Of a DNA stretch of 64,000 nucleotides, positions 1-64,000 are shown in pieces. Position numbers and translations under genes: made by a program. The stretch comes from an uncultured Candidatus Saccharibacteria bacterium (GTDB lineage: Bacteria > Patescibacteriota > Minisyncoccia > Phycocordibacterales > CAYSCM01), in assembly GCA_964429815.1 (NCBI GenBank), contig CAYSCM010000001.1, positions 32,001 to 96,000 on the forward strand, in the 5' to 3' direction. A model generated the notes under the pieces. That model did no database searches, was not told the DNA's origin, and saw only the letters and a list, made by a program, of their open reading frames with translations. Within the stretch, counting starts at the first letter, position 1; each line of letters begins with the position of its first letter.

Positions 1-269
1 TTCCCCGCGCGCGAGCGTACGTGAGTGGGACGTTGTTGGAGCCCGAACCGTTGCGGGCAATGGTTTTGAGGTTGACCATCCGTGCAAGCGCATCGACAGT
101 GAGAATCTCGTGCCCAAGAAGAAGGGCGACGACCCTCTCAGGCTCCGCAAGTGCGCCTGGATTTCTTTCGTGAAGAACTTCGAGACCCGCATCCTTGGCG
201 AGAGTCTGGAAATCCTTTTTGCCCGCATAGGTTCCGGGCGTTACGACAAGAACATTTTCTTTCTGCATG
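1..269 (-). CDS. D-isomer-specific 2-hydroxyacid dehydrogenase family protein, N-terminal part (partial; runs off window start)
   Basis: Reverse-strand translation from the ATG at 269 (cat at 267-269) reads MQKENVLVVTPGTYAGKKDF...LKTIARNGSGSNNVPL, the catalytic/NAD-domain junction pattern of D-2-hydroxyacid dehydrogenases. AAGGAG sits 8 nt upstream. There is no stop in the window, so it is absent from the ORF track. Confidence 0.5.
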
Positions 270-386
270 CCCTTCTCCTTCTTTCGTGGCCAACTCATGG
301 GGCCCCTCGCAGTTGTTCGGGTTTGAGACGTGCAAAATCCTGGGCCATACTACTTACCGCTTGTCAAATAGTCAACTCCCCGATCT

Positions 387-419
387 ATAAAAAGTTAAGA
401 GCGGTCCGAAGACCGCTCT
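387..419 (-). terminator. Rho-independent terminator after the HAD phosphatase gene
   Basis: Hairpin agagcggtc-cgaa-gaccgctct is followed on the minus strand by a T-run (plus-strand ataaaaagtta), directly downstream of the stop at 441. Confidence 0.5.
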
Positions 420-440
420 CGTAGGGCAGAAATCCGCAGG

Positions 441-1028
441 TTAGCCGTAGGGCAGCTCAAAGGGATCCTTCTTGTGGACGACTTCGACCAGGAAGTTCGC
501 GAGGTCGCGAATCGCACCCTCGCCGCCTGGCCGGATGCTCACGAAGTGGCAAATCCTCTTGATGGCCTCCTCGCCGGAGATCGGCGCTGCCGAAAAGTGC
601 ACGGCCTTGAGCATCGCGACATCGACAAGGTCGTCGCCCATGGCCCCGCATTGATTAAGTGTTCCCCCGTGTTTGGCGAGCCATTCCTTGAGCGTCTCGA
701 GCTTCTTGGGCCCGCCGCACCCTTCGAAAAGGTCGATGGGGGGCCAGGCACCGCTTTTGCAGGAAGGGAGATTGTTCAGCCGCTCTACGAGCGCGCGGAC
801 ACCGGCTGCGTTATCATCCTTCTCGTTGGTGATGACGCACAGGCGGATGCCGAGCGCCCGCATAAGAGAGAGCCCCTGGCCGTCGTAGTACGTGCGGATT
901 TTGGGTTTGAATTTCACGCCCCCGATCTCGACGCCTTCCCACACGGTGTTTGGAAAAAGGCATCCGTCGGAATCAAACGCGAAGAAAGAGACTTCGCGGG
1001 CACGTTCGAGTACTTCGGTGGACCACAT
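441..1028 (-). CDS. HAD-IIIA phosphatase, KdsC family (3-deoxy-ulosonate 8/9-phosphate phosphatase-like)
   Basis: FDSDGCL is a DxDG HAD motif I. The C-terminal GDDLVD...PGGEGAIRDL matches the KdsC/YrbI pattern. The likely start is the ATG at 1028, preceded by AGGAGGG; the ORF track extends to 1082. Confidence 0.75.
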   Translation of the reverse strand: MWSTEVLERAREVSFFAFDSDGCLFPNTVWEGVEIGGVKFKPKIRTYYDGQGLSLMRALGIRLCVITNEKDDNAAGVRALVERLNNLPSCKSGAWPPIDLFEGCGGPKKLETLKEWLAKHGGTLNQCGAMGDDLVDVAMLKAVHFSAAPISGEEAIKRICHFVSIRPGGEGAIRDLANFLVEVVHKKDPFELPYG

Positions 1029-1160
1029 GGTCCCTCCTGTTTGTTTGTTGGCTACTGTTTGGCCGGACGCATTCTGACACATCCATTTTATTTGTCAATA
1101 TTCTTCCAGGCTGTCTGGCAATAGAAACCCGTGCTAAGCTTCGCGAGTAACAAACGCGCT

Positions 1161-1697
1161 ATGGACCACCTTAGTCCAGAACTTAGGAAGAAATTCTCGC
1201 AGGTACAGTTTCTCGCGCTCGACTTCGACGGCATTTTCACCACGGGCCACGTGTACGTGCGCCAAGATGGAGAAGAAAGCGTTAAGTGCGACCGGCGCGA
1301 CGGCTTTGGGATTGAGCTTCTGCGCCGAGCCGGAGCCGTTAAAGCTTGCATCATCTCGCGAGAGCCAAACCCCGTCGTGACGGCGCGCGCAAAAAAGCTC
1401 CAACTCCCGGTGTGGCAAGGGATCGAGCGCGGAGGAGGAAAGCTCGAGGTACTCAAAGCTCACGTGGCCGAGCTCGGCATTGCGCTTGAGAACGTCGCAT
1501 ACATGGGGGATGACCTCATCGACATTGCGGTGCTACGAAGCGTCGGACTCCCTATCAGCGTCCCGAACGCCCATCCGAAAGCGCAGAGAGAGGCCCTCTA
1601 CGTCACCAGAGCAGGCGGCGGGGACGGAGCGATCCGTGAGGTCGCCGAGCTTCTCTTGCTAAGCAAAGGTTTCGACCTCGAGGAGCTCTCCCGTTAG
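1161..1697 (+). CDS. HAD-IIIA phosphatase, KdsC family (second, divergent paralog)
   Basis: LDFDGIFT is HAD motif I. ENVAYMGDDLIDIAVL...YVTRAGGGDGAIREVAELLLL closely follows E. coli KdsC (ENVAYVGDDLID...YVTRIAGGRGAVREVCDLLLL). An alternative GTG start lies at 1131. Confidence 0.75.
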   Translation: MDHLSPELRKKFSQVQFLALDFDGIFTTGHVYVRQDGEESVKCDRRDGFGIELLRRAGAVKACIISREPNPVVTARAKKLQLPVWQGIERGGGKLEVLKAHVAELGIALENVAYMGDDLIDIAVLRSVGLPISVPNAHPKAQREALYVTRAGGGDGAIREVAELLLLSKGFDLEELSR

Positions 1698-1737
1698 CCC
1701 AGTGACCCTTTATATGCGTGGTATGGTTATCTCACCT

Positions 1738-2454
1738 ATGAAAAACGATGTCGTGCTAGTGATCCCGGCTCGCGGTGGAAGCAAGGGAGTGCCGCGGAAA
1801 AATATCCGCCCGCTCTATGGAAAGCCCTTGGTTGCCTACACCATTGAAGCGGCGCTTTCCTCAGGAGCCATTAGCCGCGTTATTGTCTCGACCGATGATC
1901 AAGAGATTGGAGCAGTGGCAGAAAAATTTGGTGCGGAGTATCTTGACCGACCGAAAGAAATTTCCGGTGATAAGGTGACACTCGAGCCGGTGATTAAACA
2001 CGCTCTTGCGGCGCTAAAAGAAAAGGAAAACTACGTACCCACCTACATTGCCTGCATTCAGCCGACTTCCCCACTCCTTAGTGGAGATGTTATACGACGT
2101 TGTGTGGAAAAACTTACAAAAGAAAATTTTGATTCATGCATTACTGCGTTTTTGCCTGACACCTACGAATGGAAGTGGAGTCCAATCGTCAAAGACGGTA
2201 AAGAAGTCGGCTTCGAACCTGAACGACCTGTTATGAAGCGCGTGGTGCGGCAAGATTTGCCCAAGGTTTACCACGAGAACGGCGCCTTTTACGTCACCAA
2301 GACCTCACTTTTTAACGAAATCGGCCATCGCTGGGGAGGCAAGATGGCGATCGTTGAGATGACGCAGTTGAATTCTATACAAGTCGATAGCGAAGACCAA
2401 TTCTGGTTTATTGAACAGATCCTCCGCAAGCGCGAAAAAGACAACAAATCGTAG
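1738..2454 (+). CDS. CMP-sugar cytidylyltransferase (acylneuraminate cytidylyltransferase NeuA / CMP-Kdo synthetase family)
   Basis: VLVIPARGGSKGVPRKN is the signature N-terminal motif of NeuA/PseF/LegF-type cytidylyltransferases. The ORF track starts at a GTG at 1702; the ATG at 1738 (MKNDVVLVIPARGG) gives the canonical N-terminus. Confidence 0.8.
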   Translation: MKNDVVLVIPARGGSKGVPRKNIRPLYGKPLVAYTIEAALSSGAISRVIVSTDDQEIGAVAEKFGAEYLDRPKEISGDKVTLEPVIKHALAALKEKENYVPTYIACIQPTSPLLSGDVIRRCVEKLTKENFDSCITAFLPDTYEWKWSPIVKDGKEVGFEPERPVMKRVVRQDLPKVYHENGAFYVTKTSLFNEIGHRWGGKMAIVEMTQLNSIQVDSEDQFWFIEQILRKREKDNKS

Positions 2455-2492
2455 CCGCAGTCACTAGACAAATCATCGATTTTCTGGTCTAT

Positions 2493-2534
2493 TGACACCA
2501 GTAACAGATCGCCCTCTAAAAATGTTTAGAGGGT
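2493..2534 (+). promoter_or_regulatory. Candidate promoter (-35 TTGACA at 2493-2498) overlapping a 9-bp-stem hairpin (ccctctaaa-aatg-tttagaggg) upstream of the radical SAM gene
   Basis: TTGACA is followed after 17 nt by a weak -10 (TCTAAA). The perfect inverted repeat at 2513-2534 is followed by tcttttac. This could be a terminator or attenuator for the upstream cytidylyltransferase gene or a regulatory hairpin. AGGAGGA precedes the ATG at 2565. Confidence 0.3.
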
Positions 2535-2564
2535 AGGCTCTTTTACAGTTTACAGGAGGAACCA

Positions 2565-4307
2565 ATGACTCTCGAGCTCAGGGACTTTGTCCCGAAGAAG
2601 GCCCTCGGGCTCCATCCCGCCGACGTTGTCGCTGGGATTCCCTGGGGAGGACTCTCCGGTATGCGGGTGTGTTTCATCAACATGCCACTGCGGGAGTCCG
2701 CGAAGCCAAATACCCCGCCGCAAGGTCCCGGCCTTATGGCGGCCCGTCTTATGCAGTATGGCGCTGACGTCTCGATTATCGACCTCAACGGCTACCGTAT
2801 CGATGACGAAGAAGCGCACAAGCGCGGACTCGTCAATGGCCGACACGTCTCCCACAATGAGGCGCGTCAGCTCATCGAGGCGACTTTCCACAAGTTCGGC
2901 GAACCGCACGTGATTGGCCTTTCGGGGAAAATCACGACGTTGCGCTGGCAGGAGTGGACCGCCAAGACGTGTCGTTCGCTCGCTCCAGAGGCGTTTCTCA
3001 TCTCCGGCGGTGGGCTCGCGACCGAGTTCAAAGAAGGACTCTTCAGCTGGGTGCCGCAGCTCGACGCGGTCGGCCACTCGGAAGGCGACGACATCATGGT
3101 CGCCTGCGTGAATGACGTTCGCAAGAGCGGAGGCAAGCGCGAGCGCATGACCGACTCGCCCTACTACGTGGGCGAAATCGGCGGACGCCACCGCTTCCTC
3201 TATGCGGGCGATCGACCAAGGGACCTCGATGCGCTACCGTTTGCTGCGCTCGAACTTCTCGAAGAAGACGTCTTTGGCAATCGCATACTCGACGAGTACA
3301 TCGCGACCCCCGTATGGGGACTCGCGGCGAACAACTCGTCGGCGGCACCTTTCGAGATGAGGAAGTCTCTCACGACCGTCTCCTCTCGCGGCTGTCCGTA
3401 TGCCTGCGCGTTCTGCTTCCGTGGAGCGCAAGGCGAGCAAAAGTGGGGGATCCGCTCCCCCGAGAACCTGCGAGCCGAAGCCGAGTGGATGATTCGGAAG
3501 TATGGCGTGGATTTCATCGGGTTTCCCGATGACAACTTTGCCGTAAGCGTCAAGCGCTGCCAATCGCTTCCGGAGGCCTTTGACGGGCTCTCGTTTCGTT
3601 GGGGCACGCATACGCGCCTTGACGAATGCACGCTCGATCGGATCGTGCCCATGGCGAAAGCTGGGTGCATCTATATCGGCGTCGGTGCCGAATCGGCCTC
3701 GAAACACACCCTCTACCGCATGAAAAAGGGCGGACACATCGTCCGCAAGGACGGCGTGGAGCGTCTCACGAAATGGAACGGGTTCGAATTTCCGACAACG
3801 ATGATCGAGGGGATTCGAAATTGCCGAGACGTGGGTATCCACGTGAACGCGACCTGGATCATGGGATACCCAGGGGAAACCTTGGAGGACCTCAAGACCT
3901 CGGTTGCTTTCATTTCCTGGCAACAGGAGCACTACACCAAGGGATTGGTGCCCGGCACGCCGGAGTATCAAAATGCCTCGGCGTCGGTGAATCGACGCAT
4001 GTTCACGGCGACGTGGTATCCGGGGACCACCATGGTGGAAGCCCCCGAAGCCACGAAACCGCGGGAGCTCCTCGGCGAGCACTTCGGGATTCGTTTCGTC
4101 GAGAAAGGAAGCGGGCATGCACACAAGTTCGTCCCCGTTCCCGACGACGCAATGAAAGCCTATGTGCTGGAACTCGATGACGCGACTAAGATCCTCCACG
4201 GATCCGACGGAGCGCCCATCAACTACTCGGACATGCCGGAGGAGGTCTTCCTCGAGGCCCGTAGTCACATCGATTCGGGTCAAACGGAAAAGATCCTGTC
4301 GATGTAA
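2565..4307 (+). CDS. Cobalamin (B12)-binding domain / radical SAM protein (class B radical SAM, probable methyltransferase or related)
   Basis: CPYACAFC is a CxxxCxxC radical SAM cluster motif at about residue 280. The N-terminal approximately 250 aa resemble a B12-binding Rossmann-like region. A strong SD (AGGAGGA) sits at 2554-2560. The protein is 580 aa. Confidence 0.8.
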   Translation: MTLELRDFVPKKALGLHPADVVAGIPWGGLSGMRVCFINMPLRESAKPNTPPQGPGLMAARLMQYGADVSIIDLNGYRIDDEEAHKRGLVNGRHVSHNEARQLIEATFHKFGEPHVIGLSGKITTLRWQEWTAKTCRSLAPEAFLISGGGLATEFKEGLFSWVPQLDAVGHSEGDDIMVACVNDVRKSGGKRERMTDSPYYVGEIGGRHRFLYAGDRPRDLDALPFAALELLEEDVFGNRILDEYIATPVWGLAANNSSAAPFEMRKSLTTVSSRGCPYACAFCFRGAQGEQKWGIRSPENLRAEAEWMIRKYGVDFIGFPDDNFAVSVKRCQSLPEAFDGLSFRWGTHTRLDECTLDRIVPMAKAGCIYIGVGAESASKHTLYRMKKGGHIVRKDGVERLTKWNGFEFPTTMIEGIRNCRDVGIHVNATWIMGYPGETLEDLKTSVAFISWQQEHYTKGLVPGTPEYQNASASVNRRMFTATWYPGTTMVEAPEATKPRELLGEHFGIRFVEKGSGHAHKFVPVPDDAMKAYVLELDDATKILHGSDGAPINYSDMPEEVFLEARSHIDSGQTEKILSM

Positions 4308-4324
4308 TCCAGTTCTCTCACTCA

Positions 4325-4358
4325 GGGACCGCAGCAATGCGGTCCTTTTTTATTTTTA
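4325..4358 (+). terminator. Rho-independent terminator after the radical SAM gene
   Basis: The stem gggaccgcagc/gcggtcc is followed by ttttttattttta. Confidence 0.7.
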
Positions 4359-4397
4359 TGGTCGTTCGCATCCTCATCCTGACCAATCATCGTGCTT

Positions 4398-4426
4398 TTT
4401 GATGTGAGCGTGCTTTAGGTATAGTG
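4398..4426 (+). promoter_or_regulatory. Candidate sigma70-like promoter for the methyltransferase gene
   Basis: TTGATG, then 15 nt, then TATAGT lies just upstream of GGAG and the ATG at 4432. The spacing is short. Confidence 0.3.
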
Positions 4427-4431
4427 GAGCG

Positions 4432-5394
4432 ATGAAGATAGTACGGTGGTCCATACCCAAGCACCTCGATCTGTCGATTGAGATTTCCGGTAGAGAACAT
4501 ATGGCACAGGGAGAAAAGATGGGGTCTACGAAAGCCTTGGATGTCCTGCGCGGAATAACCTTCAGCGGCTCAGCGCCGGCGATACAGTTTGCCGATGTCG
4601 AGTCTTTATTTTCCTTTGTAGAAAAAAAATTTTTACATAAGACATTTGCGGGAGTCGGCATCGAAGTCGGCGCGGGGCCGATGATATTTAGCTCGCTCCT
4701 TACGCGCTCACGACCAAACATTCAACAGATGTATGGAATCGAACTAAGTGGCGGTATCGTAGAATTCATTGCCCCGGGAGTGGTTGATGAATTGCTGGGA
4801 CCCAAGAGTGAAAAGGTAGTCGGGGTCATCGGCAGTTTCGACGCGATGGAGCTTACAAGCGAGAGTGTCGATTTTGTTCTTGATTTTATGTCGCTTCACC
4901 ATGCGACCGACCTCGGAGAGGCGTTCGCCGAATGCTACCGGGTGCTAAAACCAGGCGGCTTCGTTGTTCTTTTTGACAAGGCTCGCCCCGATTCCTTCAC
5001 CTCTCAAGACCTGGAGGGATTGCTCAATACCGAGTACAGCGATGAAGAGAAAAAACGCTTTGGGGTGCCTTCCGGCGAACACTTTACACGCCGGATGAAC
5101 GGGGAAAAAGAATACCGGCTTAAAGATTGGTCGGCGGGGGCCTTAGAGGCCGGTTTCCCGACCCTTATGCATTGGCGACTCGCGCGCACCAACGTGCCGG
5201 GTATCTCAGGATTGTACCGACGTTTGCTTTCTCATGTGCCGCTACGCACCCAGATGGCTACTACCGCTATTGCACAAAGCGTACTGGGCAGCGGCTCAAG
5301 AGTGAAGTTTTCACAAAAAAATTTGGTGTACTCGCGGTACGTGAACCCCTTCCCCCGCGAGATCTCGCTCATGATCGCGCACAAGGCTTACTAA
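4432..5394 (+). CDS. Class I SAM-dependent methyltransferase (type 11-like)
   Basis: GVGIEVGAGPM is a glycine-rich motif I. VLKPGGFVVLFD is the post-II/III region typical of small-molecule methyltransferases. Confidence 0.7.
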   Translation: MKIVRWSIPKHLDLSIEISGREHMAQGEKMGSTKALDVLRGITFSGSAPAIQFADVESLFSFVEKKFLHKTFAGVGIEVGAGPMIFSSLLTRSRPNIQQMYGIELSGGIVEFIAPGVVDELLGPKSEKVVGVIGSFDAMELTSESVDFVLDFMSLHHATDLGEAFAECYRVLKPGGFVVLFDKARPDSFTSQDLEGLLNTEYSDEEKKRFGVPSGEHFTRRMNGEKEYRLKDWSAGALEAGFPTLMHWRLARTNVPGISGLYRRLLSHVPLRTQMATTAIAQSVLGSGSRVKFSQKNLVYSRYVNPFPREISLMIAHKAY

Positions 5395-6299
5395 CTTCTC
5401 CACGCGCTCAGGTCGCGCCCGGTAAATGCCTCGAGTTTTTGCAGTTCGGGTTCATAGCGAGCGCGGAGGGCTTCTTTGAGCTTCGGGTCGAGCGTCCCGT
5501 AGCTAGCTTCCCCGGTCCCCGCCCTCGTGTCGATGGAGCGCACTACTTTTTGGTGGAGCGGCGTTTTGCGGAAGAGGGAGAGGAGGGGCTCTCCGAATGG
5601 CAGGGCTTTGAGTAGCTTCCGCGCCCTGAGCGCGTGTCTGCGCAAGAGTGTCGCTCCGGCGGAATTTATGGTCGTGGCGAGCGAGGGCGGCACGAACGAG
5701 GCATCGACGCCGATGAAAGAAAAGATATCTCTCATATATTTTTTTGGGTCGGCACGCATATCGTCATAGAACGTAATGAGTATCTGGTCGCGGGAAAATA
5801 CCTTGAGATAATTTTCGAGGTGCTTCATATAGAAGCTCTCCTCGATAAACGACGGTTTAGTTTTAATAATTTCCTCAAGGGTTGGGAGCTCATGTGCGCC
5901 CTTTAGCTTCGTGTACATGTAGTGGGAAAAAAAGCGCTCCGTAGGGTTTCGCAATACCGCAATGATCTTCGCTTTAGGAAAATGTGTACGGAGGCGCTCC
6001 GGCACCTCGGGTGCGTGAATATAGATAGGAGTGACTTCTCCGTATACCCTCTTCCCTACACAGTGACCAAAATGTTCAAAATACCCTTCGAGAGCGCCGT
6101 TGTATTTTGTTTTCCCCACCAAATCAGTGCGCCAGAAACTTTGCGTCGTGTTAAAAAAGTTGAGCTCTTTGGGTTCGGAAACACAGACCTCGGGGTGCTC
6201 TTTGAGACATTGGTGGAGCCAGGTGGTGCCCGTCCGCTCCGGACCAATCACGAAGAAATCAATGGAAAAAGGCTTTGCTGTAGATGAAATGGTACTCAT
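5391..6299 (-). CDS. Sulfotransferase family protein (PAPS-dependent, carbohydrate sulfotransferase-like)
   Basis: FFVIGPERTGTTWL matches the 5'-PSB motif (PKSGTTW). IAVLRNPTERFFSHY matches the 3'-PB motif (RNPxD...S.Y). The start overlaps the upstream gene stop in an ATGA arrangement. Confidence 0.75.
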   Translation of the reverse strand: MSTISSTAKPFSIDFFVIGPERTGTTWLHQCLKEHPEVCVSEPKELNFFNTTQSFWRTDLVGKTKYNGALEGYFEHFGHCVGKRVYGEVTPIYIHAPEVPERLRTHFPKAKIIAVLRNPTERFFSHYMYTKLKGAHELPTLEEIIKTKPSFIEESFYMKHLENYLKVFSRDQILITFYDDMRADPKKYMRDIFSFIGVDASFVPPSLATTINSAGATLLRRHALRARKLLKALPFGEPLLSLFRKTPLHQKVVRSIDTRAGTGEASYGTLDPKLKEALRARYEPELQKLEAFTGRDLSAWRS

Positions 6300-6931
6300 G
6301 AGGCCGTCGGGATGGATTCCTTGTCGCGGTTTGAGAAAAACAGGTAGTCGACGATGGCGTGGAAGAAAACCGCGTGAAGCGCCTCAACGGGACCGTAGGC
6401 ACCTTTTCCTGTCTCAATGATTATCTTGTGGTGACAGAGGCTCTTCGCTTTGCCTCCGTCAAAACCAAGAACGCCTATCGCCGTGCCGCCCTTAGCGCAT
6501 ATGTACTCGATCGCGCGAAGCACATTGGGGGAATTGCCACTTGCGGAAATGACGATGAGCACATCGTCGGGACGAAAAATGTGCTTAAGCTGGTCCGCAA
6601 AAACGTTCTCGTAGCCGACATCGTTCCCGAGCGCCGTCACGGCGGCGATATTGTTGAGCGCGTGAATACGAAACGGCTTTTCTTCCGTACCACCCCCGTT
6701 CGTGGTGAGATCGGCCGCAAAGTGAGCCGCCATGGCAGCGCTCCCCCCGTTGCCGGCGATGTAGATCGTAGAGCCCCTCTCCCGGGCCTTTTGAAGCACG
6801 TCGATAATCTCCTCGACCGCTTTGGAATCTACGGCGGAAGCAAGCTCGAAGGCATGCGCAAGATACCCTTCCATAAATTCGGGTACCGATCCTTTTGTCT
6901 TTTGATAGATGGTATCGACGTGTCCTCTCAT
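6296..6931 (-). CDS. gmhA: Phosphoheptose isomerase (sedoheptulose-7-phosphate isomerase, SIS domain)
   Basis: It is a single SIS-domain protein of about 211 aa. STIYIAGNGGSAAMAAHFAADL is the GmhA signature. It is translationally coupled on both sides. Confidence 0.8.
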   Translation of the reverse strand: MRGHVDTIYQKTKGSVPEFMEGYLAHAFELASAVDSKAVEEIIDVLQKARERGSTIYIAGNGGSAAMAAHFAADLTTNGGGTEEKPFRIHALNNIAAVTALGNDVGYENVFADQLKHIFRPDDVLIVISASGNSPNVLRAIEYICAKGGTAIGVLGFDGGKAKSLCHHKIIIETGKGAYGPVEALHAVFFHAIVDYLFFSNRDKESIPTAS

Positions 6932-7932
6932 AGCGTTGTGAGCACCCCGCGGATGAGCTTCCCTTCCTCGAGGTCTTTGAGGGCGGCTCCTATCTCGTCG
7001 AAGGAATACTCTTTCGTAAGTAACTTATCCAAGCACATGACCTTCGGGTTTTCAACGTATTCACGCGCGTAGCGAGGAATGTCGCGGTCGAGCTCGCTCT
7101 CTCCGCCCCAGGTGCCGTAAAGCTTTTTGCCCTTGATGAGCCCGAAAGGGTTGATCGATATGGTTTCCCCGGGCGCAAGGTTTCCTGCAATAACGACGGT
7201 CCCGGCGTCCTTGACCGCGCGGTAGGCGCTCTCCATGGCGCCCTTGTTTCCCGAACACTCGACGGCCACATCGAAATCCTTTCCCTGAAACTCTTCGGCA
7301 GAGATCGCTTCATCGACGCCGAGCTCCTTTTTCGCATGCGCGAGCTTCCACGGAACGACGTCGATCGCGGTAACGTGAGCACCCTTCATGACGGCTCGAA
7401 TGAGTGCACTCGCTCCGATCCCCCCGATGCCGAATATAACCACTCGTTTGCCGTTGAGGTCTCCTAGGCGGTCGATGATACCCATGCCGGTCGGCACCGC
7501 GCACCCAAGAAGTGCCGCAATCGCGGGCTCCACCCCTTTTGACACCTTGGTGACACGATTCTCTGAGACGACCGCAAGCTCGGTAAACGTCGCCACGGAG
7601 CCACCGTTTACCTTCCCTTCTTTGCTTTGATACGTCGGCACCGGAGCGGATATACCCTCTCCAAGGATCCAACTTGCAACCACATAATCTCCGCTCCTTA
7701 CTTTCTGCACGCCTTCTCCGGCCGCGACCACCTCCGCTGCGGCTTCATGTCCCAATAAGTGGGGAATATATTCCGCTCCTTTCCTGCCGCGGATTTCATT
7801 GAGTTGGCTGTGGCAAAGTCCTGTCGCTAGCACTTTAATAAGTACCTGCCCCTTTTGAAGGGAGGGAACCTCAAGCTCCTCGATGGAGAGCGGTCCACCG
7901 ACGACGCGGAGTACTGCAGCGCGCGTTTTCAT
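6928..7932 (-). CDS. Zinc-type alcohol/sugar dehydrogenase (MDR superfamily)
   Basis: GHEAAAEVVAAGEGV is the zinc-ADH GHE motif. GIGGIGASAL is a NAD-binding GxGxxG. The likely start is MKTRAAVL at 7932; the ORF track extends to 7998. Confidence 0.75.
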   Translation of the reverse strand: MKTRAAVLRVVGGPLSIEELEVPSLQKGQVLIKVLATGLCHSQLNEIRGRKGAEYIPHLLGHEAAAEVVAAGEGVQKVRSGDYVVASWILGEGISAPVPTYQSKEGKVNGGSVATFTELAVVSENRVTKVSKGVEPAIAALLGCAVPTGMGIIDRLGDLNGKRVVIFGIGGIGASALIRAVMKGAHVTAIDVVPWKLAHAKKELGVDEAISAEEFQGKDFDVAVECSGNKGAMESAYRAVKDAGTVVIAGNLAPGETISINPFGLIKGKKLYGTWGGESELDRDIPRYAREYVENPKVMCLDKLLTKEYSFDEIGAALKDLEEGKLIRGVLTTL

Positions 7933-7933
7933 G

Positions 7934-8587
7934 CTAGGGGATAAACCAGTAGTAGTCACCCGTGTAGCCGACCTCGGCGAAGAGTTTTTTCCAATCATCG
8001 ACAGATAGGATGGTCTTTGCAGTAAGATTCCACTTCATCATGCGATCCTTCTCTTCTTCATGGTGGTAGGCGTCGACGGTAATGAACGAGTGTTTTCCTT
8101 TCACACGCTCAATCTCTCGAAGAGCCTCTTTACACTCAGGCAGTGGTAGGTTGTGAATGGTGTTAATCGAAATCACGAGATCGTAGGATTTATCCGCAAA
8201 TTGACTAAGATTTCTTGCATCTCCAACCGATACTGCGCCCGCAATTGAGGGCATGGCATTTTCGATAGCGTAGGAGGAAACATCAATACCGCGAACCACC
8301 ATGTGGGGAAGCCAATAGAGAAAATCATTAAGCATAAATCCCTTAGCACACCCGACATCAAGTACCGAAGAGTTGTTGTTGAGTCCGTAGTAATTTATGA
8401 AATCCCGAACCACCGGTACCCACCTCCCATCATAGCGGAAGCCGCCGTAGCCCTGATCCCTGGTGCCATCAAAAAACTCCCTGCCAAACTTTCGGGCAGT
8501 AGCAACATCCTCAGGAGACTTTTGTCCTCGAGCTTCAATGTTGCGTTTGGCTTTTGGATATTTCGAAAGAAGATCGATTTCTGCCAT
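7934..8587 (-). CDS. SAM-dependent methyltransferase
   Basis: VLDVGCAKG is motif I. It is 217 aa, a size typical of O-antigen/NDP-sugar modifying methyltransferases. Confidence 0.65.
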   Translation of the reverse strand: MAEIDLLSKYPKAKRNIEARGQKSPEDVATARKFGREFFDGTRDQGYGGFRYDGRWVPVVRDFINYYGLNNNSSVLDVGCAKGFMLNDFLYWLPHMVVRGIDVSSYAIENAMPSIAGAVSVGDARNLSQFADKSYDLVISINTIHNLPLPECKEALREIERVKGKHSFITVDAYHHEEEKDRMMKWNLTAKTILSVDDWKKLFAEVGYTGDYYWFIP

Positions 8588-8596
8588 AGTGGTTGG

Positions 8597-10366
8597 TTAT
8601 TTTTTTTCGGGAAGAAGCTTAACCATCATGTTGTCATTGAACTCTTTTCTTGCAAGTAGCGGCTCGGGATCCTCGAGCGGCCGACCGAACTTTACCTGCG
8701 GGATTACGCGGTGCTTCGGGTTAATCTCGATGTTACAAAACACAGGCCCCCTCATCGCGAGCACCTTCTTAACTCCCCCGCTCAACTCGCGGTTCTTCTT
8801 GATCGTAATGGTTTTGAAGCCAAAGGAGGAAGCAATTTTGGCAAAGTCTGGGAACGCAAGTCCTCCCCCTTCCGAAGACGCAAGATACGCCGAATTAAAC
8901 CACTGATCTTGAGTCTGCTGTATCATACTGTAGCCGTGGTTATTCAATACAAAAATCTTGATCGGAAGTTTGTGCTTGAGAAGGGTACTTAACTCTTGCA
9001 AATTCATTTGGAGTGAACCATCTCCGGTTACACAAATAATTGATTTCTTGTTAAGCGCCAGGCTTACCCCAATGCTCGCCGGCAAAGCCCACCCCATCGC
9101 GGTGTTGTTCCAATCGTGGTAAAGACGCTGACCTTTCTTGAAGGAAAATCCCTGCATCATCCATGCGACCGTGCAGCCGGTATCAATGACCATTACTTCG
9201 TTCTGACGCGTGTAGCGAGAGAGCTCCTCAACAAATACATACGGATTGACCCCTTTCTCTTTGTAGTACGCGGGTGGGCACATGGGATATTTTTTCTTCC
9301 ATGCGGCAATACGTCTAAGCCAGGGTGAGATGTCGTTTTTTGGCAAACGTGCGGCGTGCTTTTGAAATGCCTTCAGCAGCTCTTTTGCGTCACCGGAGAT
9401 ACGCACATCGACTTTCAGGCCAAATTTTTTAAACTTCTTAAGTTCGTAGGGGTCAATATCGATGACTATCTTTTTTGCCTCTCGCGCAAACGTGTTGGGA
9501 GGACTACCCGTCGATTTGGTATCAAGACGGCTTCCGATTGAGAGGATCATGTCAGCGTTCTGGACGGCAAAATTGGCAAACCGCGTGCCGTGAGTGCCAA
9601 AGGTGCCGATGCGAAGTGGATGACTCTCTGGCAGGAGATCCCCTGCCCCCCATGTGAGTGCCGCAGGAAAGCCGAGTGTTTCCAAAAGTGAGATGGCCTC
9701 TTTTTCGGCCCCCGCGAGGTGGATTCCCCACCCAAACACAACGACGGGGCGCTTCGCCTGCCGTAGATAGTTTATGCTTCGAGCTACATCAACCGGCGCT
9801 TTCTTCTTCTCGACGGAGGGTGTAAACGAGGGAAGCTCTCCTGGATTAATTTCTCTGCGCTGAATGTCGTCGGGAATATCGAGCACTACGGGTCCTGGCC
9901 TACCACTTCGCGCCAGAAAGATCGCTTTCTCAAGCTCGTAGCGTATGCGCCTCTCATCGGTGATGAGTATCGCGTACTTAGTGATAGGACGATACATTTC
10001 GACCGTTGCCGTTTCTTGAAAACCCACTTGCCGCACGTTGGTATGACCTTTCATCCTAAAGGTGGCTACTTGGCCGGTAATAAATATGACGGGTACCGAA
10101 TCGTAGTAGGCGGAGCACACTCCCGTGATCATGTTCGTAGCACCTGGCCCTGAGGTGGACATCGCTACACCGAGGCCACCCGTGGCCCTCGCGTACCCGT
10201 CGGCAGCCATTGCCCCCGCTTGCTCGTGTCCTGGACAGATGACCTCCATTCCCCCCGTGCGCGCCACCGAATGAATAAGGTGAAGGGATGCTCCGCCGGA
10301 GATGGCAAAGACATGCTTCACCCCTTCTTTGCGGAGAACCTGTGCTACGTAGTCGGTGAGCTTCAT
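8597..10366 (-). CDS. Thiamine-pyrophosphate-dependent enzyme, acetolactate synthase large-subunit-like (YerE-like candidate for sugar C2-branch attachment)
   Basis: The N-terminal MKLTDYVAQVLRKEGVKHVFAISGGASL...GPGATNMITG has the TPP PYR domain. The central domain and C-terminal VTGDGSLQMNLQEL...N TPP-binding GDG motif are also present. It is 589 aa. Confidence 0.85.
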   Translation of the reverse strand: MKLTDYVAQVLRKEGVKHVFAISGGASLHLIHSVARTGGMEVICPGHEQAGAMAADGYARATGGLGVAMSTSGPGATNMITGVCSAYYDSVPVIFITGQVATFRMKGHTNVRQVGFQETATVEMYRPITKYAILITDERRIRYELEKAIFLARSGRPGPVVLDIPDDIQRREINPGELPSFTPSVEKKKAPVDVARSINYLRQAKRPVVVFGWGIHLAGAEKEAISLLETLGFPAALTWGAGDLLPESHPLRIGTFGTHGTRFANFAVQNADMILSIGSRLDTKSTGSPPNTFAREAKKIVIDIDPYELKKFKKFGLKVDVRISGDAKELLKAFQKHAARLPKNDISPWLRRIAAWKKKYPMCPPAYYKEKGVNPYVFVEELSRYTRQNEVMVIDTGCTVAWMMQGFSFKKGQRLYHDWNNTAMGWALPASIGVSLALNKKSIICVTGDGSLQMNLQELSTLLKHKLPIKIFVLNNHGYSMIQQTQDQWFNSAYLASSEGGGLAFPDFAKIASSFGFKTITIKKNRELSGGVKKVLAMRGPVFCNIEINPKHRVIPQVKFGRPLEDPEPLLARKEFNDNMMVKLLPEKK

Positions 10367-10370
10367 GGCG

Positions 10371-11228
10371 CTACCAGGGCATCTGCTCCTTAACGCTTAT
10401 AAAGAGTGTCCCGTCACGGTAGCTCTCGGGCATATCGCCGGCTTTTGTGACAAGTCCCCACCCTATCTTCTGCGAGAACAAATTGACGCCGGAGCCTGTA
10501 AAGTGCTTGAAAATGTGCTTGGCATTCTCCGCGGTCCCAACCTCGACCAGGCCGTCACAGCTCTCCCAATCGGAAGCTTCGGTCGAGAGGAGTACTTCCT
10601 TCTCGTGCCCTTCGACGTCCATTTTGATGAGATCAGCGCCGGCGAGAATCGGCCCGAACGCTTCGAGCTCCACGGAGAACATTTCCCGATCCCCGTAGAC
10701 GTCGTGCTTTGCTCCCGAGAGGTGACTCCCCGTAGTGTTGCCGAGCACTCGGGTAAAATCTGCTGAACCCGAGCGACTTGAGACGGCGCTGTTGTGAAGG
10801 CTGGCAGAATTACATCCGTTACGCGCAAGATTTTTTTTGAGGATATCGAAATGAACCGGATCGGGCTCGTAGGAGGAAACCTTAAAACCACAACGACAAA
10901 GGATAATCGAGTGAAGTCCAATATTTGCTCCGAGGTCTACAACGCTCGTATAGCGATTGCGATTGCGCCAGTAAAAACTGAAAATAACGAGTTCATTGAG
11001 GTCAAAGAGATTCCGCGAATCGACATTACCCATGTTGTGGTATGGAAACGAGATATCTCCAAATGGCGGAAAGTGGACCGACTCTTTTGAATCAACGGGA
11101 AAGAGCCTCTCCACTTCCTTCCGAGCTTTGGCGGCACGTTCTTTGAATGGCGCGCTTGTCGGAGTATGAGAGGGTAATTCCTGCGGGAGCGTGGCAAAGA
11201 TATTCTCCAAAAAAGCCGAGGATTCCAT
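10371..11228 (-). CDS. FkbM-family SAM-dependent methyltransferase
   Basis: VVDLGANIG and KMDVEGHE are FkbM-domain hallmarks. Confidence 0.7.
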   Translation of the reverse strand: MESSAFLENIFATLPQELPSHTPTSAPFKERAAKARKEVERLFPVDSKESVHFPPFGDISFPYHNMGNVDSRNLFDLNELVIFSFYWRNRNRYTSVVDLGANIGLHSIILCRCGFKVSSYEPDPVHFDILKKNLARNGCNSASLHNSAVSSRSGSADFTRVLGNTTGSHLSGAKHDVYGDREMFSVELEAFGPILAGADLIKMDVEGHEKEVLLSTEASDWESCDGLVEVGTAENAKHIFKHFTGSGVNLFSQKIGWGLVTKAGDMPESYRDGTLFISVKEQMPW

Positions 11229-11244
11229 GACGGGAGATACCCTA

Positions 11245-12042
11245 TCAGATTTTTCGTAATTTTAATAGCTCGGGGTCACGCGCGAGCGTTTTTGAAAAGC
11301 GCGCGCTCCCCCACGCGTCATAGACAACGTGTACATCTCTTCCCCCGACTACCTTTTTTGCTGACCCAATGACCCAGTCGAGACAGTCGAGAACTCGCTC
11401 CATGGGTATAAAGTCCCCGCGCGCTAGCTTTTTCCTTGTTCGAGCATACGTATCGCCCGCGCGCCTGCCGGCGGTGATAGTCTCCTGATGGATTTTGCTG
11501 CGCACCCAACCGGGGCCTATGGTGACGAAGCGAGCATCGTTCAGCTCCGCGTCGAGGATTTCAAACATTTTTATGGTCGCTATCTTTGAAACGGTATACG
11601 CCGAGAAATTGCGTGGTGCGTTGTTCGTCCCCCCACCAGAAAATGAAATTATGCAGGGTTTTTTGGATTTCGAACGTCTGGGCAGAAGTCCGTGGATGAT
11701 GCCCATGTGAGAAAGAAAATTGAGGCGAATTGATTTTTCCCAGTCTCCGAAAGAAACGCGTTGAAAAGCTCCTATGGGCGTAAGGGTCGCCGGAGCCAGT
11801 ACAAGAACGTCCCAGGCCACCGCGAGGCTCCGCAACGTACGTAGCGCCCTATGTACAGAGGCAGGTCGAGCGACGTCACAGTGTATAAGGTGTGCGCCAA
11901 GTTTTTGCAATCCTTCTGTGGTGTGGCTGCCGGTTCTATACGTGCCGAAAACCGCCCAGCCGCGGTTTAAGTATCTTCGAGCTATGGCGGTGCCGATATC
12001 GCTTGAAATGCCGACGATGATTATTGAGCCAGTTTTTTTCAT
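11245..12042 (-). CDS. Short-chain dehydrogenase/reductase (SDR)
   Basis: GISSDIGTAIA is the TGxxxGIG cofactor motif. It is about 265 aa. Confidence 0.7.
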   Translation of the reverse strand: MKKTGSIIIVGISSDIGTAIARRYLNRGWAVFGTYRTGSHTTEGLQKLGAHLIHCDVARPASVHRALRTLRSLAVAWDVLVLAPATLTPIGAFQRVSFGDWEKSIRLNFLSHMGIIHGLLPRRSKSKKPCIISFSGGGTNNAPRNFSAYTVSKIATIKMFEILDAELNDARFVTIGPGWVRSKIHQETITAGRRAGDTYARTRKKLARGDFIPMERVLDCLDWVIGSAKKVVGGRDVHVVYDAWGSARFSKTLARDPELLKLRKI

Positions 12043-12215
12043 GACGCGCTCTTTTGGTTGATGACGCTCGCGTTTTTCACGAATATGCCTATACTACACT
12101 ACTGCGCCACCGCAGGTTTCCAACCTACAAAACGCAGTGGAAAAGAAAAATTAATGGGTACGGTGAATTACAACGGGTCGAAACTTGACCCGTCTCTGGT
12201 AGAGTTGTACAGAAC

Positions 12216-13496
12216 ATGCGCCAAAAATTGAGCACCCTTGTCGAAAAACTGACGGTCGCGACCGGCATAAACTTTTCCTACCTCCTGCGCGGAGGGTCCT
12301 GGGCGTTTTCCGAGCAGGTGGTTACCAACGCCATCTCCCTCCTCCAGGCCATCGCGTTTGCCAACCTTATCTCTCCGCAGACGTATGGAGTGTTTAGTGT
12401 CGTGCAATCGTGGATAGGCATTCTCGTTACGTTCGCGCTCGGGAGCCTTCCAAACGCGCTTATAAAAAGCGTTGCGGAAGGCAACGACGGGGAGCTCAAA
12501 CGCGGATTTCTCCTCAAGCTTAAGTATGCTCCCCTTGCCTCTCTGCTCGGGCTCGGATTCTCCTTCTACTATCTATTTATAGGGAACAATACGACCCTCG
12601 CTTACTCGTTTCTCATTGCTTCGTTTTGCATGCCGCTTTACGTAGCGCTTCCGCAGGTCACGTTCTTCCTGTTCGCCAAGGGAGCATTTCTCGATAAGTT
12701 CATCGTGCAAGTGAGCGTTAGTCTTGCTTCGCTGGCAGGAATGACTATTTCAATGCTCTATTTCGGTTCTGTTCCATACCTGATGCTCGCCTACTTCATT
12801 CCACCGATCATCGTGAACGGCATCTTTTTTTGGCGCACGCTGCGCACCAAGGTTCATAATGCCAAGACCGGCGCGAACACGGAGCGGTTTGCGCTCCACC
12901 TTACGGGCATGAGTCTTCTTGGTTCGATAACCAAAAACATCGACCAACTCCTCATGTTCCACTTCAGCGGCGCAGTTCAGCTCGCGGTATATAAATTTGC
13001 CTTGATTCCCATACGAAAGCTGGAGACCTTTTTCCAGATCATCCTCGATCTGCTCCTCCCGCGATTTGCCAAGAGAGAGTACCGCGAGATTTACCAGGGG
13101 TTCGACAGAAAGCTCCTCCTTTCAGGCGCTTTTTCGTTGACGGTCGTGGCTGTTTATTTTTTCAGCATCCCCTACCTCTACAAGCTCTTTTTCCCGAAAT
13201 ACACCGACGCGGTGATATACTCGCGACTCCTTTCCCTGCTGTTTTTGTTTGGCCCTCTCTCATACGTTCAGCAGCTTTGGCTTGCGAAGGCGGAAACTAA
13301 ACGTCTCTATTTTTTAAAAATTCTCGGTGATTCCACCCGGATCTCACTTCATGTCGCGCTTATTCCCGTATTTGGGATCGCCGGTGCAGTGGGAAGCCGG
13401 ATGGTCGCATCCTCCTTTGTCAGCACCGCGGCATTCATTTTATTTTTGAAGGATAGGAGACGGTACGGTAAAGGCTCGAAGCGCCAATCGCAGTAA
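12216..13496 (+). CDS. Polysaccharide/O-antigen flippase, Wzx-like (MOP/PST family), polytopic membrane protein
   Basis: It is 426 aa with about 12 hydrophobic segments. The N-terminal region NAISLLQAIAFANLISPQTYG is typical of PST-family flippases. Confidence 0.65.
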   Translation: MRQKLSTLVEKLTVATGINFSYLLRGGSWAFSEQVVTNAISLLQAIAFANLISPQTYGVFSVVQSWIGILVTFALGSLPNALIKSVAEGNDGELKRGFLLKLKYAPLASLLGLGFSFYYLFIGNNTTLAYSFLIASFCMPLYVALPQVTFFLFAKGAFLDKFIVQVSVSLASLAGMTISMLYFGSVPYLMLAYFIPPIIVNGIFFWRTLRTKVHNAKTGANTERFALHLTGMSLLGSITKNIDQLLMFHFSGAVQLAVYKFALIPIRKLETFFQIILDLLLPRFAKREYREIYQGFDRKLLLSGAFSLTVVAVYFFSIPYLYKLFFPKYTDAVIYSRLLSLLFLFGPLSYVQQLWLAKAETKRLYFLKILGDSTRISLHVALIPVFGIAGAVGSRMVASSFVSTAAFILFLKDRRRYGKGSKRQSQ

Positions 13497-13508
13497 AAAA
13501 CCTTACTA

Positions 13509-14732
13509 TCACGCGCTCCCGCGGGGAGCGAGGGTGTGCGGCCAGGTAAGTACGCCAAGATCTGCCTCCTCGATGTTCTCTTTCCATTTTCGCATATCCG
13601 AAACCGAGATAAGATGTGCAAATTCCTTTTTCAGGGTTTCGAGTGTTTCCTGTTCCCAGGAAACTTTCTGAAATGCTTGTCGTTGCCACGGAAACGAGTC
13701 ACCTTCCTTGAGCCAGCTGTAGTTGTTGGCGACGTCGGGCATCACGAAACTGGACGCAAAGTACGCTATATCATCCCGCAAAAAGGCCCACGAGAGAGGG
13801 CCACTCGAGACGCACAGGTAAAAGAGCGCGCGCTGTACTAGGGCTAGATCCTGCTCGCTGTTCGTCCCATAGTCTTTGGTAAAGATAACGTTTGGCCCGC
13901 GCAGCGCTTCATTGATCTCGGCTCCCCTGCCTAAAATAATGAAGGTGCACTCGGGATACTGCTTCGAACAGTACCTAAAAAATTCTCGCCAGACTTTCGG
14001 TTTAGCGTTTCGGTGCGAGGCAAAAAAGGGATTGCTGCGCAGGCTGACCGCTACGGCGTATCCAGGCGCATGTTTTTTGATAAATGCTCGTGCCCACGCA
14101 TCAGTGAGGGCGGGTATCTTCAGCTTCGGTAGAGATCCGTACCGCTCGTAGAATTCCTTGAAAAACAAGTAGCCACGACGGTAGGGAGAATTGCTATTTA
14201 CGTAGTCAAAAAGAGATGGGGTGAGGATATACTTTCCCCGGCGCTCAGCGAGAAAAGACTCGAATTCATCCCTGGAATCGAAAATGTGGACCGACCCCAA
14301 CTTTGGATTGGTACGCAAAACAGGAAAAATCTCAATGAAGTGGAGCGGGACATTTTCTTTGGTGATCCAACCCGCATATTTAGAATGTCGACTAGGTCTT
14401 TCTCTGTCGTATACAAAAGCGTAGTCGATCTTTTCAACTTCATGGATGTGGGCCTCGCATAGCGTCCTGATCTGGTGCTCGATCAGTATCCCAAATGAGA
14501 CATCGGTGGTGAGAAAATCATTAATGCCCAGAATCCTTCGATCATTTCGCTCGTGGCGACGCAGAACGTAGCGGGCATAGCGCATCGAACCAACAATGCC
14601 TCGACGATACCAACGTTCATACACGCGATACGTCAAAAAATTGACTGCGACATCAAAGGCGGGTACCAAAAAGGGGGGCAGCATTTTTCGAAAATGCACA
14701 ACCGCAGGTTTCTTGTTGAGTGCGCGCAACAT
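13509..14732 (-). CDS. Hypothetical protein with divergent GT9 (heptosyltransferase-like) C-terminal signature
   Basis: The C-terminal DLALVQRALFYLCVSSGPLSWAFL resembles the GT9 motif (L..LAALI..A.L.VGNDSGP.HLAAA). The N-terminal 150 aa are unrecognised. It is translationally adjacent to the HldC-like gene. Confidence 0.4.
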   Translation of the reverse strand: MLRALNKKPAVVHFRKMLPPFLVPAFDVAVNFLTYRVYERWYRRGIVGSMRYARYVLRRHERNDRRILGINDFLTTDVSFGILIEHQIRTLCEAHIHEVEKIDYAFVYDRERPSRHSKYAGWITKENVPLHFIEIFPVLRTNPKLGSVHIFDSRDEFESFLAERRGKYILTPSLFDYVNSNSPYRRGYLFFKEFYERYGSLPKLKIPALTDAWARAFIKKHAPGYAVAVSLRSNPFFASHRNAKPKVWREFFRYCSKQYPECTFIILGRGAEINEALRGPNVIFTKDYGTNSEQDLALVQRALFYLCVSSGPLSWAFLRDDIAYFASSFVMPDVANNYSWLKEGDSFPWQRQAFQKVSWEQETLETLKKEFAHLISVSDMRKWKENIEEADLGVLTWPHTLAPRGSA

Positions 14733-14733
14733 G

Positions 14734-15231
14734 TTAGCGTCGGTAGGTTGAATTTTTTTTGATTGCCGTAATGATATCGCGTGTGCTTAATTTTTTGTCT
14801 TTCGTAAAGGTAATCCTGCAACCCACCTTCTGAGCGCTTTGTATTTCCTCTGCGAAATCTTTATTCGGCGGGATACCGCGGTAATCGGGACCGCGCACAT
14901 ACAGGTCCGGCTTGAGAGCACGTATGAATCTTGATCCATTGTTAGCATCATTAATGAACACGAAATCAACCGGGCGAAGCTGCGAGAGCATGTAGGCCCG
15001 CATATGCTCGGTGAACACCGGGCGGCCGATACCTTTTTGTCTTCGTACCTGTTTATCACTTGCGATCGCAACCACGAGCACATCACAGAGGCGCTTTGCG
15101 GATTCAAAATGCATCGCATGCCCGGGGTGGAGCAGATCATAGTTGCCGTTACAAAAACCGATGATCTTCCCCTCCTTTTTACGTCGAGCAAGTATGGGAC
15201 GAAGCTGCTGAAAGGAGATGATGCGTGCCAT
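14734..15231 (-). CDS. Cytidylyltransferase-like nucleotidyltransferase; best match to the heptose 1-phosphate adenylyltransferase domain (HldC / RfaE domain II). TagD-like glycerol-3-P cytidylyltransferase is not excluded.
   Basis: GFCNGNYDLLHPGH is the HxGH motif. VVAIASDKQVRRQKGIGRPVF...LKPDLYVRGPDY parallels E. coli HldE domain II (VNSDAS..LKG..RPV...PDLLVKGGDY). Confidence 0.65.
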   Translation of the reverse strand: MARIISFQQLRPILARRKKEGKIIGFCNGNYDLLHPGHAMHFESAKRLCDVLVVAIASDKQVRRQKGIGRPVFTEHMRAYMLSQLRPVDFVFINDANNGSRFIRALKPDLYVRGPDYRGIPPNKDFAEEIQSAQKVGCRITFTKDKKLSTRDIITAIKKNSTYRR

Positions 15232-15233
15232 AG

Positions 15234-16238
15234 CTACGGCTGATGGATATACTCGCGTGGATACTTTTTAAGTACATCCCACGACTCAGTGAGCCAAGAG
15301 ATAACTTCCTCAACCCCTCGCTCGAGCGGAATGCGCGGTTTCCACCCAAGAGCCTTCGCGGTCCCTCCAAACGAAAGCGCATAGACCTTATCCTGTCCAG
15401 GACGACCTTCACTCACTTTGGCGACTTCATTGAAACGAACCCCCATCTTGCGACACACGAGCTCAACGACGCCTCGAATGGAGCTCTGAGTGTGTGTCGA
15501 AAAATGATACACGCCACCAGACTTCCCTTTCTGGATCACGAGCTCAATACCGCGACATACATCCTCGATGTGTATGAAGCTACGCTTGATGGTGCCCCCT
15601 TGGTGAAGCGAGAGTTTAGTACCAACAAGGACCGAGAGGACCGTTTTTGGGATTACTTTGAAGAGCTGCTGATGCGCTCCATAGACATTCGCCGAGCGCA
15701 CAAAGCACACCGGAAAACCCTTGGTCTTATGGAGCGCGATGAGGAAGAGATCCCCTGCTCCCTTTGAGGCGGCGTAGGGCGTCGTCGGATTAAAGTAGGT
15801 AAGCGTCTCGGGGCCGCTGTATGAACCGTAAATTTCCGGCGTCGATATTTGTATGTACTTTTTTAAATAGGCCGTGTCTTTGAGGTGATCCGCGAGAGCA
15901 ACAATACCCAAGCAGTTGGTTCTAAACCAATCAAGCGGTTTTTTCCAACTAGCCTCAACGATGCCTTGGGCCGCGAAATTCACGACTATGTCAGGACGCT
16001 CGCTATCAAGGAGAGCGGCAAGTTTTTTTACATCTTTGTTTACGTCGAGCTTATGGAAACGATAGCGGCGCGCGGAGGGTTTTTTCCCTTTGTAGAGGTA
16101 GGGCAAAAATTCAGGCTCCTTCTCAGATGAGCGACTAATACCGATGACTATGTAATTTGTTTTCCGAAGCAGGTAATCGACGAGGTGTCCTCCCGAAAAA
16201 GAATTACTCCCGATGATAGCTATTTTTTTCAGAGCCAT
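15234..16238 (-). CDS. NAD-dependent NDP-sugar 4,6-dehydratase/epimerase (extended SDR, dTDP-glucose 4,6-dehydratase-like)
   Basis: IAIIGSNSFSGGHL is a Rossmann motif. YAASKGAGD is the YxxxK catalytic motif. Confidence 0.7.
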   Translation of the reverse strand: MALKKIAIIGSNSFSGGHLVDYLLRKTNYIVIGISRSSEKEPEFLPYLYKGKKPSARRYRFHKLDVNKDVKKLAALLDSERPDIVVNFAAQGIVEASWKKPLDWFRTNCLGIVALADHLKDTAYLKKYIQISTPEIYGSYSGPETLTYFNPTTPYAASKGAGDLFLIALHKTKGFPVCFVRSANVYGAHQQLFKVIPKTVLSVLVGTKLSLHQGGTIKRSFIHIEDVCRGIELVIQKGKSGGVYHFSTHTQSSIRGVVELVCRKMGVRFNEVAKVSEGRPGQDKVYALSFGGTAKALGWKPRIPLERGVEEVISWLTESWDVLKKYPREYIHQP

Positions 16239-16249
16239 GTGAGCAAAGT

Positions 16250-17317
16250 TTAAAACGGACCGGTAAAACGCTTATCGGGCACATCGAGCGGCGTCGTGCG
16301 TTTCTTCTCTTCCGCTGCGACGAGCGACTCTAATTTTTTTGTATCCCCCTCAACCATAGAGACCACCATTCTGGCCATATCGATATAGCGCGGGTAGTAC
16401 TCATTGGCAAGCGCAGGCGTTGATGGGCTTGGCAGATCCGGCGCGGTAAGCCGGCGAGGGTTGGTCCGTAGACTGATTGTCGAATCCTCCGCGACTTGTG
16501 TGATTATCTCTCCCGCGACCCCGAAGCTGCGATGCCCGAGATCGGCCACAAGCAGCCGTCCTGTTTTTTTGACTGAGCGTGCTATTGTCTCGGTATCAAG
16601 AGGTTTAAGACTTCGCACATCGACGACCTCGGCGCTCACGCCAACCTTTTGGAGTAACTCCTGCGCACGCAGAGCCTCGTAGGTGAAGTAGGACGTTGTT
16701 ACAAGGGAAACATCGCTTCCCCGGCGCATTATACGAGCCTTGCCGATGGGCACCCTATAGTGACCCTCGGGAACATCTTCAGCAAGATCATGGAGCCATC
16801 GATGATCGATATATATGACCGGATTATCGTCCTCAATCGCGGCGAGCATCAGTCCCTTGGCATCGGAGGGGGTCGCGGGCATCACTACCTTGAGCCCGGG
16901 GATGTGCGCATAGAGGGCTTGGAGATTTTGTGAATGCTGCGGGCCCTGCCCCCATCCCATGCCGATGGTCATTTTCACCGTAAGGGGTACCGATTGCGCT
17001 CCGTTGTACATGTACGACCATTTCGCCGCATTGTTGATCACCTGCTCGATCGCAAGAAGGCTGAAGTCAACTCTCTGGTGCGTTAGGACTGGGCGCATCC
17101 CATTTACCGCCGCACCGATGCAGATCCCGGTTACCGCGAGCTCAGAAGTTGGCATATCAAGTACTCGTTTTGCGCCATGTTTTTTCTGAAGTCCCGTCGT
17201 CGTGCCAAAAATTCCCTTTGGATCAGGGACACCCAATCCTATAAGGAACACCGACTTGTCTTTAGCCAGAGCAAGATCAAATGCTTCTCGTATTGCTTGC
17301 GAATATGTTTTACGCAT
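16250..17317 (-). CDS. TPP-dependent 2-oxoacid dehydrogenase E1 component, beta subunit-like (transketolase-like pyrimidine-binding and C-terminal domains)
   Basis: MRKTYSQAIREAF...SVFLIGLGV...MPTSELAVTGICIGAAVNGMRPV is a canonical E1-beta N-terminus. The start is probably the ATG at 17317; the ORF track extends to 17401. It is coupled to the E1-alpha gene. Confidence 0.8.
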   Translation of the reverse strand: MRKTYSQAIREAFDLALAKDKSVFLIGLGVPDPKGIFGTTTGLQKKHGAKRVLDMPTSELAVTGICIGAAVNGMRPVLTHQRVDFSLLAIEQVINNAAKWSYMYNGAQSVPLTVKMTIGMGWGQGPQHSQNLQALYAHIPGLKVVMPATPSDAKGLMLAAIEDDNPVIYIDHRWLHDLAEDVPEGHYRVPIGKARIMRRGSDVSLVTTSYFTYEALRAQELLQKVGVSAEVVDVRSLKPLDTETIARSVKKTGRLLVADLGHRSFGVAGEIITQVAEDSTISLRTNPRRLTAPDLPSPSTPALANEYYPRYIDMARMVVSMVEGDTKKLESLVAAEEKKRTTPLDVPDKRFTGPF

Positions 17318-18269
17318 AGAGGTGTTCGGCAAGAGCTTCCCTCTTTGGAAACGGGCTCTTTTCGGCAAAACGGAATGCTCCATCAACCTGTCGAATCGCA
17401 TCGTTTCGGATTTTTTCGATGAGGTCGCTAGAAAGCACCTCTTTCTTCAGGAGCTCACGCTCGAACATCGCGACAGGATCCTTCTTCTTCCACACGGCAA
17501 CCTCCTTCGGATCACGGTACCCAAGCTCGTCATCAAAATTTGGGCCGCAGTGCTCACGGTAGCGGTAGGTCGAAAATTCCAAAAAAACTGGACCCGAACG
17601 GACGGCTTTTCTGGCTTTTGTTGCGGCAGCGAGAACGGTCGAAACATCGTTACCATCGTGGCGCGACGCAGGAATGCCGTGCCCTTTGGCAAGCGCGTAG
17701 ATGGGGCGTTTAGGTTGGCGCTCAGAGAGATGTGTGTACACCGAGAAGCGGTTATCTTCGCACACAAATACAATGGGTAGTTTGTGGAGCGCCGCAAAAT
17801 TGAGACTTTCATGGAAAGCCCCCTCCTCGACGGTACCATCCCCAAAAAACGAAACGATGACGCGGTTTTCCTTCCGGAGCTTCGCTGCAAACGCCGCTCC
17901 CGTTGCAATCGGAATGCTGTTGCCGACGATGGGTGTGGCCCCGCCAAAACCGGCCTTGAGATCAATGAGGTGCATGGAGCCGCCCTTGCCACCGCAGCAG
18001 CCCGTAGCTTTGCCATAGAGCTCAGCCATCATCGCATTGAGGTTGCCGCCTTTAGCGAGGTAATGAGCGTGACAGCGATGGGTACTATACACGAGATCCT
18101 CTGCCGTGAGCGCCGCGCACACCCCAACCGCAACGGCCTCTTGGCCGATCGAGAGGTGGACGGGACAGCGCATCTTTCCTTCGCTATAGCGACGAGCTAT
18201 CGTCTCTTCCGTCGTGCGTATGAGAATGAGCTTGCGGTAGAGCGATAGGAGTGCTTCATTTTTCTTCAT
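17310..18269 (-). CDS. TPP-dependent 2-oxoacid dehydrogenase E1 component, alpha subunit-like (pyruvate/acetoin dehydrogenase E1-alpha family)
   Basis: GDGTVEEGAFHESLNFAAL and MRCPVHLSIGQEA are the E1-alpha TPP-binding motifs. No E2 or E3 genes are nearby. Confidence 0.85.
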   Translation of the reverse strand: MKKNEALLSLYRKLILIRTTEETIARRYSEGKMRCPVHLSIGQEAVAVGVCAALTAEDLVYSTHRCHAHYLAKGGNLNAMMAELYGKATGCCGGKGGSMHLIDLKAGFGGATPIVGNSIPIATGAAFAAKLRKENRVIVSFFGDGTVEEGAFHESLNFAALHKLPIVFVCEDNRFSVYTHLSERQPKRPIYALAKGHGIPASRHDGNDVSTVLAAATKARKAVRSGPVFLEFSTYRYREHCGPNFDDELGYRDPKEVAVWKKKDPVAMFERELLKKEVLSSDLIEKIRNDAIRQVDGAFRFAEKSPFPKREALAEHLYA

Positions 18270-18270
18270 G

Positions 18271-19248
18271 CTACGTAAGCCCTAGCTTCTGCATCATCTT
18301 GACGTTGTGGTAGAGAGGATTGTTGAGACCGTCTGTTATGTCGCCCCGTTCGTATGCTGCCTTTATAGAGCGCACTGCCTCGGGGATATCAAACTGGGCC
18401 TTAAAGCCGAGTACACGCTCTATCTTGTCGGCATTGAGCTTGTAGGAGCGGTTATCGACGATCGAAGCCGATACCTTGATCGAAACTGCGGGGTCGTTGA
18501 GAACATCCTTGATGAGTTTCCCCGTATCGAGCACCGAAATATTCCAGAACCCGGTATTGAAGACTTCGCGATGAATTTTCTCCTGCGGAGCTGCGAGGAG
18601 CGTCTCGTAAATACGCACCATGTCGCGGATATTTATATGGGGTCGCAACTGGCTCCCGCCGAAGATGGTTATTTTCTTGTTTACGAGCGCATGCATGGTA
18701 AGTAAGTTCACGGTGAGGTCAAGTCGCAAACGCGTCGCGTAACCACACACCGTGCCCGGACGCACCGTCACGTAGTTGAGGTTGGTACCCTCAAGAACCT
18801 TTTCACACTCGAGCTTGTACTTGCCGTAATCCGTGATCGGCCTTCCCACCCTCTCCTCGGTCACTTCCCCCTCTTGGATACCATAGGTGCTCGCGGAGCT
18901 TGCGTAGATAAACCGACCGATGTCGTTTTCCTTCGCCGCATCGATGACGTTGAAGAACGCGTCGTAGTTGATCGATTTCCCGAGCGTTGGGTCGAGCTCG
19001 AAGCTCGGGTCGTTCGACACGCACGCAAGGTGAATGAGGGAATCGCAGCCTTTGGCCGACTCGATTAACTTTTTTCGGTCACGGATATCTCCCCGGATCT
19101 CAGTGAGGTTTTTCTGCTTGATGCCGGAAAAAACATCGCCGTAGAGATAGAGGTCGTACACAACGACGCTATGGCCCGCTTCGAGAAGTTTCGGAACGAG
19201 AGCGCTGCCGACGTATCCCGCTCCGCCTGTGATGAAGATCTTGGTCAT
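18271..19248 (-). CDS. NAD-dependent epimerase/dehydratase (extended SDR)
   Basis: The N-terminal motif is MTKIFITGGAGYVGS. YGKYK is the YxxxK motif. Confidence 0.75.
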   Translation of the reverse strand: MTKIFITGGAGYVGSALVPKLLEAGHSVVVYDLYLYGDVFSGIKQKNLTEIRGDIRDRKKLIESAKGCDSLIHLACVSNDPSFELDPTLGKSINYDAFFNVIDAAKENDIGRFIYASSASTYGIQEGEVTEERVGRPITDYGKYKLECEKVLEGTNLNYVTVRPGTVCGYATRLRLDLTVNLLTMHALVNKKITIFGGSQLRPHINIRDMVRIYETLLAAPQEKIHREVFNTGFWNISVLDTGKLIKDVLNDPAVSIKVSASIVDNRSYKLNADKIERVLGFKAQFDIPEAVRSIKAAYERGDITDGLNNPLYHNVKMMQKLGLT

Positions 19249-19250
19249 AG

Positions 19251-20309
19251 TTATGCGAGAAGTTCGCTTATAAAATCTTTGAGTTCCGCTTTCTTGATAG
19301 GTCTCTTATTGCCCACTATGCCTATCGCAAGTGCTCCGACTGCATTGCCGATAAAGCCGACCACGTCGAGCGGCACCCGGTTATGTACCAACGGGGCCGT
19401 CAGGGCCAGGAAAGCATCTCCCGCCCCCATTCGGTCGGTAAACGAGCTCCTCATCGTGGGGGCGTTCGTGATCTTCCCCCGATTATATAGGTAACAACCC
19501 ATGGGCCCTCCGGTCACAATGAAGTTTTTGTACCGGAGCTTGGTGGCGACGTTTCGCATGACGCTTATTAGGTCGTGATTGCGCTCGCGCGCCTCGAGCC
19601 GGAGCTCTCGCTCATCGGCGCAAACATAGTCGGCTTTTGGAAATACCGAAAGGGTATGAAACCCCATATTACCCGCGTTCGCCTGGGCCGTAAGGGCCAA
19701 AAAGGGTGAACGCTGCATAAGCTCCTTACGGCTCGCCCGGTCGAGCATGCCGTGCCCGAAATCACCGCAGATGACCAGATCGTGGGACTTGAAGAGCTTG
19801 CGAAGTGTCCGGACGACCTCCGCGCTCTCGCTTGCGCTCGGAGACTTGTCGCTCATAACGTAAAACTCGAGGAGTTTCTGAAGCGGTACCTCTTCCATAA
19901 ACCGCTTCTTCATGATGGTGGGAGCGCTCTTTTTGTAGAAAAAGACTGGCTTGACGTTTTTCGGGAGCGAGCGGCGAACGAATGCTTCTTGGGAATTTTC
20001 CTCGCCGAGCATGGCAAAAAGCGTCACCTCCTTGCAAAAGCTCGCGAGATGGTTGGCGATGGCGATGGACCCTCCGGCGTAGAGCTCTTTTTTTATTTCT
20101 TTGAGCGCGACGATGGGTTCCTTAGCGGACTTTCCAATGGACCTTCCGAACGTATATTCGTCGAGAATAGCCTCGCCCACCACGAGGACTCGCGTGTCTT
20201 TCATCGCTTCGAGCACATCAAAAAGGTACTCTTTCGAATACCTCTTCTTGAAACGCATCAGGTACGAATTCCAGTCGGTGCTAAGATTCTCTTTCATGGA
20301 TTCCGACAT
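19251..20309 (-). CDS. PfkB-family sugar kinase, D-glycero-beta-D-manno-heptose 7-phosphate kinase-like (HldA / RfaE domain I)
   Basis: VLVVGEAILDEY parallels RfaE-I VLVVGDVMLDRY. The C-terminal GAGDAF is a PfkB motif. The start is likely the ATG at 20309 (MSESMKEN); the ORF track extends to 20612, but that would overlap the upstream gene. Confidence 0.7.
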   Translation of the reverse strand: MSESMKENLSTDWNSYLMRFKKRYSKEYLFDVLEAMKDTRVLVVGEAILDEYTFGRSIGKSAKEPIVALKEIKKELYAGGSIAIANHLASFCKEVTLFAMLGEENSQEAFVRRSLPKNVKPVFFYKKSAPTIMKKRFMEEVPLQKLLEFYVMSDKSPSASESAEVVRTLRKLFKSHDLVICGDFGHGMLDRASRKELMQRSPFLALTAQANAGNMGFHTLSVFPKADYVCADERELRLEARERNHDLISVMRNVATKLRYKNFIVTGGPMGCYLYNRGKITNAPTMRSSFTDRMGAGDAFLALTAPLVHNRVPLDVVGFIGNAVGALAIGIVGNKRPIKKAELKDFISELLA

Positions 20310-20353
20310 GGTACCTGATGGGTGGGAAAAGAAAAGCCGCGAAAAGCTTCCTC

Positions 20354-21724
20354 CTAGGAAATAAAACTGAGCACAGCGGAAGCGATGTGAGAGGCCGACA
20401 TTCCGTCGAATTTCCAGCAGTAGCGATCTTTGAAAACTTTGCGCCGGTCGCTGTGAATCTCGGGGTGCGCAAGGTAGATGTTGATCCATTTCGCAAGTTC
20501 TCCCTTGGAGCCCACGAGAGCGGTCGAGCCGATGGAGAGCCAGGAAACTTGATTTTCCTCCAATCTCCAGCGCCTCACGAGGCTGCGCAGGAACGGTACC
20601 TTTGTTTCCCACCCGTCGAAATTGATGGTGATGAGCGGTTTATCGAAAATAGAAGAATCGATGATGATGGAAGAGATGGTATTGATGACCAGCGAGCTCC
20701 AGTAGAGTGAATCGTAAATGTGTTGAAAGAAGCTCATGTCGAGTTCCCCCTCTCGCTTGTCACGCTCAAGGTCATTGAGCTTGGCGGGGCCTGGAATATC
20801 AATAATAAAGTGCTCGTCTGGTGTGAATTTGGAGAGGTCGACGGGGAGGAACGGGTGGAGCCGAACCAAAATTTGCAAATCGTCGGGGATTTTCTTCTCC
20901 GCAAAGAGGTCTTTGAGGATCTGGCAGGTCTGCCAGTCGGTGTCGATGAAAAAATGTCCGGCGGGCGCGAAGAGGACGAGGCGTTTCTTCGGGTCAGCGC
21001 CGATTTTCTTAAAAAATTCTTCACGCGGGGTCGGCTGCATGGTGAGGTACTTTTCAAACTGCGGGACACCTGATAGCACGATCGTGGTCTCTTTGATGTG
21101 GTGGTAGCGCACCATATCCTCTTTCATGACCTCGTTATGGACGATGAGCCGATCCGGCACGAAGCGAGCATAGCTACGGGACGTCGTATTGTCCCACGAA
21201 CGCACCATCGCGACCGTTCTCACCCCGCGTGCTTTGGCATTTTTGAGAAGGAAGAGGTCCGAGTGATTAAAAAGGTCGGTCGCGAACACGACGCTGGGCC
21301 GATATGTCTCAACATATCGATTGAACGTGTCCTGATTATTGAGCCTATAGTCGAGAAAACGCAGGAATTTCTTGACTGGCGTGATCGGAGCGAACAGGGC
21401 CGTGAAGAGAAGCGACGTATAGTACTTCGGCCAGTTACCCGTCTTCGTCCGCGCCTCGAGTTTATGGATCCACATGACGTTCGTGTCGAGGAGCCACTCG
21501 GCCAGTCTTTGGAACAGCCGGTTGCGGAAACTGGTTACGTTCTTTCCAAGTTCCACCCCCTCGACAATGACGCCCGGGTAGCGTATTTTAAAATATTCCT
21601 CCTGGGGTTTTGCAACAAAAAGGACGACCCGCGCCTCCTTGGTGAGAAGATCGAGCACTCCCGTGTTGAGGATATTTTTTGTTATAAACGGATGAAAATC
21701 CGTAATGAAAACCGTCGGCTTCAT
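20354..21724 (-). CDS. Putative CDP-glycerol/ribitol glycerophosphotransferase-family (TagB/TagF-like) GT-B enzyme
   Basis: RLVLFAPAGHF resembles the TagF (I/V)LYAPTWR catalytic region. It is 456 aa with no transmembrane segments. The assignment is tentative. Confidence 0.4.
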   Translation of the reverse strand: MKPTVFITDFHPFITKNILNTGVLDLLTKEARVVLFVAKPQEEYFKIRYPGVIVEGVELGKNVTSFRNRLFQRLAEWLLDTNVMWIHKLEARTKTGNWPKYYTSLLFTALFAPITPVKKFLRFLDYRLNNQDTFNRYVETYRPSVVFATDLFNHSDLFLLKNAKARGVRTVAMVRSWDNTTSRSYARFVPDRLIVHNEVMKEDMVRYHHIKETTIVLSGVPQFEKYLTMQPTPREEFFKKIGADPKKRLVLFAPAGHFFIDTDWQTCQILKDLFAEKKIPDDLQILVRLHPFLPVDLSKFTPDEHFIIDIPGPAKLNDLERDKREGELDMSFFQHIYDSLYWSSLVINTISSIIIDSSIFDKPLITINFDGWETKVPFLRSLVRRWRLEENQVSWLSIGSTALVGSKGELAKWINIYLAHPEIHSDRRKVFKDRYCWKFDGMSASHIASAVLSFIS

Positions 21725-22821
21725 TGAAATAGAGACTTCACCGAGGCAATCACGTGGTCCGACTCAGTTTTCGTAAGTGACGGATAGAGCGGTAGTGCGA
21801 TCATGCCGAAGCCACGCCGCTCGGCGTTGGGGAAGTCCCCTTTTTTGTACGCATATTTTTCCACGTAGTAAGGTTCGAGTGGGATGGGATCGTGATTGAC
21901 TCCGGTCTCCACTCCTAAGGCAGAAAGTTTTTTGCGCAGCTCATCCCGATCGTTCGGATCGACATACATCGCAAAGACATCGTACGCGTGCCGAACATTC
22001 TTATTTCGTCTTGGAAAGGAGACGCCTTGGATGCCGACAAACGCCCTCTCATAGACCTCATACCACTTTTTGCGCTTTTTCCACTGGGCCTCAATACGCG
22101 CGAGTTGGGGAATAAGCATGGCGGCCTGGAATGAGGTCAGAGGGTAACGATAGCCCAGGTAGAGCATACGACGATTACCCTCTCTTTTTTCCATCCCACT
22201 GTCACAAAAAACCCGTACCTTGCGGCACAGCTCAGCGTCGTTGGAGACCATAGCCCCCCCTTGCCCGCTCGTGATGTTTTTTGCCGCATGGAAACTGAAG
22301 AAGGCCGCCGCGGTGAGCTGTCCAGGGCGGATCCCCTCAAAATCACTCTCGAGTGCATGCGCGGCGTCCTCGATGACAAGAAGATTGTGCTTTTTTGCGA
22401 TCTGTGCGAGCCGCTTGATATCGACCATGTTGCCGTAGTAGTGGACCGGTACGATAGCCTTTGTTTTTACGGTTACAGCTGCCTCAATTTTGGCGAGGTC
22501 GATGAGCGATGTGTCTGGATCGACATCAACAAATACTGGTTTCGCACCGGTGTATTCGATGGCGTTTGCAGTCTGGACCGCAGAGAGGGCCGACGTGATA
22601 ACTTCATCTCCTGATCCGACACCAAGGGATGCCAGGGTCGCATGGAGCGCCGCAGTGCCACTTCCCACGACCGCGGTGTCTTTCGCCCCAAGGTATGCCG
22701 CCAAGTCTCCTTCAAGCTCCTTGGAAACCGGCCCGTATGTAAGCCATCCCGATTTCATCGCTTCGGTGGCTCGTTGTATGTCAGCCTTCTTAATTTCGGG
22801 TTTTAGAAATTCTACCTTCAT
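21721..22821 (-). CDS. DegT/DnrJ/EryC1/StrS-family PLP-dependent sugar aminotransferase
   Basis: FSFHAAKNITSGQGG contains the PLP lysine in the conserved SFHxxKxxxxGEGG block. The N-terminus has the SGWLTYGP pattern. Confidence 0.85.
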   Translation of the reverse strand: MKVEFLKPEIKKADIQRATEAMKSGWLTYGPVSKELEGDLAAYLGAKDTAVVGSGTAALHATLASLGVGSGDEVITSALSAVQTANAIEYTGAKPVFVDVDPDTSLIDLAKIEAAVTVKTKAIVPVHYYGNMVDIKRLAQIAKKHNLLVIEDAAHALESDFEGIRPGQLTAAAFFSFHAAKNITSGQGGAMVSNDAELCRKVRVFCDSGMEKREGNRRMLYLGYRYPLTSFQAAMLIPQLARIEAQWKKRKKWYEVYERAFVGIQGVSFPRRNKNVRHAYDVFAMYVDPNDRDELRKKLSALGVETGVNHDPIPLEPYYVEKYAYKKGDFPNAERRGFGMIALPLYPSLTKTESDHVIASVKSLFQ

Positions 22822-23537
22822 CTCGTGAAGACAAGCATTTTGTATTTCGACTTCGTGGCGCCGACCATGCGATACAGCGAATCCAAAAACAAGGTGAGCG
22901 TGTATACAAACCAGTTTTTACCTAAATGAAAGAAAAGAAAACTATCGATGAAGTTGACATGGCGCAGTTCTGAGAGCGTGGCACCCACAGCCTCAAACTT
23001 AGCCTTAATCTCCGGCAGGGTTTCGACCTCCTTGTAAGACAACCCTTTCTGGAACGAAGGTACGCTCTCAGGTATGTACTCAAGCAATAGAATTTTGCTC
23101 CCCTTTTTCATGCCAGCTATTCCTTCAAAAAAGGCCAGCCTGGCTTCCGCCGAGAGGTGGACATATACGGTCGTAGTGTATACCACGTCGGCCTTCTTGA
23201 TAGCCTCGACAACTTCCGGTCGTGGTAATGGTTTTGGAACGAAGGATGTTTGCGGCAGGGTTCCGCGTATCCTCTGCACAATTTCGATATTGAACGGGAA
23301 ATCAAAACCCGTGAAGTGCGCGTTTGGCGCCAGTCTGTGAATCGCCTCAAGGTACTCGCCTACGCCGCACCCGACATCTACAACTTCCCTTGCTCCGGCA
23401 AAGTCACGGCGAGAGAAGGCGCCCGTGCGAATGTGGTAGGCGTACCGGTCTTGCCAAACATTATGATAGTGGCAGGGATTGTGGCCTTTTTTTGTTTGTT
23501 CGAGCCAATAGTCTTCTGTGCCGTTCGTATCAAGCAT
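22818..23537 (-). CDS. SAM-dependent methyltransferase
   Basis: VVDVGCGVGEY is motif I. It is 239 aa. Confidence 0.65.
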   Translation of the reverse strand: MLDTNGTEDYWLEQTKKGHNPCHYHNVWQDRYAYHIRTGAFSRRDFAGAREVVDVGCGVGEYLEAIHRLAPNAHFTGFDFPFNIEIVQRIRGTLPQTSFVPKPLPRPEVVEAIKKADVVYTTTVYVHLSAEARLAFFEGIAGMKKGSKILLLEYIPESVPSFQKGLSYKEVETLPEIKAKFEAVGATLSELRHVNFIDSFLFFHLGKNWFVYTLTLFLDSLYRMVGATKSKYKMLVFTR

Positions 23538-24669
23538 GGGTGAGTATCGATTCGTATGCGCCTATGTACAGCTCCCCAATTCTATCCCAGCTGTGTTTTT
23601 TCGCTTCCTCTTTTCCATGCCGTGACATTTCCTCGCGAAGCGCGGGGTTCCCTACGATCTTTCGAATGGCGTCCGCGAGTTCTTTCACTGAATCCTGCGG
23701 CACCAAAAATCCATTGTAGCCGTTTTTTATCACATACTCAGAACCAAACCCGTTGGTACTCACGATAGGAGCCCCCAGTGAATGGGCTTCGTAGTAGACC
23801 ATGGGGAATCCTTCGAATGATCCTTCGATCGTCTGTGCCGCCAGCACGAAAAGAGTACAAGTGCTGTAAAGCTCAAGGAGCTTCTCGTCACTCACGCGCC
23901 CGAGAATATGGACCTGGTCTTCAAGCTTGAGCTCTTTCACAAGGGCCTTCAGCTCTTGTGCAAAAACATCGGTATCATGATAACTTCCCGCGATCTTATA
24001 TTCGAGCTCAGGAAATTCATCGCGAAGCAAATTGAGCGCGCGGACCACATAATTAGTACCCTTGCGCGGTTTGAGGCCTCCGACGGTCAGGAGAAATGGT
24101 TTCTTGGAAGCGGGGTAGCTTTTGATACCAATGAATTTGGATGGATCGACACCGAAGGGCACAAAGTGCCATCGATTGCCGAGCTTTACTGCTCGCTCGA
24201 TGCGCTCAATATTTTGCTTTGACCCGGTCGCGATGTAAGCGGCGTGGTCGTACATAAAGCGCATTACGATGCGCTTAATTCGCTGCCGCATGGTGTTTCC
24301 CGTCGGAACCACGCAGTAGGTCCCAGCAAGGGTGATAATGAATGGCTTACCTAGCACCCATGCCGCAAACGCCGCGCCTGGGCCGAGCGGCTCTATAAGC
24401 GCATGGATCACATCGCAATCTCGTAAATAACGAAAACACATAAAGGCGGTGTGGATCTGGTTCTTGAGTCCGAAACTCAAGTGATTCTTGGACAGGACGT
24501 TTTTTATTTCGTAGTTGACCAGATCATTTTCTGCCTTCTTCGAGGAAAGTACCACCACATTGTGGTAGCGCGCGACCCCACCAACAATGCCCTTCGAAAG
24601 CGTGTCCCAGCCGCCGTGGTAGGAAATCGAGGAGGTCACGTAGCCGATTTTGAGCCGCTTCATTGCCAT
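23530..24669 (-). CDS. Glycosyltransferase family 4 (GT-B)
   Basis: The C-terminal EGFPMVYYEAHSLGAPIVSTNGFGSEYVIKNGYNGFLV is the EX7E-type GT4 donor-binding region. Confidence 0.75.
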   Translation of the reverse strand: MAMKRLKIGYVTSSISYHGGWDTLSKGIVGGVARYHNVVVLSSKKAENDLVNYEIKNVLSKNHLSFGLKNQIHTAFMCFRYLRDCDVIHALIEPLGPGAAFAAWVLGKPFIITLAGTYCVVPTGNTMRQRIKRIVMRFMYDHAAYIATGSKQNIERIERAVKLGNRWHFVPFGVDPSKFIGIKSYPASKKPFLLTVGGLKPRKGTNYVVRALNLLRDEFPELEYKIAGSYHDTDVFAQELKALVKELKLEDQVHILGRVSDEKLLELYSTCTLFVLAAQTIEGSFEGFPMVYYEAHSLGAPIVSTNGFGSEYVIKNGYNGFLVPQDSVKELADAIRKIVGNPALREEMSRHGKEEAKKHSWDRIGELYIGAYESILTHA

Positions 24670-24713
24670 ACGCTAGCAGATAAGCCAATAAATACGAACT
24701 GGATGATGGATAG

Positions 24714-24742
24714 TTGACTATTGCAGATAATCGTGCTACAAT
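24714..24742 (+). promoter_or_regulatory. Near-consensus sigma70-type promoter (TTGACT-17-TACAAT) for the Nudix gene
   Basis: -35 TTGACT is at 24714-24719, followed by a 17-nt spacer and -10 TACAAT at 24737-24742. GAGGAGG precedes the ATG at 24775. Confidence 0.5.
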
Positions 24743-24774
24743 TTTGCCCGGTCTACAAAGCCGAGGAGGCACAC

Positions 24775-25362
24775 ATGCCGAAGTTCTTTCCTGCCCGCCC
24801 CGACCCGGAGCCGCCGGTCTTTTTCGAAGGCGGCGATGGCGTCCGCAAGGGATGGAGCCGGCCGTTCCTTGATGACGCTGAATACCTCACTGCCCTCAAC
24901 AAGCTCCTGATCGTCTGTTCGGACGTCTTATGGGTGAGGCCGGAATCGCAAGAGCTCTGGCTCACCTGGCGCAAGGTGCACAGCACGAAAGGCCCGTGGA
25001 TGTTCGGCGGGCGTCAGCTGCGCGGGGAAACGCCGCGCGAAGCGGCCGTGAGGAAACTCTCACGGGAGGTCGGTACCGACGTCGGGCCGGATGAACTCTC
25101 GTACCTGGCGACGCTCGTGTGGCTCTCCGAATTTCGTCAACAAGAACCCCAGGGCGCCGGCTGCCATTTCATCCTGTTCCACTACTGCTGGCAGCCACAG
25201 GACGAGCTGGTCGCTTCGAAGCAGGCAAAGCTCGACCCGGCCGAGTACGATCTCGAGCACGGCATCAAAGCCTACGGCTTGGCCGACATCGAAGCGCTCG
25301 ACGGGAAACTCTGGCCGCAACGCCAGCTTCTCATCGATCACTGGCGTCGCTGCTTCGGCTAG
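24775..25362 (+). CDS. Nudix hydrolase, GDP-mannose mannosyl hydrolase-like (Gmm/WcaH/NudD-like)
   Basis: GGRQLRGETPREAAVRKLSREVG is a degenerate Nudix box that closely parallels the E. coli Gmm box GGRVQKDETLEAAFERLTMAELG. The ORF has a good SD and is GC-rich. The ORF track starts earlier, at 24721. Confidence 0.6.
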   Translation: MPKFFPARPDPEPPVFFEGGDGVRKGWSRPFLDDAEYLTALNKLLIVCSDVLWVRPESQELWLTWRKVHSTKGPWMFGGRQLRGETPREAAVRKLSREVGTDVGPDELSYLATLVWLSEFRQQEPQGAGCHFILFHYCWQPQDELVASKQAKLDPAEYDLEHGIKAYGLADIEALDGKLWPQRQLLIDHWRRCFG

Positions 25363-25385
25363 TAGACGTCCGCTCTCGTTCTTAA

Positions 25386-25420
25386 CACTTTCGGCCGCAC
25401 CCACAGGGTGCGGCTGATTT
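25386..25420 (+). terminator. Rho-independent terminator (copy 1 of a repeated element)
   Basis: The stem cggccgcaccc-acag-gggtgcggc is followed by tgattttt. Confidence 0.6.
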
Positions 25421-25423
25421 TTC

Positions 25424-25451
25424 TTGACTATTTAAAATAGTGTGATATTAT
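25424..25451 (+). promoter_or_regulatory. Near-consensus sigma70-type promoter (TTGACT-16-TATTAT) for the hypothetical gene
   Basis: -35 TTGACT is at 25424-25429 and -10 TATTAT at 25446-25451. AGGAGAGGA precedes the ATG at 25483. Confidence 0.5.
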
Positions 25452-25482
25452 CTTCCTAGACTAGAAATTTCAGGAGAGGAAC

Positions 25483-25977
25483 ATGAGCGTGGATAGACTA
25501 CTAATCTCCAAAGAAACAAAAACCCATGAATGGTATCTTCAAAAAAAAGCCCGCGCCGCAGGCGAAACGGGCTATGATCTCTTCTTCAGCAGACTGCAGC
25601 CGTCGGACTTCAGTTTTGTCCTAGAGAAAGAGGCGGGCCGAGTCCTAATTGTAGGGACGAATTCTCAAATTCGCAATTTTTTTGCGGACCAAGAAAAAAT
25701 CCTTCGCGAGGTCTGCACAAGACGTGCCATAGCAAATCCGACGTTCATGGCCGCTGCCTCAACCAACTGGTTCTGGCAAAAATTCTTCAACTATGGAAAT
25801 TTTTTGGACAACCATCCCGAGGGAGCGACCCTTCCCGCGTTGGTTATTGCCTCGGGCGACATCCGCCACTACGACGACTGGGGTCGCGGCACCACTATCG
25901 ACAAGATCGATACGTGGCTCTCTGGCCATTGCGAGCGCTTCGGTGTACCGATTGAGTACATCAAAAGCGCCAATTAA
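25483..25977 (+). CDS. Hypothetical protein (164 aa), no recognisable family
   Basis: The ORF has a strong SD, its own promoter and its own terminator. I found no motif I could assign. Confidence 0.55.
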   Translation: MSVDRLLISKETKTHEWYLQKKARAAGETGYDLFFSRLQPSDFSFVLEKEAGRVLIVGTNSQIRNFFADQEKILREVCTRRAIANPTFMAAASTNWFWQKFFNYGNFLDNHPEGATLPALVIASGDIRHYDDWGRGTTIDKIDTWLSGHCERFGVPIEYIKSAN

Positions 25978-25987
25978 TTAAGACTTC

Positions 25988-26022
25988 GGCCGCACCCATA
26001 GGGTGCGGCCGATTTTTACTTT
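25988..26022 (+). terminator. Rho-independent terminator (copy 2, near-identical to 25386-25420)
   Basis: The stem cggccgcaccc-atag-gggtgcggcc is followed by gatttttac. It is the same 36-nt unit as copy 1, with 2 mismatches. Confidence 0.6.
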
Positions 26023-26996
26023 CCGGGATTTTTTTCGTACCAGGCGATTGTTTTTTTGAGGCCATCTCGTAGTGCCGTCACCGCTTCCCAGCCGGTATCG
26101 CGTTTTATTTTTGAGACGTCCGGAACACGTCGCTTCACGCTTCCCGTGGGACCTGGTTTGCGTTCAATAACGTTCGGCCTCCATCCGGCACGTTCGAACA
26201 AGACTTCGACGAGTTCCCCGATGTTAGTCTCGACGCTCGTACCGATATGATACGTCTCCCCGTCCGTTTTAGAACTTTCCATTACCGCCTGCATCGCCTC
26301 GACCGCATCATCAATGTAGCAAAATGAGCGCGTCTCATCGGCGCCGTAGAGGGCGAACGGATCTTCGCGTCGCTCGATGCGCCCCAACACATCGGGAATC
26401 ACGTGGTGGCCGGAGCGGGGTCCGTAGAAATTATGGGGGCGTACAACGACCGTGCGAAGTCCATACTGTTTTGCATAACTGTTGAAGAGTAGTTCTCCTA
26501 TCAACTTAGTACCGGCATACGACCACCGGGGATTACGAGGGTCAGCGATGACAAGCGGGACATTTTCAAGCGTAGGCAGCGGCAAGATGCCGAAGGCTTC
26601 AAGGGCACCGGCATATGCCTCGTTCGACGAGGTAAAAAGTATTTTTGACCCCTTCTTGTTCTTCTTAAACCACTCGAGCGCATGGACATTAAGAAGAAGG
26701 GCGGAGCGGAGAATTTCCGCAGGTATCTCATAAAAAAGCTTGGTCGAGTTAATGGCGGCTAGATGGTAGACGTCGTCAAAATCGAAGCCGAGCTTCTCCC
26801 AAGCTCTTGCTTGCGTGAGGTCGCACTGTAGGAACACAACTCCCCTCTCCTTAGTGAGAGCCCGGAACTCTTCGTCATGCTGCCCGAGCGCAAAGTTATC
26901 TACCAGGGTGAGCTCGTACCCAGCACCCTGTAATCGCTTAGCTAGGTGGTAGCCGACAAATCCTGCTGCCCCGGTTATCAAAACTCTTTTTGCCAT
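26016..26996 (-). CDS. NAD-dependent epimerase/dehydratase (extended SDR)
   Basis: MAKRVLITGAAGFVGYHLAKRL is the N-terminal motif, with the start at 26996 (cat at 26994-26996). YAGTK is the YxxxK motif. The longer ORF-track N-terminus has no support. Confidence 0.75.
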   Translation of the reverse strand: MAKRVLITGAAGFVGYHLAKRLQGAGYELTLVDNFALGQHDEEFRALTKERGVVFLQCDLTQARAWEKLGFDFDDVYHLAAINSTKLFYEIPAEILRSALLLNVHALEWFKKNKKGSKILFTSSNEAYAGALEAFGILPLPTLENVPLVIADPRNPRWSYAGTKLIGELLFNSYAKQYGLRTVVVRPHNFYGPRSGHHVIPDVLGRIERREDPFALYGADETRSFCYIDDAVEAMQAVMESSKTDGETYHIGTSVETNIGELVEVLFERAGWRPNVIERKPGPTGSVKRRVPDVSKIKRDTGWEAVTALRDGLKKTIAWYEKNPGK

Positions 26997-27907
26997 GATA
27001 GTCTTCGCTTTATCGCGATCCGAAGAGCCTTGAGCGCTTCCCGACCGGAAACGATCGGCCTTGGCCACTCCGAGAACCATTCAGGAAGGATAGGGAACCG
27101 CTTCTCCGCTCTGAGTTGCACGTTATTTGCCTTGATGGCTCCGCCGAGAAGTTCCATGCTCTTCCCCGCTCGGCCGTGCGCATAGAAAAAGGCGCGCATA
27201 TCTTTCGGCAGACAATGCCCGCCGAAGGCTTTGCCATAGCGGAGGTACGGCTTTCGTTCGAACAAAAAATTGACGACGTTCTCTATTTTGGAGAGCTCCT
27301 TTTGGCTGGTCGGGGTTCCCATCGCGTTACCGAATTCATTCACGAATGCGATACGCATGGCATTCCAGACATTCGACAAATATTTTATGTACGATGCTTC
27401 TTCGGGGGTGCCTGCGAAAGATTTCACCGAACGTTTACGCCACTCATCGAGAAAGCTCGGTTTCTTTTTCCCGGTGCGTGCGCCAACGACGAAGTAGTAC
27501 GGATTGAGGCATTCCTCTACCGCCTTCTTTTCGTGCAAAAATTCAGGAACATAGAAATCAAATGCGAGTTTATCCAGTGATTGTGGTATGACGGTAGAGC
27601 GTAGTATGACCGTCCCCTTCGCTCCCTTCAGGGTCTCAAGGGCTTTTTCTATCGGGGAAACATCCTGAATGCCTTCTTCGGATACGCGATCGCCCACACA
27701 GACCACGTACACGGTGTTCGGGCCATCGTGTTCACGTGCGTGCGAGAGAGAAGCGATTTCCGAGCATTCTTTCTGATATTTTGGGACGTATTTGAGCGAA
27801 GTCTCTGCCACGTCATAGCAAAAAACCGGATATCTCATGATCCGCAGCGAGATGGCATTTGCTTGGCCGACCCAACCGTATCCAACGATGACAATCGTCT
27901 CCTTCAT
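26978..27907 (-). CDS. UDP-glucose/GDP-mannose 6-dehydrogenase-family protein, short form (lacks the usual C-terminal UDP-binding domain)
   Basis: VGYGWVGQ is the N-terminal NAD-binding GxGxxG motif. GGHCLPKD is the catalytic Cys motif (GGxCxPKD). It is only 309 aa, whereas UGDH-family members are typically about 390-450 aa. Confidence 0.6.
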   Translation of the reverse strand: MKETIVIVGYGWVGQANAISLRIMRYPVFCYDVAETSLKYVPKYQKECSEIASLSHAREHDGPNTVYVVCVGDRVSEEGIQDVSPIEKALETLKGAKGTVILRSTVIPQSLDKLAFDFYVPEFLHEKKAVEECLNPYYFVVGARTGKKKPSFLDEWRKRSVKSFAGTPEEASYIKYLSNVWNAMRIAFVNEFGNAMGTPTSQKELSKIENVVNFLFERKPYLRYGKAFGGHCLPKDMRAFFYAHGRAGKSMELLGGAIKANNVQLRAEKRFPILPEWFSEWPRPIVSGREALKALRIAIKRRLSWQKEF

Positions 27908-27936
27908 GGCGAAAAACTATAACATAAAAATGGCCT

Positions 27937-29073
27937 TTAGGTAACGGCCCGAAGGGACTCGAGAATGAGGCGCGCCCGCGCTTCCCAGCTGTAGCGTTTC
28001 GCGAGTTCGCGAGCGACCCGACCTCGATCCACAAATTTGCCCCGAAGTCCTTCGAGCACCGTTTTCAAAAGAATTTCCCCATCGCCAGCGGGAACGAATG
28101 CCGCCTCCCGGTCGGAGAGAATTTCCCGCACCGAGGGAAGATCCGTCGTGACAATAGGAATTCCGCTCGCCATGTAGCTGAACATTTTAAGCGGTGACAT
28201 AAACTTGGCGTAGTGTTCCGTGTTTGGATAGTTCATGACGTGCACGTTGGCGGCTCGGAAATAACCGACCATGTCCTTTTGTGATGGAGTAGCATTAATA
28301 TGAAATTGACTATCTCGAAGACCGGCAGAGTGTGCCATATCGATCGCACGAGCCCTATCGACCTGCGACATACCAGCAAGAAGTAAATACGCGTTTGGTT
28401 CCTCATGGAGTAGTTTCGGAAACAGACGTATAAGCTCCTCGACGCCCTTGCCCCTTCCCATGGTGTGGAGTGCCCCTACATACCCGACCACCTTCGCTTC
28501 GGAGGGGATGCCGTTGCCCCGACGCCACACTCCTACATCAAACGGCTCACGGTAGGGTCGCACATCGACTCCATCGTGAGCTACCACGATCTTCCCAGGA
28601 TCCACCCCTTCGCTCTTCAGAAGCTCTGCGTGTGCTCCCGTGATGGCAACAATGAGCCGAGCACGTTGAAATAGAATTCGAGCGAATCGATTCAGTTTTT
28701 TGGTGTGAACTTCCCACACTACCCTCCCCGTTTTTGCGACAAGAGAAAGCGCCACCTCATCACGACCGTAGATGATATCCGCTCTCGAACTGCGAGCGTA
28801 GAGGTACGAAGCGAAAGCAAACGTTACCACCTGTACGAAAAAGCCAGCGCTCCCGAATCGCACGAGGTCGAGCGAGAAAAGCCTTACGATGCGAAACTGC
28901 GTGCGCACATCATAAAACTCAAACGGATCGACAGCAAGCCGACCGAAGCGCCACGGTACTGCGAGAATCACCTCATGGCCTTCACGGGCAAAGGCCTCGC
29001 ACATCTTCACGACCTGGAGGCCATGCGCCTTCTCGGTCGGCAGTCGGATGTTGGCGACGTAGAGGATTTTCAT
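27937..29073 (-). CDS. Glycosyltransferase family 4 (GT-B)
   Basis: The GT4 C-terminal domain pattern is present (YPNTEHYAKFMSPLKMFSYMASGIPIVTTDLPSVREIL). Confidence 0.75.
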   Translation of the reverse strand: MKILYVANIRLPTEKAHGLQVVKMCEAFAREGHEVILAVPWRFGRLAVDPFEFYDVRTQFRIVRLFSLDLVRFGSAGFFVQVVTFAFASYLYARSSRADIIYGRDEVALSLVAKTGRVVWEVHTKKLNRFARILFQRARLIVAITGAHAELLKSEGVDPGKIVVAHDGVDVRPYREPFDVGVWRRGNGIPSEAKVVGYVGALHTMGRGKGVEELIRLFPKLLHEEPNAYLLLAGMSQVDRARAIDMAHSAGLRDSQFHINATPSQKDMVGYFRAANVHVMNYPNTEHYAKFMSPLKMFSYMASGIPIVTTDLPSVREILSDREAAFVPAGDGEILLKTVLEGLRGKFVDRGRVARELAKRYSWEARARLILESLRAVT

Positions 29074-29876
29074 AGACTCCTGCGACGCTTATAGAGAAAA
29101 TTGAGCCAGCCGAACGCTAGGTTAAATGCGAGCTGCCGTGTCCACGAAAGATTCTCCTTCCAGGACTCATCGAGCTCTATTTTCTCACTCGCTTCCCCCT
29201 TCATACGGTTGCCACTTATTTGATGATGCGGAAAGGCCCGAAAAGAGAGCATGGCGGGTTCGTAGGAGAGGCCGACCGCTTCCAAGATGCGGGCGAGGGA
29301 TTCCTGCGGATGCGCAACAAGCTCCTCATAGCGCAAGAACAGGTAGCGCGCTTTGACCCTCCTGCGCAGAAGCTCGACTTTGGCGTTCATGAAAAACCAG
29401 CGCGAGAGCGAGAACCACACATGGGCTCCATATTTACGCAGATAGGATGAAAATACCCCGCGCCCGTCTCGCACTACGTGCACGATTACGGGGTCGGGGA
29501 GCGCCCGGCACATGAGTTCGGTATAGTCAGCGTTCTTTGATGAGTCGACAACGACCGAGGCCCCCTTGGTAGCGGCAGCCTTGGTATAGATGGTACGGAC
29601 ACGTTCTCGGTACTGCGCGATGTCGACCGCCTTCCCTGTCTTGGCGTAACGATAATTTTTTGAGCCGAATAGAAAACCGCTTTTGCTTCGGGCTACGTCA
29701 AAGAGTTCCCCTTTCGGGAGAATGTCCCGCCAAAAAGGGTCACTGGTGGGGTCCGAATCCTCCGAGACGAGCTCGCCGATGCCGATGACTTTCGAATGTG
29801 AGTCGAGAAGAAGGTCCAGGAGTGTTGAGCCACTGTGCCCACTTCCGAGGATAAAGAGTACTTGGGGGATTCGCAT
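29070..29876 (-). CDS. Sulfotransferase family protein (second, P-loop GSGxSGST type)
   Basis: FILGSGHSGSTLL is a PAPS 5'-phosphate-binding loop. VHVVRDGRGVFSS is a 3'-PB-like RDxRxxxxS motif. The start is probably the ATG at 29876 (MRIPQVLFILG); the ORF track extends to 29924. Confidence 0.65.
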   Translation of the reverse strand: MRIPQVLFILGSGHSGSTLLDLLLDSHSKVIGIGELVSEDSDPTSDPFWRDILPKGELFDVARSKSGFLFGSKNYRYAKTGKAVDIAQYRERVRTIYTKAAATKGASVVVDSSKNADYTELMCRALPDPVIVHVVRDGRGVFSSYLRKYGAHVWFSLSRWFFMNAKVELLRRRVKARYLFLRYEELVAHPQESLARILEAVGLSYEPAMLSFRAFPHHQISGNRMKGEASEKIELDESWKENLSWTRQLAFNLAFGWLNFLYKRRRSL

Positions 29877-29938
29877 GAGAGTGAGTGTTACACGTAAACT
29901 AAATCGACATCGGGAAAGTTGCAATGAGGAGCCTGCGT

Positions 29939-29966
29939 TTTACTTGTGGCGCTGAGGGGATATAAT
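29939..29966 (+). promoter_or_regulatory. Candidate promoter with perfect -10 TATAAT (29961-29966), 8 nt upstream of the C-methyltransferase ATG (leaderless-type)
   Basis: TTTACT, then 16 nt, then TATAAT. No SD lies between the -10 and the ATG at 29975. Confidence 0.4.
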
Positions 29967-29974
29967 CCTTACCT

Positions 29975-31243
29975 ATGGACGACCGGGAACGTAGGGTGTG
30001 CCGTATATCCGGCGAGCCTCTCACCGAACTTTTCACACTCGGCGAACTTTACATTTCCGATTTCATCCCGCGAGAGGGAAAGCCCCGTATGAAAAACAAG
30101 GTTGAACTTAAGCTTATGCTTGCACCAAAATCCGGTTTGGTACAGCTCGCGCACACCGCCCCTTTCGATGAGATGTACGGCGAGTATTGGTACCGCTCGG
30201 GCACCAATGAGACCATGCGTCGGGAGCTTAAGGACATCGCAGATTCCGCTTCAAGACTTATGCGACTTGCGAAGGGAGACGTGGTAATTGACATCGGCTG
30301 TAATGACGGGACGCTTTTGAGTTTCCTGGGCACCGAGGTCGTCCGCATAGGCTTTGACCCCGCACGCGGAGACTATCCCGAGCTTGCAAAAAAACATGCA
30401 GACCTTGTCGTGACCGACTACTTCACCTGCGCTGCGTTCAAAAAATCGAGCTTTGGCAAGCAAAGGGCTAAGGTTATCACATCGATCGCGATGTTTTATG
30501 ACCTCGAGAAGCCCGATGAGTTCGTTGCGGATATTGCCGAGGCTCTCGACGATGAAGGACTTTGGATAATACAGATGAGCTACACTCCGCTCATGCTCAA
30601 GCAGTTGGCCTTTGACAACATCTGCCACGAGCACCTTGAGTACTATACGCTCCATTCGCTCCAGTACCTCCTCGCGAAGCATGGGCTCAAGGTCGTTGAC
30701 TGTCAGCTCAATGACGTCAATGGAGGGAGTTTCAGGATCTATATCCGCAAGGAGAAAGCTACTCCCGCCACATTTGCGACCGCGCCATACCGTTATGTAG
30801 CGCAATTCCGGGTCGATTCCATACTCGCGTATGAGAAAACCCTCAACCTAACCGACCCGAAGACCTACCTCGACTTTTTCGAACACGCGAAACGATTGAA
30901 AAAAGAAACCGTCGACTTTATCGTATCCGAAAAGAAAAAGGGTAAGAAGATCTGGGCGTATGGGGCCTCCACCAAGGGCAATACACTCCTGCAGTGGTTC
31001 GGTCTCAATGAGACCCACATCGACGGCATAGCGGAGCGCTCTCCGGCAAAGTTCGGGCTCAAGACAGTGGGCAGTAATATCCCAATTTATTCAGAAGAGG
31101 AGATGCGGGCCGCAAAGCCCGATTACCTTTTGGTCCTGCCGTGGCACTTTATCGAAGAGTTCGTGCGGCGAGAACAGGCGTTCCTCAACGGCGGCGGGAA
31201 ATTCATAGTTCCCTGCCCGAAGTTCGAAATAGTTGGCGCCTAG
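29975..31243 (+). CDS. NDP-sugar C-methyltransferase (TylCIII/NovU-like: zinc-ribbon N-terminus, class I methyltransferase core, C-methyltransferase C-terminal domain)
   Basis: CRISGEPLTELFTLGELYISDF is the putative Zn-binding N-terminal domain of sugar C3-methyltransferases. VIDIGCNDG is motif I. It is about 420 aa, the typical size for the family. Confidence 0.7.
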   Translation: MDDRERRVCRISGEPLTELFTLGELYISDFIPREGKPRMKNKVELKLMLAPKSGLVQLAHTAPFDEMYGEYWYRSGTNETMRRELKDIADSASRLMRLAKGDVVIDIGCNDGTLLSFLGTEVVRIGFDPARGDYPELAKKHADLVVTDYFTCAAFKKSSFGKQRAKVITSIAMFYDLEKPDEFVADIAEALDDEGLWIIQMSYTPLMLKQLAFDNICHEHLEYYTLHSLQYLLAKHGLKVVDCQLNDVNGGSFRIYIRKEKATPATFATAPYRYVAQFRVDSILAYEKTLNLTDPKTYLDFFEHAKRLKKETVDFIVSEKKKGKKIWAYGASTKGNTLLQWFGLNETHIDGIAERSPAKFGLKTVGSNIPIYSEEEMRAAKPDYLLVLPWHFIEEFVRREQAFLNGGGKFIVPCPKFEIVGA

Positions 31244-31246
31244 TCG

Positions 31247-32251
31247 TTATTCCCTCCTCTGAGCCGCCTCTACCATTTCTTCGACTAGTTCCTTGAAGGA
31301 AATCTTTGGCTCCCATTCGAGCTCCTCAGCAATTTTTGCGTTGTCTCCACGGCGCGGATACATTTCCGCAGGGCGATAGAACTCGCTCGCCACGCGCACA
31401 CGCACAGTACCGGACGGGTCCACTCCGACCTCATATTGCCCTTCCGCTTTCCACGCGATATCCATACCAAGACGTTTCGCAGCTATTTCGATAAACTCCC
31501 GTACGGTATGGGCCCTGCCAGAGGCTATGACGTAGGACTCCGCCCTATCGTGCTGCAGGGTCTTCCAAACGGCTTGGACGACGTCTCTGGCGTGTGACCA
31601 ATCGCGCCTCACATCGAGATTCCCTATCCGCAACTCCTGCTCTTTCCCCAGAGAAATGCGCGCGAGCGTCGTCGCTATTTTTTGGGTCACGAATTCCCTT
31701 CCACGACGAGGACTCTCGTGATTAAAAAGAATTCCAGACACGGAAAAAATATGGTGGTCACGCCGATATGCCTCGATAAGGTTATGCGCAGCTGTTTTTC
31801 CGACGCCGTAGGGGTTGCAGGGCCGAAAGGGCGTATTCTCATTTTGCGGGCTTTCTGACGCTTCGCCGTACATTTCTGCCGATGATGCTTGGAACAGTCT
31901 CGATCCAGGCAAAAATTCTCGCATCGCCTCGAGGATAGTGAGGGGAACGAACGCAGTGCTCTCAAGGGTTTTGCGCGGGTTCTCCCAGGGGTTTGCCACC
32001 GTGCTCACCGAGGCAAGATTATATATTTCATCGGGACAGACGACTTTGAGCTGTTCGCGTAAAAAGTGAGAGTCGGTCACATCCCCTGCGGAGAGCGCGA
32101 CCCCGGTAACGTCTTTAAGATTTTCCTTCGTCGAACCTGCGCGTTCAATGCCGAACACCCGATATCCCTTTTGAAGCAAAAGTTCGGCCAAGTAGGAACC
32201 GTCTTGGCCGCCGATCCCCGTGATAAGGGCTGTTGTTGCCTTCTCTCTCAT
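31247..32251 (-). CDS. gmd: GDP-mannose 4,6-dehydratase
   Basis: ALITGIGGQDGSYLAELLL and GILFNHESPRRG are GMD signatures. Confidence 0.85.
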   Translation of the reverse strand: MREKATTALITGIGGQDGSYLAELLLQKGYRVFGIERAGSTKENLKDVTGVALSAGDVTDSHFLREQLKVVCPDEIYNLASVSTVANPWENPRKTLESTAFVPLTILEAMREFLPGSRLFQASSAEMYGEASESPQNENTPFRPCNPYGVGKTAAHNLIEAYRRDHHIFSVSGILFNHESPRRGREFVTQKIATTLARISLGKEQELRIGNLDVRRDWSHARDVVQAVWKTLQHDRAESYVIASGRAHTVREFIEIAAKRLGMDIAWKAEGQYEVGVDPSGTVRVRVASEFYRPAEMYPRRGDNAKIAEELEWEPKISFKELVEEMVEAAQRRE

Positions 32252-33283
32252 CTATTCATCTCCCCCCTTCTTATGGCCCGCGATAAGTCGTAGGTCCGAT
32301 TCAACCATCATCTCTACGAGATCTTGAAACGATACCTTCGGCTTCCACCCCAATTCCCGCAGGGCTTTGGTGGAATCGCCCTCAAGAGCCTCAACCTCCT
32401 GTGGTCGGAAGAAGCGCGAATTGACTTCGATGATACATTTTCCGTGCTGATCGTATCCCTTTTCTTCGAGTCCCTTCCCCCTCCACGTAATGTCGATCCC
32501 AAGCGCATGACACACCGCTGCGACAAGATCTCTCACGGTGTGGGACTTTCCTGTGGCGATAACATAATTCGAGGGTCGCGCAGGCTGGAGCATCATCCAC
32601 ATCGCCTCGACGTAATCTCCCGCAAAGCCCCAATCGCGTTTGGCCCCAAGGTTCCCTAGCCTTACTTTTTCCTGAAGTCCAAGTTTGATTTTCACCAATG
32701 AGTGGGTAAGTTTGCGTGTCACGAAGTGCTTGCCGCGGCGAGGACTTTCATGGTTGAACAATATTCCGGAGACAGCGTACTTACCTTCTTTTTGCCAGGC
32801 ACTCACAAGCTCATGTGAATGCAGTTTCGAGACCGCATACGGGCTTACTGGCTGAAATGGGCTCGCCTCGCTCTGCGGTGGCGGGGTGCTGCCGAACATT
32901 TCGCTAGTCGAAGCCTGATACACTTTCACTTTCGGGTTGCGACGGAATGCTTCAGTGCCAAGGCGTTCGAGGCCTTTGAAGTTTATATCGTCGGTCTCAT
33001 CGGGACAGAGAAACGAAACACCGACATGCGATTGTGCCGCAAGATTGTAGATCTCATCAGGTTTGGCTTCCTCAAGCGCTCGCACGATGGTCGGCATGTC
33101 GCGCATATTCCCATACATGAGATCGATCTCACCCTTGATATAGAGATCCTCTATCCGCACGAAAGGGTCCGTGCTGGTGCGGCGCATAAATCCGAATACT
33201 CGGTACCCTTTTCGTATCAGAAGCTCAGCCAGGTAGGAACCGTCCTGCCCCGTGATGCCTGTTATAAGAGCCCGTTTTTGCAT
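32252..33283 (-). CDS. GDP-mannose 4,6-dehydratase, second tandem paralog (possibly GDP-heptose- or GDP-mannose-specific)
   Basis: ALITGITGQDGSYLAELLI and GILFNHESPRRG are GMD signatures. It is immediately adjacent to the first gmd, with 1 nt between them. Confidence 0.85.
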   Translation of the reverse strand: MQKRALITGITGQDGSYLAELLIRKGYRVFGFMRRTSTDPFVRIEDLYIKGEIDLMYGNMRDMPTIVRALEEAKPDEIYNLAAQSHVGVSFLCPDETDDINFKGLERLGTEAFRRNPKVKVYQASTSEMFGSTPPPQSEASPFQPVSPYAVSKLHSHELVSAWQKEGKYAVSGILFNHESPRRGKHFVTRKLTHSLVKIKLGLQEKVRLGNLGAKRDWGFAGDYVEAMWMMLQPARPSNYVIATGKSHTVRDLVAAVCHALGIDITWRGKGLEEKGYDQHGKCIIEVNSRFFRPQEVEALEGDSTKALRELGWKPKVSFQDLVEMMVESDLRLIAGHKKGGDE

Positions 33284-33291
33284 AGGGAAAA

Positions 33292-34515
33292 CTATACACT
33301 AGCGAGCGCCTCCCTGATAACTTCCTCCACCCGTTCACGGGAAAACAAGCTCTGCGAACACGCAACCGCCGCACGGGACATGGCCGCACGGACGGCGACA
33401 TTGCGTAGCGTTGAAAGCGCGGAGAGATACTCCTTAGCCGTCTCGGCATAGAACACTTCCTTCCCGTTTTCGAAGGGATAACCGACCGTACTGTACTTGG
33501 ACGTTATGAGCGGGACGCCACGCACCAGGGGTTCGAACACTTTTCCCTGCATGCCGACGCGCTTCGGGGATGGGACTAGGGCGATATCCATCGAACGCAC
33601 GTAGGTCGGAAATTCTTCGGAGGGGATGAAGCCGTCGTGGATGATCGTTTTTCCGTCGATATATTTCCGAAAATAATCGGGGAGTCGTGTGCCGGAGATA
33701 TGGAGCTCGTAGGCACCTGGAGAAGATCTTGCAAGTTCTGGCATGATGCGCCCCAGAATGAACTGAAGTGCCTTGCGGTTGTGGGATATGGCGTAGGAAG
33801 ATCCCAAAAAGAGCACCCGCAGCGGTTTCATCTCGCGAATAGGGTGAGATTCCCCTATGAGAGCGGGAAGCCATCGAAGCGGCAGCACTTCGACTTTCCG
33901 TGCTCCTAGACGCGCGTAGGCGGCTGCGTCGTTGGGATTGAGCGCTAGGATAAGTGTACTTTTTTTAGAGACCAGCCACTCGCTCATGAGTTTTATGAGA
34001 TAGCGTGGAATAGTTAGAAGCGAACGTTCGTGTTCCTCGAGGAAATGACGTGCTTCGAAATTTATCGATCGCGTTATTATCGGGATTCCGCGCGAACGAA
34101 CTTCTCCATAGAGTGGCCACAGATAGGTGTAGTCGAACCAAACAACGTCCGGCTGAAATGTGTTGAGTTCTTCCGCCAGTACCCTCCTCGTCAGCGGGTC
34201 ACTATACTCAAACGCCGCCCCGTCCCAAAGCCGCGGATCGATGAGACGCCGCAGGAAGCGCCCGAGACGCTCCTGGGTCGACCTCTCTCGGGCGAACGAG
34301 TAGGTGACTGGCCGTATTGGAATTCCCCACGTCCTCTGCGCTTCCTCCACCGCGCTCCTATCCGAAGGGACGACCATGACGATGACCCGCACCCTGCAGC
34401 CAAGCTTTTGGAGAAGCTTGATGCCCATGCCCCGATCAAGTTCATCGGCTCCCTGCATGGAAAAGGGGGTGCGAGGCGTTACCACCAGCACTTTCTTGCC
34501 GCGGATCCCTTCCAT
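33292..34515 (-). CDS. Glycosyltransferase (GT-B fold, GT4/GT1-like)
   Basis: The C-terminal GFIPSEEFPTYVRSMDIALVPS...GMQGKVFEPLVRGVPLITS matches the GT-B donor domain. Confidence 0.65.
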   Translation of the reverse strand: MEGIRGKKVLVVTPRTPFSMQGADELDRGMGIKLLQKLGCRVRVIVMVVPSDRSAVEEAQRTWGIPIRPVTYSFARERSTQERLGRFLRRLIDPRLWDGAAFEYSDPLTRRVLAEELNTFQPDVVWFDYTYLWPLYGEVRSRGIPIITRSINFEARHFLEEHERSLLTIPRYLIKLMSEWLVSKKSTLILALNPNDAAAYARLGARKVEVLPLRWLPALIGESHPIREMKPLRVLFLGSSYAISHNRKALQFILGRIMPELARSSPGAYELHISGTRLPDYFRKYIDGKTIIHDGFIPSEEFPTYVRSMDIALVPSPKRVGMQGKVFEPLVRGVPLITSKYSTVGYPFENGKEVFYAETAKEYLSALSTLRNVAVRAAMSRAAVACSQSLFSRERVEEVIREALASV

Positions 34516-34516
34516 G

Positions 34517-36331
34517 TTAGGTTTTTATGGAAAATGCTTTCGCCCACAGCTGGAACACCAGGAGACTCCACAGGCTTTGGAGATGATATCCGCCTTGCTG
34601 GTGGTCCTTGCGAAGCCGTTCTATCTCATGCCAGTTAAAAAGGCTTTTTGTTTCGACGTAAAATGATGGAGAAAGTACCTCCCTGGCAAATGCTGCGACG
34701 TCGGGACGACGCAGCCACTTTGCGGCTGGAGAAAACCACCCCCTTTTTTCCTGGCTGAGGAGAAACTCCGGCACATGACCGCGGAGCGCCTCTTTGTAGA
34801 GTATTTTTTTATCAAACGACGAAATGAGATCGCTCTGGGATAATCGATCCGCGAAGGAAAGAAGCTCCAGGTCGAGGAGCGGCACGCGCACCTCAAGCCC
34901 CGCGGCCATCCCCATCTTATCGGTACGCAGTAGCGCCTCATCGACAAGCCAATTCTTTCTGTCGACGGCCATGAACTGTTTTTCAAATGACTTCTCTACC
35001 GTCGGGAATCTGTTGCTCAGATATTCGAGGACGGGCTCACTATTGTTGTCACCTTTTTCAAGAATCGCTTGCACAGTATCCTCCGTTTGCAACATGAACC
35101 ACGCGAAACGCTCTCCTCCCTCTTCTGTCGACAGGGGTTTTAGTTTTTTATTGAGCAACCCGAGCTTTGAAAATAGCGGAATGCGACGAAGTAAACTTAG
35201 CTGATGTGATTTGCGATAACGCTCATATCCACCAAAGAGTTCATCGCCCCCGTCACCTGCGAGAGCTACTGCAACCTGCGGTTTTGTGAATTCCGCAAGT
35301 TTGAGCATAGAAAGCGACGTCGGATTCCAGTTTGGATCATCGAGATGCCAAACCGCCTTTTCGAGATAGGGGATAACCTCTGTGGCGGAAAAGAGGACAC
35401 TATGATGTTCAACACCAAACTGTGCCGCAGCGCGCTTGGCAAGTTCAAGATCTGCATTGAATTTTTCTTTTTGCTCTCCCTCCTCAAGTTCAAACCCTAC
35501 GCTAAACGTTTTCAGTTTGTGTCCCGTCTCAAAGAGAGCTGCCAGGATAGCATTTGAATCTAGGCCTCCCGAAAGATAGAGCCCTACTGGGCGATCAGAA
35601 ACAAGTTGGCGACTTACGCCCCCCTTCAACACTTCCCATAGCTTGTGCGCGCGGTCTGTTCGGTCCGCTGGCAGGAAAATCTCTCTCTCATACGCTTGGT
35701 ATGTGCTAAGTGATATTTCGCCACGACGGTACTTGAGCACCTGACCTGGTTGAATACGAGATATGCTCTCAAACATTGTCGTGGGTCCTGGCGTATAGAG
35801 AAATCGGAAATAGAGATTGAGCGAATCGCGATTAAGTTTTCGAGTAATTCCCGTTTCGAGGAGCGCCTTGATCTCCGAAGAAAAAAAGAGCTCGTTATCC
35901 TTTTCTAGATAGTAAAGAGGCTTGATGCCGACCGGGTCGCGCACGAGATAGAGAGTTTCTTCTCTCTCGTCCCAGAGCGCAAAAGCAAACATGCCATTGA
36001 AACGTGAGAGGCAGTCAACTCCCCATCTCTCCCACGCCGCCAAGATAACTTCGGTATCGCTCTCGCTCCGAAAGGGGTAGGCCGGCAATTCTTTCTTGAT
36101 ATCGCGGTAGTTGTAGAGTTCTCCGTTGTAGGTAATGGTGAATCGCCCGTCGTGGCTTGCCATCGGCTGTTTGCCACCCTCGGAGAGGTCAATGATAGCG
36201 AGGCGATTGTGCCCCAAGGTTACTTTCCCAGCCCAAAGCCCCGTGCCGTCGGGGCCCCGGTGGTTGGTTTCTTTATTCATCCGCTCAACAAGAGCGGAGT
36301 GACTTCCCGTACATCCGTTAATGCCGCACAT
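34517..36331 (-). CDS. Asparagine synthetase (glutamine-hydrolysing) family amidotransferase (AsnB/WbpS-like)
   Basis: The N-terminal MCGI has the Ntn Cys2. SGGLDS is the PP-loop ATP pyrophosphatase motif. It is 604 aa. Confidence 0.85.
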   Translation of the reverse strand: MCGINGCTGSHSALVERMNKETNHRGPDGTGLWAGKVTLGHNRLAIIDLSEGGKQPMASHDGRFTITYNGELYNYRDIKKELPAYPFRSESDTEVILAAWERWGVDCLSRFNGMFAFALWDEREETLYLVRDPVGIKPLYYLEKDNELFFSSEIKALLETGITRKLNRDSLNLYFRFLYTPGPTTMFESISRIQPGQVLKYRRGEISLSTYQAYEREIFLPADRTDRAHKLWEVLKGGVSRQLVSDRPVGLYLSGGLDSNAILAALFETGHKLKTFSVGFELEEGEQKEKFNADLELAKRAAAQFGVEHHSVLFSATEVIPYLEKAVWHLDDPNWNPTSLSMLKLAEFTKPQVAVALAGDGGDELFGGYERYRKSHQLSLLRRIPLFSKLGLLNKKLKPLSTEEGGERFAWFMLQTEDTVQAILEKGDNNSEPVLEYLSNRFPTVEKSFEKQFMAVDRKNWLVDEALLRTDKMGMAAGLEVRVPLLDLELLSFADRLSQSDLISSFDKKILYKEALRGHVPEFLLSQEKRGWFSPAAKWLRRPDVAAFAREVLSPSFYVETKSLFNWHEIERLRKDHQQGGYHLQSLWSLLVFQLWAKAFSIKT

Positions 36332-37373
36332 GTTCGATAAGTATAGTCGAAATCGTTTTTACGATGGCTTTGGTGCTGAAGCGCTCTCCCGCCACACGCG
36401 AGAGGTACGCTCCGATCTGGGGGCGGTCGACCGACTCGACGAGCGCACGTATTCGCTCCGCGAGCGCTATGGGGTCGCGTTCGGGAAAGGTGAGACGCGA
36501 GGCGTACTGCCCAAAGTATCCGCTAAACGCGACATTGCTCACGATGGGAGGTGTTCCCGCGGCCATGGATTCGATGACGGCTTTATCGAGGCCGCCGGGC
36601 GGGGTCATATTGACGGAAACGCTCGCCCGACAGTACCACACGGGAAGTCCCTCGTTGGGAATGGAGCCTATAAAACGGACGGTCTTCCCTAGTCCGCGTT
36701 CTTCGACGAGCCTGAGAAGCTTTTTTTCATATGCGCGATCGCTTTCGTGGACCGGAGCTCCAATGAACGTGACGCTGAACCTCTCCTTCCAGTGACGCTT
36801 TAAGATCTCTGCCGCCTCGATGAGCGTATCGCAGTTCTTGATGGGCGTGATACGCCCGACGCTTATGACGGCACGCTCCTCACGCGCAGAGCTCTCGCAG
36901 GCAAAGCGCCCCACCTCGATGCCATGCCCGAGAATGTGAAGTTTCCGCGACGGCAACCGAAAGCTGTAGCGCGATGCGGTTAAGACCGCGTGGCTGAAAA
37001 GATGCGCTACGTAGAGCTTGAGGTTCACCTGCCGATGCGTATACCATAATCCGACCCGCTTTCCCATAAGGCGCCAGGGTATGCCGCCCAAGACGACATA
37101 CTCGGGATTCATGTGAACGAGTACGACGTCGTACGGACGACGGATGGAAAAAATATATTGATAGAAACGCCACAGGTACGTGAGCCTCCCGGCACCTTCC
37201 TCCTTCCCCAGCGAGCGCACATGGACGTTCTCGGGTAGTGTAGCTCCTCCGCGTTCAAGACAGATGACCTCGACGGCCGTAAAGTGCCGTGCGAATTCCT
37301 GCAACCACGATATGACGTACGCTAGAAGATCGTCGTCTTCGTCAATTTTCTGGGTAATAAAGAGGAGTCGCAT
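36318..37373 (-). CDS. Glycosyltransferase family 4
   Basis: GGLDKAVIESMAAGTPPIVSNV is the GT4 C-terminal EX7E region. Confidence 0.7.
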   Translation of the reverse strand: MRLLFITQKIDEDDDLLAYVISWLQEFARHFTAVEVICLERGGATLPENVHVRSLGKEEGAGRLTYLWRFYQYIFSIRRPYDVVLVHMNPEYVVLGGIPWRLMGKRVGLWYTHRQVNLKLYVAHLFSHAVLTASRYSFRLPSRKLHILGHGIEVGRFACESSAREERAVISVGRITPIKNCDTLIEAAEILKRHWKERFSVTFIGAPVHESDRAYEKKLLRLVEERGLGKTVRFIGSIPNEGLPVWYCRASVSVNMTPPGGLDKAVIESMAAGTPPIVSNVAFSGYFGQYASRLTFPERDPIALAERIRALVESVDRPQIGAYLSRVAGERFSTKAIVKTISTILIEHVRH

Positions 37374-37374
37374 G

Positions 37375-38478
37375 TCAGTTCGTGAGAAGGTCGATATAGC
37401 GCTTCAGGTATTCCTTCTTGGTTGCCGCAAAGCCGGTGAGGCCGAGAACGAAATCCCCTGCCGTCGCCCTGCCATCTTTAATGGTCTCTCGCAGTGCGTC
37501 AGCGAACTCATTTATTGAGCGGCCTGCGACGATGGCGGAGCGTGCGCCGAGATTGTAGAGCTCCCGGGCTACGCCTACATCGGTCGACACGAAAGGGCAC
37601 CCGAGTGCCGCGGCTTCGACAAGCGCGAGTCCGTAGCCGTCATAAGCGCTGGTGAAAAGGAGGGCATCCGCGCTTTTATAGAGGCCGCCGAGATTCTCTC
37701 TCCAGCCCATGAATACAACTCTGTCGGAAATACCGAGGTTTTTTGCCCGAAACTCCAAATGTGCCCGGTCACTTCCATCTCCGGCAATACAAAGCCCTAC
37801 CCCTTTCGGCTGCAAGGCTATAACATCAATGGCCAGAGCGATGCCTTTTTCTTTCTCAAGCCGAGCCGCAACAAGCACGTGCTTGCGAAATTGCGGGTAC
37901 ATTTTCTTGAGATCACTACCTTCTTCTTCCCAGAGTTTTTTGAGATCCGTAAATATCGGCAGTACGTGGACGGGAGCTTTCAGGCGGAGGGGCCGTAGCG
38001 AGTCGACTATGCGTTTGCTGACGACGCGTATTGAGTTGGTTTTGGGTAAAAGTATCGTGCCGATGAACACTCGCAGGCGATTGAGCATCGAGAGCGAAGC
38101 AAAATAGGGGCTCAAAAAATCAGTATGGATCTGCGCCTGGAAGCGTGCGCGATGATACCGAGCCAGCCGCCAACCGACGAGCCCCGTCTCGAAGGGGTCT
38201 TGCGTGCTCACGACCGAGACACCCTTGATTTTTTTGCCGATGCGGTAGGCGCCCAACAGGTACAAGAGTCTGTGGCATGCACTCGTCGGATACAGGAAGA
38301 GATTTTCCTCTGCCACAGCAGCAAACCCGTGTCTTTTTGTCGAAAACACGATGACGTGAAGCTCGCTTCCTTTGTGCCTATGTGTTTCGAGCGCGTGAGC
38401 ATACTCCCGCAGGCGCTGCCGCACGGCGGAGCGCTCGTCGAATGCCTTTCGGTCTGTTGATACCATGAGCACCTTCAT
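37375..38478 (-). CDS. Glycosyltransferase family 4
   Basis: YDGYGLALVEAAALGCPFVSTDVG is the GT4 motif. Confidence 0.7.
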   Translation of the reverse strand: MKVLMVSTDRKAFDERSAVRQRLREYAHALETHRHKGSELHVIVFSTKRHGFAAVAEENLFLYPTSACHRLLYLLGAYRIGKKIKGVSVVSTQDPFETGLVGWRLARYHRARFQAQIHTDFLSPYFASLSMLNRLRVFIGTILLPKTNSIRVVSKRIVDSLRPLRLKAPVHVLPIFTDLKKLWEEEGSDLKKMYPQFRKHVLVAARLEKEKGIALAIDVIALQPKGVGLCIAGDGSDRAHLEFRAKNLGISDRVVFMGWRENLGGLYKSADALLFTSAYDGYGLALVEAAALGCPFVSTDVGVARELYNLGARSAIVAGRSINEFADALRETIKDGRATAGDFVLGLTGFAATKKEYLKRYIDLLTN

Positions 38479-39611
38479 ACGTTTTTCTTCAAGAATTCCT
38501 CCACAGCCTCAACCATCTTCGCTTCAGAAAATTTGGCAAGCGAGCGCCTCCCTGCCGCGGAAAGTTTCCCCGCAAGTGAGCGCTCCCCGAGCACCCGGAG
38601 CATCGCGGTCTCCAGGGCTTTCCGATTGTTGTAGGGCACAAGAAGTCCGTTTTTGCCATCCTCGATGACTTCCGGGTTACCACCAACTTTGGTCGTCACG
38701 ATCGGAGTGCCGACGGCAAGGACTTCGAGAAGTTGGTGCGAGAGCCCTTCGTAGCCGGTATTGAGAACAAAAAGGTCCGCCGCTTTGATGTAGCGCAGGA
38801 GAACGTCGCGCTCGAGATTTCCTGCCAGAACGACATTCTCCTCGAGGCCTTTCGTTTCAATGAGCGTCTCAAGAGCTCCTCGCTGTGGCCCGTCCCCGGC
38901 AATCATGAGCTTCACGTTGGGGAATTTTTTACGTAGCGTCGGCACGGCCGAGATGAGGGTCTCAAAACCCTTCCAGGGTACGAGGCGCCCTGCGGACATG
39001 ACAAAAACCCCGTCGAACTGGAGTATCCCGCGCAGTACGTCGCGCCTCCCGGAGACCGCAATATCTTCAACGGCGCTTAAAATGACCTCGATTTTTTTTG
39101 CTTCGATCCCCCACTTCCCTATGACTTTCTTGAAATAGGCGCTCGGCACGATGATGCGCCGCGCCTTGCGGGCGACGTAGCGCTCGACGAAGACGAAGAG
39201 ACGGACAAGCGGGTGCGTTTGTCCCTGCTTTACGAAATCGTCGAGAAGTTCGGTGACACCGAATCGGTTCATGCCCTGCTCCCACGCGAAATCCCCCGCG
39301 ACGCGTAAGAGGAAGGTCTTTTTTCGAAACGAGGCGACGAGTGCAGCCGGGAACCCCACGGAAACGGGGTCGAGGGCGAGAATGGCGTCACAGCTCTCCG
39401 AGAGCTTCCACAGGAGGGCTAGGTACACGAGGTGGCGTACTCCGGGCGGAAACTTCCGGACCTTCCCAAAGTAGGCGACGGAAATTTCGATGCCGCGGCC
39501 GGGGAGGTGTGTGATGAGGCTTTTGGCAAAAGTAGCCGGCCCGCCGACATCAGGGGGGAGAAGCGGGGTCGCTAGCAAGAGCCGCATAGGAGTAGTATAA
39601 CGGCAAACCAT
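38475..39611 (-). CDS. Glycosyltransferase family 4
   Basis: YEGLSHQLLEVLAVGTPIVTTKVGGNPEVIEDGKNGLLV is the GT4 motif. Confidence 0.7.
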   Translation of the reverse strand: MVCRYTTPMRLLLATPLLPPDVGGPATFAKSLITHLPGRGIEISVAYFGKVRKFPPGVRHLVYLALLWKLSESCDAILALDPVSVGFPAALVASFRKKTFLLRVAGDFAWEQGMNRFGVTELLDDFVKQGQTHPLVRLFVFVERYVARKARRIIVPSAYFKKVIGKWGIEAKKIEVILSAVEDIAVSGRRDVLRGILQFDGVFVMSAGRLVPWKGFETLISAVPTLRKKFPNVKLMIAGDGPQRGALETLIETKGLEENVVLAGNLERDVLLRYIKAADLFVLNTGYEGLSHQLLEVLAVGTPIVTTKVGGNPEVIEDGKNGLLVPYNNRKALETAMLRVLGERSLAGKLSAAGRRSLAKFSEAKMVEAVEEFLKKNV

Positions 39612-39620
39612 GGCTCTCGG

Positions 39621-40829
39621 TCAGCGCGAAAGGAGCGGCATAAATACCCTTTCGCGCATACCGGCAGCGACGAGGCTCCAGTCATATTTTTCAAACACGA
39701 GCTTGCGAGCATACTTGACGACTCCCGAGACCTTCTCGGGACCGGCAAGAATATCTTCGACCGCCGCGACGATATCGCTCGGAGAGTCTTTATCGACGGC
39801 CCACCCGGTGGTCGGTTTGTCGGGGTTTCGTTTCGCATCAAACAGGAAGTCCGCAATGCCCCCTTCCTGGGTCCCAATGACGGGAATTCCTGCTGCCATA
39901 GCTTCGATGAATGAATTTCCCATGCCCTCCGAGCGGCTCGGGCGGATGAAAATATCGCACGCTTTGAGATACTTCGGCATCTCGTCATGAGAGAGCTGGC
40001 CGAGGAATTTCACCCGCCTCTCGACCCCAAGCTCCCGCGCAAGGGCCTTTAGTTTTATCTCGTCGGGCCCGACGCCAAAGACGACGAAATGGACACTCTG
40101 TGGAAGGCCGCGCTGTGCGCGTATGACGTCGTCGACAGCGTTTTTGTGGACAAGCCGGGAAGTCGTCACCAGAAAAACATCGCCCTCTTTCTTGCCGAGG
40201 AGCGTCTTCACCGTTTCCATCTCCTCGGGCGGATAGGAGGCCGAGAAACGTTTGGTATCAACGGCGTTCGGGATGATTTCAAGGCGCCCCTTGAAACCTC
40301 GTCGGCGCGCCCAGGAGCCTAAGAACGTGGAGATCGCTTGGATAGTGTCGGCCGTCGTGAAGGCGCGAGAAAAAAGTGGCCATACCGGGCGAGCCAGGCG
40401 TTCGATATGCTCCGGTGGATCACCTTCTTGGAGGGTGAGAATAAACGGGACCTTGGGGTGGAACCACTTGAAAAGCGCCGCGGGGATGCCACATGAGTGC
40501 GCCATCATTGCCCAGATAGCATCGAAGTGATACCTCCGGTGAAGCGAGAGGGCCTTCCAGGCCGCAAGAAACTGAAAGAGATGCTTATTGTAGTGGAGGG
40601 GAAATCGCTTAAGGTCTGCCATCGTGGGGTTCGGACGCGCAGGCCCAATGCGATGGACATACACATTTCCTATTTTTTCTTCCTTGGGAAGGGAGGAGTC
40701 GAATCTCAGGCACACCATGTGAAGTTCAATTTCAGATGTAGCAATGCGATCAGTAATTTCTTTGATAGCCACCTCTGCCCCGCCCACGTGCGGGTAATAG
40801 GTCAGGGAAAAAATGAGTATTCGTTTCAT
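39621..40829 (-). CDS. Glycosyltransferase family 4
   Basis: SEGMGNSFIEAMAAGIPVIGTQEGG is the GT4 motif. The likely start is MKRILIFS at 40829, overlapping the upstream stop; the ORF track extends to 40880. Confidence 0.7.
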   Translation of the reverse strand: MKRILIFSLTYYPHVGGAEVAIKEITDRIATSEIELHMVCLRFDSSLPKEEKIGNVYVHRIGPARPNPTMADLKRFPLHYNKHLFQFLAAWKALSLHRRYHFDAIWAMMAHSCGIPAALFKWFHPKVPFILTLQEGDPPEHIERLARPVWPLFSRAFTTADTIQAISTFLGSWARRRGFKGRLEIIPNAVDTKRFSASYPPEEMETVKTLLGKKEGDVFLVTTSRLVHKNAVDDVIRAQRGLPQSVHFVVFGVGPDEIKLKALARELGVERRVKFLGQLSHDEMPKYLKACDIFIRPSRSEGMGNSFIEAMAAGIPVIGTQEGGIADFLFDAKRNPDKPTTGWAVDKDSPSDIVAAVEDILAGPEKVSGVVKYARKLVFEKYDWSLVAAGMRERVFMPLLSR

Positions 40830-41689
40830 GTGCGCCGCGCTTCCTTGATGTATTCCTCGACGGACTTGGTTATCTTCCACCCGATGGATTCCGACCTACT
40901 GGTATCGATCGCGGAGCTCATACGATTCCCTGCACGCTCGGGAAGCATTTTAATTTCAGTGCCAAACAGTTTCGCAATGTCGAGGATGGAATATTCACGC
41001 ACATCCCCCAAACCATAGTCATCGCCCTCCCCCCTTTCCCCAACAATCACAAGTCCCTCGACAATGTCGTGCACGTGGGTAAAGTTGCGTTTTTGGGTGC
41101 CGGGAGACACGACCGTAAGGGGTTCCCCCGCAAGATATTTTTGTCGGAAGATTTCTATGACCGTACCGTACGCCCCCGCACGTTCACGCGGCCCATACAC
41201 GTTGTAAAAATAGGTGATCGCGTACGGGACGCCAAACCACACGCCGTAGTTATGAACCAGGTCCGTATTGCTTGCCTTACACCACGCATAGGGGCTCTGG
41301 TGCCTCCCAAGCCCATCATCAGCAAATTTTGTGGACGATCCGGCGTAGACGAGTTTTGATCCACGGTTTCGACAGAACTCCACCACCCCAAATGTTCCAA
41401 GTACATTGAGGTCCCATACCAGTGAAGGCTCGTCAAAGCTCTTTTCGACACGGGAATACTCCCCGAGGTGATATACAACATCAGGTTTCTCCGGTATGTG
41501 CGTGTCGATATCTTTGGTATGCCCCTCGCGATAGGTGACTCCAGGGACGTGATTTTCCCTCGAGCCGGTGAAATAGTTATCGAGGGATATGACCTTATGC
41601 CCATCTTTCGCGAGACGTTCACATAAGTGTGAGCCTATGAAACCGGCTCCGCCGGTCACTAGGATGAGTTTTTGTATAGCCAAAGCCAT
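40826..41689 (-). CDS. NAD-dependent epimerase/dehydratase, UDP-glucuronate decarboxylase (UXS)-like
   Basis: ILVTGGAGFIGSHLCERL and LDNYFTGSREN parallel the UXS DNFFTG motif. YAWCK is the YxxxK motif. It is 287 aa. Confidence 0.7.
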   Translation of the reverse strand: MALAIQKLILVTGGAGFIGSHLCERLAKDGHKVISLDNYFTGSRENHVPGVTYREGHTKDIDTHIPEKPDVVYHLGEYSRVEKSFDEPSLVWDLNVLGTFGVVEFCRNRGSKLVYAGSSTKFADDGLGRHQSPYAWCKASNTDLVHNYGVWFGVPYAITYFYNVYGPRERAGAYGTVIEIFRQKYLAGEPLTVVSPGTQKRNFTHVHDIVEGLVIVGERGEGDDYGLGDVREYSILDIAKLFGTEIKMLPERAGNRMSSAIDTSRSESIGWKITKSVEEYIKEARRT

Positions 41690-41718
41690 GGAAGTTAAGC
41701 CTACGGTAGCGATTCTCT

Positions 41719-42498
41719 TTATTCAATGATCTCGTACTCGGCCGCTTCGGCTGACACTGAAATGCTCGAGTCGTGTTTTCGGCGCGCAAGGTATACAGCG
41801 CCTGCGCCGAGCGCTAGCACGGTGCCGAGCGCGAGCCACCACAGGTACGGGGAGTGTTGTTCCTCCCCAGTAGCCACGAACCCCGGCTTCGGGGTCAGTG
41901 CGCTCTCTACAACGCCCGGGGGTGGCTCGAGGTTGGCGGGCTTTCGCGACGCTTTTTGTGTAATCACATTTGGGGAAGAAGGAGCGGTTTTTGCTGTCGG
42001 GATATCGGCTTGCGCGAGTGCCCGACCTGGAGAAGGTTTCGCGGCGATGAAGCCTCCGAGGGTGCGTGAGAGCGAAAGTCCGTCCCCTGCCGCGCCAAGC
42101 GCGTGTGTGTACGTGACCGAATCGAGCGTCGAGCTTCCGCTCAAAAGCGCGATTGTTTCGCCGGTATTCGAGAGCGAAAACGAGCTATCAAAAAGCGCCC
42201 CGGTGTAAGATGGGTTGTCGGCCAAAAATTTCGCCGGATCGGCGGCGATGACCGCATACACCCCCGAAGCCAGAACAGACGTACCGGACGCTTTGAGAGT
42301 GTGTCTGACTCCACCCTCGAGCAGCCTGAGGGTCGTAAGGTCGACGGGTCCGCCTCCCCCGTTGTATACCTCGATCCACTCGCGGCCATCATCGGCACCA
42401 GGGAGGTCATAGAGCACCTCGCTGATAGAGACCTGCGCGAAAAGCGGTAGTGGAGCGACGAGGAGCCCGATAAGCGCGCTAGTTCGAGTCATCAGCAA
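41719..42498 (-). CDS. Lamin-tail-domain (LTD) protein with signal peptide and C-terminal membrane anchor
   Basis: ISEVLYDLPGADDGREWIEVYNGGGGPVDL is the LTD signature. There is an N-terminal signal-like hydrophobic segment. The C-terminal WWLALGTVLALGAGAVYLARRK is a transmembrane segment. Confidence 0.65.
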   Translation of the reverse strand: MLMTRTSALIGLLVAPLPLFAQVSISEVLYDLPGADDGREWIEVYNGGGGPVDLTTLRLLEGGVRHTLKASGTSVLASGVYAVIAADPAKFLADNPSYTGALFDSSFSLSNTGETIALLSGSSTLDSVTYTHALGAAGDGLSLSRTLGGFIAAKPSPGRALAQADIPTAKTAPSSPNVITQKASRKPANLEPPPGVVESALTPKPGFVATGEEQHSPYLWWLALGTVLALGAGAVYLARRKHDSSISVSAEAAEYEIIE

Positions 42499-44260
42499 GC
42501 ATTTTTCGAAGCTCTTCGGGTGAGGGTTCGCCCGTATGCTGTTGTGTCGGAGTCGCTTCGTTGGTCAATTCTTTCGATGATTCCCCCTTTCGTTCCTCCT
42601 GGGCTCGAGCGCGCTCAGCCATAGCCTTTGCGAGTGCATCGCGCAGTGCATTGTTTTGTTTCGGAGTCTCCGGCTGCGCCTGCTCCCTTTTATCTTTCTT
42701 TTCGAGCTCTTTCCCGGCCACCTGGCGTAGCGTCTCGCGAAGTTTCGCAAGATGGTCTCCTGTCGACTGCTGCGGGCGAGAAGATATCTGTGAAGGAACT
42801 CCCGTGGAAGGAGGAGGTGCTCTTCTCTCCTCACGGCGGGTATCAGCTCCGCGCTCAGGGCGCGCTTCAGCATTACGATGTTCGCGGGGACGAGATCCCC
42901 CGTTGCGGTCTCGGGAGGAAACGCCCGCTCCGGCAGGAGCCGTCGATGGTCGCAGGGGTTCCACCGGTTCATGCCACTTGGCAATATCCCGCTCGACATC
43001 AGCACGTGGGCGAGCAAATTGCTGGCGCGACATCGCAAGGATTTCTTGCTTAAAGGAGCGCGTGGGTGCCTCAATTGGCGGAAGAGTTACGGCAGAAAAG
43101 GGCGGCGAGCCGACGCCGTCGATCATGAGTGAGAGGTATATCTGGCGAAGACCAAGGTTGACGATATCCTCTGCAGTAAATTTTGGCGCAAAAACTTTCT
43201 CCAGGAGCTCCGCATCGAGTGGACCCACTCGAAAGGCGATAGTGGTGCCAACGTTGCCAAACACCGCATCGCGCACCTCCTCTTCCATTTGTTCCACATA
43301 TTGATGTGCGATGGTGAGGGAGAGCCTATATTTGCGGGCCTCGGCAAGAATATCCGCAAAGGATGCATTCGCAAACGACTGAAACTCGTCTACGTAAAAA
43401 TAGAGACTGGGGAGTTTGGCCTGTGTTGCGGCGGAAGTATCTGCGCGGCTCATGGCGGCCAAATAGATGCGCGTGGTGAGCATAGAACCAAGAAGTGCTG
43501 TGTTTGTCTCCCCCACTAAGCCCTTGGAGAGATTCATGATGATGATTTTTTTCTCATCCATCAATTTACGCAAGTCAAAAGAAGATTTGGACTGTCCGAT
43601 GATGTTGCGAATAAGGGGGTTGGAGCTGTACTGCCCCACCTTGTTCTGAATTGCAGGGGTTGCTTCTGCTGCGAAGCGCTCAGTGTACTTGGCAAATTCA
43701 TTGACCCAAAACGCTTTCACTGATGGGTCGGAAATGTTAGCGACAACTCGATCTCGATAGGGTTTATCCGAGAGCATGCGGTTCACCGCAAGGAGCGTTG
43801 TGTCTGGATATTCCAAAAGTGCCAAGAGTGTATTGGTAAGGATGTATTCCATGCGGGCGCTCCAGGTGTCTGGGCCCCACACTTTTTTAAAGGCACTCAT
43901 AAGTCCCGAGGCGACGAAGTGTCTTCGCGCTGGACCCACATCTTCCATCACGTTGAAGGCCACCGGGTAGTCGGTATCAAACGGCGCGAAATAGAGCACG
44001 TCTTTCACACGCTCGGCCGGAATATAGTCGAGAAGTTTTTCAGCCGTGCCACCGTGCGGATCGATAAAGGCAAGTCCCTCACCATTCATAATGTCCTGGA
44101 TGGCCATGTTCTCGAGAAGAGTCGACTTACCCATGCCCGTTTTACCGATGACATAGACGTGCCGTGAGCGGTCTTTGGCTTTGATGCCAAAGGGGGTGCG
44201 CTTGCCGCGTGAGTCGGTAACAGCAAAATACGTTATCCTCTCGTCGGGATTCATCTTCAT
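42479..44260 (-). CDS. P-loop ATPase, type IV secretion coupling-protein-like (VirD4/TraD/TrwB-type DNA-binding domain) with long low-complexity charged C-terminal tail
   Basis: YVIGKTGMGKST is Walker A. AFIDPHGG is a DPxG motif. The N-terminal MKMNPDERITYFAVTD..RGKR.PFGIK resembles CPR/Gram-positive T4SS coupling proteins. The C-terminal 150 aa are R/E/P-rich. The start is taken as 44260; the ORF track extends to 44305. Confidence 0.6.
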   Translation of the reverse strand: MKMNPDERITYFAVTDSRGKRTPFGIKAKDRSRHVYVIGKTGMGKSTLLENMAIQDIMNGEGLAFIDPHGGTAEKLLDYIPAERVKDVLYFAPFDTDYPVAFNVMEDVGPARRHFVASGLMSAFKKVWGPDTWSARMEYILTNTLLALLEYPDTTLLAVNRMLSDKPYRDRVVANISDPSVKAFWVNEFAKYTERFAAEATPAIQNKVGQYSSNPLIRNIIGQSKSSFDLRKLMDEKKIIIMNLSKGLVGETNTALLGSMLTTRIYLAAMSRADTSAATQAKLPSLYFYVDEFQSFANASFADILAEARKYRLSLTIAHQYVEQMEEEVRDAVFGNVGTTIAFRVGPLDAELLEKVFAPKFTAEDIVNLGLRQIYLSLMIDGVGSPPFSAVTLPPIEAPTRSFKQEILAMSRQQFARPRADVERDIAKWHEPVEPLRPSTAPAGAGVSSRDRNGGSRPREHRNAEARPERGADTRREERRAPPPSTGVPSQISSRPQQSTGDHLAKLRETLRQVAGKELEKKDKREQAQPETPKQNNALRDALAKAMAERARAQEERKGESSKELTNEATPTQQHTGEPSPEELRKMLADDSN

Positions 44261-44261
44261 G

Positions 44262-44267
44262 AGTATA
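44262..44267 (-). promoter_or_regulatory. Candidate -10 box (TATACT) abutting the ATG of the VirD4-like gene (possible leaderless mRNA)
   Basis: The minus-strand sequence reads TTGCAT-20nt-TATACT-C-ATG. The spacer is long for a sigma70 promoter, so only the -10 element is called. Confidence 0.25.
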
Positions 44268-44288
44268 GCAATTTTGCCGCCATCGCGA

Positions 44289-44318
44289 TGCAAAAAGCCC
44301 CGCACTCTTTTGCGGGGC
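44289..44318 (-). terminator. Rho-independent terminator after the small gene at 44339-44554
   Basis: The minus-strand hairpin gccccgcaaaagagtgcggggc is followed by tttttg. Confidence 0.5.
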
Positions 44319-44338
44319 TTCCAGGTGTACGGCTTCGA

Positions 44339-44554
44339 TCAATGAACGCTGACCGGCTCGAGATCGTGGCTTTTCACGGCCTGGAACGCTGTGTCACGGT
44401 CGCTGATGATCGCGAGTTGGGTCCCGTCTGCCGCGTGGACGGAGAATGCGCGCTCACCATTTTCAACGACCGGCTTGATGTAGGCCACCCTATTTAGCAT
44501 CCACACCTGCCACTCAGCCTGCGTCAGGGGCCTGTAGATGGTGTCGGTTTTCAT
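44339..44554 (-). CDS. Small conserved hypothetical protein (71 aa), DUF1150-like pattern
   Basis: A GAGGTG SD lies 4 nt upstream. The C-terminal pattern FSVHAADGTQLAII.DRDTAFQAV..HDLEPVSVH resembles DUF1150-family small proteins, recalled from memory rather than searched. A terminator follows. Confidence 0.45.
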   Translation of the reverse strand: MKTDTIYRPLTQAEWQVWMLNRVAYIKPVVENGERAFSVHAADGTQLAIISDRDTAFQAVKSHDLEPVSVH

Positions 44555-44619
44555 GGCACACCTCGTCGTCGCTACCTTCAGTAGACCAGATATCCGATTT
44601 CACGCAATTGCGTTACGCA

Positions 44620-45942
44620 CTACTGTGCCGCTGTCGTCGAAGCCGCTGGTTCACGCGCCAACACCGTGCGCAAGCTCGTGTACTTGTTCGCGGCATCCCA
44701 GATGAGGTACGAGTTCAGGCCGGAGTCGAGGTTTGCTTGTATCTGCTCCTTCACCATGTCAGGCGTGTAGGTGACGGGGTAGTCAAACGATTGGAGCCAG
44801 GGGCGAATGATGGAAGCGGGATAGGCCGGCTTTGAGTACAGACCGCTCGCCAATTCCCTGGTCGTCGTGGGAGTCGTCGTCCCCGCCACTTCCACGGTTT
44901 TCATGATGGGCGTGTAGGCCATCGAAAAGAGCTCGGTGGTGGTCGCCATCGCCCGTGCGACTGCCGAGTCGAGAGAGACTCTAACCACCTTGTACGGGTC
45001 CGAGTTGACGTTTTTAAGTCCAACAAAGCCGCTGTTGTAGTGGGAAGGGTAGACCATTGGGTCTATGAAGTCGAAGTAGGGCATCGCGCGCTCGAGAACC
45101 TGTCCGATACCGAGGTCGTCGACGTGGACCGTCACATAGCCGAAGAGATCGGCGGACATAACGGCGCCGATCTGCTTTACGTGAGCGTGCAAATATTGGA
45201 AAAACTCCTCGAGCGCCTGCGCCTTGGTCTTCCCCTCGTCGAGCATATAAACCGCATCCGCCATAGGACCATCCGAGGGGAAGCGAATGTAATCGAAGTT
45301 AAGCTCGTCGAAGCCCATCTCCTCGTACGAGACTTTGCTCAGTTCGACGATGTAGTCCCAAAACGGTTTCGCGCCGACGTCGACAAACGAGAGTCCTCCA
45401 TAGTTTTTCCAAATCCCTCCCTTTTTGCTTTGCACCGCGAGATCGGGATGCTCCTTCGTGTAGGTGGGGTCTTGGAAGACAGTAATGCGGCCGATGACGT
45501 AAATGCCCTTGTCGTGCAGGTTTTTAACGAACGACTTCATGTCGGCCGCACCGCACGCTTTCGAGACATTATCCCGGAGGAGTGAGCTATCGGTCGGAAA
45601 GGCGATGCCGCCGGAGTAGTCCTTTATGTCAATGACGATTGCGTTGAGTTCGGTCCTGTCGATGAGCCCCAGAAGGTCTTTGCGGAACGAGGGCGTACCC
45701 GCCGCGCACTGGCTCATGTAGATGGCCTTCACGGGGTCCGGGGTCGGCACATGGGTGATCGAGGGGTGTTGCACGATGGTGGTCGTGGCCGCCGAGGTCG
45801 AGCTGGCGAGCGTGGCATTGTGATAAGACGTTTCAATAGCGGCCGGAATGCCGAAAAAGGCCGCCGCGGCCACGCCGGAGAGAAGAAGCCCAAGATAGGC
45901 TCCCCGGATAAGCCCCAAGGGCTGTTTTTTAGGAGCGCGCAT
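44620..45942 (-). CDS. Membrane-anchored putative glycoside hydrolase-like TIM-barrel protein (GHL10/DUF4015-like)
   Basis: There is an N-terminal transmembrane segment (LGLLLSGVAAAAFFGI). NAIVIDIKDYSGGIAFP resembles the IDVKD..G hallmark of the hypothetical glycoside-hydrolase-like family. The start is taken at MRAPKK (45942); the ORF track extends to 45975. Confidence 0.45.
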   Translation of the reverse strand: MRAPKKQPLGLIRGAYLGLLLSGVAAAAFFGIPAAIETSYHNATLASSTSAATTTIVQHPSITHVPTPDPVKAIYMSQCAAGTPSFRKDLLGLIDRTELNAIVIDIKDYSGGIAFPTDSSLLRDNVSKACGAADMKSFVKNLHDKGIYVIGRITVFQDPTYTKEHPDLAVQSKKGGIWKNYGGLSFVDVGAKPFWDYIVELSKVSYEEMGFDELNFDYIRFPSDGPMADAVYMLDEGKTKAQALEEFFQYLHAHVKQIGAVMSADLFGYVTVHVDDLGIGQVLERAMPYFDFIDPMVYPSHYNSGFVGLKNVNSDPYKVVRVSLDSAVARAMATTTELFSMAYTPIMKTVEVAGTTTPTTTRELASGLYSKPAYPASIIRPWLQSFDYPVTYTPDMVKEQIQANLDSGLNSYLIWDAANKYTSLRTVLAREPAASTTAAQ

Positions 45943-46129
45943 CGACGCCAGGGCGTTCACGCATCGCGCTGTCACGACTGCGTCCCTCCTGCCGCAAGGC
46001 GAACGCGAGGGCGGCTACCAGTAATCCGAAGAGCACGTAGAGCGGGGTCTTCCAGGGGGTCGGAACGCCCACGAACGGCAAGAGAGCGACGAGGAGAGCG
46101 AACAGAATGATGGTGGCATGTTTGGACAT
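45929..46129 (-). CDS. Small hypothetical two-TM membrane protein (about 66 aa)
   Basis: MSKHATIILFALLVALLPFVGV...LYVLFGLLVAALAFAL has two hydrophobic helices. It overlaps the downstream gene start by 14 nt. The call is weak. Confidence 0.3.
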   Translation of the reverse strand: MSKHATIILFALLVALLPFVGVPTPWKTPLYVLFGLLVAALAFALRQEGRSRDSAMRERPGVDARS

Positions 46130-46243
46130 GCGCACAGTATACCCTATAAGCACTGACCTAAGCGGGAACGAAGGTTCATTCCTGCATTTCACCCAAACCA
46201 GAGGGTCTTGAAGGGTCTGGAGGGGTTAGTGCTTGGGTATACC

Positions 46244-46927
46244 CTATGTACCTTCGACCATGACGACGAATTCACCCCGCACCGTATCGGGATTTTCCGC
46301 AAAGTGGGATTCGATCTCCGAAACGGTGCCCACCAGCGTCTCCTCGTACACCTTGGTGAGCTCGCGCGCGACCGCAATGCGCCGGGTTGGCGGGAGATGC
46401 GCCCTGAGCGACGCGAGGGTTTTCATAATGCGGTGCGGGGATTCATAGAAGACAACGACGCGAGATGAAGCGGCTATTTCCCTAAAGAGGGTTTCTCTCC
46501 CTTTTTTGTGGGGCAAAAAACCCAAGAAAGTAAATTCAGATACCGGAAATCCAGACGTTGAGAGAGCCGCAATCGCCGCGTTTGGTCCCGGAATGGCAAT
46601 AATTTTTACCTCAGGGAGCTTTTCGCGGATAAGAGCAACGAGACGAGAGCCTGGATCTGAAATTCCTGGAGTTCCTGCATCCGAAACAAGTGCCGCGCTC
46701 TTTTCCTCCGTGAGGGCGTCGAGAATTTCTCCGTGGCGTTTATCGGAGGCATGCGCGTTATAAGAAAGCATAGGCTTTTTGAGACCATATTCGTGGAGAA
46801 GCTTGCCGGTCACTCGTGTGTCTTCGCATACGACAATATCGACCTCAGAGAGTACTCGCAGCGCCCGCGAGGTAATATCCTCGAGATTACCGATGGGGGT
46901 CGCGACGATGTAGAGCATGACGGCCAT
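46244..46927 (-). CDS. rsmI: 16S rRNA (cytidine1402-2'-O)-methyltransferase
   Basis: VATPIGNLEDITSRALRVLSEVDIVVCEDTRVTGKLL is the RsmI/tetrapyrrole-methylase-fold signature. It is 227 aa. Confidence 0.85.
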   Translation of the reverse strand: MAVMLYIVATPIGNLEDITSRALRVLSEVDIVVCEDTRVTGKLLHEYGLKKPMLSYNAHASDKRHGEILDALTEEKSAALVSDAGTPGISDPGSRLVALIREKLPEVKIIAIPGPNAAIAALSTSGFPVSEFTFLGFLPHKKGRETLFREIAASSRVVVFYESPHRIMKTLASLRAHLPPTRRIAVARELTKVYEETLVGTVSEIESHFAENPDTVRGEFVVMVEGT

Positions 46928-47006
46928 GGCATGAACCTACCACAATTTGCCGAAGCTCGGAAAAGGGGTTTAATGGGTAACGGAACGGTGCAAAAAGGAG
47001 TTCGCA

Positions 47007-47231
47007 ATGCCGAGAAAAAAGCTCGAGGACATGCTTAATGCCACTGCGGAAGATTGGGCGAAGATCCCCCCCGATCCGGATGGACGCCGTATGGTATCCG
47101 TATCCGGCCCTCTCGAGGGGGATCTTCTCAGCGCCGCTCATGCCGCGCTTCATCACGGCGTCGGTCTCAAAGCCAGGACGAAAGAGGCAAAACTCTCTAT
47201 GCATGAGAACGTGTCCGAGCAGGACAAATAA
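47007..47231 (+). CDS. Small hypothetical protein (74 aa)
   Basis: AAAAAGGAG sits 6 nt upstream of the ATG. A strong terminator follows at 47246-47278. There is no recognisable domain. Confidence 0.4.
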   Translation: MPRKKLEDMLNATAEDWAKIPPDPDGRRMVSVSGPLEGDLLSAAHAALHHGVGLKARTKEAKLSMHENVSEQDK

Positions 47232-47245
47232 CGCCTGCGCCCCAG

Positions 47246-47278
47246 GACGCCCGCCACAAACGGGCGTCTATTTTTTTG
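47246..47278 (+). terminator. Rho-independent terminator
   Basis: The stem gacgcccgcc-acaaac-gggcgtc is followed by tattttttt. Confidence 0.55.
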
Positions 47279-47810
47279 GAAAAATCGCCATACGGCGCCA
47301 GTCCAGAAAGAATGCCGGGAGAGGAACAAAATAGTTTTTGAGAGCATCCTTCTCCGAACCGGCGGGGTCGTGATAGAAAAAACCTGCGATTTCCCCGCCC
47401 TCACCCTCTCGAACCCCCACTAAAAGTACCTGATGGAATTTACGTTGATCCCAGAGGCGTAGTTGTGTCGAAATTATAACAGGATTCCCTATCTTAATGG
47501 CATTGCGAATCTGTGTGATATCGCGCTCGGACATCTGCTCTTTTCGCTCACATCCAAAACCAAATCTTTGTATAAGCGAGACCGAATAGTCATGTATCCA
47601 CCCCGAATCGCCGTAGCCTCCTTCCCTCATACCCCGTGCAATGAGTTCATCGAGACTCGGCAATTTTGCACCAAAGTACGCAAGCGCCATGTATACACAG
47701 GTCATCCCGCAGGAAAAAATACGTGAGTCAGGATTTTTGACGTCACGATACTGGGAATAGTAGGGAACTTCGAGAATCGTATCCGTGAAGGTTATCTGTC
47801 GGGTCATCAT
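47268..47810 (-). CDS. Peptidase C39-like (papain-fold cysteine peptidase) domain protein
   Basis: VPYYSQYRD...SCGMTCVYMALAYFG is the C39-like catalytic Cys context. A downstream His lies in IHDYS. Confidence 0.6.
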   Translation of the reverse strand: MMTRQITFTDTILEVPYYSQYRDVKNPDSRIFSCGMTCVYMALAYFGAKLPSLDELIARGMREGGYGDSGWIHDYSVSLIQRFGFGCERKEQMSERDITQIRNAIKIGNPVIISTQLRLWDQRKFHQVLLVGVREGEGGEIAGFFYHDPAGSEKDALKNYFVPLPAFFLDWRRMAIFPKK

Positions 47811-47817
47811 GGTTGTA

Positions 47818-48282
47818 TTACGAAGTTAGAAATGGGTGGATATAAATAGCTGCCACCTTACGAACAGGATTACCCTCCGCCTGTGCCGCGTAATGTAGAG
47901 GATGTTCAATCGGGATGCGATATTCGAAACGGCTGCTGACGGCGGTCTTTTCGTTGAGCACAAAACCGTTGTGCTCATGCATTTCCTCATCTCTCTGTTT
48001 TATTTTTTCCCAAAGAACGACAGCTCCAGGGACTGGTTTATCCGTTGTGGTCCATCCTGATGCTTCCATATCCCGTGTCGTGCCCGAGACTGTGGCATGA
48101 ACTTCCTTAAGCAACTTGAAGTGGTACAGGATTGAAGAAACAAAATAAGCGCAAGAAACATCACCGTCGCGCAAGATGTCCTCCTTCTTGCCATCCACCT
48201 CCGCATAAAGAGTGCGAAAAAGGTTCGAACCGACCGAGTTGCGGATCATCGCGAGGTAGGTGTCCTTCAATAAAAATTTCAT
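47818..48282 (-). CDS. Hypothetical protein with possible Cys/His papain-like or NlpC-like active-site arrangement
   Basis: DGDVSCAYFVSSIL and HEHNGFVL suggest a Cys-His dyad. It lies adjacent to the C39-like gene. The assignment is tentative. Confidence 0.35.
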   Translation of the reverse strand: MKFLLKDTYLAMIRNSVGSNLFRTLYAEVDGKKEDILRDGDVSCAYFVSSILYHFKLLKEVHATVSGTTRDMEASGWTTTDKPVPGAVVLWEKIKQRDEEMHEHNGFVLNEKTAVSSRFEYRIPIEHPLHYAAQAEGNPVRKVAAIYIHPFLTS

Positions 48283-48310
48283 TTCCCGATACTACTTTAT
48301 TTTACTGAGG

Positions 48311-48392
48311 TGGGCGAGGGGAGAGTTGAACTCCCAATCCTTGCGGAATACGCTTCTGAGGCGTACGTGTATACCAATTCCACCACTCGCCC
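48311..48392 (-). tRNA. tRNA-Leu (anticodon CAG), type II with long variable arm
   Basis: The reverse complement folds as a cloverleaf. The acceptor stem is GGGCGAG/CTCGCCC. The anticodon stem TACGC/GCGTA carries the loop CTCAGAA. The variable arm is TTCCGCAAGGAT, the T-arm is GGGAG-TTCAACT-CTCCC, and the discriminator is A. Confidence 0.8.
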
Positions 48393-48544
48393 GTCTGTTC
48401 CATCCTACTCAAATATGAAAACGGGTCTAGCCGACATCAGACCGCGTGGGTCTCATTTAAAGGCGCCATCAATCCGATTTAAGCCTTCGACACACTGTTC
48501 TGTCAGCCGACTGGCGAGGGGCGGAAAAGCTGTACCGTCCTGTG

Positions 48545-48616
48545 TGCGAGTGGAAGGAATCGAACCTTCGACCTCTGTCTTATCAGGACAGCGTTCTACC
48601 ACTGAACTACACTCGC
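48545..48616 (-). tRNA. tRNA-Ile (anticodon GAT)
   Basis: The reverse complement reads GCGAGTGTAGTTCAGTGGTAGAACGCTGTCCTGATAAGACAGAGGTCGAAGGTTCGATTCCTTCCACTCGCA. It has a perfect 7-bp acceptor stem, the anticodon loop CTGATAA and the T-loop GGTTCGATTCC. Confidence 0.85.
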
Positions 48617-48925
48617 AATGAGGTGGATACTAGCAAGAGAGCGCCTCCCTATCAACAGCTCCCCCTTCATGCGGGGTGCGTTTGGTCGGTACAATGATGG
48701 TGGTTCCAGTAGAAAGGAGAGAACCTTTGTGCGGTTGGTCACGACGTACACTCAAACGGGATCGCGGTCGTAGCCGAGAAATTCGGTCAAAGCCCATCCA
48801 GGAGGAGCTTTCCCTGCTCACCCCGAATGTCTCACGTGTCCTTCCCGAAGCCACAGTCGCTCCACCGGCGAGTCGCTCCGCGCGGCTCCCCTCACAGCAG
48901 CGACTCGCTGAGCTCTATGCCGCAA

Positions 48926-48990
48926 GGAGGTGATCCAGTCGCGTAAGAGCCCTACCAAGGCGCTTACGACTACCGTTTTCGAACGTTCTT
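48926..48990 (-). rRNA. Orphan 16S rRNA 3'-terminal fragment (helix-45-like hairpin plus canonical GGATCACCTCCTT anti-SD tail), not contiguous with the 16S body
   Basis: Plus-strand AAGGAGGTGATCCAGTCGCG at 48926-48945 matches the universal 1525R region with 1 mismatch. Upstream, rRNA-sense CGUAAG...CUUACG forms a 6-bp stem, and AGUCGUAA resembles the 1492-1500 region. It lies about 310 nt upstream of tRNA-Ile, the classic position of a 16S 3' end. Confidence 0.5.
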
Positions 48991-48998
48991 TCTTTCAA

Positions 48999-49057
48999 GC
49001 GCGCCGCGTTAGCGGCGCGCTTTCTATTCAAAAAAAGACCCGCTCTCAGAGCGGGTC
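48999..49057. terminator. Back-to-back hairpin terminator module (plus-strand hairpin gcgcgccgc-gtta-gcggcgcgc + T-run; minus-strand hairpin gacccgctct-c-agagcgggtc + T-run)
   Basis: The plus-strand hairpin at 48999-49020 is followed by tttctattcaaaaaaa. The minus-strand hairpin at 49037-49057 is followed by TTTTTTT (49030-49036). The module sits directly after the stop at 49070 of the membrane-protein operon. Confidence 0.6.
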
Positions 49058-49069
49058 AGGTACGGGGGG

Positions 49070-49477
49070 TTATGCATCGTCGCGGTGACATAGCCGCAGG
49101 AGCGCACTAACGATGAGGACAGCTCCGAGGACGACCGGGGTGAACGCGGCGTTGAGTTCCCTATGGATGCCTAACCGGAGACCAATGAAGGTGACGACGA
49201 GGCCACCGAAGAACAGGATCGCGCTTTTCTCCACGTACGGGCTCCAGATTCGACAGAGGATGCCGCGCCATCCTCCCGTCATGAGAGCGGAAGCTACCAC
49301 CCCCAAGCTGTAGGAGGGAAAAGAATCCGTTTCCCGAACGAGGGCGTGGACGAAAAGCATGAGCCCGAGGAGAAAGACAAACGTGCCGAGTCCGATGATA
49401 AGCCGAGCCACGATGGACTCGCGAAGAACGCGAGGACGACTCCAATCGTGAAAAAGCTTGGTGGAGCGTTGAGACAT
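49070..49477 (-). CDS. Small integral membrane protein (about 135 aa, 4 predicted TM helices)
   Basis: AAGGAGG lies 9 nt upstream of the ATG at 49477 (MSQRSTKLF...). Hydrophobic helices include LIIGLGTFVFLLGLMLFV, LGVVASALMTGG, AILFFGGLVVTFIGL and PVVLGAVLIVSALL. It is the last gene of a 4-gene operon and is followed by a terminator. The ORF track extends to 49510. Confidence 0.5.
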   Translation of the reverse strand: MSQRSTKLFHDWSRPRVLRESIVARLIIGLGTFVFLLGLMLFVHALVRETDSFPSYSLGVVASALMTGGWRGILCRIWSPYVEKSAILFFGGLVVTFIGLRLGIHRELNAAFTPVVLGAVLIVSALLRLCHRDDA

Positions 49478-49561
49478 GGATGGACCCTCCTTCTTTCGTC
49501 GTGATACCACTCTTCCTGAGCCGCCGCAACCTGTGGAAAACCGTTACGCAAGAAGGCCGCC

Positions 49562-49771
49562 CTACGGGCGGCCTTGCGGCTTTTTCTCGGCGCGACAGAT
49601 AAAGACGCACAGTATCATAAGCGCGATCGCGATGATGATAAAGAGCGTCCCCGCCGGCAGCGCATGAACAGGTTTTCCGCGTTGGATGATGCCGCCGATG
49701 AGCGCGGCAAAGCCGGCACCGGCAAGAACGAGCGCGAAGAAAGCCGTTGTGAGATTCGCTGCCTTTTTCAT
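49562..49771 (-). CDS. Small membrane protein (69 aa, 2 TM)
   Basis: GAGG lies 7 nt upstream. FFALVLAGAGFAALIGGII and LFIIIAIALMILCVFI are the two transmembrane segments. Its start overlaps the stop of the upstream tiny ORF (ATGA). Confidence 0.45.
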   Translation of the reverse strand: MKKAANLTTAFFALVLAGAGFAALIGGIIQRGKPVHALPAGTLFIIIAIALMILCVFICRAEKKPQGRP

Positions 49772-49773
49772 GG

Positions 49774-49893
49774 GAGCCTCACGAGCGGTCCGTGGAAGTA
49801 GAGAAACACGTCGAGCGCCAAACTGAAAAAGAACAGGCTTAGCAGGATACGTTTCTTCCCGCTTGGGCCCGAGAACGCCTTGATGGGATGCAT
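49774..49893 (-). CDS. Tiny hydrophobic ORF (39 aa)
   Basis: Its translation is MHPIKAFSGPSGKKRILLSLFFFSLALDVFLYFHGPLVRLP. GGGAGGG lies 6 nt upstream. It is translationally coupled to the next gene and is not in the ORF track because it is under 60 aa. The call is speculative. Confidence 0.3.
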
Positions 49894-49996
49894 GCTAGCC
49901 CTCCCTGGTACCTTGGCACATCCTAGCTAAAGAGGCATGCCGGCGCAATCTAAGAAGAGCGCCGCCGGTGGTGCCGGCGGCGTCGTGTCCCCACGA

Positions 49997-50251
49997 TCAA
50001 GGGAAGGTTCGGTCGATGAACGAGCCGAAGTAGCCGACGCCGAAGCCGAGTCCGAGGTACTGGAGCGGTCGGAGCGGTGCCTCGAGCATGTTGACGGCAG
50101 CGTAGGCGCCGAGCATCCAGGCTATACCTACCGTGAGCGCCCCGGCGGCCACGCCGGTCGCAACGTCACGGTACCAAGAGGCCTGAGCGTCCCACATGTG
50201 GTCGAGGCGCTCGAGTCCAGTGCGATAGTTCCGTAGGGTTCCGTCGGGCAT
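49997..50251 (-). CDS. Small membrane protein (84 aa)
   Basis: AAGGAGG lies 7 nt upstream of the ATG at 50251. A candidate promoter on the minus strand at about 50262-50296 reads TTGTGT-17nt-TAGAAC. The hydrophobic segments are VAAGALTVGIAWMLGAYAAV and LGLGFGVGYFGSFI. Confidence 0.5.
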   Translation of the reverse strand: MPDGTLRNYRTGLERLDHMWDAQASWYRDVATGVAAGALTVGIAWMLGAYAAVNMLEAPLRPLQYLGLGFGVGYFGSFIDRTFP

Positions 50252-50325
50252 AGGAACCTCCTTTCCTTTCCCGTCCCTGTTCTACCGAAGTTTTGCGCTC
50301 TACACAATGGCTTCCTCCCCATGCG

Positions 50326-50356
50326 CAAAAAAGCCCCTTATAAGGGGCTTTTTTGC
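50326..50356. terminator. Perfectly palindromic bidirectional intrinsic terminator (AAAAAAGCCCCTTA-TAAGGGGCTTTTTT)
   Basis: The stem GCCCCTTA/TAAGGGGC is flanked by an A6 run on one side and a T6 run on the other, so it is a terminator on either strand. It lies about 150-180 nt downstream of the contiguous 16S 3' end. Confidence 0.6.
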
Positions 50357-50504
50357 GTTGGTACCAGAGTCTCTTTTGTTCCGTTCAATATACCAGTACG
50401 CATTTCTGGAAAGCGAGCAGACTTTAAAGACATACTGCTATGGTCTACTTCCGTACTCGATCGAGATACAGAATATCGACCGGATAAGTCTTACCTTCCG
50501 AAGA

Positions 50505-51980
<1,476 letters not shown>

Positions 51981-52230
51981 AATTCGTTGAACGGAACAAA
52001 AGAGAGGCTGGTACCTCCTTCTTGATTCCTTTTACCCGTCCGAGCCGCAAAGCGGTTAGGATTAGGGTTTTTTGATCAGACTACACCGCCCTGGTTGGCG
52101 GCTAATCTAGTTGAACAGATTTTGTCTGCTCGCACATAACGTTCTTTGATTATCAATGATCACTACCTCATTGGCCGTTCGCCTCAAGCGGATTAGGCCG
52201 AAACAAAAACCTGCCCAAGGCAGTGCAGAC

Positions 52231-52259
52231 AGTATACGCAGAATTTGATGGGTGTCAAA
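52231..52259 (-). promoter_or_regulatory. Candidate rRNA promoter (TTGACA-17-TATACT) about 250 nt upstream of the 16S 5' end
   Basis: On the minus strand, -35 TTGACA maps to plus-strand 52254-52259 and -10 TATACT maps to plus-strand 52231-52236. An AT-rich UP-like region lies upstream. Confidence 0.45.
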
Positions 52260-52386
52260 TGAAGGTCGCTCGCACACATCTTTTTGGAAACACGCATAAA
52301 ATAGGGCTTATTTTTGCTCCGCTCGCGCCGTCGCTCTGTGCGAGGTTTCCAAAAAGAGAATGCTCGCTCAAACAGGAAATGTAAAA

Positions 52387-52989
52387 TCAGATTGCGCCAC
52401 TCTGTGGAGGTTTTTTATTGAGATGTTGCCCAAAGAACGCCAGAGCTGTGATCGTTGTGTTGGCAAAAATCAAATAAATCGGATAAATCAGGTTAGCAAT
52501 ATCGAATTTTGTAGTCGAGACGGCAGCTAGAATTGCAGCGACGGCAATCATTGCCCACCCGAGAACGTTTTCTGAATAGGGCTCTCGATATGTCTTGGCT
52601 ATTGTCGGAATAGTCGAAATCAGGTCAGCCAGTACCGCTAGAATGAGCGCTACGAGAGGTTGTTTTGTAATTTGCCACAAACCTATAGCGATTATTGCTA
52701 GAGCAAAACAAGTATAATCAAGTGCCCCGTATTTTCTGTACCCATAACCAGACAAAGCAACAACAAGAATAAGCGCAGTGTTAAAAGTTGTTGTTATCAA
52801 GATTATGATGGACCACGATGCGCCGGCACTGAACTGAGCGGCTATGGCAATAATTTGTAGCGTGGTCCAAAGAACAAATGAAATTATATTTGGCCGAGTC
52901 GTACCCTTTATCATGCTTCTGACATAGGGGAAAACAGAGGCAATCTGGATTATTCCAGCAATAATTCCAACTACCGCATGCCAATCCAT
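52387..52989 (-). CDS. Integral membrane protein (about 200 aa, about 6 TM), function unknown
   Basis: The hydrophobic core starts at MDWHAVVGIIAGIIQIASVF (start at 52989). The ORF track extends to 53211, but the extra N-terminus is R/S/P-rich and has no support. The gene abuts secF. Confidence 0.5.
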   Translation of the reverse strand: MDWHAVVGIIAGIIQIASVFPYVRSMIKGTTRPNIISFVLWTTLQIIAIAAQFSAGASWSIIILITTTFNTALILVVALSGYGYRKYGALDYTCFALAIIAIGLWQITKQPLVALILAVLADLISTIPTIAKTYREPYSENVLGWAMIAVAAILAAVSTTKFDIANLIYPIYLIFANTTITALAFFGQHLNKKPPQSGAI

Positions 52990-52990
52990 C

Positions 52991-53893
52991 TTATTTCTTC
53001 TGCCAGCGCTCGATGGTGACGAGAAGTGGCGAGCCGAGGAAAATTGAGGAGTAGGTACCAGCGGCAATACCAATGAGAAGGGCAAGGGCGAAATTTTTGG
53101 TCGCCTCCGCGCCGAAAAAGTAAAGCGCGAGGAGCGAGAGGAGCACGGAGAGCGAGGTGTTGATCGAGCGATTAAAGGTCTGCGCAATACTCTTCCCAAC
53201 CGTAGTCCCAAACTCTTCCCGAATTCCCTGCTGGTGATTCACGCGGAGATTTTCACGCACGCGGTCGAAGACGACGATGGTATCGTGGACCGAAAAACCG
53301 AGCACCACGAGAAGCGCAGTGACAAAGAGCGTATCCACCTCAAACCCGGCATAGTGTCCGAGTATCGCAAATACCCCCGTTGGAATGATGACGTTATGGA
53401 TAAGCCCCACAATGGCGACCAATCCATACTTCCACGATGAAACAGGCTGCGACACCTTGCGAAACGCGAACGCGATGAAGAGGAGGATGGCCACGATGAC
53501 GAGCGCGACCGCGATCGTCGACTTGGTGCGAAGTTCCGAGCCGATCGTGGGGCCGATAGAGTTGTGCTGCTCACTCGTGATCTTCGCCGTCCCCCCGAGA
53601 GAAAGGGCGTTGAGAACTGCCACACGCTCTGGCTCTTGGAGATCTCGCGAACGAAGGATGTAACCATCGACTCCTGTGGGGCGCAGCGAGTAGGTTCCGA
53701 GCGTGAGAGTATTTAATTTACCCTCAGCCGCGGTTTTATCGGGCACTTGTCCCGCGTAGTGGACCTCTGTGAGAGCCCCGCCGGTAAAATCAATGCCGAG
53801 CTGAAGTCCAAAGAAAACAATCGCAAGGAGAGAGAGCCCCACCAGGACGGCGGAGAGGGCGTAGAAGAGTTTTCGATAAGTGATGACGAACAT
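52991..53893 (-). CDS. secF: Protein-export membrane protein SecF
   Basis: GIDFTGGALTEV is the SecF periplasmic-domain motif. The C-terminal six-TM region contains FGFSVHDTIVVFDRVRE. Confidence 0.85.
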   Translation of the reverse strand: MFVITYRKLFYALSAVLVGLSLLAIVFFGLQLGIDFTGGALTEVHYAGQVPDKTAAEGKLNTLTLGTYSLRPTGVDGYILRSRDLQEPERVAVLNALSLGGTAKITSEQHNSIGPTIGSELRTKSTIAVALVIVAILLFIAFAFRKVSQPVSSWKYGLVAIVGLIHNVIIPTGVFAILGHYAGFEVDTLFVTALLVVLGFSVHDTIVVFDRVRENLRVNHQQGIREEFGTTVGKSIAQTFNRSINTSLSVLLSLLALYFFGAEATKNFALALLIGIAAGTYSSIFLGSPLLVTIERWQKK

Positions 53894-53895
53894 AG

Positions 53896-55281
53896 CTAGA
53901 ATTTGAACCCGTTACCAAAGAGTGCTCGCACTGCGCCCTTGTTTTCCCGGTGAAGAAGGCCGAGCGCATAAAGGAAGGTACGGCTTATAGAGACCGCGGT
54001 AAACATCGAGACGAGGACCCCGACCCCGAAGACAAGCGCAAAACCTTTAATAACCGCTGTGCCGCCAAGCCAGTAGAGGATAAAGGCGGTAATGATGGAA
54101 GAAATATTTGAGTCGCGGATTGAAGGCCACGCACGCGCAAAGCCTTCACGGATGGCTTCACCGAGCTTGTGTCCACGATTGAGCTCCTCTTTCATACGCT
54201 CGAATATGAGAATGTTCGCGTCAACCGCCATACCGACAGAGAGAATGAATCCTGCGATGCCGGCCGCAGTGAGCGTCACCGGGATGATCTTAAAGAGCGC
54301 GAGCATCATGACGACGTACATTCCGAGCGCCAGAATAGAGATGAGGCCGGGGAGGCGGTACCACAGGAGCATGAAGAGGGCGACGGCAAGGAAGCCGAGT
54401 TCGCCCGCATAGACACTCTTAGCTGCTGCCGCTTCTCCGAGCGAGGCACCGATCGTTTGAGTCCCGATAAGGGAAATGGGTACAGGGAGCGCGCCGAAAT
54501 TGAGGCTCTGCACAAGATCGCGCGCCTCGGTCGGCGTAAAGTTCCCGGAAATCGTCGCTTTACCACCAGTGATGGCCTCGCGGATGACTGGGGTCGATAT
54601 CGGTACGCCGTCGAGGAAAATGCCCAGTACGCCGCCTACATGCTCGCGCGTAATCTTTTCAAAAAGCGCCGAACCTTCCGCATTGAATTCGATCGACACG
54701 ATCGGTTGATTAATGTTCGCGCCACCCTGCCCTGTCCCGAAATTGAGCGTTGCGCGGGAGAAGAGGCGCCCGGTGAGGCCGGTGTCCGTGAAGGCCGAGT
54801 TGACGTCGAAAGTTTTGGCCTCTGAGGAGCCCGGCTCCGGTATCTTCGCGTCCGGCTTCATGAGCTTGAACTCAAGGAGAGGCGTCTTGCCGATGGCGAA
54901 AATCGCGGCGTTTACGTCCGTGACGCCAGGAAGCTCGACGATGAGGCGGTTCTCGGAGACGCCGGAGAGCGCGCTTGCGCGCTCCACCTGCACGAGAGGC
55001 TCCGAGACACCGAAAGCATTTACACGGCTCTCAATGACGGTGCGCAGCACTTCCATCGATGGTCCAATGTCGCCGGAAGCAACCTTTTTGGTGTCGGCTT
55101 TGTAGACGAGATGCGACCCGCCCGAGAGGTCGAGGCCGAGCTTAAAGGCGAAGCGCCCCGGGGAAAGCTGGGAGTGATAGACGAAGTAGCCGACCGCAAT
55201 CCCTGCGATGAGTATTAAAATGGCACTGACGCGCTGCCATACCATGGGGGTGAGCTTAGCAGAAAACCCTACCGTATGCAC
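53896..55281 (-). CDS. secD: Protein-export membrane protein SecD
   Basis: LGLDLSGGSHLVY is the SecD motif. The C-terminal TM bundle contains SIITAFILYWLG. It is adjacent to and co-oriented with secF. Confidence 0.85.
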   Translation of the reverse strand: MHTVGFSAKLTPMVWQRVSAILILIAGIAVGYFVYHSQLSPGRFAFKLGLDLSGGSHLVYKADTKKVASGDIGPSMEVLRTVIESRVNAFGVSEPLVQVERASALSGVSENRLIVELPGVTDVNAAIFAIGKTPLLEFKLMKPDAKIPEPGSSEAKTFDVNSAFTDTGLTGRLFSRATLNFGTGQGGANINQPIVSIEFNAEGSALFEKITREHVGGVLGIFLDGVPISTPVIREAITGGKATISGNFTPTEARDLVQSLNFGALPVPISLIGTQTIGASLGEAAAAKSVYAGELGFLAVALFMLLWYRLPGLISILALGMYVVMMLALFKIIPVTLTAAGIAGFILSVGMAVDANILIFERMKEELNRGHKLGEAIREGFARAWPSIRDSNISSIITAFILYWLGGTAVIKGFALVFGVGVLVSMFTAVSISRTFLYALGLLHRENKGAVRALFGNGFKF

Positions 55282-55286
55282 TACTG

Positions 55287-56231
55287 CTACAGGAGCTCCT
55301 GGGTTTGTGTGAGACCTTCGATAAGCGTATGTCGAGGCACGTATCCGAGAATCTTTTTTGCCTTAGATATATCGGCAAAGCTGTGTGGGATATCTCCAGG
55401 GCGAGAGGGCGCAAAATGAGGCTCGATAGAGGTTCCAAGCACGGTGTTGATGGTCGCCACAAGTTCGCGAAGGTTCGTCCGCTCCAGCCCCCCCACATTG
55501 AAAACCTCGCCCGCGATACCCTCTTTCTCTGCCGCCAAGATATTTGCAGCCACGGCGTCGGAGACGTAGGTGAACGAGCGGGAAGCTGACCCATCGCCAT
55601 AAATAGTCGGCCGTTCCCCGGCCTTCATAAGTTTAATGAATTTGGGAATTACCGCGGAATACTCTGAATTCGGATCCTGCCGCGGCCCATAGATATTAAA
55701 ATAGCGTAGGGAGACAGTTTCGAGCCCGAAAAGCGAATAAAATTGTTTTGCGTACACCTCCCCGAGATATTTCTGCGCAGCATAGGGAGAAAGAGGATTG
55801 GGAGGCAAATCTTCGACCTGCGGTAGCACGGGCGTGTCGCCATAGTAGGAACTTGATGCGGCATACACCACTCGCTGGACGCCCGTGTCGCGGGCCGCGA
55901 GAAGTACCTGGAGCGTTCCCGTCGCATTCGCCTCATGCGAGGTAAGCGGGTCCCGTACGCTCTTGGGAACGGACGGTACCGCTGCCTGGTGGAACACAAC
56001 ATTAGCGCCCGAGAAAACGCGGGCGAGAGCGCCGAGGTCGAGAATGCTCGCCGGTATGAATTCGATACGGTCGGCAACACCTTTAAGATTTTCTGCACTA
56101 CCTGTTGATACGTCATCGACCACTCTGACGGTATACCCGCGCAACAGAAGCTCTTCAACGAGATGCGAACCAATGAATCCCGCACCTCCTGTTACCACAG
56201 CTCTTTTCATGGTAGGTGTAACGACCTTCAT
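55287..56231 (-). CDS. UDP-hexose 4-epimerase-like NAD-dependent epimerase (WbpP/GalE family)
   Basis: MKRAVVTGGAGFIGSHLVEELL is the N-terminal motif and YAAQK is the YxxxK motif. It is about 310 aa. Confidence 0.8.
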   Translation of the reverse strand: MKVVTPTMKRAVVTGGAGFIGSHLVEELLLRGYTVRVVDDVSTGSAENLKGVADRIEFIPASILDLGALARVFSGANVVFHQAAVPSVPKSVRDPLTSHEANATGTLQVLLAARDTGVQRVVYAASSSYYGDTPVLPQVEDLPPNPLSPYAAQKYLGEVYAKQFYSLFGLETVSLRYFNIYGPRQDPNSEYSAVIPKFIKLMKAGERPTIYGDGSASRSFTYVSDAVAANILAAEKEGIAGEVFNVGGLERTNLRELVATINTVLGTSIEPHFAPSRPGDIPHSFADISKAKKILGYVPRHTLIEGLTQTQELL

Positions 56232-56236
56232 GCGGC

Positions 56237-57586
56237 CTACGTTCCACTTCTCGAGAGAAGTGCGCGTACGGTCTTAAGGGCAATGTGGAAATCAAGCACG
56301 AGTGAGCGGTGTTTTACGTAGTACAAGTCGTAGGAGAGTTTCCGCGCTGTTTTTTCAACGTCAACGACACCCCGGGGGGCATCGTAGTCATTGATCTGTG
56401 CCCAGCCGGAGAGACCTGGCTTCACCAGGTGTCGGGCGTTGTAGAGAGGTAATTCTTTTTCGTAGGCCCTAACCAACGTGGGGATCTCCGGACGAGGCCC
56501 GATGAGAGAGAGCTCACCCCGTAAGACATTCAAGAGCTGGGGAAACTCGTCGATACGTGATTTGCGCAGTACTTTTCCCGCCTCCGTGATACGGTTTTTC
56601 TTGTGAAGCTCAGGATCGCCGTGATCATCAAAGAGCCAAGAGCGGAATTTCATGAGCTCAAAAGAGCGGTTATTCTGTCCGACCCTCTCCTGAGATATAA
56701 AAAGCGGCCCCGAGGAAGTTACTCTCAGTGCGATCGCGCCTCCAAAGCAAAATGGGAGCGCGATGACACCCGCAATGAGTGCCACCACGATGTCCATCGC
56801 ACGCTTGAGCGCGTCATACGCACTATGCCGATCGCGAATTTCTTCAGTGAGAAGCTTGGTTTCGTCGATGAGTGTAAGCGGCACACGCTGAAAGAGGTCC
56901 TCAAAGAGCGTCGCAGTATCGATAAAACGCGTACCCTCGAACACTAACGCGGAAAAATCGCGCGCGTACGGGGAAAGTTTCTCGTGGTGCGCATCGAATA
57001 CAATGACCCGAGGCCTTTCTTGGCGCGCACGCGCGAGAATTTTTTTTGCATCGAAGGCGCTCGCGGAGATTTTGTCTTTAAGGATGATGCCGTGTCGTGG
57101 ATTATGTGTGAGCTCATGCGCTATCGCATCTATCTCCTTTCCCTCCCCAATGAGATACGCTGTCACAGGTACCCGAGGTCGAAGCTTCGGGACAATGAGA
57201 AGTCGCCAGAAAAGAATACTCCCCACAGATACACCGAGGTAGATGAGAAGTGTCGTCTTCGGAGCAATACCAAACCAAGGAGCAAAGAAAAAGAACAAGG
57301 CGGCAATGATGACATTCGCGACTTGGGCCTGGACAATCGCTAGCGGCATGCGCTCAACCACCGCGAGAGTGCGACGCTCGTAGAGCTCAAGAATGAAAAA
57401 AACCCCTATCCAAACGAGAAAGAGGAACGAAAACGGCACAAGATGTTGCAGGAAAACGGCTCCGGTCGGAAACGAAAAGGTCCTCAAATAGAGGGATAGC
57501 CATAGGGACGCGACAAAACAAAAAACGTCTCCGAGGAGGAGCACGAAGGTGCCGGTGTGCCGAAGCCGCATGGTCACACCATACAA
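56237..57586 (-). CDS. Polyprenyl-phosphate hexose-1-phosphate transferase (WbaP/WcaJ-type initiating sugar transferase, bacterial sugar transferase family)
   Basis: There are N-terminal TM helices. A C-terminal catalytic domain carries GPLFISQERVGQNNRSFELMKFRSW and PGLSGWAQIN. Confidence 0.8.
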   Translation of the reverse strand: MYGVTMRLRHTGTFVLLLGDVFCFVASLWLSLYLRTFSFPTGAVFLQHLVPFSFLFLVWIGVFFILELYERRTLAVVERMPLAIVQAQVANVIIAALFFFFAPWFGIAPKTTLLIYLGVSVGSILFWRLLIVPKLRPRVPVTAYLIGEGKEIDAIAHELTHNPRHGIILKDKISASAFDAKKILARARQERPRVIVFDAHHEKLSPYARDFSALVFEGTRFIDTATLFEDLFQRVPLTLIDETKLLTEEIRDRHSAYDALKRAMDIVVALIAGVIALPFCFGGAIALRVTSSGPLFISQERVGQNNRSFELMKFRSWLFDDHGDPELHKKNRITEAGKVLRKSRIDEFPQLLNVLRGELSLIGPRPEIPTLVRAYEKELPLYNARHLVKPGLSGWAQINDYDAPRGVVDVEKTARKLSYDLYYVKHRSLVLDFHIALKTVRALLSRSGT

Positions 57587-57649
57587 CGATTTAGCTCTTA
57601 CACAAGTTACCTATGTGGAGCGCTACCTCGTGGTAGCCTTTTATAAACT

Positions 57650-58762
57650 ATGAAGGTTCTCTATGTCATCACAAAAGGTAATTTTGGAGGCGCCCAGCGC
57701 TACGTGTTTGAGTTGGCGGTTGAAGCAAAACGTCGAGGGCATGATGTGACTGTCGTTTACGGGGAGCCCGGCGTATTGATCAAGAAGCTAGCAGGGGCCT
57801 ACATACGGACAATTTCCCTTTCTACTCTTCAGAGAAACATCAATCCCCTCAAAGAGATCGGGAGTTTCATTCGCCTTGTGTCCCTCATACATTCATTACA
57901 TCCTGATGTGGTCCATCTCAATAGCGCCAAAGCCGGAGGACTCGGCGCCCTCGCCGCTCGCGTGATGGCAGTACCACGAATTGTTTTCACTGTTCATGGC
58001 TGGCCCTTTAACGAAGAACGGCTATGGGTTGACAACATGGTCCGGGCTTTGTTGCAGTGGCTTACGGTGATGCTAACGCATGTAAGCATTGTCGTTGCAG
58101 AGAGCGACAAAAAGCAGGTCGCTCACTGGCCCTTTGTGCAGAAGAAAATAGTGTGCATTCATAATGGCGTTGGCACCATAGATTTTCTTGAAAGGAGCAC
58201 CTCGCGCGCAAACCTTTTATCTACGCACGTCGAGAAATTCTGGATCGGAGCACATACCGAAAACAAAAATAAGGGCATCGACTTTCTTTTGAAAGCCTAT
58301 GCGCGCGCCCGGGAAAAACTTTCTTCCGCGATCATCGTACTTTTCGGCACAGGGCCGGAAGAGTCCAATCTTAAACGCCTCACACGGGAGTTAGGGATCG
58401 AGGATAAGGTTTTTTTTCTTGGATTTTTAGATAATGCACGAGCGTACCTTAAAGCTTTCGATGTTTACACCATTCCCTCCCGTAAAGAAGGATTGCCGTA
58501 TTCACTCCTCGAGGCCGGCGCGGCGGGACTCCCGGTCGTTGCGAGCCGGGTGGGAGGCATCCCCGAAGCAGTAACCGACACGCAAAGTGGTTTTCTCACA
58601 GCCCCTGGCGATGTAGTACTTCTTTCAGCCAGGCTCGCAGAGCTCATAGAAAGCGAACCGCTGCGCGAAAAATTTGGACAGGCCTTGCGAGCGAAAGTTG
58701 AAAAAGAATTCTCTCTTTCTCACGTGTTTGAAAAAACATTTGCTCTCTACTCACACCCCTAG
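57650..58762 (+). CDS. Glycosyltransferase family 4 (WbuB-like)
   Basis: The N-terminal MKVLYVITKGNFGGAQRYVFELA and the C-terminal SRKEGLPYSLLEAGAAGLPVVASRVGGIPE match GT4. Confidence 0.75.
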   Translation: MKVLYVITKGNFGGAQRYVFELAVEAKRRGHDVTVVYGEPGVLIKKLAGAYIRTISLSTLQRNINPLKEIGSFIRLVSLIHSLHPDVVHLNSAKAGGLGALAARVMAVPRIVFTVHGWPFNEERLWVDNMVRALLQWLTVMLTHVSIVVAESDKKQVAHWPFVQKKIVCIHNGVGTIDFLERSTSRANLLSTHVEKFWIGAHTENKNKGIDFLLKAYARAREKLSSAIIVLFGTGPEESNLKRLTRELGIEDKVFFLGFLDNARAYLKAFDVYTIPSRKEGLPYSLLEAGAAGLPVVASRVGGIPEAVTDTQSGFLTAPGDVVLLSARLAELIESEPLREKFGQALRAKVEKEFSLSHVFEKTFALYSHP

Positions 58763-59902
58763 AAACTCTTTCCCGATATCGTCGCGGTGGAAGGCCCTGC
58801 TGTAGGCTCGCTGTCCCATCAAAATGCCGAGCCCCATATACTCGGTGAGGAGGTGTGAGCCGCCGTAGCTCATGAAGGGAATGGTGATGCCGGTCACCGG
58901 CAAGAGCCCGATGTTGAAACCGATGTGAATGATGAGGTGACTCAAGAAGTACACCGCAAGGCCAGCTGCAAATAAGGTCTCAAAATTACTCTCCCCGTGC
59001 ATAGCGGTCGCGATGATACGCCACAAAATAATCCCGTAGAGGATAAAGAGCAGAAGAACGCCAACAAATCCCCACTCTTCGGCGAACGCTGCGAAGATAA
59101 AGTCCGTTTGATACTCAGGGAGAAACTGCAGCCGGCTCTGGGTTCCGTAACCAACCCCCTTCCCCACAAGCCGTCCCGAGCCGACCGCGATCGTGGACTG
59201 GTAGGCATTGTAGCCGGCGCCGCGAATGTCGGTGAGGGGGTGAATGAACGTGAGGACGCGCTGCTTCTGGTATGGCCGGAGTGCAAAGAGCCACATGCCC
59301 GCCGCTATCACGGCCGCGACCAGAAAGACCGTGAGAAGATGACGAAGCGATATCCCCGCAACGAGGACCATCCCGAGCCATATGGTGCCGATGATGATGG
59401 CCGAACCGAGATCAGGCTGGAGAAAGATGAGGACGAAAGGAACGAGCGTATACGCGCCAGAGAGGAGGATGTGCCGGATGTGTGCTATTTCCACATGCCG
59501 ACGCGAAAAATACTTGGCGAGGACTATGATGAGCACGAGCTTCATCGGGTCGGCGGGTTGCAGCGCGAATGAACCGAAGTTGAAGCGAGCCTGAGCGCCC
59601 TTAGCGATGGAGCCGAACACGAAAATGAGGAAGAGCAGCGCGATGGCCGCGACGTAGAGCGACGCGATAACGGAGGTGCGCCGCAGGAAGTGATAGTCGA
59701 AGAGTGCGAAAATGAAAAAGCTCGCAAGCGCGAGCGCTATCCAGACAAGCTGTTTGTTGAAGAAGTAATTCTCCGCCCCGAAGGAATTCATCGTAAAGAG
59801 GCCTGCCGCGAGGATGGGGAGCGTCGAGAGGAGGAGCACCCAGTCGATACTCTGCCGTATGTTCGTGAAAAAACGGCGTCCTCGGGCGATGGTAGCGGCC
59901 AT
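58751..59902 (-). CDS. SEDS-family peptidoglycan glycosyltransferase (FtsW/RodA/SpoVE)
   Basis: It has ten hydrophobic segments and the C-terminal YGGSHLLTEYMGLGILM. The start is taken as 59902, abutting the upstream gene; the ORF track extends to 59971. Confidence 0.8.
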   Translation of the reverse strand: MAATIARGRRFFTNIRQSIDWVLLLSTLPILAAGLFTMNSFGAENYFFNKQLVWIALALASFFIFALFDYHFLRRTSVIASLYVAAIALLFLIFVFGSIAKGAQARFNFGSFALQPADPMKLVLIIVLAKYFSRRHVEIAHIRHILLSGAYTLVPFVLIFLQPDLGSAIIIGTIWLGMVLVAGISLRHLLTVFLVAAVIAAGMWLFALRPYQKQRVLTFIHPLTDIRGAGYNAYQSTIAVGSGRLVGKGVGYGTQSRLQFLPEYQTDFIFAAFAEEWGFVGVLLLFILYGIILWRIIATAMHGESNFETLFAAGLAVYFLSHLIIHIGFNIGLLPVTGITIPFMSYGGSHLLTEYMGLGILMGQRAYSRAFHRDDIGKEFLGV

Positions 59903-59904
59903 GA

Positions 59905-60666
59905 TCAGAGAGGCCTGACCCGGACCTTCACATCGACCGTAGTCGAGGTCGCTGTAAACGGACGAGGCCACGTGAAGGTGAGCGTGTTACTCCCCTGCGC
60001 AGGGAGCTCTCTCACGACCGTGCGGGACGCCGCCATTGCATTGCCGTTTTCGTTGAAGATAACCGCGGTCGCCTCGATGCTTTGTATCGGCCGAAGTGAG
60101 GTGTTGCTGATGGTCACCGTGAGCTTGGGAGAGGCGCCCGCCTCGGAAAGTCCTCGCTCCCCTATCAAAATACTTTTAGCAGGATCGTCGGCTAGGGTGA
60201 AATTTTGTACGGGCGAAAATTCGAAGAAGGTGCGCGAGGGGGTTCGATTCCCCGTCGTTATGCCCGGTTCAACGATGACGTTAACCTGGCCTGGCGAGAG
60301 GAATGTGGTCCCCTTACGCTCCACGACGAGGATGTTTCCCTCATCGTAGAGCTTGAAATCGTAGGGAAAGGAGAGAACAGCACCGCTCTCATTGGGATTG
60401 TTGACGTAGGCGATCGCCGTCCACACCCCCGGCGTTACCTCGACGGAGCGTGCCCACATGACCGTGGCTGGGGATGTTTTGAAGGGGCAGATTTTCTTGC
60501 AAGCGCCACCGCAGTCAATTCCCTCTTCCCTGCCATCTTGTCTGCCGTCGGAGCAGGTCGGCGCCGTGGAGAGGAGTGAGTACGCGATACCCCCAAAAAG
60601 AAGCAGAAGAACGAGTAGTATGCCGCTTACGTAGAGGCCCTTGCGGCGATTAGCCCAGGCTGACAT
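59905..60666 (-). CDS. Hypothetical membrane-anchored extracytoplasmic protein with Cys-rich segment
   Basis: The start at 60666 is MSAWANRRKGLYVSGILLVLLLLFGGIAY, an N-terminal anchor. It contains CSDGRQDGREEGIDCGGACKKIC. The rest is beta-rich with no assignable family. Confidence 0.5.
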   Translation of the reverse strand: MSAWANRRKGLYVSGILLVLLLLFGGIAYSLLSTAPTCSDGRQDGREEGIDCGGACKKICPFKTSPATVMWARSVEVTPGVWTAIAYVNNPNESGAVLSFPYDFKLYDEGNILVVERKGTTFLSPGQVNVIVEPGITTGNRTPSRTFFEFSPVQNFTLADDPAKSILIGERGLSEAGASPKLTVTISNTSLRPIQSIEATAVIFNENGNAMAASRTVVRELPAQGSNTLTFTWPRPFTATSTTVDVKVRVRPL

Positions 60667-60683
60667 GGGAAGAATAGTAACAC

Positions 60684-60717
60684 GAAAAAAACACCTCACT
60701 TTGAGGTGTTTTTTTGA
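60684..60717. terminator. Bidirectional intrinsic terminator (AAAAAAACACCTCA-CTT-TGAGGTGTTTTTTT)
   Basis: It is a perfect 8-bp stem flanked by A7 and T7 runs. It lies between the 5S region and the start of the convergent or adjacent protein gene. Confidence 0.6.
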
Positions 60718-60732
60718 CTTTTAAATCCCCTA

Positions 60733-60790
60733 ACCTGGCGGCTACCTACTCTCCCCTTGCGAGTACCTAGCGGCGTAGCGGGCTGAAAGC
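60733..60790 (-). repeat. Partial duplicate of the 3' about 55 nt of 5S rRNA (pseudo-copy)
   Basis: The region 60733-60770 is identical to the 3' end of the intact 5S (aacctggcggctacctactctccccttgcgagtacc). It then diverges into unrelated hairpin-forming sequence. Confidence 0.45.
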
Positions 60791-60839
60791 GAGGGTTCGC
60801 AGCTTTCAGAGCCGCAGGCCTGTTCGAGGCCGAGGCGGG

Positions 60840-60875
60840 GTCACGCATAAAATGCAGCAGCATTTTATGCGTGAC
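60840..60875. repeat. Perfect 16-bp-stem palindrome (GTCACGCATAAAATGC-agca-GCATTTTATGCGTGAC)
   Basis: It was read directly from the sequence. There is no flanking T-run, so it is not a canonical terminator. It lies between the intact 5S and the 5S 3' pseudo-copy. Confidence 0.5.
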
Positions 60876-60914
60876 TAACGGCATGTCCCGTCCAAAATGT
60901 TAGTTAGAAACTAT

Positions 60915-61020
60915 AACCTGGCGGCTACCTACTCTCCCCTTGCGAGTACCATCGGCGCTAGCGGGCTTAACGGCCGTGTTCGGAATGAGAACGGGTGTTT
61001 CCCCGCCGCCAAACCACCAG
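60915..61020 (-). rRNA. rrf: 5S ribosomal RNA
   Basis: The reverse complement reads CTGGTGGTTTGGCGGCGGGGAAACACCCGTTCTCATTCCGAACACGGCCGTTAAGCCCGCTAGCGCCGATGGTACTCGCAAGGGGAGAGTAGGTAGCCGCCAGGTT. It has the canonical CCGAAC and GCGCCGATGGTA blocks and the 3' AGTAGG..GCCAGG. Confidence 0.8.
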
Positions 61021-61075
61021 ATTATAAATTCCAACTATTTTCGATCTCTAAGTGTGACATTTTGGACGGATTCTC

Positions 61076-61120
61076 GGAATGAGAACGGGTGTTTCCCCGC
61101 CGCCAAACCACCAGATTATG
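61076..61120 (-). repeat. Duplicate of the 5' about 38 nt of 5S rRNA plus 7 nt of its leader
   Basis: It is 45 nt identical to 60971-61015 (cggaatgagaacgggtgtttccccgccgccaaaccaccagattat). Confidence 0.5.
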
Positions 61121-61464
61121 AGATTCAAAAAGTCGGGTTCGGCAGCCGACTTCCTCGATAGGATGAGGAAGATCGGCTGCCGCCCGCGCAAGGACGTGAG
61201 CAGTTGAGCGGGGCGCTCCTCCCGAGCGGCCACCATTCCCATCGCAGTGCTAAAGCGCTTCTTAGAATGGTCGCGGAGGGCGACACCATTCCAGCTCCGC
61301 AAAGGGTCCGTGCACGCTTCTTTCCCACGTCCGAAAAGCGAAAACAAAGAACTTAACGTTTCGAAGCGTCCGAAATCCGGGTAGATTTCGGCCACCAGTA
61401 AAACGTCAAGCGGGTTAAAAAAGTAACGAAAATCATATTCAATCAATTGCGACATGCAGATTCC

Positions 61465-64000
<2,536 letters not shown>

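Follow-up and report, generated by a model that had tools for sequence, protein, structure and literature searches.

In GDP-mannose 4,6-dehydratases (GMDs), a glutamate acts as the base that abstracts the C5 proton and the RR loop builds the tetramer interface; the roles of single GMD residues follow reviews and general background on the family. The published fingerprint of these enzymes is [ST]SE..Yx3K (PMC8987622), and both the GxxRR motif and the RR loop count among their hallmarks (PMC3584063). Certain GMDs also reduce their own 4-keto product, as do the bifunctional enzymes of P. aeruginosa and A. thermoaerophilus on the way to GDP-D-rhamnose, meaning that a GMD active site is capable of 4-keto reduction (PMC3584063). 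C-methylated 4-keto sugars require a separate 4-ketoreductase, MtmTIII (PMC10269268). For virenose, the route proposed in Coxiella burnetii leads from GDP-mannose via a GMD (CBU0689) and a TylCIII-like enzyme (CBU0691) to a reductase, the Fcl-type epimerase/reductase CBU0688 (PMC3539893), and 3-C-methyl-D-rhamnose has been found in bacterial O-antigens (PMC7203242).

The stretch of 64,000 nucleotides analysed here (the window) carries two GMD-type genes in tandem on the minus strand: gmdA (32252..33283; 1032 bp, 343 aa), encoding a canonical-type GMD, and gmdB (31247..32251; 1005 bp, 334 aa), encoding a GMD-derived paralogue of the 'F..S-A-E' subfamily described below. Both proteins match PF16363 (GDP_Man_Dehyd) end to end (GmdA 383 bits, GmdB 361 bits) as well as the 'gmd' equivalog TIGR01472 (394.8 and 333.5 bits, respectively, both under the curated cut-off of 415 bits). 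Solved GMDs are matched with 292–367 bits and 41–46% identity, the 367 bits being those of GmdA with its best PDB match, Aquifex GMD 2z1m, and the 292 bits those of GmdB. An earlier note on this DNA had described two full-length genes of 1005 and 1032 bp lying 1 nt apart; the coordinates are confirmed, but the intergenic gap is 0 nt, with the TAG of gmdA (32252–32254) directly abutting the ATG of gmdB (32249–32251). A purine-rich, Shine-Dalgarno-like run, GGGGGGAG (32255..32268, minus strand), can be read from the sequence inside the gmdA 3′ end, 8–15 nt 5′ of the gmdB ATG. Together with the stop–start abutment, this run suggests translational coupling of the two genes.

The copies are clearly diverged, as the earlier note had claimed. 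They share 45% identity over 332 residues, and a neighbour-joining tree places GmdA in a clade of eight proteins, all of them upstream tandem partners, with a bootstrap support of 99/100 and with GmdB outside. Since the duplicates also differ at active-site positions, they do not form the single recent duplication clade with identical pocket residues that would have spoken against the earlier proposal. Judged from these sequence comparisons, the split between GmdA and GmdB is ancient, and a recent duplication is rejected.

GmdA has all hallmarks of its family (T126-S127-E128, Y149/K153 and G31-F-M-R-R35, with a loop of 26 residues), sharing TSE and GxxRR with the solved GMDs of E. coli (Gmd, 1DB3), Aquifex (2Z1M) and human (6GPJ). 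Fold, length, NADP Gly motif, Tyr-x3-Lys and GDP-binding motifs are common to these structures and both window proteins. Unlike the solved enzymes, GmdB is encoded downstream of a canonical GMD and reads S124-A125-E126 at the position of the [ST]-S-E fingerprint present in GmdA, with Phe (F120) for Tyr, a loop shortened to 21 residues and G34-I-E-R-A38 where GmdA has the GxxRR motif as GFMRR; Y148/K152 are in place.

These deviations define a subfamily, the signature of which was derived from 100 members against 160 canonical GMDs. Tyr129 (E. coli numbering), four residues upstream of S-A-E, is Phe in 100% of members, Ser134 is replaced by Ala in 92% (versus 1% of canonical GMDs), GxxRR occurs in 15% (versus 94%) and the loop is shortened, down to two residues. 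None of the 100 members deviates at the catalytic Ser, Tyr or Lys, and the Gly-rich NADP motif and the GDP-binding NHESPRR/FVT.K/RP motifs are likewise invariant. The dehydration Glu is present in 93% of members, GmdB itself among them (Glu126), which leaves room for dehydratase activity of GmdB. Where it is replaced by Ala, this has happened in a single lineage of 88–91% mutual identity, the one closest to GmdB (L083, L088, L089 and P0004-7), whose Glu-less protein is still encoded in full length as the tandem partner. With dN/dS values of 0.11–0.16, this lineage is, by the measure of its sequences, under purifying selection.

Such strict conservation also bears on the idea that GmdB serves GmdA as a non-catalytic or regulatory partner within a hetero-oligomer. 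Equimolar co-translation, as suggested by the stop–start abutment and the internal Shine-Dalgarno-like run, would suit a subunit of this kind, and so would the missing RR loop, which in GMDs belongs to the tetramer interface. Yet, invariant NADP, Ser/Tyr/Lys and GDP-binding motifs are unexpected for a pseudoenzyme, and a search for GMD–GMD′ fusion proteins among representative proteins found none, making a mere subunit improbable. Long hits that had been considered as such fusions were rejected as GMDs interrupted by insertions of ~340–380 aa at the NHES site.

The order of the two genes is conserved well beyond the window. Among the tandem pairs recovered, all 32 upstream genes carry TSE and all 30 downstream genes S-A-E or a variant, none being mixed. 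Of the non-redundant F..SA-signature genes in metagenomes, 29 have sufficient upstream DNA, and a Y..TSE GMD lies immediately upstream of 21 of these; three further genes have a canonical GMD elsewhere on the contig and five have none. The closest relatives stem mostly from Patescibacteria and have a TylCIII/MtmC-type 3-C-methyltransferase within 0–3 kb. A profile search of genome contigs with the full-length subfamily alignment retrieved ordinary GMDs (≤49% identity) without subfamily members and served as a background set only.

Might GmdB just be another GDP-mannose 4,6-dehydratase, one that has diverged and is either redundant or under different regulation? This is what the annotation implies, relatives of GmdB being named 'GDP-mannose 4,6-dehydratase' in their sources, and it agrees with the full-length PF16363 match, the 41–46% identity to solved GMDs, the presence of Glu126, Tyr148 and Lys152 and the few subfamily genes that stand alone on their contigs. 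However, redundancy explains neither the fixed gene order across many lineages nor the systematic Tyr-to-Phe and Ser-to-Ala exchanges beside catalytic residues, the loss of GxxRR and the purifying selection that persists where the catalytic Glu is gone. In addition, the gene module would then contain no 4-ketoreductase at all, and we consider this reading unlikely.

The third gene of this module, located at 29975..31243 on the plus strand, is convergent with gmdB, their stop codons being 3 nt apart, and encodes a TylCIII/MtmC-type sugar 3-C-methyltransferase (PF08421, weak, followed by PF13489 and PF08484). Its PDB matches are MtmC (4rv9; 1.8e-46, residues 40–420), TcaB9 (~1e-32, residues 8–418) and KijD1, and reading of the sequence reveals the SAM motif VIDIGCNDG and an HEH motif. 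Thus, full-length similarity and the same three-domain build connect it to TylCIII, TcaB9, KijD1 and MtmC; these act on dTDP-sugars in antibiotic pathways, whereas the window enzyme is linked to GDP-sugar genes and, unlike them, has a single Cys in its N-terminal zinc ribbon. Orthologues of 63–73% identity lie 0–3 kb from a GMD–GMD′ pair in at least 13 loci (L002, L083, L086, L087, L090–L093, L095, L118 and L164–L166). Among 80 ordinary GMD loci, just four contain any relative of the methyltransferase, at 30–44% identity.

What these loci lack is a conventional reductase. Neither an RMD nor a GDP-fucose synthase (Fcl) was found in the window, nor was RMD or Fcl present in any module locus of the window's type, whereas about 36–40 of 80 ordinary gmd loci have one or the other adjacent. 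Two further SDR genes of the window, at 26016–27080 and 40826–41689 (287 aa), were rejected as RMD/Fcl candidates, both being UXS/GalE-like; in L118, a homologue sharing 74% identity with the latter lies close to the module. Likewise, a third SDR downstream of some distant pairs (L104-type loci) turned out to be the dTDP-glucose dehydratase RmlB and was rejected as the reductase.

With about even confidence, we propose that the conserved three-gene module turns GDP-mannose into a GDP-6-deoxy-3-C-methyl-hexose, a rare sugar with a branched chain, for a surface glycan of the Patescibacteria bacterium (Paceibacteria/Kaiserbacteria-like, a very small member of the candidate phyla radiation), with GmdB as the 4-ketoreductase. 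GmdA would dehydrate GDP-mannose, and the TylCIII/MtmC-type enzyme would methylate C3 of the resulting 4-keto sugar with SAM, as its family membership and conserved linkage suggest. We infer that GmdB would then reduce the 4-keto group with NADPH, given its dehydratase descent, its retention of the Ser-Tyr-Lys triad and the GDP-binding residues and its loss of dehydratase-specific features. GmdB would thereby stand in, both by function and by gene position, for the RMD or GDP-fucose synthase encoded beside gmd in other bacteria. The simplest predicted product is GDP-3-C-methyl-D-rhamnose (D-evalose). Compared with the bifunctional GMDs, which combine both activities in one protein, dehydration and reduction here seem to fall to two separate paralogues. 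The Coxiella route (PMC3539893) likewise joins a GMD, a 3-C-methyltransferase and a reduction, but proposes an Fcl-type enzyme where the module has a GMD paralogue and no Fcl; both pathways are predictions.

Several observations speak against GmdB as a reductase. In both sequence and fold it is nearer to GMDs than to RMD (292 versus 128 bits; TM 0.94 versus 0.84), a canonical GMD is absent from the contigs of 5 of the 29 subfamily genes, the Glu-to-Ala exchange is confined to one lineage and monophyly of the subfamily is weakly supported in the neighbour-joining tree (67/100 for a core of 62 sequences, 9/100 for the full 73). An AF2 model of GmdB (pLDDT 95.7) adopts the GMD fold, with TM values of 0.92–0.94 to GMD structures and 0.84 to RMD, a comparison that does not discriminate between dehydratase and reductase. 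In favour of the proposal, GmdB scores higher against RMD than GmdA does (128 bits, to 2pk3, versus 92 bits). Its identity to RMD is about 27–29% (29% to 2pk3), while true RMDs of other loci reach 36–51% to 2pk3; by score and identity, it thus lies outside the RMD family. Its likeness to RMD consists in the predicted reaction, in which the 4-keto group of the GMD product is reduced with NADPH, in the position next to gmd and in the missing RR loop, which RMD sequences lack as well. As an independent and much more recent offshoot of GMD, GmdB would be an analogue of RMD rather than a member of that family. The A. thermoaerophilus RMD carries S-S-E, so the middle Ser is no clean discriminator between dehydratases and reductases.

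The retained Glu invites yet another reading, namely that GmdB uses it as a base in a C5 (or C3) epimerase-reductase yielding an L-series or gulo/talo 3-C-methyl-6-deoxyhexose akin to virenose. The residue abstracting the C5 proton is retained by 93% of members, and sugars of the virenose type have to be epimerised as well as reduced (PMC3539893). Moreover, the tandem pair coexists with a GDP-fucose-synthase homologue in L117, L151 and L157, so that the product of GMD′ in these loci must be something other than fucose. However, epimerisation on a GMD scaffold is without precedent, members lacking the Glu persist in this module and no second acid/base residue was found, so that we regard an epimerase-reductase as rather doubtful.

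According to the earlier note, one of the two copies might be a GDP-D-glycero-D-manno-heptose 4,6-dehydratase (DmhA-like), with heptose genes in the same supercluster. GMD-fold heptose dehydratases do exist (DmhA/WcbK; 7us5), and the window contains a gmhA-like SIS gene (6296–6931; 94.8 bits, cut-off 209) and an rfaE-domain-II-like nucleotidyltransferase gene (14734–15231; 112 bits, cut-off 181.5). Both fall below their family cut-offs, lie 16–25 kb away in a different sub-cluster and are of the ADP/CDP type; the statement about the supercluster is true only in a loose sense. Pfam scans of the window ORFs detected neither an HddA-type (GHMP) kinase nor an HddC-type guanylyltransferase, and no GmhB-type GDP-heptose gene was found in the window. 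Only one GDP-heptose 4,6-dehydratase has a solved structure, 7us5; GmdA matches it with 80 bits and GmdB falls short of 1e-20, compared with >290 bits to GMDs, and structural identity is 24%. In other loci, too, the pair is accompanied by a hexose 3-C-methyltransferase gene and not by heptose genes. A heptose substrate for either copy appears highly improbable.

The earlier note had also pointed to a Nudix gene with a box like that of E. coli GDP-mannose mannosyl hydrolase (Gmm/NudD/WcaH; 1RYA). This gene (24775..25362, plus strand; 195 aa, PF00293 39 bits) encodes a divergent, Gmm-like hydrolase with the degenerate Nudix box GGRQLRGETPREAAVRKLSREVGT, which has lost the same two REUXEE glutamates as E. 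coli Gmm (RKLSREVG versus RLTMAELGL). Direct searches did not bear out the likeness: the single sequence hit no Gmm in NCBIfam (E≤0.01) and no Gmm chain in the PDB (E≤1), and the pairwise E-value with E. coli Gmm is 0.004. A profile (A3) of the window protein and three homologues from other GMD loci has the Gmm structures 2gt4/1rya as top PDB matches (3e-16 to 9e-16; next match 9e-12), although it leans on the homologues from L004 and L008, which are themselves nearer to Gmm. Homologues adjoin a GMD or C-methyltransferase gene in L004, L091, L008 and L084. The Nudix fold, the loss of the same two Glu and the linkage to gmd are thus common to Gmm and the window protein, but the latter is very divergent and carries an N-terminal extension of 30 residues, and the catalytic His of Gmm was not located in it. 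It is a remote relative of Gmm, a kinship visible only through the profile with its intermediate sequences, and is probably an accessory enzyme acting on GDP-sugars that would trim the GDP-mannose or GDP-sugar pool.

More broadly, and at slightly less than even confidence, we suggest that the 'F..S-A-E' paralogues are an uncharacterised subfamily in which a dehydratase has turned into a terminal 4-ketoreductase (or epimerase-reductase), and that together with a GDP-specific 3-C-methyltransferase they constitute the missing route to 3-C-methyl-6-deoxyhexoses of the evalose/virenose type, widespread in surface glycan clusters of Patescibacteria. The O-antigens of rhizobia and Burkholderia contain evalose, and Coxiella contains virenose; to our knowledge, the biosynthesis of these 3-C-methyl-6-deoxy sugars has never been demonstrated. 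If the proposal is true, it would provide candidate enzymes for GDP-linked 3-C-methyl-6-deoxy sugars and a case of dehydratase-to-reductase conversion within one operon, and hundreds of genes annotated as GDP-mannose 4,6-dehydratase would be mislabelled. Uncultivated Patescibacteria depend on host attachment, and the module would offer a testable handle on their surface glycans.

[quoted passage not shown] The gmdB ATG directly follows the gmdA TAG stop, and a GGGGGGAG run lies within gmdA, 8-15 nt 5′ of this ATG, a layout that, judged from the sequence, is typical of translational coupling. The pair forms the end of a long, dense minus-strand operon (~44.3 to 31.2 kb) with several GT4 glycosyltransferases, an AsnB-type amidotransferase and one more glycosyltransferase. 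At its head (41719-44305, minus strand) lie a lamin-tail-domain protein and a TraG/VirD4-like coupling-ATPase homologue.

The two copies are diverged paralogues rather than products of a recent duplication, with 45% identity and distinct motifs. In an alignment of 299 GMD-family proteins (search hits, E. coli Gmd, 80 ordinary genomic GMD loci and 80 metagenome loci), GmdA fell by neighbour joining within a clade of eight that excludes GmdB (99/100 bootstrap), and GmdB lay among ~100 sequences having a common signature. In E. coli numbering, position 129 is Phe in 100 of 100 subfamily members and Tyr in 158 of 160 canonical GMDs; position 133 is Ser without exception, as against Thr or Ser; and position 134 is Ala in 92%, whereas 159 of 160 canonical GMDs have Ser. 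The GxxRR motif is retained in 15% of the subfamily and 94% of canonical GMDs, and the loop after it is short (minimum two residues) instead of 24-35 residues. No variation across the subfamily is seen in the redox Ser/Tyr/Lys, the NADP glycine motif or the GDP-binding motifs. A [ST]-S-E...Y-x3-K fingerprint (PMC8987622, a review) and GxxRR with its RR loop (PMC3584063, on BceN) are regarded as GMD hallmarks; GmdA has them complete, and GmdB has neither the middle Ser nor the RR motif. Monophyly of the whole subfamily has only moderate support (bootstrap 67/100 for a core of 62, 9/100 for all 73). A search of 5.8 billion proteins found relatives of GmdB no closer than 57% identity; the nearest are metagenomic, many of them from Patescibacteria. 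Separately, eight GMD homologues of 625-740 aa in a representative protein library (P0280, P0313, P0324, P0329, P0330, P0341, P0371 and P0380) have insertions of ~340-380 aa exactly at the conserved GILFNHES site, which look like inteins.

The earlier suggestion that one copy is a GDP-heptose 4,6-dehydratase fares poorly, since both proteins resemble proven GDP-mannose dehydratases far more closely than they do the solved heptose enzyme (7us5). The heptose genes invoked in its favour are partly there, as gmhA-like and rfaE-II-like genes, but these fall under their family cut-offs and lie 16-25 kb away in a separate sub-cluster; GDP-heptose genes were not found in the window, and we consider this reading very improbable. 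The Gmm-like label given to the Nudix gene (24775-25362, plus strand) holds up better: the two glutamates absent from Gmm's Nudix box are also absent from its degenerate box. Single-sequence searches returned generic Nudix models only, and the pairwise E-value against E. coli Gmm was 0.004. Homologues adjoining gmd or the sugar C-methyltransferase in four other loci (L004, L091, L008, L084) give E-values of 1e-13 to 1e-4 with E. coli Gmm, and a profile of the window protein and three of these homologues, a result leaning on intermediate sequences, placed Gmm structures top (3e-16; next match 9e-12). The gene plausibly encodes a divergent Gmm-like enzyme.

Scanning metagenomes with the subfamily-specific peptides FQASSAEM and EIYNLAS[VI][AS] recovered tandem pairs that all had TSE upstream (32 genes) and S-A-E or a variant downstream (GMD′; 30 genes), with none mixed. 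After removal of near-duplicates and of genes with less than 1.1 kb of upstream DNA, a canonical GMD stood immediately upstream on the same strand in 21 of 29 subfamily genes, elsewhere on the contig in three and nowhere on it in five. Convergent with gmdB lies a sugar 3-C-methyltransferase gene (29975-31243, plus strand; full-length TylCIII/TcaB9/MtmC family match), whose orthologues (63-73% identity) occur 0-3 kb from a GMD-GMD′ pair in L002, L083, L086, L087, L090-L093, L095 and L118, and likewise near such a pair on three separately retrieved Patescibacteria contigs. Of 80 ordinary GMD loci, only four contain any relative (30-44% identity). More distant GMD-GMD′ pairs are without the methyltransferase, and some adjoin a GDP-fucose-synthase homologue. 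In L117 (233-3086), L151 (153-3072) and L157 (5765-8684), this homologue is directly upstream of the pair, and a single dehydratase may there supply two distinct finishing enzymes.

Further observations concern these neighbourhoods. The N-terminal ‘zinc-binding’ domain of the window methyltransferase (29975-30180, plus strand) contains a single cysteine, C9; the TcaB9-type zinc site has therefore apparently been lost. Two loci have variant modules: L004 (Parcubacteria, 7519-10996) has a row of C-methyltransferase, Gmm-like Nudix and GMD, and in L053 (uncultured Gammaproteobacteria, 261-10945) RMD-GMD is accompanied by a C-methyltransferase of 44% identity, an arrangement resembling a ‘classical reductase’ form of the same pathway. 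In several module loci a DUF6165 protein or ~130-aa small ORF recurs just 3′ of GMD′ (L002 9909-10295; L164 7885-8979; small ORFs in L085, L086, L088, L093); we recognised no counterpart of it in the window.

A usable sugar donor requires C4 reduction of GDP-4-keto-6-deoxymannose, methylated or not. A reductase gene, RMD or GDP-fucose synthase (Fcl), adjoins gmd in about 36-40 of 80 ordinary loci and in no module locus of the window's type; the window has neither, its remaining SDRs being UXS/GalE/RmlB-like, which places GmdB in the slot of the missing reductase. In the lineage nearest GmdB, the dehydration Glu is replaced by Ala, and the protein persists at full length as a tandem partner, under purifying selection (dN/dS 0.11-0.16). 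Glu mutants of GMD serve as inactive variants, and a human GMD E157Q structure was among those in our fold comparison. Bifunctional GMDs show that a GMD active site is capable of 4-keto reduction (PMC3584063), and the mithramycin pathway needs a separate 4-ketoreductase for its C-methylated ketosugar (PMC10269268). By our reading of the sequences, RMDs lack the RR loop as GmdB does, and GmdB outscores GmdA in comparison with RMD. On these grounds we propose a route in which GmdA would dehydrate GDP-mannose and the methyltransferase would add a methyl at C3, both steps assigned from family membership and linkage, before a predicted C4 reduction by GmdB; the simplest product would be GDP-3-C-methyl-D-rhamnose (evalose). 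Against a reductase role, window GmdB retains Glu126, GmdB is far nearer to GMDs than to RMD by sequence and fold, S-S-E is present in one RMD, and all Glu-less cases form a single lineage; we give the explanation as a whole an even chance. Evalose occurs in a few O-antigens (PMC7203242), and the closest analogy is the GDP route to Coxiella virenose, itself a proposal (PMC3539893).

Elsewhere in the window, a separate sugar sub-cluster (5391-19248) comprises a sulfotransferase, a gmhA-like SIS protein, a Zn-ADH, methyltransferases, an acetolactate-synthase-like TPP enzyme, a flippase, an rfaE-domain-II-like nucleotidyltransferase, an RmlB/CDP-glucose-dehydratase-like SDR and a split transketolase. 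This content suggests a pathway for a branched or higher-carbon sugar, with no relation to the GMD pair. Two sulfotransferases in glycan clusters (5391-6299 and 29070-29924, both minus strand, the latter adjoining the C-methyltransferase) hint that surface glycans encoded by this Patescibacteria genome may be sulfated. Within 26016-27907 (minus strand), a nucleotide-sugar dehydrogenase ORF of just 309 aa, with N-terminal and central domains and no C-terminal domain match, overlaps by ~100 nt with the beginning of an ORF for a UXS-like SDR; a mis-called start, a truncation or a split gene could account for this. Unlinked rRNA genes occur in an unusual order on one strand: 23S (61464-64000, minus strand, truncated at the window end), 5S (60916-61021, minus strand), ~9 kb of protein genes (RodA, a glycosyltransferase, a sugar transferase, an SDR and SecDF), 16S (50519-51980, minus strand), then tRNA-Ile and tRNA-Leu (48309-48616). 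The window comes from a Patescibacteria genome: its RodA shares 63-69% identity with proteins named Candidatus Kaiserbacteria, Paceibacterota or Parcubacteria.

The literature searched yielded no description of the GmdB-type subfamily or the three-gene module, and gmdA-gmdB with the methyltransferase represents a known type of pathway in an uncharacterised yet widespread variant. The GMD′ subfamily is a likely case of neofunctionalisation, its genes would be systematically mis-annotated, and the module is a candidate route to rare branched sugars.

What the first reader, a model, noticed from the sequence alone, without database searches (positions are those of the whole stretch)
49070..50296. 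Four-gene operon of tiny membrane proteins (84, 39, 69 and about 135 aa) embedded between the 16S body and its displaced 3' end, with its own promoter, strong SD sites and insulating terminators
Every ORF carries a near-consensus Shine-Dalgarno site (AAGGAGG, GGGAGGG, GAGG, AAGGAGG). Two of them are translationally coupled via ATGA. The operon is bracketed by palindromic bidirectional terminators, so it looks like a real, insulated transcription unit rather than ORF noise inside an rRNA spacer.

None of the four proteins matches a family I can name. The largest has 4 TM helices and looks HdeD/DUF308-like at best. Small multi-TM protein modules in mobile cargo are often holin-like, immunity or toxin-resistance functions, or subunits of a small transporter. 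The location, as the cargo of a putative 16S-targeting insertion, makes it worth a look.
Basis: seen in the sequence. Interest (0 to 1): 0.6.

Follow-up and report, generated by a model that had tools for sequence, protein, structure and literature searches.

The report
Orphan membrane genes beside intact 16S
Four tiny membrane-protein genes of unknown function lie in the spacer between a complete 16S rRNA gene and a tRNA gene of a Parcubacteria-type bacterium whose ribosome has lost its usual mRNA-docking tail; the nearby '16S 3' end' is a stray look-alike fragment, so the rRNA gene is not split.

Summary
The ORFs are there as described: 84, 41 (not 39), 69 and 135 aa, with SD-like motifs 5-8 nt upstream, one ATGA overlap and flanking hairpin terminators. 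ORF1, ORF3 and ORF4 have host-like codon statistics; ORF2 is weaker. The framing is wrong. The 16S gene (50519-51980, minus strand) is complete. It has an intact h45 with a GGAA loop and a GGAUUAAUUCCAAUCGGAA tail that lacks the anti-SD. At least 118 Parcubacteria species share that tail, and none has an anti-SD downstream. A -46 kcal/mol leader-trailer stem and a perfect 34-nt palindromic terminator close the 16S unit before the cassette. The cassette lies in the long, variable 16S-tRNA-Ile spacer typical of this lineage. The 'displaced 3' end' (48924-48974) matches a canonical 16S end exactly over 14 nt but lacks the h45 GGAA loop. It is unique to this organism and looks like a stray pseudo-fragment. 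The four proteins have no homologue, family or fold match. One oddity remains. About 94% of genes in this lineage lack SD, yet all four cassette ORFs have one. SD-led small membrane ORFs also recur directly after the 16S gene in relatives. I do not know what reads those motifs.

The parts
50519..51980 (-). Complete 16S rRNA gene. h45 (ACGGGUAGC-GGAA-GCUGCUCGU) is at 50533-50554. The anti-SD-less tail GGAUUAAUUCCAAUCGGAA is at 50514-50532.
   Evidence: Rfam SSU_rRNA_bacteria, 1376.8 bits, model positions 1-1533. The tail is shared by at least 118 species. Coordinates.
50360..50388 (-). 3' trailer strand of the 16S processing stem. It pairs with the 5' leader at 51987-52015.
   Evidence: RNAduplex gives -46.0 kcal/mol, against -20.4 +/- 4.1 for shuffles. 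The CGGAACAAAAGAGA motif is conserved in relatives' trailers.
50324..50357 (.). Perfect 34-nt palindromic bidirectional intrinsic terminator. It ends the 16S unit.
   Evidence: Inverted repeat I3, 17+17 nt, 100% complementary. Also found by the terminator scan. Relatives have a terminator at the same place.
49997..50251 (-). ORF1, 84 aa. It has a soluble N-terminus followed by two hydrophobic segments; the second is glycine-rich (GLGFGVGYFGSF). The SD AAGGAGGT is at 50256-50263.
   Evidence: Coding LLR is 0.211, the best of six frames. No homologue.
49960..49982 (-). GC-rich hairpin (9 bp) between ORF1 and ORF2. Its U-tail is weak.
   Evidence: Terminator scan.
49768..49893 (-). ORF2, 41 aa, one hydrophobic segment. 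The SD GGGAGGG is at 49899-49905. This is the weakest coding call of the four.
   Evidence: LLR is 0.063, the best of six frames but low. The sliding-window score is negative here.
49562..49771 (-). ORF3, 69 aa, two hydrophobic segments. Its start overlaps the ORF2 stop (ATGA), and GAGG lies 5 nt upstream.
   Evidence: LLR 0.190. There is only a sub-threshold DUF202 match (E 0.0016, below the cut-off). No homologue.
49070..49477 (-). ORF4, 135 aa, four predicted TM helices. The SD AAGGAGGG is at 49485-49492.
   Evidence: LLR 0.159. The AF2 model is helical with pLDDT 66. There is no homologue in 5.8 bn or 1.84 bn proteins and no PDB fold match.
49030..49057 (-). Strong intrinsic terminator after ORF4 (9-bp stem plus U7).
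   Evidence: coordinates.
48997..49022 (.). Perfect GC hairpin (AAGCGCGCCGC-TAAC-GCGGCGCGCTT). It has a T-run only on the + strand.
48924..48974 (-). Pseudo 16S 3' end: GGTAGTCGTAA, then a 26-nt divergent middle, then TGGATCACCTCCTT. It is the same length (within 1 nt) as the last 49 nt of a canonical 16S. It has no GGAA loop and no 16S body in front of it.
   Evidence: The exact 14-mer occurs once in the window. Alignment to the E. coli end (recalled from memory) is. There is no SSU or intron hit here at E<=1. Folding energy is no better than shuffles. The element is absent from 238 related loci.
48656..48923 (-). GC-rich non-coding stretch between the pseudo-fragment and the tRNA-Ile promoter.
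   Evidence: No coding signal in any frame. The fold of the wider stretch 48617-49069, which contains this part, has z = -2.8. No similarity to relatives.
48544..48616 (-). tRNA-Ile(GAU), native to the lineage. Its TTGATA-17-TAGTAT promoter is at 48627-48655. tRNA-Leu(CAG) follows at 48309-48392.
   Evidence: It is 92-93% identical to the tRNA-Ile of L102 and L038 and 100% identical to that of L189.

Best explanation
The organism is a Parcubacteria (Paceibacteria)-type CPR bacterium. Its single-piece 16S rRNA ends in the lineage-typical tail that lacks the anti-Shine-Dalgarno sequence. The 16S transcription unit is closed by a leader-trailer processing stem and an intrinsic terminator at 50324-50357.

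The finding lies downstream of that, in the long and highly variable 16S-tRNA-Ile spacer. In this lineage that spacer often holds promoter-proximal, leadered genes for tiny membrane proteins. Here it holds up to three short units: ORF1; ORF2-ORF3, coupled through ATGA; and ORF4. Each has a purine-rich, SD-like leader and ends at a GC hairpin. Together they encode four orphan integral membrane proteins with 2, 1, 2 and 4 hydrophobic helices. I infer that these are accessory envelope proteins made from ordinary leadered mRNAs, possibly boosted by read-through from the strong 16S promoter.

The 51-nt '16S 3' end' at 48924-48974 is not part of the functional rRNA. Most likely it is a stray, non-functional fragment of a canonical anti-SD-bearing 16S end that arrived with foreign DNA.

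Shown: the 16S gene is intact; the tail is lineage-wide; the coding statistics are host-like; there are no homologues. Inferred: membrane insertion, promoters, the origin of the fragment, and any function.
For: The 16S gene is complete and closed:
- Rfam aligns it to model positions 1-1533.
- The h45 GGAA loop is contiguous with the gene body.
- The GGATTAAT... tail occurs in at least 118 species genomes, with a covarying mini-hairpin and no downstream CACCTCCTT.
- The literature reports that the anti-SD motif was detected in only about half of Parcubacteria 16S genes (PMC9297842).
- The leader-trailer duplex is -46 kcal/mol against -20.4 +/- 4.1 for shuffles, and a terminator follows directly.

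The genome is SD-poor:
- 41 of 45 long genes in the window have no SD.
- In relatives the figure is 4-6% with an SD, and there is a leaderless -10 signature.

The spacer is lineage-typical:
- tRNA-Ile(GAU) follows the 16S gene on the same strand in 53 of 114 loci, at 300-2900 nt.
- L196 shows an 'empty' spacer of about 215 nt.
- SD+ATG+ORF density is 0.222/kb after the 16S gene, against 0.047/kb on the opposite strand.
- First ORFs start at +227 to +323 nt, behind a terminator and a promoter, in 9 species. ORF1 here starts at +272.

The ORFs look like genes:
- The annotated frame is the best of six for all four. LLR is 0.16-0.21 for ORF1, ORF3 and ORF4.
- Leucine codons favour CTC, as in the host.

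The fragment looks stray:
- It lacks the GGAA loop and has no 16S body in front of it.
- Its folding energy is not exceptional.
- The sequence downstream of it does not pair with the 16S leader.
- It is unique among 238 related loci.
- The segment's GC content (59.2%) is at the 99.7th percentile of 1.7-kb windows.
- SD-led genes in the window have higher GC3.
- The tRNA-Ile is native.
Against: - Codon usage of the cassette is host-like. That fits long residence better than recent import. If the SDs were useless relics, four of them should not all have survived.
- A small TM + Cys-motif family in the same spacer of 7 relatives keeps SD-like motifs at only 18-30% protein identity. This suggests the motif is selected in hosts that lack the anti-SD, and my explanation gives no mechanism for that.
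- The fragment's 14/14 identity next to a strongly diverged middle is uneven for neutral decay.
- No donor was found. There are no flanking repeats and no mobility genes.
- No close relative exists: the best 16S identity is 85.7%, and even housekeeping proteins are singleton clusters. Absence of homologues therefore says little.
- Promoters and expression are untested.
Confidence: 0.6

Rival explanations
1. A mobile cassette inserted into the 3' end of the 16S gene. The true, anti-SD-bearing 3' end was displaced to 48924-48974 and is rejoined by splicing, or the element brought a replacement end in the way tRNA-targeting islands do.
For: - There is an exact 14-nt TGGATCACCTCCTT, plus AGTCGTAA at the right spacing.
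- tRNA-Ile follows about 305 nt later, as in a classical 16S-ITS-tRNA-Ile layout.
- CPR 16S genes are known to carry insertions (PMC9297842).
- The four ORFs use SDs.
Against: - The contiguous end has a perfect h45 with a GGAA loop, and its tail is shared by at least 118 species with no downstream anti-SD.
- A leader-trailer stem and a terminator close the gene before the cassette.
- Three to four further terminator hairpins lie in between.
- There is no group I or group II intron hit at E<=1.
- There is no integrase and there are no att-like repeats.
- The genome is SD-poor.
- The fragment's h45 equivalent lacks the universal GGAA loop.
Confidence: 0.03
2. The cassette is native, and its SD-like leaders are functional in this host despite the missing anti-SD. 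The canonical anti-SD hairpin-tail element next to it is a functional RNA. It could be an anti-SD regulator that masks the leaders of the adjacent genes, or a partner of whatever factor reads the motif.
For: - Codon usage is host-like.
- SD-led small membrane ORFs are enriched and positionally clustered after the 16S gene in relatives.
- SD is retained in a family that has diverged to 18-30% identity.
- The fragment's tail is perfectly conserved beside a diverged middle.
- sRNAs with C-rich anti-SD motifs are a known regulatory class (own knowledge).
Against: - The element is found in no other of 238 related loci (1.5 Mb).
- It has no promoter or terminator of its own.
- Its folding energy equals that of shuffles.
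- Its complementarity to the four 5' UTRs is no better than to shuffled UTRs.
- A strong terminator separates it from the ORFs.
Confidence: 0.12
3. The 1.7-kb segment was misplaced by assembly. Under this reading it comes from another, SD-using organism and was joined at the conserved tRNA-Ile and at the palindromic terminator.
For: - Both ends of the independent Logan contig fall exactly at such repeat-like sequences: inside tRNA-Ile and at the 34-nt palindrome.
- The same tRNA-Ile sequence occurs in other organisms (L189, 100% identity).
- GC content is at the 99.7th percentile and the ORFs are SD-rich.
Against: - Codon usage matches the host.
- The other organism would need the same 34-nt terminator.
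- The same join is present in a 501,704-bp NCBI contig, and the segment recurs identically in three Logan contigs.
- The layout (terminator, then an SD-led small ORF at about +270) matches relatives.
Confidence: 0.04
4. The ORFs are not genes. On this reading the region is non-coding spacer whose GC-rich sequence happens to stay open, and the purine motifs serve some RNA-level role.
For: - There is no homologue and no family, so no dN/dS test is possible.
- ORF2 has a weak coding score.
- GC-rich DNA favours long open frames (the control shows this bias).
Against: - The annotated frame is the best of six for all four ORFs, and three reach host-gene scores that only 6% of small ORFs attain.
- SD-like motifs sit 5-8 nt from each ATG.
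- There is an ATGA overlap.
- Hydrophobic helices have TM length.
- Hairpins lie exactly after the stop codons.
Confidence: 0.06

Closest known systems
Parcubacteria 16S rRNA that lacks the anti-SD (Tsurumaki et al. 2022, PMC9297842; anti-SD loss in reduced genomes, Nikolaeva et al. 2020, PMC7782861)
   Same: - The 16S tail lacks CCUCC and the genome is SD-poor.
- The 5S rRNA is short (106 nt) and the rRNA genes are unlinked.
- The tail is identical in type to at least 118 species found here.
   Different: Those papers do not describe, in the passages I read, any of the following seen here:
- the covarying mini-hairpin in the tail;
- SD-led small genes directly after the 16S gene;
- a stray canonical anti-SD fragment.
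CPR 16S/23S rRNA gene insertions (Brown et al. 2015, as cited in PMC9297842)
   Same: It is the same group of organisms, with extra DNA and ORFs associated with an rRNA gene.
   Different: Those insertions interrupt the rRNA sequence and are removed from the transcript. Many encode homing endonucleases. Here the rRNA model is matched contiguously and the extra DNA lies after the gene's own terminator.
Genomic islands integrated at the 3' end of tRNA/tmRNA genes, with a displaced partial 3' end (own knowledge)
   Same: There is a partial copy of the 3' end of a stable-RNA gene at the far side of a block of accessory genes.
   Different: - There is no integrase and there are no direct repeats.
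- The 'displaced' copy differs fundamentally from the resident end: it has the anti-SD and the resident end does not.
- The resident end is the ancestral type for the whole lineage.
sRNAs carrying C-rich anti-SD motifs, such as CcsR, RsaE/RoxS and RNAIII (own knowledge; a CcsR1 sub-threshold Rfam hit elsewhere in the region)
   Same: There is a CCUCC-containing stretch next to genes that have complementary leaders.
   Different: - It has no promoter or terminator of its own and is not conserved.
- The motif is a verbatim 16S tail rather than a loop motif.
- There is no extended complementarity to the leaders.
Small hydrophobic bacterial proteins: type I toxins, holins, and the HdeD/DUF308, DUF202 and glycine-zipper families
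   Same: The size range is 41-135 aa, with 1-4 TM helices and a glycine-rich helix in ORF1.
   Different: - No family is matched at its threshold in Pfam, NCBIfam, PHROGs or PDB folds.
- There is no phage context and no recognisable antisense RNA.

Membership tests
rRNA-gene insertion / intervening sequence (CPR type) | The insertion interrupts the rRNA sequence, so the rRNA model is matched in two or more separated pieces. | tested here: not met
   One contiguous match, model positions 1-1533, at 50519-51980. There is no SSU hit at 48900-48980 at E<=1.
rRNA-gene insertion / intervening sequence (CPR type) | The rRNA segment downstream of the insertion is needed to complete a conserved structure, here h45 and the tail. 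| tested here: not met
   h45 with its GGAA loop and the lineage-typical tail are contiguous with the gene body.
rRNA-gene insertion / intervening sequence (CPR type) | A self-splicing intron RNA or a homing endonuclease ORF is present. | tested here: not met
   There is no group I or group II hit at E<=1. The four ORFs have no Pfam domain.
rRNA-gene insertion / intervening sequence (CPR type) | The insertion is removed from the mature rRNA. | not testable with these tools
   No transcript data are available.
Integrative element targeting the 3' end of a stable-RNA gene | An integrase or recombinase gene lies within the element. | tested here: not met
   Only four ORFs of 41-135 aa, with no domains.
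Integrative element targeting the 3' end of a stable-RNA gene | Direct repeats (attL/attR) flank the element, and the displaced end is near-identical to the resident end. | tested here: not met
   There is no flanking direct repeat of 11 nt or more. The resident and displaced ends share only AGTCGTAA and TGGAT.
Parcubacteria 16S lacking the anti-SD | No CCUCC(U) follows h45 at the 3' end. | tested here: met
   The tail is GGAUUAAUUCCAAUCGGAA. The same tail type occurs in at least 118 species.
Parcubacteria 16S lacking the anti-SD | SD motifs are scarce genome-wide. | tested here: met
   41 of 45 long genes have none. About 6% of genes in the window, and 4-6% in relatives, have a motif of 5 nt or more.
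   There is no DUF308 hit even at E<=1. The best hit is DUF4118 at E 0.023, below its cut-off.
Holin / phage membrane proteins | A match to a phage protein family, or a phage gene context. | tested here: not met
   The best PHROG E-values are 0.0013-0.0019, to families of unknown function. There is no match in phage genomes or IMG/VR.
Type I toxin-antitoxin | A small hydrophobic toxin with an overlapping or adjacent antisense sRNA that has its own promoter and terminator. | tested here: inconclusive
   ORF2 (41 aa, 1 TM) has the right size. No antisense promoter was found. Hairpins with + strand T-runs exist at 49553-49575 and 49005-49019. There are no expression data.
Anti-SD sRNA regulators | An independently transcribed RNA whose C-rich motif pairs with target leaders, conserved among relatives. 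| tested here: not met
   There is no promoter or terminator. The element is not conserved. Duplex energies are no better than with shuffled UTRs.

The most novel reading that the evidence does not exclude
In Parcubacteria whose 16S rRNA has lost the anti-SD, canonical SD-like leaders are nevertheless kept by selection on a special class of leadered genes. These are mostly tiny membrane proteins placed directly after the 16S gene. That would mean something other than the 16S tail reads GGAGG. In this organism, a separately encoded hairpin plus GGAUCACCUCCUU element next to four such genes could be part of that system, either as regulator or as partner.
Probability: 0.1. Interest if true: 0.85.

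Novelty: new member of a known kind. Interest (0 to 1): 0.4.

Why it matters
As posed, the finding claimed genes inside a split 16S rRNA. That would have been remarkable, and it is not the case.

What remains is a set of orphan small membrane-protein genes in a variable rRNA-tRNA spacer of an uncultured CPR bacterium. That is ordinary by itself.

The by-product matters more. In a lineage whose ribosomes lack the anti-SD, and where about 94% of genes lack SD, SD-like leaders persist at the canonical distance on a minority of genes. They are concentrated directly downstream of the 16S gene. If these motifs are functional, they point to an SD reader that does not involve the 16S tail. If they are foreign signatures, the 16S-tRNA-Ile spacer is a hotspot for imported DNA. 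RNA-seq or Ribo-seq, or whole-genome scans, could test either reading.

Tried and rejected
Homology and family searches:
- ORF4, ORF1 and ORF3 against 5.8 bn proteins returned only themselves.
- A full HMMER scan of 1.84 bn representatives with ORF4 found only low-complexity hits in giant proteins.
- Pfam, PHROGs and NCBIfam gave nothing at threshold.
- Phage genomes, plasmids and IMG/VR gave no match.
- tblastn of the four proteins against 119 genome loci and 119 metagenome loci gave nothing.

Structure:
- The AF2 single-sequence model of ORF4 has pLDDT 66, and Foldseek against PDB gave E > 0.5.
- The ORF1 model is one long helix and is uninformative.
- The afdb50 library was unavailable.

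Close relatives:
- None exists. The best 16S identity is 85.7% in genomes and 84.5% in metagenomes, and even RsmI and SecF are singleton clusters.
- Conservation, synteny and dN/dS of the cassette therefore could not be tested.

Ideas considered and dropped:
- An alternative SD complementary to the altered tail. The TAATC enrichment turned out to be the TATAAT -10 box of leaderless genes.
- A conserved CCUCC elsewhere in the 16S gene. None was found.
- A CUCCUU in the window's trailer acting as a displaced anti-SD. It is the stem of a UUCG hairpin at a position that is variable in relatives.
- A second h45-like stretch at 48796-48823. The similarity is not significant: 29 of 300 shuffles scored as high.
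- CACCTCCT 309 nt upstream of tRNA-Ile in L153 and L198. The sequence is unrelated.
- Higher GC3 of SD-led ORFs in relatives as evidence of horizontal transfer. It is mostly an open-frame artefact when compared with length-matched controls.
- Double-glycine leader peptides for the neighbouring C39-like peptidase. By eye there is no match.
Full report
OBSERVATION

On the minus strand the order is as follows:
- 16S rRNA, 51980..50519
- a 34-nt perfect palindromic terminator, 50357..50324
- ORF1, 50251..49997 (84 aa)
- ORF2, 49893..49768 (41 aa, not 39)
- ORF3, 49771..49562 (69 aa; ATGA overlap with ORF2)
- ORF4, 49477..49070 (135 aa)
- a strong terminator, 49057..49030
- a GC hairpin, 49022..48997
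- a 16S-3'-end-like stretch, 48974..48924
- about 300 nt of GC-rich non-coding DNA
- tRNA-Ile(GAU), 48616..48544
- tRNA-Leu(CAG), 48392..48309

Each ORF has a purine motif 5-8 nt before its ATG: AAGGAGGT, GGGAGGG, GAGG and AAGGAGGG. Additional GC hairpins lie between ORF1 and ORF2 and at the end of ORF3. The 'operon' may therefore be three short units. The scan found no consensus promoter. By eye I see only weak TTGCGC/TTGCGG-17-TAnnAn candidates. An independent Logan contig from SRR12313479 is 100% identical to 48583-50355.

ARE THE ORFs GENES?

I built a codon model from 37 long genes of the window. With it, the annotated frame is the best of six for all four ORFs.
- ORF1, ORF3 and ORF4 score 0.211, 0.190 and 0.159 LLR per codon. 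Host genes score 0.168 +/- 0.048. Only 6% of all 40-150-aa ORFs reach 0.15.
- ORF2 scores 0.063, and a sliding-window scan is negative there.
- Synonymous usage follows the host. For example, 30 of 48 Leu codons are CTC.
- The region 48620-49040 has no coding signal.

I accept ORF1, ORF3 and ORF4 as probable genes and ORF2 as possible. Hydrophobic segments suggest 2, 1, 2 and 4 TM helices.

THE 16S GENE IS NOT SPLIT

Rfam matches model positions 1-1533 contiguously. It reports no intron family and no SSU fragment at 48900-48980, even at E<=1.

The contiguous 3' end reads AAGTCGTAACAAGG-C-ACGGGTAGC-GGAA-GCTGCTCGT-GGATTAATTCCAATCGGAA. That is a perfect h45 with the universal GGAA loop, followed by a tail without CCUCC.

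- 118 are real 16S ends from Parcubacteria/Paceibacteria MAGs, including Kaiser-, Nomura-, Zambryski-, Jorgensen-, Lipton- and Harrisonbacteria.
- Their tails are GGATTAATTCCAATTGGA or GGATTAATTCAATTTGAA. These form a covarying mini-hairpin.
- None has CACCTCCTT downstream.

This agrees with the report that the anti-SD motif was detected in only about half of Parcubacteria 16S genes (PMC9297842). Anti-SD loss is also recurrent in reduced genomes (PMC7782861).

The 16S leader (51987-52015) pairs with the trailer (50360-50388) at -46.0 kcal/mol, against -20.4 +/- 4.1 for shuffled trailers. The terminator follows immediately. Relatives have the same trailer motifs and a terminator at the same place.

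The genome is SD-poor.
- 41 of 45 long genes in the window have no SD-like motif.
- In 390-530 long genes of the relatives, only 4-6% have a motif of 5 nt or more at the canonical distance.
- In those relatives, ATAAT peaks with its 3' end at -9 to -7, which is the signature of leaderless mRNAs.

WHERE THE CASSETTE SITS

tRNA-Ile(GAU) follows the 16S gene on the same strand in 53 of 114 related loci, at distances of 300 to 2900 nt. The window's tRNA-Ile is 92-93% identical to those of L102 and L038, so it is native. The nearest 16S relative among the metagenome loci (L196, 84.5% identity) has 16S, then about 215 nt, then tRNA-Ile, with nothing in between. That is an 'empty' state. The cassette is therefore cargo of the variable 16S-tRNA-Ile spacer. 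It is not cargo of the 16S gene.

THE 16S-LIKE FRAGMENT

The stretch 48974..48924 reads GGTAGTCGTAA-GCGCCTTGGTAGGGCTCTTACGCGAC-TGGATCACCTCCTT.
- The exact 14-mer occurs once in the window.
- The piece is within 1 nt of the length of the last 49 nt of a canonical 16S. AGTCGTAA and the tail are identical to it. The 26-nt middle is diverged and lacks the GGAA loop (the E. coli sequence was recalled from memory).
- It is preceded by ORF4 and two hairpins, not by rRNA.
- Its folding energy equals that of shuffles.
- The sequence after it does not pair with the 16S leader.
- Its complementarity to the four 5' UTRs is no better than to shuffled UTRs.
- No similar element exists in 1.5 Mb of 238 related loci.
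- There are no flanking direct repeats.

I read it as a stray pseudo-fragment of a canonical 16S end. Its origin is unresolved.

HOMOLOGY AND FUNCTION

None of ORF1, ORF3 or ORF4 has a homologue other than itself in 5.8 bn proteins. ORF4 has none in a full HMMER scan of 1.84 bn representatives. Pfam, PHROGs, NCBIfam, phage, plasmid and IMG/VR searches are negative. AF2 models are helical but not informative, and Foldseek against PDB finds nothing.

The organism is phylogenetically isolated. Its best 16S identity is 85.7%, and its RsmI and SecF are singleton clusters at 90% identity. Orphan status for fast-evolving small membrane proteins is therefore unsurprising.

I commit to this reading: they are accessory integral membrane proteins expressed from leadered mRNAs. 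Their function is unknown.

THE REAL ODDITY

All four ORFs carry SD-like motifs in a lineage that lacks the anti-SD. In the relatives, three patterns stand out.
- The density of AGGAG/GGAGG/AGGAGG + 4-9 nt + ATG + ORF of 30 aa or more is 0.222/kb in the 2 kb after the 16S gene on the same strand. It is 0.047/kb on the opposite strand, and 0.098 and 0.044/kb elsewhere.
- In nine species the first such ORF starts 227-323 nt after the tail, behind a terminator and a TTGACA-17-TATAAT promoter. ORF1 of the window starts at +272. Most of these ORFs encode 30-100-aa TM proteins without Pfam matches.
- A TM + G.C..V..(P)C family occupies the spacer in seven species. Members share 18-30% identity, and six of seven have a strong SD. 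This hints at selection on the motif.

No conserved CCUCC exists anywhere in 36 near-complete 16S genes.

Some evidence points the other way, towards foreign origin.
- The 1.7-kb segment has 59.2% GC, the 99.7th percentile of windows.
- SD-led genes of the window, including radical SAM, NUDIX and DUF4015 genes, have higher GC3 (0.705 against 0.605, p = 0.002).

A similar GC3 excess in relatives mostly disappears against length-matched small ORFs without SD. I cannot decide between 'imported with donor signals' and 'native with a functional motif'. Both readings are compatible with the main verdict.

VERDICT

The headline interpretation is wrong.

The feature is a new instance of an ordinary kind of thing: orphan small-protein genes in a variable spacer. 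One intriguing, unresolved aspect is attached to it, namely the SD-like leaders and the canonical anti-SD scrap in a bacterium that lacks the anti-SD.

Noticed in passing
window 50514-50532; loci L002-L120: The anti-SD-less 16S tail forms a small hairpin that covaries across at least 118 species. Variants include UUCCAAUUGGA, UUCAAUUUGAA, UUCAAUGUGAA, UUCCAACUGGAA and UUCCAAUCGGAA. This suggests a structured replacement for the anti-SD tail.
   Followed up: partly
loci L002-L120, first 2 kb after the 16S tail: SD-led small ORFs, mostly 30-100-aa TM proteins, are 2-5 times denser directly after the 16S gene on the same strand. First-ORF starts cluster at +227 to +323 nt, behind a terminator and a consensus sigma-70 promoter.
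   Followed up: partly
L077 +800, L103 +801, L080 +883, L106 +921, L093 +1291, L033 +1376, L011 +2279 (nt after the 16S tail): A small protein family (N-terminal TM helix, then G.C..V....(P)C) recurs in the 16S-downstream spacer of seven species. Members share 18-30% identity. Six of seven have a strong SD-like motif. None has a Pfam match.
   Followed up: partly
window-wide; 119 genome loci: The -10-like hexamer ATAAT peaks with its 3' end 7-9 nt before start codons, so many genes in this lineage appear to be leaderless. AGGAG/GGAGG still shows a sharp peak at -10 to -6 in about 6% of genes.
   Followed up: partly
window 2565-4307 (+), 24775-25362 (+), 44620-45975 (-), 25483-25977 (+), 47007-47231 (+): The few SD-led genes outside the cassette are accessory: radical SAM, NUDIX, a DUF4015 glycosyl hydrolase and two hypotheticals. 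Three of them are among the highest GC3 values in the window, and four are on the minority strand.
   Followed up: partly
L171, L204, L210, L234, L237, L170, L196: In the clade sharing this tRNA-Ile type, 16S tails show graded anti-SD decay: GGATCATCTCCTT, GGATCATTTCATT, GGATCATTTAATT, GGATCATTTTTTTT, GGATTATTTCAAGG, GGAGTTTAATT and GGAATTCTTCC.
   Followed up: partly
window 60916-64000 and 50519-51980: The rRNA genes are unlinked. 23S and a short (106-nt) 5S lie about 9 kb upstream of the 16S gene on the same strand, with protein genes, including SecD/SecF-like ones, in between.
   Followed up: no
window 52013-52020: AAGGAGGT occurs in the 16S leader immediately 5' of the processing stem. Overall, AGGAGG is over-represented in the window (55 against 30 expected) and AAGGAGGT likewise (7 against 1.7), mostly inside genes. 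This would fit relaxed selection against internal SD-like sites when the anti-SD is absent.
   Followed up: no
window 48796-48823: A second stretch, GGGTGAGCAGGGAAAGCTCCTCCTGGAT, resembles the native h45 3' half plus GGAT. The similarity is not significant against shuffles.
   Followed up: partly
window 50276-50303 and 49810-49837: There is a 28-nt, 75%-complementary inverted repeat between the ORF1 5' UTR and the ORF2 coding region. It may be chance.
   Followed up: no
window 47268-47810 and 47818-48282: A Peptidase_C39-like protein and a 154-aa protein without a family lie just downstream of the two tRNAs, in a stretch of lower GC (47.5%).
   Followed up: no
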